Assembly: GCA_034780895.1 (NCBI GenBank)
Contig: JAUZTB010000042.1
Coordinates: 20,220,558-20,284,557, forward strand
Length of the DNA stretch: 64,000 bases
Direction of reading: 5' to 3'
Source: Rhynchobatus australiae
Lineage: Eukaryota
Shown: one piece after another, positions 1-64,000 of the stretch
How the letters are laid out: each line of letters opens with the position of its first letter
How positions within the stretch are numbered: the first letter of the stretch is position 1
Notes under the pieces: model-generated
Databases searched by the model: none
Told to the model about the DNA's origin: nothing
The model's input: the letters and a program-made list of their open reading frames with translations, nothing else
Made by a program: the position numbers and the translations under genes

Positions 1-497
1 GACAACAATTTGTTTCACATATATTACTGAACCAGCCAACCTTGACTATGTGCACAAGGCAAGATGATAGATCAAAAAGATTAAGAGGTTATATTGTGGC
101 ATTTGATTAATGTACTGTATATAATATATTGAATTTGGGTTAATACTTGACAGAAGATCAGTAAGAAGTAGATTTCTGTTATCAGGCAAAATGTTCTTTT
201 ATTCAGTGATAAATGTTTAGAATAATCTACCAAGCATNNNNNNNNNNNNNNNNNNNNNNNTGATATTCATGTTGCAAGGAGACGATATGATGGAAGCTTT
301 AATGAGGCTTAATGGGTCAAATAAATTTTTCCTGACTTGATTCTTTTCATATGAATCTGCAAGCAGCAGCTTTACTATTCCTACATACTGTCCTCGAGGA
401 AAGAAGTAATCTAACAATAAATTGTTTCCTTATTAATTTCTTGGTACTTGTCATTTTTGCAAATTTGTAATGTACTGATTTGCATCTGCTTTTTTAG

Positions 498-604
498 AAT
501 TCAGTAACTGGAGGAAACAGTCACACGGACAAAGGAACAAAGTACCTGGTGTTGATCGGGACTTGGAGTACTATAACCAAAGAAAAGATGATGCAGTAAA
601 TGAG
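498..604 (+). CDS. B4GALNT3: B4GALNT3-like coding exon (equivalent to human exon 2; lumenal stem just after the TM segment)
   Basis: Acceptor tttttag|AA and donor GAG|gtaatc; phase 1 to phase 0. Reads FSNWRKQSHGQRNKVPGVDRDLEYYNQRKDDAVNE, resembling human [30 protein letters not shown] as recalled. Confidence 0.8.
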
Positions 605-1724
605 GTAATCTTGTGGTAATTAATTATTTTTGTTGTTGAATTTATTTTGTTTTTTTTTACAGCTGCTCTACCTTCCACAGATATTAATGAGAAAAAAATT
701 AATGTAACCAGAAAAGAGGGCACCTCCAAGGTGCTTGCGTTTTGCTTCCTCTGAGGTTACATTGAAAACTGTCTCATTCGGCAGTTGTAATCTCTGGAGG
801 TGCAACATCACCTTGTTTGTCTTGCAGCTTTGTATGTTAAAAGCAGCAGCTGAAGCATTAGTCTGTTTTTTCCTGGTTAGAACAATGTTTTGAAATTTCT
901 GTTAAGTGTCTTGGAATTACATCTGTTTATGGCTTTGAATGAAAATATTTCTTTAGGTTTCCATTATTACCTGATGGATGATTAACTAAAAAGGTTCATT
1001 TCATGGCCTTATGTTTTGGTTTTTGCTAGTTGAAGAGTTGCCAGCAGCCCTCCTGTATCACATCCAAGTGCTAAGCTTTCATGTATTATTTTATTAATGA
1101 ATGGCCCACTCTGCCTGTATCCTCATTGATATCTCCATATGCATTTTACGTGGGCAGGAGCCAGTGTACACACAGCAGCCTGCTGTCTCAGCTTCCTTTT
1201 CTCCAGGAATTTATAACCTCTAATGGACAATACAACTTTGGTGATGTAATTCAGCATAGATTGATCCCAAACTATGTAATCTATTGAACAACCTTTAATG
1301 GAGTTTCAGTGCTATCACCACTGGGAAATAATCAATAGATTAGTTTTCCTCGTTATGATTTTCCTTTTAGATCAGTAAAGCAACAGTTTTAAACAATAAG
1401 TTAAGAAATGGGAATATTGCTCAGCAAATTTATATTTGAGATTTAGAGTCTTCAATTGATTTCTTGCTTGGATACCATAAGGGTCCTTAGAAGAATACAA
1501 AAAGAGTTTTCAGCTTTTTAAGTTTCTTACTTGATGAGCTACCAGGCTCAATTGTGCAGCTTTGGAAGTAGAAAAAGAAAATAAAACTGCCCGCTTTTCT
1601 GTTTTGAAGATATTCTGTTTATGTGTTTTGCTATAGGGAACCGTTATACATGCTGAGATATCTGACATTGTCAGGATGTTTAACTTTCAGTGCACCTTGT
1701 TCTGTTCTTTTCCTGGTCTCTACT

Positions 1725-2345
1725 AACCCCCCTCCTCCCCTCCCCCACTGCGGCGCTCCCTCCGTGGTCACCAGACCGGCTGTGCGGAGCCCGTCTCCTC
1801 AGCGACCTTTAACCCGAAACCCTCGCTGTCACTGTCGACCTGTCAATCATTAGCCCGGCGACACCGAGCTGGGACAGGAGTGCCGGATTCCGCCAATCGC
1901 TCGGCGGAACAAACCCCCGGCAACAAACCAACACACGGGCCCCTGGGGGAGCTCAGCGGGTCAGGTCAGGCAGAGGCTGAGGAGGGAGATGGACAGCTGA
2001 CGTTTCCAGTCAGCACCCTTGTGACAGGGGGGGGGAGGTTTCTGGCCTGACGCATCAACTCTCGTTCTCCCACACACACTGCCTGATCTGCTGAGGTGGT
2101 TCCTGCATTTAGATCTTCAGCCTCTGTCCATTTGAACAATATTCTGCCTTTTGGGTCTGTTCACCTCATGCTGCACCCAGTTGACACGACCGACTTAAAT
2201 TGCACCATCTCTGGCGCAGACCAGCCAGTGCTGACACAAGAAATCGCCTTCACTGGTTGCATCAAAGCACCGCGCATTCCCCGAGACAGGGAGGGGTGTA
2301 GGGGAGGGAGGGGGTGACGGAGACAGGGAAGAATGTAGGGGAGGN
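1725..2345. promoter_or_regulatory. CpG-island-like GC-rich segment in an early B4GALNT3 intron
   Basis: Dense CpGs over about 1750-1960, CCAAT at 1893-1897, sharp contrast with AT-rich flanks. Confidence 0.5.
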
Positions 2346-2444
2346 NNNNNNNNNNNNNNNNNNNNNNNNNNNNNNNNNNNNNNNNNNNNNNNNNNNNNNN
2401 NNNNNNNNNNNNNNNNNNNNNNNNNNNNNNNNNNNNNNNNNNNN

Positions 2445-2660
2445 GTCCCTCTTTCCCCCCCTTCCCTGACAAGCCTCCCTCTTTTCCCTCTCCCAACCTC
2501 CTCCCCTCATTTCCCCCCTCCCCCCCTCATTTCCCCCCTCCCCCAAGCCGACCAGCTTCTCAGGATCCATACTGCCCACCTCCTCTCTCCAACCCACCCT
2601 CACCTCTCTTGTTATTTTACCTCTTCCCCCACTGCCCACCTCTCTCCACCCACCCCTCAC
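2445..2660. repeat. C-rich low-complexity tract (G-rich on the minus strand)
   Basis: Repeated CCCCTC and CTCATTTCCCCCCTCCCCC units, and a duplicated ACTGCCCACCT..CTCT motif. Confidence 0.75.
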
Positions 2661-5600
2661 AAGGTCGCTCCCTGTCAGTTAATGTCAAAGAGGTGCAAAA
2701 GTAATTAATTAGGATGGCATCAGGAATAAGAGATTCAACTGTGTGAAGAGATGGAAAAGCTGTGATGGTTCTCCTAAAACAGAGAAAATTGGATAGGAGT
2801 CGTCAAATGGATGAAGAGTTTTAATGTTGTAATTGAGGAGAATTTGTTTTCAGTGACTGAAGCGATGTAACCATAAGTACATACTTAAGGTGATTAGCAA
2901 ACAACACAGGTAACATGAGCAAATTTATTTTATAGAATGGGTTGTGTTCCATTGTCCGAAATGGAAGCAGATTCAGCAGTTTTATATGTAAAGGAATTAA
3001 ATTTTTGAAGGATCTAGGACTTTGGGGAAAGGACAAGAAAATGGAATAAATTGCTCATCCACTAAAGAGATGGCACAGGCAGAGTGGGCAGAATGGCCTG
3101 CTTCAGTGCTGATTAATTTTGCAGTTGTTATTAAATCACCAAGTAATTCCACAGTAAGCTAAGAGCAAACTGAGCATCTCGACTGAAAATAAATTGACTC
3201 TTCTTCTTCAGCAGAGAACCTTGCATTTTTTTCTATTTCTGGTTCTATTGACTTGGATTTTCCACATTTGTGGTTCTTGGCACATCTTTTGCTGGGAGGA
3301 AATTCCATATGCCACATAGATCCACTGCGACTTTTTTCAATGTGGTCAATGTCACTGAAATTTTGAAATGAACTGACTGTCCATGGACTTCTATGATGTG
3401 TGAAATAAATACGTATTTTTTAAAGAAATCATTAAAAAGTATTGCAGCTCATATTTACTTTCTGAATACTTCAACAATCAGACTCTAGAGATTCAGCTCC
3501 ATGTTTCTACAGCACAAACATTGGGAAATGTCTTTTCCTGTCAAATATGAGAATATATTCGGCCAGATGTATTTGCTTAATGAAACATCATATCCACCAA
3601 AGAAATGCCTGATGTAATGGGATTATTGGTTAGATATTGTTCTGGCATAAATACAGTGAAAAATAATAAGGCCAAGCCATAGGTCTTTAAGTACAAAAGG
3701 AGGCCATTCAGCCCATCAAGTCCATTCAGTCCTGCAAAAAAAGGTGATTTAATTTAATCCCATGCTGTGGATTTTGTTCAATAGCCCTGGAGGTTATTTC
3801 TTCTTTTTGAATTGCCTGATGATTAGTAATGAATCTGATTTCTCTATTTAGGTAATGCATTCCAGTTCTTAATCTGTAAAGACATTTCTCCTACTTTTCC
3901 TCCATTTGTTAATCTCTCTTAATGAACCAAAGTACAACTACTGCTTTGGCACATCTCTCAAATCTGAACAGGACTGATAGATAATGCTTCTGAACATAAT
4001 TTACCTGCACTTTGGCATCCCACTGCAGCATGGTTACCTTACAGTTGATCAGGTCATGGAAATATCTGGTCATTTAATAAATGTAAAAGTGTATCCTCAA
4101 TGGTGCATTGCCTCCCTCATGCACAATAAAGGACGTTAGTGGATGTGGATCATTCTGTGAGGTAAAGGGGAAGAAACAACAGGAAGTAATGATGCATGTT
4201 AGAAGCAGTGTTTGAATTGGAAACAGGCATGGGTTCTACAGGCAGAGTTTAAGGAGCAGGAAACAACATTTAAGAACAGAATCTAGTGATTGCTGCCAGG
4301 GCCACATGGTTATGAATACTAGAGTAGGTGAATGATTGACTGCAGGAATTCTGCAGCAGGGAGGACTTGAGATTCTTGGAGGAGAAGGGACCTGTACAAC
4401 CAGTTCTTGAACTGGACAAGAAATTGAAAGCAAAAAGGATAATGAAACATGAGTAATTGTGGTGAGAGTAATGTGCTGGAGTAAGGATTTAACTTAACCT
4501 GGCTGGGCAAAGGACAGCAAAGAGAGACAAGGTGGTTATAAACTTGGATGACTCTGTCACAATGTTGAGCAAAGAGCAAGCTCACAGAGAACCCAAGTGC
4601 AGCACACAGGTACAAGACTGGAGTCAGGATACTTCCTCAGGACCAAACACAGGCAGCAACTGGAAGGAATCTTGNNNNNNNNNNNNNNNNNNNNNNNNNN
4701 NNNNNNNNNNNNNNNNNNNNNNNNNNNNNNNNNNNNNNNNNNNNNNNNNNNNNNNNNNNNNNNNNNNNNNNNNNNNNNNNNNNNNNNNNNNNNNNNNNNN
4801 NNNNNNNNNNNNNNNNNNNNNNNNNNNNNNNNNNNNNNNNNNNNNNNNNNNNNNNNNNNNNNNNNNNNNNNNNNNNNNNNNNNNNNNNNNNNNNNNNNNN
4901 NNNNNNNNNNNNNNNNNNNNNNNNNNNNNNNNNNNNNNNNNNNNNNNNNNNNNNNNNNNNNNNNNNNNNNNNNNNNNNNNNNNNNNNNNNNNNNNNNNNN
5001 NNNNNNNNNNNNNNNNNNNNNNNNNNNNNNNNNNNNNNNNNNNNNNNNNNNNNNNNNNNNNNNNNNNNNNNNNNNNNAGTAGCAATTGCAGCATTTCAAA
5101 TATACTTTAGTGAACAATCAAATGGCATCACTGTCAGCAGTAATTTAAAAGTAAAATATGGAATTTCAACAATAATTGTTTATGTTGCTCAAGTAATATG
5201 CTTACATGTCCAGAATTACTTTTGCAGACAAAGTACATCGGAAACTAAGTCTGAGTGTGTTCTTCCAAGCATTCACAAAATATACTTGAGAAAATATACA
5301 TAATTTCTCCAAAGTCAAACTGGAACCAACTCTTAGCTTTGCCTCTATAATTTCCTTTTTACTCCCTTACACTAAGTTAATTTTCTAGATGCACAGCATC
5401 CTCTCTTTGTGGCTATTAGCTACTCAGATGTAGGAGGGCTTCGTTCACTGAAAGTTTTGTCCGCTCATTTGGAATGAATCTGCCAGTTCCACTTTCCATT
5501 GACTGTGTTACTATTGTTTATTTTCATGAATGAAAGGAAGAAAAGTCTACAATTAACTTTCTCTTAAAGATTGCATATAGAAATGCTTAGTGTGTTCAAC

Positions 5601-6269
5601 TGTGGTGCCAGATGTGCTGATTCCTTGGTTTTTTCATTGTTTTGTTGGTCCAGATATTATCCTGTTCTTAATTACTCTACACATTTTTAAAAAGTTGAAA
5701 AGCACTTCCTTTTGAAGCTCTAAATCTGGATTGAAAAGTATAAATTGATTGTAATTCAAAATCTCTAATCAATGTATTGTCAAAGAAAAGTCAATTTTTA
5801 TAAAAACCATATCATATCGTTCTCTTTTTATCATGCTTTTCTGTTAGCTGTTGAGTAATTTTGTTTTGCTTGCATTGTTGGACAGAGACTTACAAATGTT
5901 CTTCAACCAAATAATTTCAAAGAAGTTAAATGCAGATTGCTTAAATCAATATTAACTTGCCCATTTCAAGTAATTGCATTAATTTTCCTATTCTGAACAA
6001 TAGAAATACTATGTTCAGTTGCTGTGAGCTGTTCTCAAAGGAGGTTAGAACAGCAGTGTATACTCTATAACATTGCTCAACCTGATGGATTGTGATAAAG
6101 AGGTAATCTCCACCCATGATTCCTCACTGGAATTCTAATTCAACAAAATTTTTATTTAAAAAAATCAAGCAAAATATGCATTCTACCCCAATAAAATTAA
6201 AACTATCTGGTTTGTTTTCTGATTTTTAAAGAATATTTTTTAAATTAATGAGTGCGTCTTCCATGAAGA

Positions 6270-6720
6270 AAGAAACAAACCTGCACTCACAAAGCACATT
6301 TTAAATGATATACTAAAGCATTTGCAGCAATTAATAACCTGGATGTGTAATTACTCTTGGAATCTGAGGAAATGAAGCTATTAGTTTGTGCAAAGCAGAT
6401 CTGCAGAGGCAGTAAGAAAATAAATATCCCATAAATTTGCTTTTAGTGATGTTGGTTGGATGAACGCTGGCTATGACATTGGGAGATTTCTCCAATCTAG
6501 TATGAATAGTATTGTGGGATATCTTATGTTCACTTGTGAGAACAAGTAGTGTCTTAGTTTTTAATGTCTCCTCTGAAAGATGGTACTGTGGGTGTAAGGC
6601 ATAGTCATAGTTGCTCCAAATCATCAGCTTGGATTTCTGTGTTCTTCTGCGGAGGCTCAAACCCACTACTTTAACTTATTGACGGTTGTGTGCCTGCTGA
6701 GCCAAAGCTGATGCCTGGAA
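6270..6720 (-). mobile_element. DeuSINE/SacSINE1-like SINE remnant
   Basis: Reverse-orientation Deu-domain-like core (gggatatcttatgttcac...gttttaatgtctcctctgaaagatggtac). Related remnants near 19270-19460, 26975-27480, 47490-47760 (+) and 49190-49340. Confidence 0.55.
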
Positions 6721-8284
6721 CAGTCGATAATATTTTCCAACTTTTTCACTGCAACACAAGCACAATAGTGATTTGCCCTTTGTTGTGATGCATCAACCGA
6801 CATACTGTGTGTAACACATCTGAAGGGAGGTAAAAGACTTGCATTTTATTGATGTTAAGAAGGATCTCTCTCATACCACTTTTTTGTTTTTAAAAAAAGA
6901 TCGTATAAAATCCAAGTCGCTTGTTCTCATATTAGGTTTCCAGTCCTTGCCCTAAAGTTTAATTTCTTAATGGTATCTGCAGTAACCAACACCCAGGACA
7001 GGCAATTGCCCATTTGCAGTTGTCTGGTTCTAATTGACTTTACCTATTATTTCTAGCCAATTAAAAGCTTTAAATATCCTGTCACACCTGAGAAGTAGGG
7101 TTGTCACAGTGAATATTATTACTGTTTTCTCATAATGGCAAATCTATAAATTGTTCCAATTCAAAATATTTATAAAATTACATTTAAAAATTGTAACAGA
7201 TAGCCTTTCACTATGGCGCAGTGTTCTTCATTCCATTGACTTTTTTAAAAAAAATAGTCTTATTCCTTCAATTAAAATTTAAATCCAGCGTAGATGTTTA
7301 AAGTATATTCTTGGCACCTCTATTTGTATAATGAGTAAAAGACATCTCATTGTTACAAGTAAGGGTCTGGATTTATTATGCAGTTGTTGCTTTGGTAATG
7401 GACCATGTCTTCAACAGTTCCCTTTTGGTTTTGCCATTAACAGTGACTCTTCTTAGATTGTCTCACGTAACTACATAGGATAGGTTTACAGGGATAAAAA
7501 TGTTGGCCGTTGAATTACTGCTACAGGAAATTTGGAAAACCAGTTAAAGGGCTACACACCTTGGTGAATGCTAGTACATTGGTCGTACTGAAAGAACTAT
7601 TGAAGGAAGAGCATCCTCAGACATTTGACAGTAGTAGGGTCTCTTGGATTTTCTGAAGCATTCCTGAATATTCTAGTGATTGAAGTGAGGAGTAAAATGG
7701 AAGGACTCCTGGCAACCTAGAACAGGAAACTCCTTTAGGCACTGGCACTAATATTATGGAGCTAGGTGGCAGAGGATGTCAGCACAAGCTGCAGAACTAA
7801 TTCGTACACTGCAGGGAAGGTTTAATGAGTTGAAAGTATCATCCAGAGTATGTGAAGATATTGTTATTTGTTCAAGTGGTAAGAGTGATTAAATCATTGC
7901 TTCTCTTCATCTATAATACCCTCTGATTTGCCATTAGGCTGAAATTAAACCTCCAGTCCATGAAAACAGCAGCATATCCTGCTGACTTCTTACTGCTGGT
8001 TTAACTCTTGGCATCAATACTTCTGAAAGCCAAAGGTTGGTACTGCTGCAGGGTTTTGTTCTTTTCTTCACTCTGGATTCTGACTGCAGAGGATGTACTC
8101 AATTGGTGGTCAATTATCCTGATGCATAATCTTAAGTAAGCAAGACTGAAAAGGTGGTTAGAGCATTATAATAACTTTGTAGGTAATACACATGATCCTG
8201 AATGTTGACAAAGGCATTGATGGAACTGTCATATGGTGCTTTAAAGCTCGTGTCCCATAATTCCGGCTCCTTACAAAAACCTAC

Positions 8285-10266
8285 AAGTCATGGTACAAGG
8301 ATGGTAGAGTGAAGGAACCATGGTTGACACGAGATGTAGAATATCTTATCAAGAGGAAGAATGAAGCTTACCTAAGGCTTAGAAAGCATGGATCAGACAG
8401 GGCTCTGGAAAGTTACAAGGTGGCTAAGAGGGAGCTTAAGAATGGACTTAGGAGAGCTAGAAGGGGGCATTAGAAGTCCTTGGCGAGTAGGATCAAGGAA
8501 ACCCCCAAGGTGTTCTACACGTATGTGAAGAATAAGAGGATGACTAGAATGAGGGTAGGACCGATCAGGGATAAAAGAGGAAACCTGTGCCTGGAGTCAG
8601 AAGAGGTAGGGGAGGTCCTTAATGAATACTTTGCTTCAGTATTCACCAGAGAGAGACCATGACTTTTGTGAGGATGGCATATGACAGACTGATATGCTAG
8701 GGCATGTCGACGTGAGGAAAGAGGATGTGCTGGAACTCTTGAAAAACATTAGGATAGATAAGTCACTGGGGCCGGACGGGATATATCCAAGGTTATTACA
8801 GGAAGTGAGGGAATAGATTGCTGCACCTTTAGTGATGATCTTTGCATCCTCACTGGCCACAAGAGTAGTGCCAGGTGATTGGAGGGTGGCAAATGTTGTT
8901 CCTTTATTTAAGAAAGGGAGTAGAGATAACCCTGGGAATTACAGACCAGTGAGTCTTACTTCAGTGGTGGGCAAGTTACTGGAGAAGATTCTTAGAGACA
9001 GGATTTATGGGCATTTGGAGAAGCATAGGCTGATTAGAGACAGTTAGTATGGCTTTGTGAGGGGCAGGTCATGCCTCATGAGCCTGATTTGAATTCTTTG
9101 AGGATGTGACAAAGCCCATTGATGAAGGTAGAGCAGTGGATGTGGTGTACATGGATTTTAGTGAGGTGTTTGTTAAGGTTCCTCATGGAAGGATCATTCA
9201 GAAAGTCAGGAGGCTTGGGATCCAGGGAAACTTGGCTGTGTGGATTCTGAATTGGCTCGCCCATAGAAGACAGAGGGTGGTGGTAGATGGAACGTATTCT
9301 GCCTGGAGGTCAGTGACCAGTGGTGTTCTGCAGGGACCCCTGCTCTTTGTGACTTTTATAAATGACTTTGAGGATGTGGAAGGGTTGGTCTGTAAGTTTG
9401 CTGATGATACTAAGGTTGGTTGTGTTGTAGACAGTGTAGAAGGTTGCTGTAGATGCCAACAGGATATTGATAGAATGCAGACCTGGGCTGAGAAGTGGCA
9501 GATGGAGTTCAACCCAGAAAAGTGTGAAGCGAAACACTTCAGGAGATCAAATTTGAAGGCAGAATACAAGGGTAATGGCGAGACTCTGAGCAATGTGGAG
9601 GAACAGAGGGGTCTTGGGGTCCATGTCCATAGATTTCTCAAGGTTGTCACACAGGTCGATAGGGTTGTTAAGGCATCTGGAGTTTTGGCCTTCATTAGTC
9701 GGGTTATTGAGTTCACAAGCCGCAAGATGATGTTGCAGCTCTATGGAACTCTGGTTAGACCACAGTTAGAGTATTGCATTCAGTTCTGATCGCCTCATTA
9801 TTGGAAAAATGTGGAAGCTTTAGAAAGGGTGCAGAGGAAAATTACCAGGATGCAGCCTGGATTGGAGAGCATGTCTTATGAGGATAGGTTGAGCAATCAA
9901 TTTCTCTTTGGAGAGAAGGAGGATGAGAGGTGTACAAGATGATAAGGGACATAGATCGAGTGGACAGTGCGCAAATGGCTAACACAAGGGGCCATAATTT
10001 TAAGATGATTGGAGTAAGGTATAAGGGGGATGTCAGAGGTAGGTTTCTTAATACAGAAAGTCGTGGGTGCGTGGAACGCACTGCCTCCAGAGATAGTAGG
10101 GGCAGATACCCTAGGGATATTTAAGAGACTCTTAGATAGCCATGTGAATGATATAGAAATGGAGGGCTATGTGAGAGGGAAGGGTTAGATAGATTTTAGA
10201 GCAGGATAAAATGTTGGCAGAACATTGTGGGCCGAAGGGTCCATACTGTGCTGTTATGTTCTATGT
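8285..10266 (+). mobile_element. CR1-clade LINE, 5'-truncated, degenerate ORF2 reverse transcriptase
   Basis: ORF pieces ANVVPLFKKG..DNPGNYRPVSLTSVVGKLLEKI, VDVVYMDFS, KFADDTK and LVRPQLEYCIQF; in-frame stops and frameshifts; ends in a tgttatgttctatg tail. Confidence 0.93.
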
Positions 10267-10267
10267 T

Positions 10268-10840
10268 TATAAAACCTTAGGCCGCATCTGGAGTATTGCA
10301 TTCAGTTCTGGTCACCCCATTATAGGAAGGATGATGAGGCTTTGGAGAGGGTGCAGAAAAGGTTTACTAAGATGCTGCCTGGATAAGAGGGCAGATGCTA
10401 TGATGATAGGTTGGACAATTTGGGTTCTAATCTCCGGAGTGATAGAAGGTGAGGGGAGATCTGATCGAGGTTTATAAGATTATGAGAGGCATAGATAGAG
10501 AAGATAGCCAGTACCTTTTTCCCAGGGTTGAAATGTTTAATACCAGAGGCGATGCATTTAAGGTGATGGGGGTAAGTTCAAAGGAGATGTATGGGACAAG
10601 TTCTTCTACACAGAGAGTGGTAGATGCCTGGAATGTGCTGCCTGGAGTGGTGGTGGACGCAAATATGATAGGGGTGTTCAAGAAGCTCCTAGGCACATGA
10701 ATGTGAGGGAAATGGTAGGATATGGACATTGGGTAGGCAGGAGAGATTAGTTGGGCATTTTATTACTCATATAATTGGTTCAGCACAAAATCCTGGGCCG
10801 AAGGGCTTGTTCCTGTGCTGTACTGTTCTACGTTCTATTT
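10268..10840 (+). mobile_element. Second CR1 3' fragment in tandem
   Basis: RPHLEY/RGDLIEVYKIMRGIDR-type C-terminal motifs, followed by 3' UTR and a tgtactgttcta tail. Confidence 0.85.
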
Positions 10841-11465
10841 CTATAACATGAAATTTAAAATTATGTTTCAATTTCTGACTTGAAATTATGTTTTCAGTTG
10901 ATCGTTCAGTGTTTCTGATTCTGATCAAAGTCCAATGATAATTCCCACCTCAGCCTTCCTCCCCAACCCCACCTCCCCTCCCACTCATTCTTCTTCATGT
11001 AGATAGTGAGTATTGTAATTTCTCCAAGGGAGTTAGTGAATTAACCAAGGTTGCTTTCATGCAGGAGCTAATTGATTAATCACTTTAATAAAAGCCAAAA
11101 TGCTTACAATAAGATGAAAATAATCTTCTCACAAATACATTTTTTATACGTTAGAATCACATTATGCAATTTCAGTGGCAAAGAGAGTGTTGGGGAAGTA
11201 CATTGGAAAAACTTAACATTATGTCTATGACATGTAAACTTCTGATGACTGAAGGTCCTGCCACTCATTGTGTATTACCTGGTCTGGTTTAACTTCCTGG
11301 AATGCATCACTTCACACTTGTCTGAGTTAAATTCCATTTACCATTCCCTTGCCCACTTTCCTGGTNNNNNNNNNNNNNNNNNNNNNNNNNNNNNNNNNNN
11401 NNNNNNNNNNNNNNNNNNNNNNNNNNNNNNNNNNNNNNNNNNNNNNNNNNNNNNNNNNNNNNNNN

Positions 11466-11600
11466 GGTTTCCTCCAGGTGCTCCAGTTTCCTCCCACATT
11501 CCAAAGACGTATGGGTAGGTTAATTTGGGGTTTAAAATGGGCGGCGCGAATTTGTTGGGCCAGAAGGACCTTGTTACCACGCTATAAATTTTAAAAAAGA
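11466..11600 (+). mobile_element. HE1/V-SINE-type elasmobranch SINE (partial, follows an N-gap)
   Basis: ggtttcctccaggtgctccagtttcctcccacattccaaagac is the V-SINE core. Confidence 0.75.
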
Positions 11601-12569
11601 ATGTTGGCATAACATTGTGGGCGGAAGGGCCTGTACTGTGCTGTAGTGTTCTATGTTGTTTGCACGTTCTCTTGTACCAAGTTCTATTGAGCCAATAATA
11701 AACTATAGTGTCTACTAGAAAATACTGGTGAACCTTATTATACCTTGGTAAACCAATCCTTGGAAAGATCCTCTCGGAAAAAGAATCGCAGCATTGGTCA
11801 TGCAGATAAATTCAAAAGTGGACTGGAGTTTACCACCACTAACTGATGTGTATCCAGTTTGTAGGAAAGAACAAAATCTCTTGACAAATTGAATATCTTA
11901 AAAATCTTTTTAATTGCCATGAGCACCACCATGAGAGAATTTCTGGTGTAGCTAATAAAGCTATCAAAGCATTTCCATCTCAATTTAAATACAAATGTCA
12001 GTTCTAAAATGAGATTTTCAGAAATAATTTTCAGAATCTGTCAGTTTAGCAATTCTGATTTCCTCAAATTTTTCACTCTTGTCACCACTCGTCAGGATGA
12101 AAACTCGGTTATCATGTTACCATACTAATTTGATAATGGTTCATGAAGATGTTGCTTTCAATCCAAAATAAATATTACAATTTATGTAACAAACTTATCT
12201 AAAAAATAAAATCACTAAAATTCTTAAGGCAGTTTTTCGTTTAGTTTTTCTCTTTCCTTAATCTAGCTGTCCATTGTGTAATGGTTGCTGTTCATTGACT
12301 GCAATTACAGATGTATTTGAATGAGTATGTAAAGTATGTCATATGTATTGTACTTTTGGATGAGGTTCTGAATTTGTAATATGGGATCGGACCAAAGAGT
12401 GTGCTTAGATCTTTTGTTCTGCAAGCTCATTATCGCACTGGAGTAATTGACTTCTAATGCCAGCAGGGAGGATTAGATATCATTCTTTACGTTCAAAACT
12501 AAACAGAGTTAATAGCCATTTATCTGTAACATCACAATCAGCTGTTCTCTAACGTTCAGTAAGATACCA

Positions 12570-13970
12570 AGAACACAAGAAAATAGAAGCAGGACTGGGC
12601 CACCTGGCTTTGCCATTCAATATGATCATGGCTGATCTACCTCAGGCCTTGGCTCCTCCCTTGTGGCAGATTCCCTTAGCCCTCAATCATCCAATCGTAT
12701 TTTCCTCCACTCAAGAGCTCCTGATGAGCTAGCCTCCACAACACTCTGGGATAGAGAATTCCAGAGATTCACTACCCTTTGCAAGAAGAAAAGTCTACGT
12801 TCCTTTGTGTTAAATGACTAGCCTCTTACTTTGAAACCATGTTCACTTGTTTGAAACTCTACCACTTGTTCAGTTGTTTGAAACATTTTGAAAACATCTA
12901 CCCTGTCATGCCCTCTTAGGAGCTCATCTTTCATTAAGATCATCCTTCATTCTTCTAAATTCCAAAGAACACAGACCCAACCTGTTTAGTCTTCTTGATA
13001 GGACAATCCTCTTATCCCATGATTGAGCGTAGTGAATCTGTTTTAGACTGCCTCCAATGCTGCTGTATCCCTCCTTGGGTAAAGGGACCAGAACTGTGCA
13101 CAGTTGTCCAGGTGTGGCTTCACCAGCACCTTGTACCATTGGGAAAAAATATTCCCTGTTTCTGAACTCCAATCCCTTTGCAATAAACCCCAATATGCCT
13201 TTTGCTGCACCTGCCTAGTAAGGTTTTATGATTCATGAACACAATATCAAGATCCTTCTGACCTTCACTCACTTGCAATCTCTTCTATTTAGATAATGAT
13301 CAGAATCAGGTTCATTATCACTGACATATGTTGTAAAATTGTTGTCTTATAGCAGCAGCACATAAAAGTTACCATAAGTTACAAAAATAAATAAATAGTG
13401 CAAAAGAGGAATAATGAGGCAGTGTCCATGGATTCATGGACTGTTCAGAAATCTGATGGCAGAGGAGAAGAAGCGGTTCCTGAAATGTTGAGTGTGGGTC
13501 TTTAAGCTCCTGTACCTCCTCCCCAATGGTAGTGATGTGAAGGGGGCATGTCCCAGGTGGTGAGGGTCCTTAATGATGAATAATGCCTTCTTGAGACCTC
13601 TTCTTGAAAAGGTTCTTGATGGCTGGGAGAGTTGTGTGTGATGGAGCTGGCAGAGTCAACAACCCTCTGCAGCCTCTTTCGATCATGTGCATCGGAGCCT
13701 CCATACCAGACAGTGATGCAACCAATTAGAATGCTCTCTGTTGTACATAGAAATTTGCAAGTCTTTGGTGATCTACCTTTTGATTTCTCTGTGGACATCT
13801 GCCTTTTGACCTGCTGAGTTCTTCCAGCATTTTGTGTGTATTGCTCCAGATTTCCAGCAATTGCAGTCTCTCTTGTATCTTCATTTTGATTTCTCTTACC
13901 TAAGTGCATGACCTCACCATTTCCCACAGTAAACTCCTTTTGCTAAGTTTCACCCACCCACTCAATTTGT
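12570..13970 (-). mobile_element. Old CR1 3' fragment interrupted by nested Rex1 and Penelope-derived insertions
   Basis: Minus-strand ORF GFIAKGLEFRNRE...RLGLCSLEFRRMKDDL; CR1 sequence resumes after about 13885. Confidence 0.7.
13300..13778 (-). mobile_element. Rex1/Babar-clade LINE 3' fragment
   Basis: ESILIGCITVWYGGSDAHDRKRLQRVVDSASSIT; the 3' tail reads cagaatcagg on the + strand. Confidence 0.85.
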
Positions 13971-14671
13971 GTCTCTCATTGAAGAGTCATGGTATGCTCA
14001 ACATAACTCACCGTTCCGATCCGATATATCTGCTGAACACTTCAGAGCTACTGTGTGCATCTCCATATTGCTGAATATTTGACTCTGAAAGAAGTAGATG
14101 TTATTTGACTGTTAACATCAGTCAAGGAAAGGTTGGGCAACGACATCATTATCAATTTAATGATACAAGTACAGGTTGCCATCTGTTTGTTGATCAATTT
14201 AGAGCAATGTTACCTCGGTATGCTGCCAATGCTGAAGTAGGTTTATGATTGTATATAAGATAGCACACTCTTGAACAATTACTTACTTATTTAAGCTGGG
14301 ATTATTGCAACATTGTCCAAATAAGCATCATTGCCCAATCATTGGCATTTCTGAATTCATTCCAAAGGAGTGGTTAAATGAGTTAATTTAGGAGAGCTCT
14401 ACCTTGCATAGGAACAAAAGGAATCTTAATTTTTTGCTTCAAAACTAATTTTGGTGGGCTGAGGGGGTGGGTGAGAGGGGGAAGCAGTTTCATTGATTCA
14501 GGCGAAGTTCAAAATTTTAAATGGTTCTTAGGTTCCTTGAGTTATTGGCCAATGTCTATCACCATAATATGTTACAGAAAAAGCAAAGCAACTCCATCTG
14601 TTCCATTCCCCCTCCTTTTTCTCCCTTGTATTCCTGAACTATTTTCTCTTTATTATGCATATAGTCCTCAC

Positions 14672-15298
14672 TGACGGGTCAGCAGTGGAAAGGGTGAGCA
14701 GCTTCAAGTTCCTGGGTGTAACATCTCAGAGGATCTACCCCGAGCCCAACACATTGATGCAGTCATGAAGAAGGCATGCCAGTGGCTCTACTTCATTAGG
14801 AGTGAGGAGATTTGGTATGCCACCGCTCTTGCAAATTTCTACAGGTGTACAGTGGAGAGCATTCTGACTGGTTACATCACCACCTGGTATGGAGGCTCTA
14901 ATGCACAGAATCAGAAGAGGCTGCAGAGGGTTGTAGTCTCAGCCAGATCCATCACATGCACAACTCTCCCTGCCATTGAGGACATCAAGAGGCAGTACCT
15001 CAAGAAGATGGCATCCATCCTTAAGTACTCTCACTATCAGGGACATGCCCTCTTCTCATTACTACTATTGGGGAGGAGGTATAGGAGCCTGAAGACATGC
15101 ACTTAACGTTTCAGGAACAGCTTCTTTTCCACCACCATCAGATTTCTGAATGGTCCATGACCACTACCTCACTATTCAGCTTTTGAACTAATTTATTTAG
15201 TAACTTATAGTAATTTTTAATGTGTTCCACTGTACTGCTGCCATAAAATGACGAATTTCACAACATATGTCAGTGATAATAAACCTGATTCTGATTCC
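14672..15298 (+). mobile_element. Rex1/Babar-clade LINE 3' fragment
   Basis: VSSFKFLGV...LANFYRCTVESILTGYITTWYGG...HALFSLL..GRRYRSLKT; ends aataaacctgattctgattc. Confidence 0.88.
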
Positions 15299-15299
15299 T

Positions 15300-15450
15300 T
15301 TGCCACATACTTACACTAAAGGGTCATTTACAGCGGCAAAATAGCTTACCAACACATCTTTGGAATGTGGGAGGAAACCAGAACTGGGATCAGAATCAAA
15401 CCCAGGTCCCTAGAGCTGTGAAGAAGGAGCACTAACTGCTGTGCCACCCC
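15300..15450 (-). mobile_element. HE1/V-SINE-type SINE remnant
   Basis: tctttggaatgtgggaggaaaccag is the reverse V-SINE core. A further copy lies at about 33340-33640. Confidence 0.65.
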
Positions 15451-17529
15451 TGTATGCAGCATTTATCTGCAAAGTTAATTTCAGCAGTGCCAAGAACATA
15501 GATTTTTGATTAATTGTTCCGAAAGGATTGTTTTTTTACTATTTTTGTTAAAAAAATTATTGTGTACATCTTTTAGTGTTTTTCACTTGTACTCTCATCT
15601 AGCTTTATTGTGAATTTAATATATAGAGAATTACTGGGAAATTAACTTACTTTTTGGGAATTATGTACCCAGAATGACTTTGCTTTGGACTTAAATGAAA
15701 GAATCAACAGCACTCACTTAACTGAATTTCTTCTTCTTCCTTTCCCTCATTCGCCATAAATTGTGTAATTATTGTGGCAAATATTATTTGCAAATTATTT
15801 GCAAATTTTTAATAAACTCCTTCAGGGCAAGTTCCCACATCTTTCCAGTTATGATGAATGCCACAGAATTACTGTTTAATGATGTTTCCTTCATCCCTCC
15901 CACAACAGCTGTTCTGATCTGCCCAAAAGGATTGAACTGCTCAGTAAAATTCAGTTTTGTTACTACACCAATATTACTGCTGTACTAAAGTTTAGAACAA
16001 AACTTGTGCTATATATTTCTATTTTCTAAAATCTGCATCTCATACTGTCCATTTTTTCCTGGGGGTAAAAATACCTGGGATTGAGAGTATTATGAAAGAT
16101 TTAGAATTTTATTTCACCACTTATTTTGCCCAAAACATTTCCAGTTGTAGACTGCCTAATTATAGAAATACTTGCTAAGGGTGAATTTACTTCATGCAGC
16201 ATCTATCTCAAAGAGAATCTGGTATTGCAGTAAAACAAAATTAGTAGTAACCTTTCCATTGATTTGATAAAGAGGAAATTTTCACTAATCTTGGGTGATG
16301 AACAGTGGCAGGTGCAAGGGTTTCAAATAACAAGCTGCACTTAGCTTGAGTCATAAGTGGCAATGCCAAGTGTGACTGTTGTTATTTGCTGCACACAATT
16401 TATAGACTCTGTGGTCTTCGAGATAAAACAGAATGAAATGTACTGAAGCTTTGTAAACCAGATTGCTGCCACCTGAGAATATTTGGCTGCAATGCTGAAG
16501 ATTGCATTGTTGGCTGGAATTCTATGTTCTGTTTACTCCTATTGAAATTGAAGGGGGAGGAAAATCTGTTAGCCATTGTAGAGAATTGAAGGTACCCCTT
16601 CCTCCCCCTCATTATATGTCTTTGTGGCTTATTTATAACTAGAGTTTTCAGTTGCACTTTGGAAAGTCTCTTGCATTCATTGTATTTTAAAAAAAGGCCC
16701 CTGGGTGTCACTACCAGAGACCTGAGAGATTCCAGCAAGGGTGGATCACAGCTGAATGTTGCAATAGCCCGTCAGTGTAGGGTTTCTACTGTTATGGTTA
16801 GTGCAATGTTGTAATAATGTGTGTGGGATATTACAAAAATAAAGAAGCCATTCATGATATGCCTTGGCAGTTGAGCCGATGTAATAAAATGTGTAAGTAA
16901 ATGGAAACTATGAGGCCTGCCCAGATGTCCTGAAAAATTTGGGCATGGAAATACTGTATATGCTGACTGATTTCTGACCACTGAAGCAGGATAATGTGCA
17001 TCACTTTGAGTTGATTTAATTGAACAATTGCATCAGTCACATTTTGATGCTGGGCTGTAATTGTTTAAACTTTCAATGTTCAAAATATTTAATTTTATCC
17101 ACAATTGCAGCCATCCAAACTTCTCTGTGCCTCTCAAAAAAAAATCCTTTCCTTCAGATAGGGTCAGAAGGTGAAGGCACTGGTAGGTGAGCTTGTGCAC
17201 TGGCCATATGGGAACTGCCAAAGATGCCGTGTTCAAGCTCTTCCTTTTTGTGTGGGCACCTGTCTCTGATAATGAACTCACAACCTTTTTAATAACATGT
17301 TGGATTACTGTGTGTTGGACTTTTCACACCGTAAACAATTACACCATTGCCTGATCTCAGTATTTCTTGACCACTCTTCTGTAGCTCCTTTTGATTAAAT
17401 TTGGTTTTCATGTCAGAACAGCAAAATTATAGACACAGTGTTGAATATAATATGTGCTTCTGTTACTGTAATAATTGGTTAGTGTTTGTGGGCATGCCAG
17501 GAGCTTGTTTACAATGTAGAATGTTCACA

Positions 17530-19000
17530 ATACATTAAGTTGTACAACACAGAAATGGACCTTTGGCCTACTATTGTCCATTCTGACCTTTTTGTTCATC
17601 TACACAAATCCCATGCTAGGGTTGTATCCTTCTATCTTTGCCTATTTAAGTATCTGTCTAAGTACCTCTTTAAACATCATGATAGTATTTGATACCACCA
17701 CCTACATTGGCAGTACATTCTAGATATCAGCGACTCTTTGTGTAAAACAAAATTTTCGCCTTTGGATCACCTATGAAACTGCTTCCCTCAGCTTAAACCT
17801 GTGCTTTGTTTTTGATACCCCTACTGTTGGAGGGGTGGGGGGAAGATATTGACTATCTACCTTATCAATGCCTCTCACAATCTTCCATACAGTACTTTTC
17901 CCAGATCATCCCTCAACTTACATTGCTTCAGCGAAAACAAACCCTACCCAGTTTCTCCCCATAACTAAAGTTCTCCAATCCAGTCAACGTCCTAGTGAAT
18001 ATCCTTTGCACTCTCTCCAGCACAATCACATCCTTCTTATAATATGGCAACCAGAACTGCACACAATACTCCAAGTGTGGTCTAACCAGTGTTTTATAAA
18101 GTTGCAACATAGCATTCCAAATCTTATATTCTATGCCCCAACCTATGAAGGCAAGTGTACAGTGTGCTTTCTTCACCACCCTATCTACCTGTGTTGCCAT
18201 TTTCAGGGAACTACGACCTTGAACCCCAATGTCAACGTTCCTCAGGATCTCACCATTTACTGTATATGTAATATCCTTATTTGATTTCCCAAAATGTATC
18301 GCCTTTCACTTGTTGGGATCAAATTCCATCTCCAATGCTCCGCCCAACTTTCCAATCAGAAAAAACTCTTCCATCACTACCCTCTGCTTCCTATCACTAA
18401 GCCAATTTTGGATCCCATGCATCTAAATCAGTCTACCATTTGGGACCTTGTCAAATGCCTTACCAAAGTTCATATAGACAACATCCACCATCCTGCCTTC
18501 ATCGGTCTCTATCTCAAAAAAAACTTCTCAATTTGGTGAGGTAGCTTTCTCCCCTTTACAAGGCCAGGCTGACTATTCCTAATTTGTCCCTGCCTTTCCA
18601 AGTATATAAGTTCATGGGCCTGTAGTTACCTGGCTTATCCCTGCTTCCTTGTAAAATAAAGGAACAATATTAGCTATCCTCCAGTTTTCTGGTACCTTGC
18701 CTACCCCTAGTGAAGATGCAAAAGTCTCCGTCAGGGCTCCATCAATCTCCCTTTCTCCCCCGCTGCATTCTAGGATATATCTCACCTGACCCAGGGGATT
18801 TATCCACCCTTATGCGTTCCAAAACATCAAACGCCTCCACCTTCATAATACCTAGGTGTTCCAGCCAATCAACTATCCCTCCCTGAACTCACTATCCCCC
18901 ACGTCCTTCCCTTGGTTAATACAGAAAAGAACTATCTATTTAGGACCTTACCCACATCCCCTGGCTCCACACACAGATTTATCCTTCGGTCCCAGAAGGT
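17530..19000 (-). mobile_element. CR1 LINE 3' fragment, degenerate
   Basis: Minus-strand ORF ...MLQLYKTLVRPHLEYCVQFWLPYYKKDVIVLERVQRIFTR, plus upstream RT remnants. Confidence 0.88.
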
Positions 19001-19656
19001 GGTTATGGTGGAACCTGACCTAAGCAGGCCAAATGTAAAAGTAATTTTAAAACATTTTAGGAGGAATTAATTTGTAAATTAGTGAAACAAAGTGGTGTAT
19101 TTGTACAAAATTTTACAATTTATAGATAATGACTTACCTCTGAATAATGGCTTCACATACTTGGTGCCAACCTGTAAATCCAACATTCTGCATACAGCTG
19201 GCTACCATAAATAACAATGTGATTATGCCCTGATAAGTTGTTCAAGTAAGCTTGGTTAAGTTATAAATATTCCCAGGAAAATTGGGGATACGTCTTCTAC
19301 CCCACAAAATAGTGTCATGTGATCTTTTATGTCTACTATAGGTTATGGACTGGACTGTTACTTAATGATTCCTTCAAAAGGCTGCAAACCTTAAAGTAGG
19401 CATCTCTCAGTACTGGAGTGTCAGTCTAAACTTTTGTATTCAAGTCACTGGATTGGATAACAGAGCAGTGTATTAGCATGCAGCATAGCAGCAGTTGACG
19501 TTGTAGGTAACACTTGTAATCTAGTTGAAGTTAACCTGATCCAGCTGCAGAAATACAAATACCAGATGGGGGCAAGAAATTTTCTTTAAGGGGTAGACGG
19601 ATGAAGATCAGATGAAGAGAACTGAAACAAGTAGCACCGTGCATATATTTCCATGA

Positions 19657-21750
19657 ACTATTTCCACAATCTGCAGGAGGTTAGATTGCTGGAGCACTGT
19701 TACACTGTGGACGCCCCTGTCAACTTAGGAATCCAAAGCACAGATAGCAGAAGTCAGAGCTTCCAGTGCAGTGTGTCCGTTGAGTGACTTCTGCCTGTGC
19801 TGCAATAGAGGTTCTGCCAGAACTTATAGCACCATGGGCTGAAATAGCTCAAAACATTTTGCAAAATGACACTTTCTGCTGGTTAAGCTAAAAATGAAGC
19901 AATGGCAGTTCAGGACAAGCTACATGGTGATCCTGTTGAATATGAGAAAAAACACTAAAAGGAGAAAAGTGGGGAAGATAATTTGTCCCAGCCCTGAAAA
20001 AAGATGTGGCACATTTAAATGTGCAGTCTTGATTTACAGTTTGGCACCAAGTACATGAAGGCATTATTCATAGGCAAGTCATCCCAAGAAGGCAAGTGGC
20101 AGTTTTCATAAGTGGGATTGGGTGACTGGAGGAGTCTACAGATTTTTATTTTTAAAGATGTCATTTTAATATACAGCAAATAAATTGTACAATGAAGGGA
20201 CAAGAATTATGATTGATTCTGCTTATACTATCAAACTTTGAATCATTTTTATCAGTTTAATGAGAATTTGCCAGGCATCCATTATTAAAGAACATCATCA
20301 GATCCATTATCAGGGAAGTCTTCCAGCCCACTATGCCTGTGTTGACTCTTTGGAAAAAATTGTTAAATTGATTTCCCCCAAAACGCATCTTATTCCCTGT
20401 GACCCCACAAGTTAGACCTCTCAGTGTAGGTCCAATTATATTTTGAAAGTTAATTCTAAGATCAGTTTGATTCTACCACCTTTTTAGTCGGTGTGTTAAA
20501 CAACTTTCTGCACGATGAAGTTGTATTCATCTCTCCTCCAGTTCATTTTGTAAGTGTTTTAAATGCATAGATTCTGCTCACTGTTCCACTCTCTGGAGGA
20601 ACTGGTTTCTTCTCAGTTGCTTACTGATAACCCCTCCCTCATCCCCTAATACTGAATATCACAAATGGGTTTTCTTTCAACCTCATGAACCTTCCTTTGA
20701 ATCCTTCTAACCCACCACCCACAACTCCAGCCCCCACTCCACCCAATCCCACATATCATCCTGTAAAACCCTTTTACTTTCTATCAGCCACTGGTATTCC
20801 CCTAAAATCTGGTGGCCAGGATTGCACCTCCTATTTCAGCTTAAGACCTAACCACAAATTCAGAAAGCTTCAGTGTGACATTCACCTTGTTCTACTGAAT
20901 GCACTGTTTACAATAACCAGTATCTTATCTTCTCACTGGGCCTGTATTTCCAAAGATTTGTTTATTTTGCCCTCTCAGATTCCTCTGATGTTGGAAAGTT
21001 ATAAACTAATGTACATCGAGAAACAAGAACTCTGTGAGAAACCACATCTGTGGCAAACTAAGGTTAAGAATAATAGTAAATTTATATTGTTGCCAAGAAG
21101 AATGGAAGGTCTGAGGATTGAAATAGTCTCGGGAAACCAGAACAGATCATCAAAAATTTGATAAAGGCAACAGTATGAATATGGAAATAAATTAGCAAGG
21201 AATATAAATGAAATTGAAGAGCTTCTATAGCTTTGTAAAAAGAATAGCAAAGATAAATTGGATCCATGGAGATGGTGACAACAGAAATTGTAATGTGGAA
21301 TGAAGAAATTCCTGGCACACTAAACAACTTTTGTATCTGTTTTCACTGCAGAAGATTCAGTAAATGTAGCAGAAATGGAGGGGAACCCAGGGTCTAATGA
21401 CATTAAGTAATTCAGGCCAGTAAAGAGGAAATATCAAAGAAAATAAGGAAACCAAAACCAGAAAAATCTTCTTGACCTGACAGATTACTAACCAGAATTT
21501 GAAAAGCTGCCAAAGCATTAGTGATGATCTTCACACGGCCAATTCATATCTTTGGAGTCACTGCCATTTCCCTGGGGCAGGTTATCGACTATTTCAGCAA
21601 TCTGCAGGAGGTTAGATTGCTGGAGCACTGTAACACTGTGGAAGCCCCTGTCAACTTAGGAATCCAAAGCAAAGACAGCAGAAGTCAGAACTTCCAGTGC
21701 AACATGTTTGTTGGGTGACTTCTGCCTGTGCTGCAACAGAGGTTCTGCCA
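19657..21750 (+). repeat. Dispersed direct repeat, two 163-bp copies (19657-19819 and 21588-21750)
   Basis: Manual alignment gives no indels and about 14 mismatches (about 91% identity). Confidence 0.9.
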
Positions 21751-22389
21751 ATAGAAGTTCCACTATAGTTTCTTCTGTGTGTGTTAACATGAAACTGGCC
21801 ACTACTTGAGTGCTGGAATGGATGTGCTTCAGACCAAAAGTGAAAGGTTAGAGTTGGACTTTCCCTTTCTCACAAATATTTATGGAGACTTTTGGGTAAA
21901 GTGAATCATACCTCAAGCATCTTGCTGTGCACAGTGATCAACTTTGTTCTGTGCTCGCTTCGAGAAGTGTAAGAATTTGACTTGGTGGCTACAACTGTCA
22001 GATACAGTGACTTTCTCCTTTAACAATTGAGATTAGCTCTTCCGCCAGGGCATGGCAGGTAGTAGTTGTGTATCTAATGCGCATGGTTCCTTGTTGCAAG
22101 GGGAGGTGGGAATAGGGGGTGGGGTGGGAAGTCAAAGCAATTATGTTGCAAGGAATACATTTAAACCTTCTGCCTGTTATGACAGAAAAGCCTTTGAAAT
22201 GATGGGAGGAGGAGGTAATTTATCCTGGGTGATCTCCGATCAAATCAATGGCCACAGGGTTCTGTGGCAGTCGAGCTCTTGAATGCTGAAACTCATTGCT
22301 CCAGAGGGAGGGTATGCTACTCAGGCTGTGGTTGAGTGCAGTGTCCTGCAGCAGGAGAGGAGGAAGTCAGTGAGCCTGTTGCAATGCAC

Positions 22390-22525
22390 ATCAAAGTCAA
22401 GTTTACTGTCATATACACAAGTCCATGTATGCACAGGTGCAATGAGAAACTTGCAGCAGCATCACAGGCACATAGCATCAGATACACAACATTCACAAGA
22501 AAAACATAAATTAACAACATAAATT
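22390..22525 (-). mobile_element. Rex1-like 3' end (different subfamily)
   Basis: tcaaagtcaagtttactgtcat...gcagcagcatcacaggcaca reads as the reverse of a LINE 3' tail. Confidence 0.5.
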
Positions 22526-23276
22526 ATACGGGGGGGGGGGGAAATGAAAGGAATGTAAGTAGCTAGGAGGTGATAGGTGGAAGAGGCAAAGGGCTAGAGA
22601 AGAAGGAATCCGATAGGAGATTGTGTATGACATTTGGGGTGTATGTATGATTGCATTGGTGCAGGTGTTAGTGCTGTTTCTTTGACATTAACCAGTTTTG
22701 AAGTCACTAAACTCATTCCAATACTGGGACAGACCTTCAAGGCATCCCCTCTCTGACCATCACCTCAGACACCCAATTCATTTTAGACATGAGTGACCTC
22801 CTGCCCCTACCTTTCAAGCCCTCTATTGCATATCCCCGTTGAGTAGGATCTCAAGATTGATATCAGTGAAATGGGGTGCCTGCTCCCTTTCCTGTGTTGC
22901 CTTTGGTCACAGCGCTTCAAAAGCCACAAAATATCCTCCAGCCACTGGTTGAACACAGTGTTTGTTTTCCTTTAAGAGGTGCAGGCATGATGTGAATTAA
23001 TGCAGGTTTTTTTTGTTAGTATGTCGAACTCCTGCAGTGTGTCTTAATACCTACAGTAATGAGGAAAGTGTAGCAGCTGGTGCCTCCAAAGTGTAGAAGT
23101 CTGAACACAGTGTTCAAAATAATAACATTGGGACAGCTTGGCAAAGGTTTCTTCCACAATACCATTTGACCACATTACAAATACATGGGCAGGTCAGTTT
23201 AACACAACAGAATTGCACTGAAGTGCCAGCCTAGATTAGAAGTATAGAGAATAGAATACCAAAAATATAACTGACC

Positions 23277-23415
23277 ACTTCTGATGAAAGATCAGTGGCC
23301 TGAAATGTTAACTCTTGTTTCTATCTTCATAGAAGCTGTTTGACTTTGAGTATTTCTAACATTTTAAAAAAATTTTATTTCAGATTTCCAGAATCTCTTG
23401 TATTTTGCTTTCAAT
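23277..23415 (+). mobile_element. Penelope-derived terminal repeat with degenerate hammerhead motif
   Basis: CTGATGA-a-agatca.tggcct-GAAATGT-t-aact, followed by the typical gctg..tgac...gagtatttc 3' segment. Related pieces at about 13785-13885, 23985-24090, 35421-35520, 40503-40575 (-) and 48493-48540. Confidence 0.6.
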
Positions 23416-23592
23416 AGAAAGATTTTTGAATTGTAAAGTTAGCTCAGTATTTCATTCCAATGGGACTGCTTGGCTTGCTGAATGTTTTAATAATCATTCG
23501 TGTCAATTCTTTTATGATTAAATGTTTTTAGAATGTATAAATAGGGACACTGCTGTGAACTAATGAAAATATTTAATGTTTCCCTTGTACAG

Positions 23593-23688
23593 TTAGTGGG
23601 TCAAGCAAATTTGCACATATTTGAAGATTGGTGTGGTGGCTCTGTTGATCAGCTCAGGAAAAATATTCACTTCCCCCTCTTCCCACAT
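23593..23688 (+). CDS. B4GALNT3: B4GALNT3-like exon (human exon 4 equivalent; start of PA14 region)
   Basis: ttgtacag|...|gtgagt, 96 nt, phase 0-0. [32 protein letters not shown] matches the NLHVFEDWCG...HFPL(F/Y)PH motif of B4GALNT3/4. Confidence 0.95.
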
Positions 23689-25631
23689 GTGAGTATTAAT
23701 TATATTTATGCTGGTAAGAAGTTGGGACCAGTCATTTGGAATCTTCACAATCTTTACAAGTTATTATTACTTGCTGCAGTTTGTATCATTGTATCTCCAA
23801 TGAGGCTTTGAAAGTGATGGAACTAGGATTAACTGCCCATTTACTGTATCTTAGGTTAGGCAGAGCAGAGCTCTGTGCTCTTATAGCAGTGGTAGTTATG
23901 TTATATTATTTTGAAGAGTTAATAGGTAACTTAAAGTTTTCAACCCTGCAAGAGGACTGGATTCCTTTTCTACCATAGATTCCATTCCTCTCCTCCCACA
24001 GATGCTGCCTGACTTATTGAGCTCCTTCAGCAGATTGTTTGTTTGTTTGTTACTCCACATTTTGGCATCTGCTGTCTCTTGTGTCTCCAGCTCGATTAAA
24101 CCTGAGTGTTTTTATGCAGACCACAAGATGCACTCTAGCACAAAAGCTGTGAATTCCACCACCTGGAAGGATAAAGGCAACAGGTGAATGGAAGTAACAC
24201 CAGCTCAAAGTTCCCTTCCCAGTTTTACGTGTTAAACCCTAACTAACATTGCTGTGGCAGCACCTGTGTACAGGTTGCAGCTGGGCAAGAAGGCTGCCCA
24301 CCACCTGTTTCACCTGTAGCAATATGACCTTTCTGAAAGAAAGTAAGTCAAGCATGAGAAAAATTCTTTCACTCCAAGTTTGGCCCACAAGCACTCTAAA
24401 TGCTTGTGTTGATTCCAACTATTCCCTAAGCATTTCTAAGGTGTACAGCATAAACATTTTCCCTCAATTGTATGAAGTGGTGTATGTGTGTTGTAGTTTG
24501 CTTCAAAAACTTAGCATGCATGACCAATTTTTTTGGTATTTTCTCTAATTTAATTTGCTTGGTGTATACCCCAGGCATTGATTAGCTTTTACATGAGGCA
24601 GTTTTCCCTGATTTTGTTTACATAGTAGCTTGTANNNNNNNNNNTTTACCACATTCCACCATCTTTTGAAGAGATTACAGCCTGCAGAATTACATTCTTG
24701 TGAGAAAAGCATGAACTTTCTAAGTTGGTACAAATGCATTCTTTCTTGAAAATAAAATGCCCCATTCATTGTGAAAATGGAATAATATCCAAAAAAACCC
24801 TGAATGTATTTAAACAAAAATTGCATCTCATTTTAATTTTTAGTATCCTGTCACATTGGGTTATTTTCCTTCCATTCACATCCATTGCTATTTTCACTTG
24901 ATATATTTGTGGTCACTTTCATAAATATTTTGTAAAAACAAGAGCAAATGGAATTTGTGAGCATTTAATAGTTTATAGCTTTATCTGCACTTGTTTGTTA
25001 TCATGTAAGATTTAGTTTGAGAAAATTGCATAAGCAAACACGTAACTCTGCCTGCTCCTGGGAAGAATGTTAAGTTGCCTAAACTGAGAGAATGGTACAT
25101 GTGTGAAATCAGGAGGCACTTTAATACAAATCCTGAACCTACCTCCTCAAAATTCAAATCAATGGAAGCATTCATGATTAATAGATTTTTATTTTTTGAG
25201 GATACATTAAGGGATATACTGTGGGGGTTAGGGAGATACAGATCAAATATGAATTGATTAAGTGTCAAAACACCAATTTGTGTATCCAAGAGGAATCAAG
25301 ACAGGTACGGGGCAAGAGCACAAGTGCTGAGTTGGGAAAGATGCATGGCATTCGATTATTGTTTAGGAGGAGGGGGGGATGGTGAAGAGATTGAAAATTT
25401 CTTGAAAATAAAAGTGTGTTTTCTTCACCTAGATTATTTACTTGCATTATTATAAGATAAAGAGAAGACATCAGAATTAATTTGAATTATAAAATTGAAT
25501 TGGCCTTTAACTAATTATGGAAGTGCTCATGCACTGGAGATATGAAAAATGTTTATGCTAGTAATCCTGACTAACACAGACCACTTTATTTGATTGATCT
25601 TCCTGTTTTGTGAATGTCATTTCATTTCCAG

Positions 25632-25722
25632 ACACGGACTGTGGTCAAGAAGTTGGCAGTGGCACCAAGATGGACCAACTATGGGCTCAGGATATTTGGC
25701 TATATTCATCCCTATGCGGAAA
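25632..25722 (+). CDS. B4GALNT3: B4GALNT3-like exon (human exon 5 equivalent; PA14 domain)
   Basis: tttccag|...|gtaagt, 91 nt, phase 0-1. [30 protein letters not shown]; [11 protein letters not shown] is the B4GALNT3-type variant. Confidence 0.95.
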
Positions 25723-28167
25723 GTAAGTTGGTTTCTCCGTTGGTTCTTGTCTCTGCCACCACAGACAGAATCCTATTTCCTGAAGTCAGCATTGCTTTTC
25801 AAGTGACCAGTGCACAACCCCTGTTTACTTTCTTAAAAAATACAGAAAATAAATGGTTTTTAAACAAGGGTACAGACCATACTGTTTTGGTATTCTGCTA
25901 ACCTTTTGAGTTGCTTAAGCAACATATTAGTAATGTAGCAAGAATATGCTGCTATAAGATTATCTGGTTGCAATGCTTTTAGTTTCCATTTTGGGTATTG
26001 CAGTGCAAAGTTTTGCTTCTTAAGAAAATGAATTATTAAAAAAATATAATCTTCTGAACTCTGGAAATTTGGGGAGACTGCTATTTAATATGTCATGTTA
26101 TCACTGAACTTTGTATTTCCAGTACTACATGCTTGGATTGTGAAGAAGTTAGCAGTCAAACCGCCCTCTCCCCTTGGATTGATCCAGATCTGTTAAGTGT
26201 ACAGTGAAGGGCCAATGTGCTGTGTTAATTTCATGGGTAAAGGATTATAGAGAATAAATAAAAGATTATAATAAAAATATTATATTAAATATAATTTTTA
26301 CAGATGAAAGATGACTTCGTAACCTTTGAGTGTTAGAATTATGTGAATTATGTCCTTTAAATAAAAGTTGTTTAATTTGTTCCTCATTTTGAGCCTTAAT
26401 AGGTCTTCAAGTGGACTTTATCCTTATGTTAAGTTAAAGAATTGCAAACAATAATAATGAAATCTTGATTTTCCATGAAAGCACTGTTGGCTGATTAAAG
26501 GTTTGTTGTATCTCTAATATATTTTGCTTGGACCCCTTTAATGAAATTTGTGCGGTTATTTGACCTATTGTCATCTACATTACAAATTTTTTCTACAGTC
26601 GTTACTAGCAAACAATGACTATTTTGTTTATATCAGAACAGCCATTGCACTTCAAAAGAAAAGTAATTCATTGTGTGATGGGTGGTCGTATATTAGCAAA
26701 TGACTTTTTGCCAATTTCGTGAAGTAAAGAAATAGTTCAAAAGGAAACAATCTGTTGCTTATATGGTAAGGAAACAGTTAAATAAATAACCTTGGGAGGA
26801 ACAGAATGAGCAATACCATATATTAGGAGACTTGGAATTCTTTCCAAGTGTGAAAAATCCATTCTCCCTGATTAGAGCTGGGCCAGAAGTAGAAATATCT
26901 TAAGCAATCTTGGTCCACTTGTTGGTGATTGAATCTACTGTATAAACAGTAAGAGCAGTTTACCATATAAAGAAAGATTCACATTTATATAGCAGCTTTC
27001 AAGTGATTTGTAGGACACCCCAAATCATTTTGCTTCCAGCGAAGATCTTTTGAAGTGTAGTTATATGTTATCCTTTCTGCTGAGATGGTTTCTTGTGAGG
27101 TTCACGTGTTTTGGAGGGCAAACCTGCCCTTCCTCACTTTTATTGAAACTATTCTCATGCTGGAATGTTGTTGATATCGGGTTAAAATATCAAAGCTTGT
27201 TCATGAGACAGGAAGAAGAAAATCTGTTCTTCTTAAAGAAATATTATATAGATGCATGCATTGATATTTTGAGGAGATCCCTACTATTATTGACATTGAA
27301 GTAAACCAATGGATTACTTTTGAGGTGGAGTAATTATTATTACAAAAGCAATCATCAGTTAATTTGTGCCAGGAGATTCACACAAACAGTAAATGACATA
27401 ATGTTTAGTTAGTCTGCTGTTGTTTTAAAGTATTGCCCAGAAGATGTTACTTCTGACAGTCCTTTGATCTTTTAAATTCTGAAAGCATGAATTAAAAGCA
27501 AAGTTACACCCAACTGGGCCAAGCTAGTGTTCCTGTAATAAACCAAAATAATATATACAAGTCAATTTTTGCAAAACACAATCAAATATACCAATAGTCC
27601 TCCAGTGTGGTGTGGTACATAATAGGAGGATGTAAGATTGTGGATATTATTTACTACTTCCAGCCTCGCCTCTATGGCCAAGGATGAGGGGTAGGTACCT
27701 CTTTGCAGGAAGTGAAAAGGAACAATGGAATATGCCATGGATATATTTTTGTGTGTACTTATAATCAGTGGACAAGTGGAATTGTTAAAGCCCAAGGAAT
27801 AAATCTGACGTGACTCATGAGTGCATGCACTTTCTGCTGTGATTTTTAGGCCGAAAGACCATCTTGGTCTCAAGTTCATTATGTTTGGTGCTCCATTCTC
27901 AACCAAGAGAATAGCAGGGATGGAGGTATTCCTAATCATAAGCAAATGACTTGTGCTTTGGGTGGGTTTAAGATAAGAATAGGATTGGATCCATTGTGAT
28001 AATTTCCTCTCTTTTCAGAGTCAAACAATCTAACATGCATTTGTTATTTATGTTCTTAATTCACATGTAAAACAAAAGGAAATGCTTTGTCAGAGGGTTA
28101 CTCCTCCCCATGAGTTCTTATCTAGCACAAATGTAAAGTTAATTATTCTTAATGTTCCATGTTTCAG

Positions 28168-28268
28168 GTGCATTTCAATTTGCCGTGGCTTCCGATGATA
28201 ATTCTGAGTTTTGGTTAAGTGCAGATGACAACCCTTCAAATGTCACACTATTGGCGAGAGTTGGAAAG
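28168..28268 (+). CDS. B4GALNT3: B4GALNT3-like exon (human exon 6 equivalent; PA14 domain)
   Basis: gtttcag|...|gtatga, 101 nt, phase 1-0. [33 protein letters not shown] contains the PA14 SDD motif. Confidence 0.95.
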
Positions 28269-30899
28269 GTATGATTTTGGCTCATGCTCCTAGGCCTAAA
28301 TTAAATGCTTGTTTAACCCAAGACACAATGATATTGAACTGTTTCCTTTTGGTCCTAATCGTATTTAGTCAGCTTCCTAATGGAAGCAACAAGCTAGCAC
28401 GCATCGGGGAGTAATAATCATGCTCAGTTCATTGGTCTGTCATTGGAACTGGAGAAATAAATTCAACTGGTGAGAAGTGGGATTGTTAAGGAAAACAGTG
28501 AGTATCAGTGGGGCCTGTGTCCATTTAAGCTGGTGGAAGTCCTTGAGTAATTTTTGCTCAGACCTTGTTATCATCATTAGAATGACCAGCCAGGGTGAAC
28601 CCTCTTGCTGCCGGGTTTAATGCTGAAATGTGCTCCTCACTTCATAAGAGTAATTGACAGCAATTAGAAGCATTCCACATAGGCCAATACTACAGCAGAA
28701 AATGCAAGATCTTGTGGAACTTGTAATTATTATTGTGTTCCTTGATTAGCAAATACATCTCTAGAGGCACTGATGGGCAATATGGAAAGGAAAAGAGATG
28801 TTCTTTACTCTCATCGATGGGTGGAAGCTTTCTAGCATTGTGGTTGAATGCCCTTAGCTTTAGTACTACTGCTATTTAGCCATTGTAGGCATGAGGGGTG
28901 CAGTTATGGGTCTTGGGATCACAATTTACTAACCTCTCTCAGAACTCGTACCTCTGCAAATCCATTAGCTGTTAGTCAAAAACTGCTGCCATTTATGGAA
29001 AGAAGATGTAATCCAAATTCTCATCCTTGAGCAGTTCAGAGTCCTGCATCATGGCCATCTACAACCACTGAAGGCCAACAGCCTCAGTTAACTACTTGGA
29101 GCTGCTGGGAGAGCATTGTGCAGGAGCATTAGTAAATGCAAAGGTGCACAAAAAAAATTAATGGAAAGCTCAAGAATGATTAGTCTATGTTGCTGTAATC
29201 AGTGTTTCTTCAGGTTCTTTAAATGTATAGAATTATAGAAGAAGTATGGAAAGTCGGTGGTGTAGGGTAATAATCTGTGATTTGAGATCCAGGAAGAATG
29301 ATGATGAGTTGCAGAGAGAGGGCAAAAGAGACCAGCAGTAGAAATGGACCATTCAGAGAGAACATTCATTGGAATCACAGCCAAATTAGCTGGTTATAGG
29401 TCCCTGTAAAGGACTTGCTACTGAGTAGCCAAGATTTGCACCTTGCCACAACTTCAACAGTCTCCAACAAACCTGTGTGTAATTGTGAATCACCTTAACT
29501 AAAGTTGAGGGAATCCTTCTGCTGCTGGACAGCCAGGTTTCCTGTCCATAGTTAATACTGTGTGGATGGATGAAGACCAGCTTGGCAGGATAGATGTCAA
29601 AGCAGCATTGCACAAGGATTGGCATCACCTGCTGCCCACACTCCATACTTTCACCGTGAAGGGTGTACATGTTACACACATAATCATGCACTTTCTGATT
29701 TAATGGATGAATTAAGTGTGAAAAACAAACTCTGTGTGCTCAAAATTTTGCAGCATTTTGCTGCCCAGATCAAGGGAACAAAATAGTGAGAGAAAGCCCA
29801 ATTTCTTCACCTTTGGCTCTGTACATAATGCCTCCTGTAGTATTTAGTTTGCTGTGCGACGAAAGTGATAGCAAAGCTGCACACAGGAAAATATTGACAG
29901 GAAACTTGATTTTCAACAACATATGGTAAAGTAAGTATAGCCCTCTAGCAGGCAGACAAATTATAAACCAGTTACAACATTTAATTGCTGTGGTAAGATA
30001 ATGATATAGCAATATAAACATAAAAGTTCAACGCCAACCTCATGTCTAGTCAGAAATAGCAAGTAATGATGTTAATGAATTATGGAATTCTTTTGAAGTT
30101 AATGAAATATCTTTAATTGATGTTGGAGCAGCAGGGGCATTGGTGTAGGAGCCATGGTGAGAAGGGCACAAGGGATAGAAGCAAATGTAGATTGTGAAGT
30201 CCTGCAACCTAGCCTACTGCTTAGTAAGAATAGGAGCACCGTCAGATCAGGACATTATTGAAACTAATCCGGCATAAAGAAAAGCATACTCAGTTAAACA
30301 CACATAGCAAAATCTAAAGAGATTTTCCACATTGTGAGGTTGGGAATTTTGTTTTGGCCCTTGTTATGCATTGTGGGTCAAAGGGCCTGTACTGNNNNNN
30401 NNNNNNNNNNNNNNNNNNNNNNNNNNNNNNNNNNNNNNNNNNNNNNNNNNNNNNNNNNNNNNNNNNNNNNNNNNNNNNNNNNNNNNNNNNNNNNTCCACA
30501 GTCTGCACATCCTTCCTATAATAGGGCGACCAGAATTGAATGCAATACTACATATGCGGCATAAGCACTTGGTGTAATTATTGTCCATTTTAGCTTATCC
30601 TGAAAAAATAATAGGGTTTGATCTATGCTAGCAGAAGGCAGGCATTAACGTGGATTAATACAGAGAGGCGTGCGCCAATTTTATTTTTAACACCAGTAAG
30701 ATGTAAAAGCAACACTATTATTTCGCAGAAATCTTTGTCCACATAGTCCCTTAAAAAAGGAAAAAAGCTTTGGGGTAATGGGGAGATATTTATAATTTAT
30801 TTTTCAATGTTACACAGACATTGCAATTTAAGTTTACATTTTAGATTTAAAACAACAATTTGTTTAAAGCCAAGCTGTAGGTCTGTGAATGTATATTTT

Positions 30900-31024
30900 T
30901 CAGTCCGGGTTCACAGACTGTCAGCCGTTGCCGGGGCAGCTTTCAGCGTGGACGTGGCTTGGGACAGCCTCTCGTTGCTGACGTCGGAAAGCGAGTGGCG
31001 GAAGCGGCCGTTGCAAGCGGAGCA
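30900..31024 (+). promoter_or_regulatory. CpG-rich promoter-like region upstream of the nested exon 1
   Basis: Local cluster of CpGs in an otherwise CpG-depleted background. CRE-like TGACGTC at 30979-30985 and ETS-like CGGAAG at 30999-31004, immediately before an ATG and a strong donor site. Confidence 0.6.
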
Positions 31025-31099
31025 ATGAGAGGAGTGTCGAAAAGGAGGCAGAATCTGCCGCCGCCGCCGCCAAGTCAAATCCCGAAACCCACAGAGCAG
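31025..31099 (+). CDS. Putative first coding exon of a second, non-B4GALNT gene
   Basis: gcaATGa start with G at -3; 25 codons MRGVSKRRQNLPPPPPSQIPKPTEQ; consensus donor CAG|gtaaat in phase 0; lies within a CpG cluster. Confidence 0.65.
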
Positions 31100-31479
31100 G
31101 TAAATGTACGGAAGCAGAGTGTCAGCAAGGCCAGGCACTGTGTAAAGCCCTGATGTTGAACTGCCCTTGGTGGTTCTTCTGTAAACCGTCCAATAGCAAC
31201 TCGCACTGGCGCCAGACACTCTCCTACATGCGCCTAGAGCAAGGGTATTGGTGGGCATGGTACAATTCTTTAGAACTCTCCAGTTTGAGTTGCTCAGTAA
31301 CTTTAGGTGTTGTATGGAAAGTACCACCAAGATTGCATTTCTTCTGCCCTGATTGCGCCTGGATTTTGACCACGTGAGATTACGACCCACCTCCTGTCCG
31401 TAATTGTTTGGAAACCCTGTGAGTTCGTTGCAGAGTTATTCCACGATGAAAATCAAAGCAGCTCTCACTGCCACAACAA

Positions 31480-31715
31480 AAGTATTGCATTCAATTCTGG
31501 TCGCCCTATTATAGGAAGGATGTGCAGACTGTGGAAAGGGTGCAGAAGAGGTTTACCAGGATCCTGTCTGGATTAGAGGGTGTGAGCTATAAAGAAAGGT
31601 TGGACCAACTTGGGTTGTTCTCCCTGGAGTGTCAGAGGCTGAAGAGAGACCTGATAGAGGTTTTTAAGACAATGAGAAGCATAGATAGGGTAGACAGTCA
31701 GAATCTTTTTCCCTG
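31480..31715 (+). mobile_element. CR1 3' fragment
   Basis: VERVQKRFTRILSGLEGVSYKERLDQLGLFSLECQRLKRDLIEVFK. Confidence 0.85.
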
Positions 31716-32374
31716 AAAGTTGAGTTATTGACGATGCTAAAAGCAATGTTTCTAAATGTAGTTTCTGCACAACTGAAGTTTTGACAGTACACAGCAAATG
31801 TATTTTTATCATGTAAAAGCTTAAATTCTTAAAGTGCTTGACGGATTAAATTCAGGGAGGGTGACTGAGGATCAGGGGCCACAGTTTGGGAATAAGAAAG
31901 AAGCTGTTTGGGACCGATATGGGGAGAGGACGTTGAGTCTTTGCAGTACTTAATTCTGGAGGGAGGTGGACGCTAGAGGTTTTGTCAATCTTTTAAACAC
32001 ATCAAGAGATATATATGGACATCAAGGGAAAAGTGCTAGGAAGTGCAAGTGAGATAGATCGGCCTTGATCTTAATGGTGGAGCAGGCTCAAAAGGGCTGG
32101 ATGGCTGACTCCCTTTTCTTCTGAGACCATGCTGCTGCTGAAGCCCAAGTGATGTATTCAAACTGTTGGACCTGCTGAACAGAGGATGTTCAATACTGTA
32201 CACCACAGGCCTACCTGACTGAAATGTGGCAAGATGTCATATGATGAACTTTGCTGTATTATGCACAGCCACTTGTTTCTGTTTCACTCTTCCCCATGTG
32301 CCCTCCAACTCCTCTCCCTGTCACCAACCCCTGCCCCCAGATTGTATTGCTGTGTTGTTCGAGTGCCAGCTGTC

Positions 32375-33082
32375 AGCCATAGCACAGAAACAGGCCCTTT
32401 GGCCCAACTCATCCATGCCAAGCGAGATGCCTGCCAGAGTTAGTCCCATTTGCTTGCACTTGACCCATAAGCCTTTCTTATCTATGTACCTGTCCAAATG
32501 TCTTTCAAATATTACAATTGCACATGCCTCTACAATTTCCTTTGGCAGCTTGTTTCACATCCTCACGACCCTTTGTGTGGAAAAACTTGCCCCTCATTTC
32601 CCCTTTAAATCTTTCACCTCTCACCTTAAACCTATGCCTCTAGTTTGGAATTTCCCCACCCTGGGAAAAAGACTGTGACAATCTATCTTATATCTATGCT
32701 TCTCACGATTTTAGAAACCTCTTTAATGTCACCCCTCAGCTTCCTTCACTCCATGAAAATTAATCTCAGCCTATCCACTCTCTCCTCATGAGTCAAGACC
32801 TTCAGTCTTGGCAACATTTTTGAGAATCTGTTCTTCATTCTTTTCAGTTTAATTACATCCGTGCTATAGCATGGTGACCAAAACTGCACACAATAGTCCT
32901 AGTGCGTTCTCACCAAAGTTTTGTACAGCTGTAACATGACATCCCAATGTTTGAACTCAGTGCTCCAACTGAGGAAGGCAAGCGTGCCGCATGTCTTCTT
33001 CATTACTCTGGCTAAATATGTTGCAACTTTCAGGGCACTACGTACTTGTACCCCTCAGTCTCTCTGTTCTACAACACTCCCA
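32375..33082 (-). mobile_element. CR1 3' fragment with 3' UTR
   Basis: Reverse-complement CR1 3' end (acagaaacaggccctttggcccaac...ctgggaaaaagact...ggtgaccaaaactgcacacaata). Confidence 0.8.
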
Positions 33083-34374
33083 GGCGGAGTGTTATAGACT
33101 TTTTAGGTGGCTATAAAATGTCTTTCAGCACTATTTAAGGAATATTTCCTTTTTAACCAACACCATCAACAGCATATTAATGGATGTTACATTGCTGTTC
33201 ATTAGAATGTGCTATGTCTGATGCTTCTAAAATACAAATAATCTTCATGTAGTGATTTATTGGAAGTAATATGTATTGCAACTTCCTACAGCCATTTGAA
33301 GGCAAACATAAATGTTATTCACTTAGTTAAAACATTATAGCTGTACAACACAGAACCAGGTCGTTTGGCCCACCTAATCAAAACTGACGGTCAAATTCCC
33401 ATTTACACAAATCCCATTTTATTCTTTCCACATTCCCATCAAATATGCAGATTTTACCAGGGACAATTTACTATGATCAACCCTCATGCCTTTGAGATGT
33501 GAGAGGGAACTGGAGAACCCAAGTGGAATCCACAGGGAGAAGATGCAAACTTCACACAGACATTACTGGAAGACAGGACTGAACTCAAGTCATTAGAGCT
33601 GAGAGGCAGCAGCTCTACTAGCTGTGCAACTGAGCCACCCCAGCAAGGGTACTGAACTCTTTAATGCAAAATTGATCCTTGAAACACAGTCATCAACTAA
33701 AGTTGTAGAGGGCCAACTGAGCCTCTGATTAACTTTGTGATATTGATGGATTCAGCACATCTGCTAGCCATAATCAGGTCAACTTGAGGTAGATTGTACA
33801 CACACTTTCTGGAAAAATAATGAAACACTTAACAAGTGAGGGAATAATGTTCAGTTATAGTGCAGCAGTAAATGGGTGGTTTCAGATAAGTTGCCCATCG
33901 CTGTTCCTGCCTGATTTTTCTTTCCAATAGTTCCTGCTGATACTACTAAAATGAAGGAAAACCATTCAGCTCCTCAAGCTTATTCTGCCACCTTTTAATT
34001 CATGGATGTTTATGACTTCATTATCCTCTTTTGTAAATAAAAATTAAAAGAGCAGATCAAGTAGGAATATTGAAAATTGTAGCCAGTGATAATTTGGCTA
34101 ATAAGTTCTGTTCAATACTTTAATAATGAATCTCTGCAGGGAGATTTCAGTTCCTATTCTGCCTGCTTTGTATAAGTGTTTCACAGACAAGCACTGGAAG
34201 ACTGGATGGAGAGGAGGTAAAGCAATGTGTTTTGTATTCCCATTGCATTTTGTTTTATCATTGCTAGTATGTAGACAGTTTTATATCGTATAAAACTGTC
34301 CACATTTTGGATGGTTATCCCGTATCTAATGTTGTTTTGTCACGCTTTTGTTTACTTGTCTCTTCCTTCTCCAG

Positions 34375-34549
34375 AAAACCAATGCACCACAAGTTTGTTC
34401 CACAGAAACCAACACAGATTCTTTTTCACTGTTGAAAATCTGTTCTCGCCTCATCTCAGTTTTAAAGTATCTTCTTCTAATCCTTATGATTCCACCATTC
34501 CTAAATTATGCATCCCTGCAGAGAGAAGGAGCATTACTTCAGCCTCAAG
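34375..34549 (+). CDS. Putative second coding exon of the nested gene; TM segment, resembles the N-terminus of an uncharacterised fish alpha/beta-hydrolase
   Basis: Branch-like CTAAT, long pyrimidine tract, ccag| acceptor in phase 0 matching 31099, donor AAG|gtgaga in phase 1. KTNAPQVCSTETNTDSFSLLKICSRLISVLKYLLLILMIPPFLNYASLQREGALLQPQ. The PPFLNYASLQREG motif recalls, from memory only, zebrafish si:dkey-122a22.2-like proteins. Confidence 0.7.
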
Positions 34550-37500
34550 GTGAGATATTATGTATTCATCCACATATAATACAATATAATATTGGTTATA
34601 CATACAATAAAATTTTATTTTGCCATGGATGATAAAAAAAAGAATTTCCAACAGTAAGGGAGAATTTTGTGGGCAGGGCCCCAACAAGTCTTGTGGTTCA
34701 GCACAAGATCTTGGGGACAGCACAGGCCCAGTGTAATCATGGACGTTGCATGAAATGATACTGAATTAATAAAACATGGAGAATATAAAACAGGATCTGC
34801 CAGTTACCTGTTCCTGAAATCTGACTGTCAAACTGTAAAGCAACACTCCAGGGTATTCAGTAAACAATACATAAAAGCTAGCTGTTTGTTTTTATCTCAA
34901 AAAGCACACCAATCTCAAAGGGCACACATTTTCCGCTTTTTCAAGTCAGGAAGTTGGATGTATTTCTTCCTTGTCCACCCTCGAAAACCACTGTCCATCA
35001 CAGCATCAGCTTTGACTGAGAATTTTCACCTACACATATCTGTCTCTAGAATCTGGGAGGGAGCACAGCGCAGGGACAGTAATTCACAGAAATTTACAGT
35101 CCACTGCACCTGAACCAACTCTTTAACAGAGCTGTTTGAAATTGTTACCAGTGCCAACAGGAGAACTGCCCAGGCTCCTGACACCCTACCGGCCCGGGGC
35201 AGGAGGCTGCTCCTCGGTCCAATTTTACCTGCGACCCAGGGATGGGGAAGGCAGCAGGGGGAATGGAGCCTTTAACTCAAATCTTTGCCACGCCCATCAA
35301 AGGATTTGTCCAGATCATCAGAGCTAACTGGGTGATGACATCACTCACTGGGCACTCCTTCTAAGGAGGCGTGGCTGTTCTGGGGTTCCTGCTGCCCACC
35401 CTTCTGAACCCGAAATATCAAGTCCTGATCCAGGGTCTCAACCTGATACTCAGCATTCACAGATGCTGCCTGACCTGCTAGGTTCCTCCAGCAGTTTTGT
35501 TTGGTTTTTGCTCCAAACTTCCCCTGTTGATTTTAATCAGAAAATTGAATTCACATTTCAATCTCATACACAATAGACAATGCTCCTTTCAGATATATGG
35601 AATGGTTGGCAATCTATTCATGAAGGCACTATTTAATTTCATCTTTTATTTTCCTACCAGATTCAAACCTTTAGCTGAACCAGGCAGGAGAGATTGAGTA
35701 ATAAATAGCTAAAATAAAATCTTTCTCACATCACAAAAATAAGTATTATCCAGAGTTTTCTCCACTGATGTATAGGAAAGAATATCAGGACAACTTGATC
35801 TGAAAAATATCAAAATGTCACACCTTTGTTCAACAAACTAAGTCTCTTTTAAATAGGAAATGTCACTAATATGTTGTCAACTGGTAACGTCCTTGGGAAC
35901 TGTCAATTTAGCCAGCATAAAGTGAGTACTTAAGAAGCAGATGGATGAGCCCTTGATTGGCTGTGATCTACACAGTTATATCAAGAGCTGCAAAGGGGGT
36001 GTGTCTCAATAGCTCTTTTGTGGCTGGCACAGACACAATGGACAAATGATCTTGTTCTGTTCCAGACATTTGTGTTCTTTGACCAGGACCAGAAATGAAA
36101 AGAGAATGTTGAAAAGAATATACTGAATTGGAAAATGCCAGTTAGCTCATTGAACAGTATTCACTCAGACACTCCAGGTATTGAGGTAGATGCATCACAA
36201 GGCCAGGAGGCAGTACATCAGCTCCAATCCTTGTCCGCCCAGGAGATAATGGTCAGTCTGAACCCCAGTCTTTCCCATCTTTGCGACTTATCCTGCAACA
36301 TTCCTACTGAACTAAAATCTAACAGGCTTGAAAACTTCAATTGCCTCAGCACTCATTTGATCATTACCAACAGAAAGGGACAGAGACTGAGACACACAGA
36401 TGTTAAAATTTTGCTAACGTAATATACATTAGACTAATATCTTACTAATGAGGACAGTCAATTATAAGAAGAGAGTCCCTCCATTAATATTATAGGTGGC
36501 ACTGGTTAATCACAATAATTACTGGAACAGATGGTGTGTAATTAACAACAAGCTTCTAGGATATGAAGCATCACTCTGCACTGGGTATTCAAGTGTTAAT
36601 ACTAGAAATTTACATGCAGTGTAAGCTACCTGCTGATATTATTATTATAGAATAATGATTGTTGTTCATGATTATTAATTCCAAATAATACTTTTTAATC
36701 ATCTTTAAAAAAAAATTCCAAAAGAACTGTGTGTTAGCTGCATTCAGAGAATATGGGAATTGAAACTGTGAGACAAGTTTCTTAGAGGAGTCTCTGATCA
36801 CTGTCCATTGTGTTATCAAAGTTTTAAGAATGTATGCAATATTGAATGTAACACCCTGGATGGCAGTCACTGTAGCATTTACTATGTGAACAGTGGGCAC
36901 TCCCAAAACCCTACCCAACATGGCAGGAAAATGGTTGCTATTTTGGAAAAAAAACAAAGTTGCACAACAGGACCCATCATAATCTGACCCATTTAAAGTA
37001 CTTTGCAAATTGAGAAACACATTCAAGAACTGGTGAGGAGTTGGTGCATTAAGTTGGTAGCTATTACAGACACTGGATTTGTAAGGGAAAGTTGTAAATG
37101 CTGGGCATGTACTACTGGAGGAAAACTTTGTTAGTTTTCAAGTATTCAAGAATCTAAATTTTAGCTAACATTAATGTGTAGAAAAATCATCAAATCATTA
37201 GCAATATTATCGTGCATTTATTTAATTGAGAACAACACTTAATTTATACTAAGCAATCTAAACGCAGTTTTTCCCCATCCCTTTTCCTCTCCTCCTCAAC
37301 AATTCTCTTCTCAGCAAATAATTCCACCCTTTCTCCTCATGATTATTCTCATCCACATCACCTTGCGCCCCTCTGGTGGTTCTTGGTCATGGAGTCCTCT
37401 CATAAATAGGATATGGGATGAAGAAATGAGGCAGCTGGAAATAATTTTGCTGTTTAATGGAAGTAGAAGAGAAATTGAAAAACGTTAGAGAAGATGTGAA

Positions 37501-37911
37501 ACAATAAAGCTTCAATAAGGAACATGCAATAAGTAATGAACGGAATTGGAACAAAATGGAATGAGCTAAAAAGATGTATTATCTAACTTCTAACAGTGTA
37601 TTTGTATGGATGTCAGCTATGCCCCAATGAGGTAATGATCTTTTTGTTTTAAAGAAAATGTTGGAATTTGCACATGGCTGTTTGTGTGAAGAATATCCTA
37701 GCACTCACCTCAAATTGACTCTTAGGTTGCAGTAGAGGTGAAACGAACTCCATGTTGTGCCTTACTAAAAAAAAATTAGGAATCAATCGCCATCTGACTT
37801 TCAAGCAATTAATGTACTATGTGCTGCTCAGAACAGATAAATGATTGAAGGTGTTTTTGTGTTTGTTTTGTGGTTATAGTGTCAATGTTCTTTTCTATTT
37901 ACTTTTTGCAG

Positions 37912-37990
37912 GTTGTCATCCTCCAGGAAATACTACTTTGAGGTACTCCATAAGCAAAATAGCCAGGGAACAGATCATGTAGAAGTTGCT
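37912..37990 (+). CDS. B4GALNT3: B4GALNT3-like exon (human exon 8 equivalent; PA14 domain)
   Basis: tttttgcag|...|gtaagt, 79 nt, phase 2-0. [26 protein letters not shown] closely matches B4GALNT3 [20 protein letters not shown]. Confidence 0.95.
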
Positions 37991-39900
37991 GTAAGTTTTT
38001 GTTGTTTAACCATTATCATAATGCCAGAAAAATTTTTTTGCAATAGCTTTCTTATTATATGCATAAGTAATGCATTAAACAACTATAAAAGTATTTAATT
38101 TGAAGCTTTTATGATCTGGTTGAGATTGTATAGTGATAAACAGTTCATGGGTCCATTCCTTTATAAAGAGGATTGTAGAATCTTTCTTTCAACTCTGGTA
38201 TTTTTCAGAGGCTGACCCCCAATTTATTGATATTCAGTAGTTCACATGAATGGTCAATGTATGGGTATTTATGCTGGGAGTTCATCAATTAATTGTCACT
38301 TGCTGTCTGACTATTGGGCTTTCCGTTGGTATGGGTTATCCTGTTCTTGTTCTTTTGTCTGATCGGTGTTGAGAGGGGGAGGTTATCCTCTTTTTTTCCC
38401 TATCTGTTAGTTTCTTGGGGTGGTGGTTCTTTTTGCCATATATTTAGCTGATGATTGTGCTTTTTGTGAGTGTGTATTGAGCTAATTATAATGGGAAAGA
38501 GTTGCTGTTCTCATCAGTCCTTAAGATGGTTCATGGTTCCTTACATTTCTGCTTTTCTCATCACCTGTTTATAGAATTGTTAGGGATACTTAGTTATGGA
38601 GAAAGGCTTTCCTGAGCATTAAAACTGGTATTTTCTGCTTTGTAGCAGGTTATGGGTTGATATTGTGCTTCCTGCATTACATTTATTCAGAATCCCACAG
38701 CAGTCACATGTTAAAATTGTCATCCCACTCTTCAAATGCATTAATGGCCTTTTCTCTTCTGTCTTTAATCTCCTTACAACCTCCAAGATCTCATCTTTCC
38801 TCATTTTTAGCCTCTTGCAGATTGCTGTTTGTATTCCCTCCATCATCTGGGCTTTCAATTGCTTGGGTTCAGGAATTCTCTCCTTAAACCTCTCTGCTTC
38901 TGTCCCTCCCTATGAACGCAGAAGAAGGAGGAGGCCATTCACTGACCCAAACCTGCTCTGGCATTGAATAAGATTACTGTTTTATGATGCTCTTTAAAAA
39001 TCCACAACTTTGGCTAAGGCTTTGGTCTTTTATCCTAATACCTTGATGTTTTAGTATGGCTTGGTGTCAAAGTTTAAGTATAATTATGAAGCATCCTGGA
39101 ACCTTTTGCTATGTTAGGGATATAATTAAATTGCCAGTGGTTGAATTTTAAAGTTTGAGATTTTTCAGCTACAGGATATGTCATCAGTGATCTATATCCT
39201 GGTTTCTGAGAATACTTGATATCGTCAAAAGCTTTAGCTTATGCCAGGGATTTGATGGTGAACTTTTCAAACTTTTGGATGTGTTGGCTCTGCAAGTATT
39301 TTATCCCTTGTCCTGGCACAGAGACAATATTATCTCTAAACTGGCACCTGAGAACTTGGATAGCAAAAGTGTTAGAACAGTATAGATATTTGTCCCTTTT
39401 GGCCAATTAATAGAATGTTCTTATGCAAGTTATCCCTTTTGTTCAAGCCTGGGATATCTTTAGAAGCAGGAGGAGATTATTTGTCTCTATTACCTGCTCA
39501 CTGTTCAATTAAGGCCATTGGAAACATCAATTCCATATCCCCCTATTAAGCTCCTTATGAATCTTGTATTTTTAAGTGAGTTCGTATCTTGAGAGTGCAA
39601 GCTTAGTCTGCTCGACCTGTCCTTGTATGATAAAGCCACCATCCCCGAGATCAATCTGCTGAAAGATCAAAGGTCTCATGAAAATAGCAGTTTTAACAAA
39701 TCCCAAAGTTCTGGATTATATTGCAGTACTTTAAGATCCATAATTTTGCAGACCCTTTCAATCTTTCTCTGCTAAGGCAGGCAAATTAGGGGGGGGATTG
39801 ATTGGCAGTTCTGCTTCTGAATTTGCACTGTGCGTCACTATGCAAAATTCAGTATGGTTGAAAATATTCATTTATTTTTCTGACCTGGCATGGAGTCCCT

Positions 39901-40046
39901 GTGTTTTCTGTGGGTACCCTATTGTAGGCAGTGAGTGTTTCTGTGGGTACCCTATTGTAGGCAGTGAGTGTTTCTGTGGGTACCCTATTGTAGGCAGTGA
40001 GTGTTTTTTGTGGGTGCCCTATTACAGGCAGTGAGTGTTTTCTGTG
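39901..40046 (+). repeat. Minisatellite, 33-bp unit, about 4.4 copies
   Basis: GTGTTTCTGTGGGTACCCTATTGTAGGCAGTGA repeated head-to-tail with no spacers. Confidence 0.95.
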
Positions 40047-40679
40047 ATGACAATAGAGTGGGACAGGGAATTCAACGTCTGGTTCCCTCATTGTCTTCAT
40101 TCAGAATTTGTTTGAACTGTAGAGATAATCCCCAAGGATAGAGTTGGGATTTGTGCTGCCTTGATTCAGAGCAGGCATCAGACAGTCTGACTTTGTTGAG
40201 CATCTTGGGACTTGTACTTGTCCCACATAGGCAGGCTCTTATGCTGGAGCTTTTCATCGGGTCTGAGGAAAGTCACTGCATTCATTGCGAACAACAATCA
40301 CTGTTTGTTTAGTTCGGGTGTATCTCAAATGCTGAAAGGTCATCTGAATACCAGTGAAGCAGCCATTTGTGCACATGGTTCATTTGAATAGGGATTCCCT
40401 GGATCTTCAGACCAGTGTCTTTCAGCACTGAGACTTACCCCTTAAGTCCGAGACATCAAGTGCTCTTGCCCATGCTGACACCACAGGAACGATATTGACA
40501 ATAAAAACAGAAAATACCAGAAACACTTGGCATGCCAGGCAGCATCTGTGGAAAAATAAGCAGAGTTAATGTTTCTTGGAATTTTGAGCAAAGACATAAC
40601 CTTGGATATTGCCGGAGAAATAAGAAGCCAAAGTTGCATTTGTTACTGATGTAATCACCACTCTTTTTCTCTCCCTCAG

Positions 40680-40746
40680 TGGCGACTCCACAATACTGGC
40701 CTTAAATTCAACATTGTTGATTCTCAGTATATTTCACTTTATATCA
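40680..40746 (+). CDS. B4GALNT3: B4GALNT3-like exon (human exon 9 equivalent)
   Basis: ctccctcag|...|gtaagt, 67 nt, phase 0-1. WRLHNTGLKFNIVDSQYISLYI. Confidence 0.93.
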
Positions 40747-41357
40747 GTAAGTTATGCACCTCATTTATATTTGCTATATTTTAGTATTATTATAAATTGG
40801 AACTACTAAACAGTGCTAGGAATGATAAGAATAAAAGCAAATGACATATAAATGACAGTAACCTCACAGTATGTCCTATGTCTGTAGAAACAATTTGTAA
40901 TTGTTTTTGTACACCTCCGAACAACCAGCCATTAAACTCCACTTCTGAAATTCGGCTCCATTGAAATTGCCCAAACAACAAAGATGAATTCCTACCCTGT
41001 GATAGTTTTTTTAGTTTTATACAAAAAGTAGCGGTTTAAAATACAAATATGAATTGAAACATATTATTGTATTGAAGCTTTTTGATTTGTTTTTAGAGTG
41101 CATGGATTGTGTTTCCTTATTTTAATGTTCACTCTTGATATTAAACTGTCCTATCTTGCCTTTACAGCATTAAAATTATTCGGAAATTTAGCTTAATTTG
41201 AACAAATAGTTACATTTAAGTTACTGCTATTAGTGCACTATTTAGTCCATTTCTAATAAAAAGAAAACTATTTAGGGTTATCTCATCCATTTCTAATATT
41301 TAAATAGGAATTGTTCTGCACAGCTTTTAAAATAAAATGCTTCTCTTTCCATTTCAG

Positions 41358-41501
41358 ATGAGTCGTTAATAAAACTGAATGAAGTACAACACATTCCACA
41401 GTCTGCAGCAAGCTACAAAAAGAATTACCGTTACTTGCGTTCACAAAACGAGCATCCAGCAGAAATGCTGAAACATGACCCTCGTGACAGTTTTTTTCAT
41501 T
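41358..41501 (+). CDS. B4GALNT3: B4GALNT3-like exon (human exon 10 equivalent)
   Basis: atttcag|...|gtaagg, 144 nt, phase 1-1. ESLIKLNEVQHIPQSAASYKKNYRYLRSQNEHPAEMLKHDPRDSFFH contains the HIPQ.AAS and ML..DPRD motifs. Confidence 0.93.
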
Positions 41502-44500
41502 GTAAGGCTTCTCCACAAGTATTGCTGCTAAGACAGACACATACCTGCATGAATAAACAATGCATTTGATGTTGTCATGAAAAAAATGAAGTCTGGTTGG
41601 AACCATTGAGATGTTTTTTTTATTAGTAGGCTGTCAAAATGATGGCAGTATTTAGGCATGCGCTGTAAAGGAGGCTTACACCCTTCATAATCTTTGCAAT
41701 TTCCCCAATCATTGAGGGCTTTCACTATTTTATACAAAAGTAAATGTTCACTAATATTTCAGTTGTCTTAATAAGCTAACCCAGCTGAAGTCCAGCATGT
41801 TAGTACCAATCAAAATGGTAGTATTTCTCATAAAGGCATAGTCATTTTATCTATCGCAATACATCTTGAAATTTGTATATTGTCACTTCCTATCATTCAA
41901 CCATAATACTATGCCAGTTTTAATTAGGGCTGTGGCTGTGTCAGTTGCAGCAGGTCAGATCTCTCTATACCTTCCTTCAGTGGGGCATCTCACATTTAGA
42001 AAAGTTGTAATGAATGTGGAACGTGGATAAAGGCTTTCATAGGCTAAAGCAATAAAGTGCACTGCCATTGTGAAAAGTGTTGTAACAAGCCATTGTAGTT
42101 GGCAAGGAAATAGAGACGTGCCTTTGTTGTTGTGGTGGTAGTGTGCCCTCGTGTTGAAATAAGATGATTCAATTAGTGCAATTCTTCAATCAGACTGATT
42201 TATTATACACCTATGGTTTCAATACTTAGTAATAATCAAAGATCCCCTTTGCTTAGGCTTTTTTTGAGGTACTAGATAAGGTTGCCCTTTAAGTCCTTTA
42301 TTATTTGATATTGCTTTGGAACCCTTGGCTATTGTACTCTGGGATTCTTCAAACATATGCGGTATTACTCAATTAGTGCAATTCTTGATTAATTGCACGT
42401 TTGCAGCCAGATGATGACATGTTTACAGTGCATTTTTGTGTCCCTCCATAGCTTGGATGGGACAGTTTAGTTTCATTTTTTTCTTCTACTTCTAAGGAAT
42501 ACAATTCCAAGGACATTTGTTGTCCAAGTTATCTTGATCAAGTGGCATTTATTCCTTCCTGAATTTGGTCATTAAGACCAGAAGATTGTTCACCGATAAG
42601 GTACATCGCACCTTTTTCCAATCCAGTCCTTGTCAGATGCTCGCATGTGTGTGATTTCCAACAAACATAATTAAATTGTGATGTGGAGTGCAAAAAGATC
42701 CACTTTACACTTGCACCTGTACCAAACATGAAGGTGGAATCATCAAGATTTTGTTTCACATGATTACACTTGCAATCTGTAAATTTAAATTCATCTCTCC
42801 AGTAAAAATAAGCATAATTTCTGCATAATTAGGCTCCAGTGACAGAAACAGGTCATTCCAGTTTTTTTATATTCTAAACAAGTCATCAACATCTTCAGAA
42901 CATGTTAAAGCATGCTTATATAAGCAGAGACAAACCTCCACATAAATACGTGGAAGTATCTGNNNNGCTTTGGTCAAATGGTCGATTTGTACGTTCACTA
43001 AATAGCTTAGTTCATGTGGTGCTAAAATATGCCTAAATTGGGGGTTGTTCATGTTAAATGCAAATTAACTTGTTTTTGTGATTTCTCATTTTAAAATGAT
43101 GGCCTTTTATAAACATTTTAATCATCTAATGTTGATATTATGTTTTCTAAAATTATTCATTATTGCTAAAACTGGTTAAGGCAAACCCACTTGTCATAGA
43201 GTTATGCTGCACAGTACTGGGCTCTTTGACCCAGCACGTCCATGCTGACATTTTTGCCCTTCTACACTGATCCTATAGGCCAGATGAAGTCTGTATTCTT
43301 TCATGCCTCGTCTGTTTAAGTGCCTTTCTAATTGCCTGCCTGTATTTCATATTCTCACCAAAAAAAAATCACCTATTGGAAAACATTGGTCTTTGTTTGT
43401 GATATTTGTGCTTGAGTGAGATTGATGCCATTACCAAACTGCAACTTATTAATCATCCAGTTGTCTTAAGTTATTGCATATGTATTATAAACTACAAATG
43501 AATTCCACTTGAGTTTAAAGCATAGTTAGACTGTGTTCCATTAACTCTTTTCTAAATGGCTTAAATTTTTAATCTTTGTCAAAGCCCTTATGTGCTACAA
43601 TTAAGTATGTGGATTTCTATTATTAAAAGAAGAAATGAACATTTGGTTAAATTCAGTTAAGATTTTATCAGGACTTGCACATGAATAAGATCATAATTCT
43701 TATTTCGGCAGGGAATAGCATGATCTTGTTGTATAACATCTCTCTCACCAGTTTTTATTAATGCACCATAGANNNNNNNNNNNNNNNNNNNNNNNNNNNN
43801 NNNNNNNNNNNNNNNNNNNNNNNNNNNNNNNNNNNNNNNNNNNNNNNNNNNNNNNNNNNNNNNNNNNNNNNNNNNNNNNNNNNNNNNNNNNNNNNNNNNN
43901 NNNNNNNNNNNNNNNNNNNNNNNNNNNNNNNNNNNNNNNNNNNNNNNNNNNNNNNNNNNNNNNNNNNNNNNNNNNNNNNNNNNNNNNNNNNNNNNNNNNN
44001 NNNNNNNNNNNNNNNNNNNNNNNNNNNNNNNNNNNNNNNNNNNNNNNNNNNNNNNNNNNNNNNNNNNNNNNNNNNNNNNNNNNNNNNNNNNNNNNNNNNN
44101 NNNNNNNNNNNNNNNNNNNNNNNNNNNNNNNNNNNNNNNNNNNNNNNNNNNNNNNNNNNNNNNNNNNNNNNNNNNNNNNNNNNNNNNNNNNNNNNNNNNN
44201 NNNNNNNNNNNNNNNNNNNNNNNNNNNNNNNNNNNNNNNNNNNNNNNNNNNNNNNNNAAAAATATAATTTTACATACATTAAACATGGAAACAGACATCC
44301 TGACGTCAATCTCATTTTATACATTTATTTGTGCCAATATCTGCATAACCGTCAAATGTAAGAACAAACACATAAAAATAGGATCCGGTATGGGCTGTGT
44401 GGCCCTTTTGTGCCTGCTCCACTATTCATCAAGATCATGGCTGATCCCCTACCTCAGCACTGTTTTCTTGCCCAACCCCCATATCCCTCAATTCCCTTAA

Positions 44501-47500
44501 TGTTTGAAATCTTTCAATCTCTGTTTTGAATGAGCTCAGTGTCTGAGCTTCTACAGCCCTTCAGGGTAGAATTGAATTCCAAAAATTCACCATTTGAATG
44601 AAGGAACTTCTCATCTGAGGCCTGTGGATCTTTTTGCATGATTAACTGATGCCTCTTTTTTTGACATTATAGAATATGGAATTCAATGGTAAAGTCAACA
44701 TTTATAGTTTATCACTAATTTTCCTTGAGAAGTTGGTTGGGAGTTGTCTTTCTGAGCTACTGCAAACCAGGTGGTGAAGTTTGTCCCACAGTGCTATTAA
44801 CGTGGAGTATCAGGATATTAAGGTGGTTATGGAGTTGTGACCATATATTTCCACGTCAGGACAGTGTGCCACTTGCAAGGGTTCTTTGAGGCAGTCGAGT
44901 TCCCATTTGGTAATCCACTTACTAGATAGTGAAAATTGTGAGTTTGAGAGGGGATGTTAAGAAGCTGTGATAATTTGAAAGGAATACAATCAGCATGCCT
45001 CCTTGTTGCTAGTTATTTGCTCGTTATTTGTTGCCTACTATGTGATGTCCACCAGCACCAACCAAGCTGTAGTTTAGCTGAAAACATCATCAGAGGCCCA
45101 ATAGCAGCAGTTAAAACCAGCAAACTTCTTAAAGAAGAGAAGAATTGTGATTGAAGCTGCTTGCAGCAAGTATCCTGCTGCTAAGCTGAGCTAGGAAACA
45201 ATGAAGAATAGCATAACACAGCAGAAAGAGGCTTCCATGAATTTAAGGCACAACCACTAAAAGCCTTGGTAGAAAGATGGAGTGTTAGATGAAGGTGCTG
45301 TATCTGTTAGGAGCCTTCTTGATGCACACATGAAAGGCCATCAAAGCAGATTGCTCAGGGGAATATGGGAGCAATACAGTCCCAAGAATCTTGGTACTGA
45401 GCTACAAGGTGATCAAAGACTTCACACAAATGGAGATCTGCGAATCCATAACCTGATGGCATAGATTTAAGAAAAGGAGCAAGAGTTTTGGTGGGGATAT
45501 ATAAAGAATTTTTTCACTCAGGGTGGTTGGAATTTGAGAGTGGTGGAGGCAGGGACTTTCTGAGCATTTCACAAGCACCTGAATCACCAAGCTATAGAAG
45601 GCTGTGGATCAAGTGCTGGAAAATGGGATTAGTATAGACGGGTACCCGATGGTTGGCATGGACAGAGTGGCTGAAGACCCTGGTTCTGTGCTGTATGATT
45701 CCATGACTAAGCCTTACACTCGTAGTGCATGGCAGACACTTGCTACCATCTATTCAGTCCGGAAGGGAACATCACTAAAACAGATTGCACTTCATTCACA
45801 AGACTAAATTGTGTTCTCCTGCAATATTAGCTTGGGGAGGGGGTACAACCTGATGTGGTGGGAGCTAACAGCATGGAAGTGGTCTACCCACATGTGCTAA
45901 CATCAATCAAAAAGATTATGCTGGTCGTTATTGGAAATTGTATTACTAAGGCTGTGGACAGTGGCAGGGCTGAAATCAGCAACAATAATATCCTCATGCT
46001 TAATCCTCCTCCTCATACATCCAACTCCCCTTTCGCCTATTCAATTTTCTGATATTTTTTTTTCTTCTTCCCAAACCAAAACCTTTTCCCTGTGTTTCCT
46101 TCATTTCCAATCCCAAAATCTACAACCTTGCTGGGCAGGCACAAAAGGAAGAAAAACTAGAGTGACGAGGACACCCTGTCATTTGATTTCACGCCCTCGA
46201 CCACCAACTCGGATACTGTGCTATTTAGCAGAAAGCATTTCACTGGGATCTGCATGAGTGACCTGTAGCAGAGTAGATGGCAAAGGTAATGCAGATACCA
46301 GCTTGCCAGAGTGGCAAGGTCACATGTCAGTTCTGCTCCTGAATCCTTTGATATGCACTTTGGGGAGTTTTCTGAAAAAGGAGGACAGCTAGGTATGGAC
46401 AATAAAATGCTTGATGCATCGGAAAGCCTGCCAGAAAGTCTGTGTTCCCTGTCAAAGAGCATGAAGGAGATTAGCACCACTTTGCACAGGGTTTTGTATT
46501 GAGCTTGGACCCTTATCCTTTCTAGAAATGTGGCCAATGTTGTGAGCATGCTTATGGATTTAATCATAACATGGCATCTAATGACTGATATCAAAGTTTC
46601 CATTGCAACACAGTCTCAGTGCCACAGTTGCAGTTACGCAATGTCAGACAGCTACAATCAAGACTCTATCACAATGTGCAAAGGTTGTCTTTGTAGTCCA
46701 GCTTTCTCCCCCACAACATGTTACACAGATTGCTGAGTTGCTGCCCTCTCTTGGGAAAACTGTTTTGTTCCTCTCCTCTGCTCTTCCAATGTCCTTCCTG
46801 TCAATGTTGCCATCCCAGATTAATGTTATCCACATTAAAGTAGTGCAGTCCAAATTAGGCCTTTTGTATTCCTAGCTACTTGATGTTACCTCCAAGTCCT
46901 TGTGCTGCCTGCTGCACTGAAAGTCAGCACCCTTCACCACCCACACTGTAGAGAATGGGGTACCTGTTTGCTGGATTAAAGGCTATGCCCAAAACATTGC
47001 ACAACGTGCAGCCCCAGTGATTCTTGCCACCTGCCTTTGAATACTGTAGGCTTCTGCTGGAGAAGTCCAGCTAGCACAAGCAGTGTCTCTGCGCTTCTGT
47101 CACAGTTAGTGTGTTACCACTTCTTTCATTGTTCACCAGTGCAAGCAGATGCCCATTTTACCAAGTATCCTACCTTTGATTTTCTCTGGTGATTCATATG
47201 CAGTTGGCACAGTGGATTGTCAAAGAGGCACAATGTTGAACTGTCTGACTCTGTCATATCTTACAACAGCATGGAGGTTGGCACACTGAAGCTAGGATTT
47301 AATTTCCATGAGAGCTGAGTAGTAGCAGTCGCTNNNNNNNNNNNNNNNNNNNNNNNNNNNNNNNNNNNNNNNNNNNNNNNNNNNNNNNNNNNNNNNNNNN
47401 NNNNNNNNNNNNNNNNNNNNNNNNNNAACAACTTTTGCAAGTCATTCTGACTATTTCAGTCCTGGTCAACACTCCAATGGACTACTAAGAGAATTTTTCA

Positions 47501-49819
47501 AATGAGACATTAAACCAAGGTCCTATCTAATCTCTTAGATGGAGCATAAAAATTCTGAAGTATTAAAGAGCAGGGGAATAACTTTTGTTGTCCTGGTCAG
47601 TATTCATCCTTCAATTAACAACAATAATACAGATAATCTAATCATCTCACATTGCTGTTTATGAGTACTTGCTGTTCTGAAAATGGCAGCTGTGATTTTT
47701 ATATTACCACAGTAACTGTGCCTAGAAAAGCTAATTTATTAGCTTTAAAAACAGGGATGTCCTGAGATTGTGTCTGTGTCCTGCTGAAATCAGTATGACC
47801 AGACCCATCTCAGTGACAGATATTGAAGCTCTGCAGGAGTGCATGGTTCCTTTGCTTCTCTTAGTGCTTCCACCAAATGAAGGAGATCTTTCTCGTCAAG
47901 TGAAGGAGGACTGGTTTGACCTGATGTATGACACTTACTGTGGTCTGCCGAGGAGTTGTGTCAGTCTCTCCCTCTCAACTAGTATTATGCCGCCTCTACT
48001 TATAGGTCAATCCTACAAATGTGACAATTCATAAACCAGAGCCGGTGATAGCGAAGTTGGGTTGTTGGCTTAATGGGTACGATTTTATGAATGCAACTGT
48101 ATTATTTAATTAGTCCATGGGGTGGCTGTCCCATTTTTGGTACAAGATTAGCAAGCTGAACTTTGCGGGATCAACAGGAATGTGTCTTTGTCAGGGTTAT
48201 ACCTTGGTCAATGCAAAGTGATCCTTCCAGCTTTATTTTGTAACTGTTATATGCAACTGCCAAGACATTTGAGAGTTATCACATTGCTCTGGGATTGAAG
48301 TTATATAATGGCCATTCTGGGTAAGGATGTTGCCTTTTTGTTTCTCAACTGAAATCAAAATCACCATCTGCCATGGTGACACAGGAACTTGCAACAGATT
48401 AATAGATGTGGGCTTTGGATTATAATCAACTAATGTGGCCACTATAAAATTGATGCANNNNNNNNNNNNNNNNNNNNNNNNNNNNNNNNNNNCCCAGAGG
48501 TGCTACTTGACCTGCTGAGTTCCTTCAGAACATTGTTTTTAACCATGTCAGATGCTGATAATGTTAGTCATGTTTATAAATGCCATCACATCACTGTTCC
48601 ATTCACCTACCTCTCCACTGTTCCTTTCACTCTGTCAATGACATTCATAACTCCCATGCTTTTCTTACAACCACTTGAGCCACCCTCTGGTGATGAGAAG
48701 GGGTTTTTATTTGAATGTTCCTGTAAAAAAAAATCAACAGTCAGTAGGACCCTCTGGTGCTTCTTGTACTGTGCAGCACTTTTACAGAACTAAAGATGAC
48801 TCCATATTTGGCCCATTCAAATACTCCTCTTCAGTGAAAATTGGAAAGTTAGCACCACTGGCATTAGGGCTTTGCAGGGTGCAGGCCCACTGTGGTGGTT
48901 TAGGTATTGTTTGCATTCAAGACTAACAGTCTGAATGTTAAAGGAATCAAAGGATATGGGGGTAGTGCAGGAAAACTATGCTGAGCTAGAAGATCAAACA
49001 CGATTTTATTGAATGCAGAGCAGGCTCAAGGAGCAGAGTGCCCATATCTTGCTTCTGTTTCTTATGTTCTTATGCTTTTTATTTTAGCATTTCAAGGAGA
49101 AATTATAGCTTGTACACAGGAAATAGAAAGAAAGAAAAATATGTATGTATATAAAATCTGCTTTAAAATGCCATTTGATATATTGACCAGGACTCCAGGG
49201 TAGCTCTCATGCTCCTAGCTGAAATATTATCATGGGATCTTTTATAAGCATCTGAAAGAGCAGTTGGCATTATAGCTTAATTTCTCACCTGAATAATGGC
49301 GCCTCTGATAACGCAGATCTCCCCTACCACTGCACTAAGTTACTGACCTTTCTCTTTTGGAGGCAAATGTACTTCCACTACTTGGTGTTCTGTGGGAATT
49401 TTTTTGTCCATCTGCACCAGGTAAAACGGCTAGGTTTGGCACTCTGTAGGATAGTAAACATGAAAGGCTCATTTTTGGCCAATTACTTGAGAATCCAAGA
49501 AAGGAGAAAGGAAATTAGGACAAGAGTTTGTGCGTGATAAGTTCAGGTAAAATTTTGAGTACTCGCGGACTATCTGGTATGTAAATTTTGTAATAGCAGT
49601 AACGTTGAACAGCAAGCTGTTATGGCAGGCTGTTGATCAATTTGGAGATGTAGTGCATTACTCCTCTGGTCAAACACCCTTGCAAATGATGTGGTTATAT
49701 AGCCACAGACCTCAACAACTAGTGTTATGAACTTTGTCACTCAAGAATCCAGACTATATCTGCGCCAAGATCAAGAAAATCCTCTTGACATCTTTTAAAA
49801 GACTCACCTCATGTAGATA

Positions 49820-50280
49820 AGAACATAAAAAAAACCCATAGAGCCTGCTCCTCCATTCAATAAGGTCATGGCTGATCTGGCCACGGACTCAGATCCACCT
49901 ACCTGCCTTTTCCTCATAACCCTTAATTCCCCTACTATGCAAAAATCTATCTAACTGTGACTTAAATATATTTAATGAGTTCGCCTCTACTGCTTCCCTG
50001 GGCAGAGAATTCCATAGATTCACTACTCTTTGGGAAANNNNNNNNNNNNNNNNNNNNNNNNNNNNNNNNNNNNNNNNNNNNNNNNNNNNNNNNNNNNNNN
50101 NNNNNNNNNNNNNNNNNNNNNNNNNNNNNNNNNNNNNATATATTTAATGAGTTCGCCTCTACTGCTTCCCTGGGCAGAGAATTCCATAGATTCACTACTC
50201 TTTGGGAAAATCAGTTCCTCCTCACCTCCATCCTAAATCTACTCCCGTGAATCTTGAAGCCATGTCCCCTAGTTCTAGAG
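49820..50280 (-). mobile_element. CR1 3' end (contains a gap-flanking duplication)
   Basis: Minus-strand NLWNSLPREAVEANSLNIFK motif. Confidence 0.8.
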
Positions 50281-51809
50281 TCTTGGCAGAGATGGCTATC
50301 TAAAAGAACAGTGATAATTAATTCCCTACTAAATGTTAATCTCTAACATTTGTGGGGTACTTTTTCAGGGTCAGTAAAGATGACCAAATCTTTTTCCAAA
50401 GGTGAAATTATCTCTGTTGTATTTCTTTTTGAGAAGGTGTGTCATGTTGAGGATAAATAGCTTTGTATCTCAGCTAAGAGAGCAAAACCACCAAGAGAAT
50501 TTCACAGAAAAATATTGTCATCGCAAGCTACTGTTTAAAGTATCAAAATTCTAGCAAATTCTTGCTAAAATGGAATCTGGAGTTGAAAATTCCATTGTCA
50601 GTCTACCCATCTGCTTCAAAGTCTGGCACAACACAGCAGTTACTAAATTTGAGGAAGCAACTGGCCTTACTGGTTTAATGCTCAGTTTTGTTTTTGAAAT
50701 GTGATCCAAGAAACCAGCTGCTTCTCTGACTCACTCCAGTTCTTCAGTGAAATGCATAAACATCATACTTTAAGAAATCAAAGTTATGTCCCAGTTACTA
50801 CATAATTTCTTCATCTGCCAACTCTAGAAGAAGAAAATTGTTGGAGCATCTTTAGAGAAAATGAGTCACAGCTTGATGCTTTTACTCATGTGGTGCAGAA
50901 ATGAAATGATTCCATAGATGCTCAGCACAGAGTGGGATAGATCCTTCAGCAGTTTATATCACTCAAGCTTCATTAAGAGATTAGCTTCTCCTGGCACATA
51001 TGACATAAGGGNNNNNNNNNNNNNNNNNNNNNNNNNNNNNNNNNNNNNNNNNNNNNNNNNNNNNNNNNNNNNNNNNNNNNNNNNNNNNNNNNNNNNNNNN
51101 NNNNNNNNNNNATATGACATAAGGGTGAAATAGATAGAAAATGTTATTAGGACATGCAAATAAAACACCATGGTAAACATACCATCATTAGCAGAACACA
51201 ACAGGATTCTCTCATGGAAATGTTTTTGTTCCAAATCTGATATGCTTTTTCAATGTATGTGTTTATATCTAAATCACATTTCTGAAGATTGCAATATTTC
51301 TTGCAGAATTTTTAGTTCCCTCCTGAAAGAATAATAGTTAAAGGCAAAGGCAATCATTTGATGTACTTAGAATTTGAATCACTTACATGCAAATTTTTTT
51401 TGTCCTCTATGCAATTCATTTTAAATGAAAAAATTAATGAAAAAATCGGGGACTCTACACATCACGTAAAGTGTAGTTTTTTTTCTGGGTCTATGGAAGG
51501 GTTTGGGTCCATGGATCTAATACGGGGTGGGGTGGGCATCCTCTATGCCTCAGTCCCCTCTGAGTAGTGACCCTCACCTCATCTTCCAAGCTTGCAAGCT
51601 GCTTCTGATCCTCAGCATTCCCTGAAACAGCCTAAGTCCCCCAGTTATATTGTGCAGTCAACCCTTGCCCTGCTTCCCCATTAACCTGCCATTTGACCAC
51701 GCTGTGGAAATCTCTATTCTTAACCCACTGCCAATCCATGACCCTACTTCTACCCAGTGTCCCAAAAGATGGGGCACATGGATATTGTATTCTTTTATGT
51801 TTCTTCAAT

Positions 51810-52145
51810 ATAGAAAGGTACCATATGTTGGGTCTCAGAACACTTCCATCAGTCCCATCACCCCACTTATTTCCCTGTAATCTGTTCTCTCCCACGTGTC
51901 TATCAACTGCCCCCCCCCCCCACCAACCCCCCAATTCTCCTGCCTTCACTAGGGGCAGCGTACAGTGGTCATTTAACCAAAACAGCTTATCTTGGAATGT
52001 TGGAGGAAACCAGAAAACCCAGAGGAAACCCACCAGGTCACAGGGAAATCCTGCAACCTCCAGGTAGACAGCACCCAAAATCAGGATCAAACCCAAGTTG
52101 GTGAAGCCATGCAGCAGCAGTACTATTGCTGTACAACTGTGCTGC
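51810..52145 (-). mobile_element. HE1/V-SINE-type SINE, near full length
   Basis: ttggaatgttggaggaaaccagaaaacccagaggaaacccac...gtcacaggga...tgcaacctcca..tagacagcaccc. Confidence 0.75.
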
Positions 52146-53069
52146 AAAAAATTGACATCAAATCTAAAATGATATTGAAAACTATAACCCTGCCAAATCC
52201 AAATTCAGAATTAACTCCGACTTGCTGATTTTTGAGAGATTAAACTTGAGTGTTGCTACAAGCCTTTGCATCTCAGAATTATCACGGTCAAATTTATAAA
52301 TCTTTTGTTCTTACTTGCAGTGAACTGTGGCGGCAGCTTATTACTCACTCCCACCTTGTGGCCACAGTGTGTAGTATACCACATCTAAACAGAAAATGCC
52401 AGAAGCTCTCAAAATGTCAGACGGCATCTGTGGAGAGAGAAACAACCTGAAGGTTTCAACCTGAAATGACGACTTTTTCTCTTCATACAGATGCTGCCTA
52501 ATGCGCTGAGTGCCTTTGTCATTTTTGGTTTTATTTCAGATTTCCTGCATCTGTAGTTTTGTTTTAATTTAATTCTGAAATGACAACTTAAGAATACATT
52601 TGTAGAAAAAGACCATTTGGTTCATTATTTATCCAGAACATTGTTATTCTGTGCCTGTTTCATCAAGTAATTTCAGCATTCATTGCCAAATGAGATCAAA
52701 CTTCCTTCAATTAAGCACTGAGAAAGACCAAAGCCATTTTCTTCAGGACCCATCATAAATTCCAATCCATGATCACATTCATGTCATCACACACCCTTCT
52801 TGGTCACCTATCTCAGGCTGAGCAAATTATCTTAAAATATTTTGTTCTAGTTTCCATCCCTTTCCCTGTCCATCTTTTCTGCAGCTTGCTACTCATTCTA
52901 GGTTATAGGGCATCTCCGGGTAACAAACGAGTTCTGTTTTTACAGACATCCATAAATCAATATAGGCCATAAATCAGAAAATACACAAAGTCATTTGATA
53001 TGATAACTATGCCTCCACAGTGTTGTTGAGGGCCAATTAACATGAGCAGTTACTTATTTTCTTCCCCTG

Positions 53070-53462
53070 CCTAGTTACAATGGTACAGAATCAGGATGTC
53101 CCACATTCAATGGCTGGTTTCAGTGGGCGTGAAGTATCAGTGGCTGTTGTATTGTTTAACAGAGTATCATTGGACAAGTATCAATAGAAACTATTGCTTG
53201 TCAATTTCCAAAACAACTCTGTTAAGTGGCATCCCATGGTGAAACTGGCAACCCGTGTTCTAAAGAGACAATGGCGTCAGGTTACTGTGGGGTAGCTGTG
53301 AGTTGCTGGTCCTCAATTGCATTTAATAATGTTTATGGGAGTTGGTTCACATATACCCGGTGTCTACAAGTCATTCATAACCCGGGGAGGGTTAGGAATG
53401 ACTTATAGACTCTACAAATATATAGGCCCTCCCCGCGCGTTCATAACCTGGGGAGGGCCTAT
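53070..53462. mobile_element. Possible Tc1/pogo (Tigger-like) non-autonomous DNA transposon remnant
   Basis: ttcataacc(c/t)ggggagggcct end resembles Tigger-type terminal inverted repeats, and cctagttacaa near 53070 could be the degraded other end. Confidence 0.35.
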
Positions 53463-54215
53463 ATATTTGTAGAGTTATGAGCAACCCTGTAGTAACTTGT
53501 CCATGTGGCTATTGAGAAATGATGGATCTCCCTCTCCACTGCCTGGAGATCTTGATCATCATGCTGTATACAGTCCGGAAGTCCTTTTCTCACATTTTTA
53601 GGAGAGACCAGGAGGAAACAAGGGACAGGAATAGTAATCGCCTACAGCAGTAAAATAACCACACATGTTGAAAGCTTAACTGCACTTAAGAGATAACTTG
53701 CTGTTTGGTTATCAATCTGGCAGAAACCCCCTGATATTTGATTTTTGGGTGATCCTTTTCATCAGGTTACCAGCCAGCTGATAAAATTGCACTTGCCTTC
53801 AGTTTTCCCTTTTCATTTGGTCAAGTAGTTATGAATGTACATTTTATTACCTCAAGCAGGAATCAATTCCGTACATTTCCTGTTTTAGAGATTAATATTA
53901 AAGTGGAATGGTTTTTTAGTGCAGTTTGATGTTTAAAACAATAATGATCAATAATTTCTGCTGAGAATTTGGGAGCAATTTCATAATGTAGAAAATGGTA
54001 AAGGTGCATAATTTCCCTTTGGGAGATCATTGTATCATAGACACATTTAAGGGAAAGGTAGATAAATATTTGTAGAAGGGGAATAGGGTTTGATAAGGCA
54101 GGTTGGGAGAAAATTTGTATGGAACATAAACATTGATAACGACAAATTGGGTCACATGGTTTGTTTTCATGCCAGACATTATATGTTATAATATTTTCAC
54201 ATTTTTTAATCTTAG

Positions 54216-54316
54216 GTTCATCTGACTTATGTGTATCCCAATGATTACACAAGGCTAACACACATGGAATCAGAAAACAAATGCTTTTATTTTGAAAATG
54301 TCTATTACTTGGAAAG
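54216..54316 (+). CDS. B4GALNT3: B4GALNT3-like exon (human exon 12 equivalent)
   Basis: cttag|...|gtgaga, 101 nt, phase 0-2. [33 protein letters not shown] contains the [17 protein letters not shown] motif. Confidence 0.96.
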
Positions 54317-54848
54317 GTGAGATCATACAACATGAAATGTTAGGAAGGTGACTCCACAAATTAATAACTAAATGTAATGGAAATAAAAATGAGAATTAAT
54401 TGGATGAAAATTAATTCAGGAATTTGGCTATTGTCTGCATGTTCTAATTTCTTTGTTTTTTCTTACCAGACGTTAGCTTCAGGGTTCAGAATTAATTTAT
54501 GATTCCTTTGGGTTTTTACCTTCAAGGGTTGGGAGAAATATATTCCAAGTCCTCCTTGGCAATTACTTGCAAATCCTATTGGATTTGATCTTTGAAATTT
54601 GAATCAGAAGACAGGAATGAACACAAAGATAATGACAAAAGTGCAAAATAACTGAGGAAAGTCCATCAGGAATAATTGGAACAATGAATGAAAAATAAAA
54701 CTATAATAGCACTGGTCCTATTTAGTAATTTAATGTATTCTTAATAATGACTGGAAAATACGCCCAAGTTCTTACATATTGGAAACTATAAAGAACTTGT
54801 TAAAATGCCATCGACCTTACCTTAAACCATGTTATATCTATCCAACAG

Positions 54849-54937
54849 ATTTGGATTCTACAAATACATGAAAATGGATGTGCCCGCACAAAAATCAAAT
54901 GAAGGAAAGTCCGGAAATTCTCTCTGGATAGGAGCAG
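54849..54937 (+). CDS. B4GALNT3: B4GALNT3-like exon (human exon 13 equivalent); 3' end is either 54937 or 54943
   Basis: ccaacag| acceptor, phase 2. FGFYKYMKMDVPAQKSNEGKSGNSLWIGA. Two in-frame phase-1 donors: CAG|gtgatg and ATG|gtaacc. Confidence 0.85.
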
Positions 54938-56270
54938 GTGATGGTAACCAATTCATTTTGGATCTATGACTCTGTACTATAAGTAATCTCAATATGTTTA
55001 CTGAAATTTTGTTCAACATTATCAGTGGGTAGTGTTATTTGTGAATCAGTAAGCAAAAAAAAAGAATTTGGGTATGGAAATGATAGTTTGAGATGTGGCA
55101 GTAGTTTCCATGGTAGGTTAATGATCGATTAATTGGGGTAGTGGAGGCAGATTTGAACGGAATAAGGATAGTCAATGCCTACAAATATCTACAATCCCAA
55201 ATAAGATGGGTTCTGGTTAGAGTACTTGGTTGGCTAGTGTTTATTATATATAAAGTCCAAAATGCAGGAGGTTGGTTTAATTGATAATCCCAGAGAGGAA
55301 TTAAGGGACGTTATGAGAGAAATGAATGAAAGATAGGAGTTCAGGGCTATGTAGGGTGGAATCTTGGTGGGAGTTTGGCTGGCACAAAAAGGAGGAAAGC
55401 TCAGTCTTCAAGAAAAAGTCCTCAGAAGGTAGAGGAAGCAACAGCAGATTTCAGGAGACTGTTAACAGTTGAGAGGCTGAAGGTTAACTTTGTATTTCAT
55501 GGTGATCTTGGAATTGAGCATGTTCATCAGAAGATTTGATAATGAGGGGCAAAGAATGACCATGGTGGTTTGGANNNNNNNNNNNNNNNNNNNNNNNNNN
55601 NNNNNNNNNNNNNNNNNNNNNNNNNNNNNNNNNNNNNNNNNNNNNNNNNNNNNNNNNNNNNNNNNNNNNNNNNNNNNNNNNNNNNNNNNNNNNNNNNNNN
55701 NNNNNNNNNNNNNNNNNNNNNNNNNNNNNNNNNNNNNNNNNNNNNNNNNNNNNNNNNNNNNNNNNNNNNNNNNNNNNNNNNNNNNNNNNNNNNNNNNNNN
55801 NNNNNNNNNNNNNNNNNNNNNNNNNNNNNNNNNNNNNNNNNNNNNNNNNNNNNNNNNNNNNNNNNNNNNNNNNNNNNTAACTAGCAGAGGCAGAAATGAT
55901 TACAGGTTAATGAACCTATTAGTGTTTTAATGGCACTATGTCAATGTTCCACAAATCTATGCTATCCTTCTTAATTATTACTAATATATTCCAATATTTT
56001 GATTGAAATGCTGATGGGTGCTATCCAGATTCATTTTAATAAGGCAAAGTTCAATAATTATTTCAGATCTGCCTTGTTTGTGGTTAATTAAAAATGTGAA
56101 ATCTGTCACATTACACTAATATCCCTCTTTAGAAGAAATGTAGACAAAAATGATTGTTCTTGTCATTGTTAATAACTTGCAAACTTATTAAAAATCAAAA
56201 ATGAATAAAAATGTTCTTGCAGTATGAAAGATTTTCTAATGAAATTGGATGGTATTGATCTTTTTTATAG

Positions 56271-57792
56271 GAAAGCCAAATGAGCAGAACAGGAATAAAG
56301 AGGAAGGACTGGAGCACAATGTTGAAGTAGAAGAGGAGGAATATAACTATGAAGAGGATGATCAATTCCCACAACCAGTGAATCAAAAAGATGCACTACA
56401 TGAGCAAAGCCAAAAGAATATTGAAGAAGTTGGAAGTCAAAAAGAAAAGGCAGACAGCATCCAAGAGGCCAAACGCTCCCCTAATTTGCATNNNNNNNNN
56501 NNNNNNNNNNNNNNNNNNNNNNNNNNNNNNNNNNNNNNNNNNNNNNNNNNNNNNNNNNNNNNNNNNNNNNNNNNNNNNNNNNNNNNNNNNNTGCATAACA
56601 AGGTGAATGACGTCACTATAAAAGACTACGGCGATGATTATGATGACTATACTTTTAAGAGGAAAAGGAAGCTATTCTTTGTTGTAGAAAATAAACCGAG
56701 TAACAGTGCAGTTGATCATAATACAGTTGTTGACCATAGATTAGCTGAGAAAGTTCTAGCACGCAAAGGAATGAAAAGCAAGAGAAACAAAATTTCTTCG
56801 GTTAAAGAAAACATACAGAGCACCCATTCTCCAAGTCAAAAAACAAATAGGACTTACCAAGGTTCTTCAAAACAGAAATATATATCATTGAATGATGGGT
56901 TAGGAGATCTAACTGTAAAATCCTCTGTAAAAGAGAAGGCTAAAGGCAACAACTTTTCTGCCCAGCAGATTTCTCAGGGAAAAAATCTGGATATTAACCA
57001 AAATATTGGTAGACTTGAGATTAAAGAGAGACAAGTTCATGGGTTAGTGGAGAAACAAAAAGAAATGGTCATTCAGAAAGCTAAGAGAACAACTTATGAC
57101 CAACAACCACCTACATTGTCAGGACAAAAAGTGAACAAAAATGATGTTGCATTTATCAATAAAAAGGATAGTAAAGGGAGAACTCATCAGTTAAAGCGTA
57201 GAGAACTTAAGTCACCATCCAAACTGAAAGAGGAAACATTTGATGCTGACAGACAAATCAATAGTTCAAATAAATCTGTCCTTGGTCAAAATAACAAACT
57301 AAATAATCTTGCTGAGAACCCAGGACCTTCAGTCCCCATGCTGTCCCACACCAGAAAGGAGAAACAATCAATCAAAATGACAGACCACTATGATAAAGTT
57401 ATATCAATTGCCAATCAGAAATGGAAAGAGAAAGAATATGATTATACAAAACAGGAAAATGATCCAGTAATCAAAAGGTCACAAGGTAAAATCAAAGAAA
57501 ATTTTAAAGAGAATAGGAACAAAGATAGAAAATGGAGTCGCCTGGATAAATCAATAAGAGAAGAGGATGATGAAGAAGACTTCCCAGATGATGTGAACTT
57601 TTATCAACATATATATGACAAAGCAGTCAGTTGGGAACAGACCTTCTCCGTAAACAATATGGACTTCCATTCCTTAAGATCTGACTGGATTGATCTCCGA
57701 TGTAATGTGTCGGGAAATTTGTTGATAAAAGATCAAGAGGCTCTAGATGTCGTGGAAATGTACATGAGGAAGCTGAATGAAAAACACAAAGG
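56271..57792 (+). CDS. B4GALNT3: B4GALNT3-like large exon (human exon 14 equivalent): long charged stem and start of catalytic region; contains a 100-N gap
   Basis: ttttatag|GA acceptor, phase 1; donor GG|gtgagt, phase 2. Open over about 1.5 kb (ORF track 56249-57796), ending VSWEQTFSVNNMDFHSLRSDWIDLRCNVSGNLLIKDQEALDVVEMYMRKLNEKHKG, which matches the B4GALNT3 W.QTFS..DF..LR.DWIDL.CN.SGNLL motif. Confidence 0.95.
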
Positions 57793-58989
57793 GTGAGTAA
57801 TGATTTGCATCCTTCATTTTCTCTTCCAAACATGATGATTTACCTTGTGGATTCTGAGGTTTTTATCCCCCTAATTCCTCACTTTCAGCACAGGAAATCA
57901 CAATCAAACCAGTGCAATATTTTTTTTCTTGGCCCTTTTGTCTAACATGNNNNNNNNNNNNNNNNNNNNNNNNNNNNNNNNNNNNNNNNNNNNNNNNNNN
58001 NNNNNNNNNNNNNNNNNNNNNNNNNNNNNNNNNNNNNNNNNNNNNNNNNTCTAACATGGAAATGGTGGCCAAAACCATCAATGAACTTATTGCACCCAGT
58101 CTTATATAGTGGCTGATGATAGGCACCTAAGCTTCCAAAGGAACATAAGTTGAAGCTACCTAAAGCTGGGCACTTGCATTGGAGGCTCAAACTTTTGCCG
58201 TGCATGTTCAGTTTGCTACCACACAGGTTTCGACTGCTGTCATTATGTCTGTAAATGCCAGTGCTAAAGAGTCTTGTGGGAATTTACAACAATTCGGCTC
58301 CAACTGATTTGTGGATGGTCCATCCTTGGAGAGTGATAACAACTCTACAGAGCATGAAGCTGCTGTCCTTGGAACAATAAATTTATCCACTTGCTCTATC
58401 ACTTTGCCAGTGCCCTTCTTTTTTAACCTACCAGCCATCCATCCAAGATGGTTGCTGCTCCTACCATGCTGCTGTAGTCTGAAGCCTGACCTTGCCTCTG
58501 AGCTGCTTGAGATTTTGCTCTGTTTCCACTGAAAGCATAGGGCTTTCCATGTACTATGGTGCCACCACTGTTGGGATAATGCACCTGGCGTGCAAAGTCA
58601 CAAGTATGGCTGTACCAAGGGTAATGTGCAAGGGTGATTAGTTTAGTTTTGCATGCAATATAGTATGATTACAAATTTTGGTTTGGCATATTTACTTGTC
58701 CACTGATAGTCAGCAATAAAAGGATAAGATGTATGTGATTGCTGACATTGTATTCAGATGAATTGTTTATAAACAGCTCAGCTAGAAAGTCCAAGATTGT
58801 CACCTCCTTTCCACTTTAGATTTCCATTGTTTCTCATCTGTTCTCTATAGCTGATTATAAACCGTGTCCACTTGTGGCAAGATTGTGCAGAATATAGCAG
58901 ACCACCACAATTCTTGACACCACTTAACAAATAATGCAGAGCACTCTGAGGAGAAAAAGACGTTTTTACATGAAATCAATCACCGATGG

Positions 58990-59380
58990 GTCAAATACAG
59001 TTGGCACAGTGGGGTGTCAGGATATTGAATGTTGCACTGTATGATCGTCTGGCTATGGCCATACATAAGATGGACGCTAAGGGAATGGAAATACTCTTGA
59101 TTGCAGTACATCTTTGAGTTGTATGTAGTGCCCCCAAAGTGACATGCATGTTGCTTGTGGCAATCTGCACCACGGAGATGCTTGCAGTCATTGTATAGCC
59201 GTGTGCATGTTTACCTGCTGCTGTTGTAGAAGTTATAGCTTTCATTAATGAGGGAGCATCAGTAAGTTCCACCGTGTAACAGTTAACAATAAACCCAGAG
59301 ATATTCCAAATTTCTGAGATGTCAGGTTCACCCATTGCACAAAAATTCATGGCCATGGCCACTTGTATTTTGGTCCTTTT
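58990..59380 (-). mobile_element. PIF/Harbinger (HARBI1-like) transposase fossil
   Basis: Minus-strand frames give AMAMNFCAMG...ISGFIVNCY..ELTDA, VQIATSNMHVTL and YCNQEYFHSLSVHLMYGH..IIQCNIQYP. These are degenerate versions of the HARBI1-type motifs ALNFYASG, VQGAIDCTHV and NRKGFHSLNVQLVCDH...YPG. Confidence 0.6.
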
Positions 59381-61391
59381 CCTTCTCTGAGGTTAAAGTT
59401 GTGGCTGGAGCAGATTTTAGTGGGGACATCAGATTTATAAAGTCTTTTACATTTTTCCTTGCTGATCTTCTAGTCAGACCATTACTCTCCGAGAGCTCTG
59501 GGTGAATATGGCTTTCTCTCCCTCCTCCCTCTTTTCTATCAATTTATTCTGTTGTAGGCGCCCTCAAGAGTAGCTGGCTTGTGTAGATGCCTTGAAGCCA
59601 ACACGAAGGACTTTAGCATGTACTGCCTCCCATAGACTTTAGGACCTGGAAGAACTATAGAAAATGCCATTGGAGCAAGAACCAGAAGTTGATCAGCAAT
59701 CAATTTGCAAGTGCTTAATGATTGCTTTAAATAACATTGGTACCAGCTCCTTCCTCCTGCTCGGCCAGCAGAGTTGATAATTTTTGCCTGAGAAACTTTC
59801 TTTTACCTACTTTGTCTTGTGCATTTCTCCACCATCCCTCTGCATTTGCCCAAACTTTCCTTAATTCCATGTGCCATTAGTTTAATTTTTAATATTTTAT
59901 CCCACAACAGATAAACATGCATTTTGATTATGCATGTAAAAATATGTCCTTTTATGTTTTTGATTATGTACTTGATTTTCTCAGGGATTATCCGTGTGTC
60001 AAAAACCTACTGAAGTTCTGATTAATTTGTTTGTTCAAGTACATGTCAACTGATTTAATAAATTACCTTTGTTTTGTATTCTGTGTTTGTATAGTTTTAA
60101 CCTGCCAAAGTGAGTAAAGAAAAATGACTGTACTGTTTTTCCAACAGGGTTGGCAGTTCTGCCTATTTGCAGATTCCTGGCAGTTTCCTTTTCCATAGAA
60201 GTTTTGAAAATTATTGCCAGAACCTCAGTTATTTTGTCCTTCACGTCTCACAGAATGCTGCTGCATAAATCTGTACTTTTCTCTATTTGTCTTGCTGTTC
60301 AACTTAATATCTGAGCTATCTGTGCTTAACATTAGTTTCACTTTCAAGCCATGGAATTTCAGGCTTTGTAAAGTTTCCTTTAATTTCTTAATGGGCTACA
60401 TTTCATTTTTATCTTTTCTCTTCCGAGTGGAAAAACTGTTGATGTTGGGTGAGAAAAGATAGGTCATTAAGTAGAATTTTATTATGTTTACTTAAGCTTA
60501 TTATGATACCCATTTTAATGCTGGGCACCATAGCAGTAGTGGTCCAACATAGCAATTAAAAGCAAATGCAGTAAAGTGAGAGAAGAACCCAATGATCAAG
60601 TCATAGAATTTCCTAAAGTGACTGCTGCACTCTACGTCAGATGAAGGTTGGAGCATACTCTGCTTCCTGGCTCACCCACAGGCCTCGGTCTGAATTCTGT
60701 GGTTGCTCTCAGTAATAATTGTGCTAGGGATCTAGACGAACACTTGAATTGCCAAGACATAGAAGGCTACAAACCCAATTGCTGATAAATGGGATTAGTG
60801 TTGATGGATGATTGATGGTCAGCATGGACAAGATGGGCCATGGGGCCTGTTTCTCTGCTGTACTTCTCCATGACTTAACATTGACCAAGAGTAATAGTGA
60901 GCAAGGTTGTCCTAGTGTCAGTGGGAAGGTTTGTTGGACCTTGTTTCTATATCAGAATTCCAGTTTTGCCCAATGTCACAGACAGTACTTGAGTTGAGCA
61001 CAGCCTTTAGACATTTTGAGCTAGGTACTCCATTTGTTGTTAACGTGCTAATATCTTGTGTTGAATTTAATAGCTGCTGCATTGTTGCAAGCTAGCAAGA
61101 TGGGGGAGAGCATAAGTCTCATTTTAACCTCTCGTACTTGTTTTTGTCTGACCAGTAAGATGTAAGATAATCTTGTGTTTAAATATNNNNNNNNNNNNNN
61201 NNNNNNNNNNNNNNNNNNNNNNNNNNNNNNNNNNNNNNNNNNNNNNNNNNNNNNNNNNNNNNNNNNNNNNNNNNNNNNNNNNNNNNATATTAATAACTCT
61301 GCAATAATATTGAAGGGTATACAATTGACTAGAACAAGTGGAGCATGTTTACAGTGTTTTTTCTGATAACAATTTATTTATTTGAAAACAG

Positions 61392-61690
61392 AATATATAC
61401 ACTTCATCAAATAGTTAATATTGAAAAGCGCCTTGATCGCCTGCGTGGAAGTCGATATCTCCTGGAACTCGAGCTGTTGTTGAATCAAAAAACAATTGTG
61501 CGATTATCAGAGTATATTTATAACCTCAACGGAAATGGCTACCACATGGATGGCGGTGATGAACGGAAGATGAGAAACATATTCCGGCAAGGAGGCTGGA
61601 ATTTTAGAGAAAATCAAGAAAAGATGATGCTGTGTACACCAACTGGATTCAGTTGGCAACGCAACGCAATGATACACTTTATAGTTCCAG
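61392..61690 (+). CDS. B4GALNT3: B4GALNT3-like exon (human exon 15 equivalent; catalytic domain)
   Basis: aacag|...CAG|gtaaag, phase 2-1. IYTLHQIVNIEKRLDRLRGSRYLLELELL...VRLSEY...LCTPTGFSWQRNAMIHFIVP. Confidence 0.96.
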
Positions 61691-61827
61691 GTAAAGTTGC
61701 ATTCTCACCTGAACATACATAGGAACAGCTATTTTTAAGAGGCATTTGGCAAATTTTGGAAATCAGATTTGAGGAGTGTAGCTGTTATCCGCTCATTAAG
61801 AATTAATTGACTCTAACTCTAGATGGA

Positions 61828-62900
61828 GTCATAGAAGTATACAGCATGGAAACAGGCCCTTTGGCCCAACTGGTCCTTGCTGACCAAGATACCCCATCCA
61901 AGTTGTTTGCCAGTGTTNNNNNNNNNNNNNNNNNNNNNNNNNNNNNNNNNNNNNNNNNNNNNNNNNNNNNNNNNNNNNNNNNNNNNNNNNNNNNNNNNNN
62001 NNNNNNNNNNNNNNNNNNNNNNNNNNNNNNNNNNNNNNNNNNNNNNNNNNNNNNNNNNNNNNNNNNNNNNNNNNNNNNNNNNNNNNNNNNNNNNNNNNNN
62101 NNNNNNNNNNNNNNNNNNNNNNNNNNNNNNNNNNNNNNNNNNNNNNNNNNNNNNNNNNNNNNNNNNNNNNNNNNNNNNNNNNNNNNNNNNNNNNNNNNNN
62201 NNNNNNNNNNNNNNNNNNNNNNNNNNNNNNNNNNNNNNNNNNNNNNNNNNNNNNNNNNNNNNNNTCCCTCCTATGTATTGGGCTTCCCCTTTTCCCTATC
62301 ATCAGTCCTGAAGAAGGGTCCTGATCCGAAACGTTGACTCCCTGGTTTTCTCCATGGGTGCTGTCTGGCCTGCTGAGTTCCTCCAGCATCATTGTGTTTT
62401 TCACCTTCTAAACCTTTCCAATCTATGTACCTGCCCAACCGTCTTTTAAAAGTTGTTATTGCACCGGCCTCAACCACTTCCTCTGGCAGCTGATTTCACA
62501 TAGATACCAACCTTTGTGTAAAAAAAAAAGTTACCCTTCAAGTTTCTCTTAAATCTTTAACCTCTCATTTTATGCCCATTAGTTCTTGATTCCCCAGCTC
62601 TGGGGGAGAAAGACTGAGTGCATTCACCTTATCTATGCCCCTCATGATTTTATACACCTCTATAAGATCACCTCTCAGTCTCCTAACTCTAAGGAATAAA
62701 GTCCTAGCCTGTCCAACCTCTCCCTATAACTCAGTGCCTCAAGTCCTGGCAGCATCCTTGTAAATATTTCCTGCACTCTTTCCGGTTTAATAACATCTTT
62801 CCTATGGCAGGGCAACCAAAACTGAACACAATACTCCAAGTGTGGCTTCACCAACTTTCTGTACAACCACACCAAAACCTCCCAAATTTTATACTCAATG
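61828..62900 (-). mobile_element. CR1 3' fragment interrupted by an N-gap and a Penelope-derived repeat
   Basis: Minus-strand ORF LYRKLVKPHLEYCVQFWLPCHRKDVIKPERVQEIFTRMLPGL; 3' tail near 61830. Confidence 0.85.
62304..62339 (+). ncRNA. Minimal type I hammerhead ribozyme motif within a Penelope-derived repeat (about 62265-62402)
   Basis: AGTC-CTGAAGA-A-GGGTC-CT-GATCC-GAAACGT-T-GACT: stem I AGTC/GACT, intact CUGANGA and GAAA core, 5-bp stem II, palindromic ACGT in place of stem III, GUU cleavage triplet. Confidence 0.7.
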
Positions 62901-63704
62901 CCTCAAACAAATAAATCATCTAGTTAAATGTTATCAAGTAATCACCTTTTAAATTAAATGAAAGAATATTATGTAGAGATGCAACTATTAATTACCTAAT
63001 AAAATTTGTCCATTCACAGATTGACTTGAGCAACATAGCTGCAGCTTTGCTTTCTTCATAGTTTTGTGTTTCACAGTATGCTGAGATATGGCGCTATTAA
63101 GATTATTTATCTTGTGCTTAGGATGAATGCAAATAATAATGCCAATAATCTTGGTAAAGTTAACACTGTTTATTATCCAACAACATACTGCATGTGCACA
63201 GTTGTTTTAGCCTCCAGTTAATTTTGTGTTAATCAAATGCACTACATTTAACTTTACATATCCAAACAAGATTCTTTGACAGTTTGGATAACTCTTTTAA
63301 CTTAATATAAGAACTGTATAATCATGCTACACTTATTATTCTGTGCTTGGCTTCCCCTGCTCACAATCCATTGTTAAATTAATGGCTGTAGTAAATTGTA
63401 GTGAGTTCTATTGTGCTGCAAAAGAAGCAGTGTTGTACTAAACCAGAATCAGCAATTCAAGAAGTGTCTGTTATACAAAGTTGTTTATGGAACAATATAA
63501 ATTTACTATTTCTTACTAGTATTGCATCCGGGGAAATTTTTAGAAATACATTTGATCTTTCAGTGTTTTTGAGGATATGTAAAAAGAGGGTTAAATGGTT
63601 AGTGAATGGAAAGGGGATTTGAGAAGTGAATGTACCTGTAGTTATTGAACTTGATTACTACAAATGCATGTGCATTGTCAGTAATTTCTGTTTTCTTTCT
63701 ACAG

Positions 63705-63858
63705 TAAAAAACCAAGCTCGATGGGTACAGCAATTTATCTTTGATATGGAGGAGTTGTATGCAGTCTCTGGAGATGAATACTTTAATGTCATCATCACTG
63801 ATTACAGCAGTACAGACATGAATGTTGAAAAAGCCCTGAAAAACAGCATGTTGACCAG
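63705..63858 (+). CDS. B4GALNT3: B4GALNT3-like exon (human exon 16 equivalent; GT7-type catalytic domain)
   Basis: ttctttctacag| acceptor, phase 1; donor AG|gtttct, phase 2. [50 protein letters not shown]. The gene continues past the window end. Confidence 0.95.
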
Positions 63859-64000
63859 GTTTCTATCTCTTCATTAACATTACAACATTTTGTATTGAAG
63901 TTGAAATAATGATGGGCTGGATCTAATTACTGCTGTTTGGAAGCATCAATACTTAAACACTTGTAAGTCCAGAACCACCACACAAGGAGCTTGGTAGCAA

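Follow-up and report, generated by a model that had tools for sequence, protein, structure and literature searches.

Host gene

The window, i.e. the whole 64-kb stretch of Rhynchobatus australiae DNA that was analysed, consists of 18 pieces of 237-13169 bases separated by 17 gaps. B4GALNT3 exons follow one another in order along its + strand between 497 and 63862. Compared with the Pristis protein XP_051885962.1, which has the domains PA14, CHGN and Glyco_transf_7C (PA14, at residues 132-236, being a weak Pfam match), the host gene is represented by 13 ordered exon stretches with 853 of 911 residues identical, and lacks residues 185-207 and 305-340. A block of foreign sequence, belonging to the gene si:dkey-122a22.2, sits between the B4GALNT3 exon end at 28268 and the exon start at 37912. 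The host exons next to the block are as follows (numbering of the initial annotation):

28168..28268, + strand: B4GALNT3 exon 6, the last host exon before the block; identical in all 32 residues to positions 153-184 of Pristis
37912..37990, + strand: B4GALNT3 exon 8, protein match
40680..40746, + strand: B4GALNT3 exon 9, protein match
41358..41501, + strand: B4GALNT3 exon 10, protein match; alone among exons 8-10 in sharing the frame of hydrolase exon 2

Regarding exon 7 (residues 185-207), the best score in six frames across the whole window was 28/126. The motif of these residues is present in 19 of 20 B4GALNT3 proteins of relatives (the exception lacks the whole region), and a stop codon arises when exon 6 is joined directly to exon 8; B4GALNT3 sequence is therefore missing from the interval 28268-37912. 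Residues 305-340 were also absent from the window in the six-frame scan, and the interval in which they are expected (41502-54215) holds 817 N. The draft thus loses exons in gaps, and the loss of exon 7 taken alone is weak evidence for a chimera.

Exon 8 encodes five residues which differ from the Pristis model and agree with other rays and sharks; the mismatch is likely an error on the side of the Pristis record, which is flagged as low quality. Several shark B4GALNT3 proteins have about 21 extra residues between those encoded by the exons at 498-604 and 23593-23688, and a candidate exon at 1207-1275 (within 605-23592) is unlike them. A short tandem array of units of about 33 bases (39905-40046) lies in the intron that separates exon 8 from exon 9.

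Hydrolase fragment

The part of si:dkey-122a22.2 found in the window consists of three features:

30851..31200, no strand: CpG cluster, likely the si:dkey-122a22.2 promoter, from CpG counts
31025..31099, + strand: si:dkey-122a22.2 coding exon 1; 75 nt, 25 codons; donor CAG/GTAAAT
34375..34549, + strand: si:dkey-122a22.2 exon 2; 175 nt, 58 codons plus 1 base; hydrophobic segment inside

The cluster at 30851-31200 contains 21 CpG, compared with a median of 2 and a 95th percentile of 6 in 1106 gap-free windows of 350 bases, and the top 300-base CpG window of the stretch is 30901-31200, with an observed/expected ratio of 0.84. The motifs TGACGTC (at 30979) and CGGAAG (at 30999), which we take to be a CRE and an ETS site, respectively, lie within the cluster, in agreement with the initial annotation, which had reported CRE- and ETS-like motifs in a CpG-rich stretch. 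A second CpG cluster (1601-2100, with 21 CpG in 1701-2000) lies in intronic sequence of B4GALNT3. It shares a piece with the exon at 498-604, and a 100-N gap follows just after it; no coding match was found near it, and an enhancer, an alternative promoter or a further promoter of foreign origin are all conceivable.

Exon 2 has an acceptor tract with 16 of 17 pyrimidines and the donor AAG/GTGAGA. Joined in frame by canonical splice sites, the two exons encode 83 residues, as the initial annotation had proposed, and their boundaries are supported by the isoforms of the hydrolase in relatives, which diverge precisely at the ends of both exons. The fragment contains no stops and no frameshifts, and its splice sites and CpGs are intact.

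In a protein search with exon 2, 16 of 59 candidates matched at E<=0.001. All nine matches with a gene symbol were si:dkey-122a22.2 or LOC144679568, the others being uncharacterized, hypothetical or unnamed; the top match was si:dkey-122a22.2 of Pristis pectinata (95%, E 3e-26). Exons 1 and 2 together share 77 of 81 residues with this protein (XP_051879449.1 / XP_051879450.1), and the family named in the initial annotation is thus borne out. Relative to Pristis, the peptide of the window has an extra two-residue proline insertion common to skates. The nearest row to the window in a 13-row tree was Pristis, the pair being without a supported fork; the animal is on this evidence likely to be a ray with sawfishes among its close kin. 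Three of the four substitutions between the two sequences fall on the window side and one on the Pristis side, numbers too small to weigh much.

A single hydrophobic stretch (Kyte-Doolittle 1.92) spans residues 47-65 of the fragment; of the label 'membrane-protein gene' in the initial annotation the hydrophobic segment stands, and the membrane placement is a prediction. A six-frame scan of the 64-kb window gave no match on either strand to hydrolase residues past about 82, as had been noted earlier for further hydrolase exons. The window carries a fragment of the hydrolase gene, not the whole gene, and the Abhydrolase_1 domain is not encoded. It shares the N-terminal 83 residues with Pristis si:dkey-122a22.2 but has exons 1 and 2 only.

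Regarding further foreign exons, none of 23 candidate frames (16 of 17 splice-scored candidates, a nested duplicate having been dropped, plus seven open frames) matched Pfam, a weak test in that Pfam misses exon 2 itself. The frame at 671-901 on the - strand had no matches among 77 candidates, Rfam gave no matches in 28200-43000, and a search of 50%-identity representatives returned 17 weak matches, none of them at 1e-10.

The hydrolase family in relatives

The full si:dkey-122a22.2 protein of Pristis matches Abhydrolase_1 (Pfam PF00561) at residues 104-228, and the full-length protein has a hydrophobic segment near residues 45-63; it is likely a membrane-anchored protein with an alpha/beta-hydrolase fold. 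At the nucleophile elbow, GHSMG of the esterase 7c4d_A corresponds to GSELG in Pristis (E 0.0036, a weak match). All five family members checked, which range from rays to relatives of pike, have GSELG, with Glu at the nucleophile position; the site corresponds to residues 185-191 of the relatives' protein and lies outside what the window encodes. The Ser of the G-x-S-x-G elbow is missing from these proteins, and the family is likely to be without the usual serine nucleophile, which would make its members pseudo-hydrolases or else enzymes with an unusual acid nucleophile. The gene is almost unstudied; a literature search by gene name found only its mention in a gene list (PMC13276642).

Edges of the block

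The edges are described by the following features:

30395..30494, no strand: 100-N gap, left edge of the block; exon 7 (residues 185-207) would lie here or in displaced sequence
30495..30549, - strand: the 55 bases that follow the gap, identical in inverted orientation to 31481-31535, within the LINE fragment
31481..31713, + strand: LINE fragment in hydrolase intron 1; 79% to 10292-10523 and 76% to 9770-9891
34550..37911, no strand: probable right junction interval, where hydrolase intron 2 would give way to B4GALNT3 intron 7; old repeat at 35422-35522

The LINE fragment is presumably of the CR1 type, and the copies at 9770-9891 and 10292-10523 adjoin an RVT_1 frame (9088-9786). The other LINE copies of the window are only 79-85% identical to the 55-mer at 30495-30549. 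Three exact repeats of at least 40 bases occur in the window, two of which adjoin 100-N gaps (one being the left edge of the block), the third being a tandem array. A de Bruijn assembler run with k=55 leaves a contig end on exactly 55 shared bases at an unresolved repeat. A flip of 30550-31480 between the 55-base arms was considered and rejected, the present orientation keeping exon 1 in order with exon 2. Elsewhere in the window, exact duplications of 72 and 14 bases flank 100-N gaps (49966-50209 and 50998-51125, respectively), a pattern typical of unmerged overlapping contig ends.

On the right, the stretch 30495-42962 is one N-free piece which holds both the hydrolase block and B4GALNT3 exons 8-10, and the initial statement that no N-gap separates them is correct. 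The right join consequently lies inside a contig, which counts against a chimeric assembly. The repeat search in 34550-37911 returned only the old repeat at 35422-35522, which is 67-81% identical to other copies in the window. Thirteen sequencing runs were listed as containing words of 30500-40400, one of them more than half of these words and two bearing the same organism label, with no RNA run in the list; the listing weighs neither for nor against a chimera.

An error of scaffolding only, in which the pieces are individually right and the block was dropped into a gap, would account for the 100-N gap at the left edge, and the gap-edge duplications at 50038 and 51012 show that joins in this draft are imperfect; with no gap on the right, and the block and exons 8-10 on a single piece, this explanation retains next to no probability.

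A real and recent duplication, in which B4GALNT3 intron 7 received 4-7 kb of the hydrolase locus (promoter and exons 1-2), agrees with the gap-free continuity from the block to exons 8-10. The parent gene would then be intact elsewhere, exon 7 would merely have been lost in the 100-N gap, as another exon stretch was lost in gaps, and the copy would be a truncated fragment, either silent or with degraded transcripts. Its intactness is no objection, as a very recent duplication would look equally intact, which counts against a chimera; the excess of window-specific substitutions (3 of 4) likewise fits a relaxed copy and leans the same way. Against it, no target-site duplication or terminal repeat of at least 18 bases flanks the block in 29500-38000 (beyond two repeat pairs, and with the left edge hidden by the gap), and the left edge falls exactly at a gap and an exact repeat. 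Together with the expected effect on B4GALNT3 splicing described below, these points make a duplication unlikely.

Gene linkage in sharks and rays

In all nine species with both proteins among the results (species with only one were left out), the hydrolase and B4GALNT3 are on records of different length, and in none of the nine are both on one record. The count covers annotated genes and is silent on unannotated fragments in the intron of relatives. The record lengths are as follows:

Pristis: hydrolase record 102.5 Mb, B4GALNT3 record 50.9 Mb
Narcine: hydrolase record 376.2 Mb, B4GALNT3 record 107.7 Mb
Hemitrygon: hydrolase record 224.8 Mb, B4GALNT3 record 178.4 Mb
Hypanus: hydrolase record 214.8 Mb, B4GALNT3 record 174.5 Mb
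Mobula hypostoma: hydrolase record 256.4 Mb, B4GALNT3 record 152.4 Mb
Leucoraja: hydrolase record 109.6 Mb, B4GALNT3 record 41.6 Mb
Amblyraja: hydrolase record 121.8 Mb, B4GALNT3 record 47.7 Mb
Cetorhinus: hydrolase record 180.0 Mb, B4GALNT3 record 80.6 Mb
Heptranchias: hydrolase record 142.7 Mb, B4GALNT3 record 60.7 Mb

These data bear on a true interleaved same-strand gene, for which the whole hydrolase gene would have moved here, with its intron 2 extending over B4GALNT3 exons 8 onward and exon 3 hidden in a gap or past the window's end. The locus resembles the known class of nested or interleaved same-strand genes in having foreign exons on the same strand in a host intron, and the intact frame, splice sites and CpG cluster speak in its favour; unlike in that class, the inner gene is incomplete, and the two genes are linked in none of the nine relatives. 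Intron 2 would have to exceed 29 kb and contain at least eight strong same-strand exons, and the six-frame scan found nothing past residue ~82. An interleaved gene is very unlikely.

Splicing within B4GALNT3

The acceptor of hydrolase exon 2 (16/17 pyrimidines) equals that of the best host exon among eight acceptors scored. Included between B4GALNT3 exons 6 and 8, exon 2 leads to a stop, and it is also out of phase after exon 7. A fixed insertion would probably be harmful to B4GALNT3, since a strong acceptor on the same strand would break the frame before exon 8; this disruption is the further point against a duplication.

Transcripts from the hydrolase promoter would reach an early stop if spliced to exon 8 or 9; exon 10 alone is in frame. 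A real lineage-specific insertion could on this basis equip B4GALNT3 with an additional CpG promoter and a novel membrane anchor, with hydrolase exons 1-2 spliced to B4GALNT3 exon 10 into a chimeric glycosyltransferase, an outcome we regard as very unlikely. If true, the chimera would keep the stem and the catalytic region and lack PA14 (Pfam 132-236, weak match), and exons 8 and 9 would have to be skipped. B4GALNT3 without PA14 is described as losing most of its activity (PMC11254600), so that the product would be a newly arisen isoform that is inactive or competes.

Interpretation

The presence of the hydrolase promoter and exons 1-2 in a B4GALNT3 intron is best explained by a chimeric assembly (probability roughly 0.8), and the nested arrangement probably does not exist as such. 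In favour of a chimera are the separate records in relatives, the gap and exact repeat at the left edge, the many gaps of the window, the absence of exon 7, and the intact fragment whose strong exon 2 acceptor stands among host exons that are intact. Among the three readings of the initial annotation, the chimeric contig is thus the best supported, the duplicated 5' fragment keeps a small share of the probability, and the interleaved whole gene is very unlikely, with no later exon in the remaining 29 kb and separate records in 9 of 9 species. The intact state of the fragment, and its 77/81 identity to Pristis next to 853/911 for the host, fit what is expected of a working orthologue.

The block would be the 5' end of the animal's own si:dkey-122a22.2, which a short-read assembler probably fused to B4GALNT3 intron 7 in error. 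The crossing from hydrolase intron 2 into B4GALNT3 intron 7 may have run through a shared repeat somewhere in 34550-37911, while on the left the assembly would have halted at an unresolved repeat. In scaffolding, B4GALNT3 exons 8-10 presumably determined where the piece was placed, with a 100-N gap before it, and the true intron with exon 7 is likely to have been displaced by the block. The animal itself would then carry two unremarkable genes at separate loci.

Such a piece resembles the interchromosomal chimeric contig as defined for RaGOO (PMC6816165) in that one contig carries two genes which are on separate records in relatives, with N padding on both sides. It differs in that the chimera is here indicated through protein matches, not DNA alignment to a reference; of its two edges, the left one lies at a gap and a repeat. 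Scaffolding tools guided by a reference use the main alignment of a contig to place it and fill the intervals with N, and the chimera check of RaGOO drops alignments <10 kb (PMC6816165); a block of this size would therefore pass such a filter.

Implications

Supplementary files aside, a literature search returned no report of a hydrolase-in-B4GALNT3 arrangement. If the arrangement is an artefact, it is a warning that even a piece of this draft without gaps can fuse two chromosomes, and both genes would be broken by annotation at this locus. If the insertion is real, it would be a very young capture of a promoter and exons by a glycosyltransferase gene that is conserved, and one splice combination could yield a chimeric protein in frame. 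Promoter-and-exon capture is a known route to new genes, seldom caught so early.
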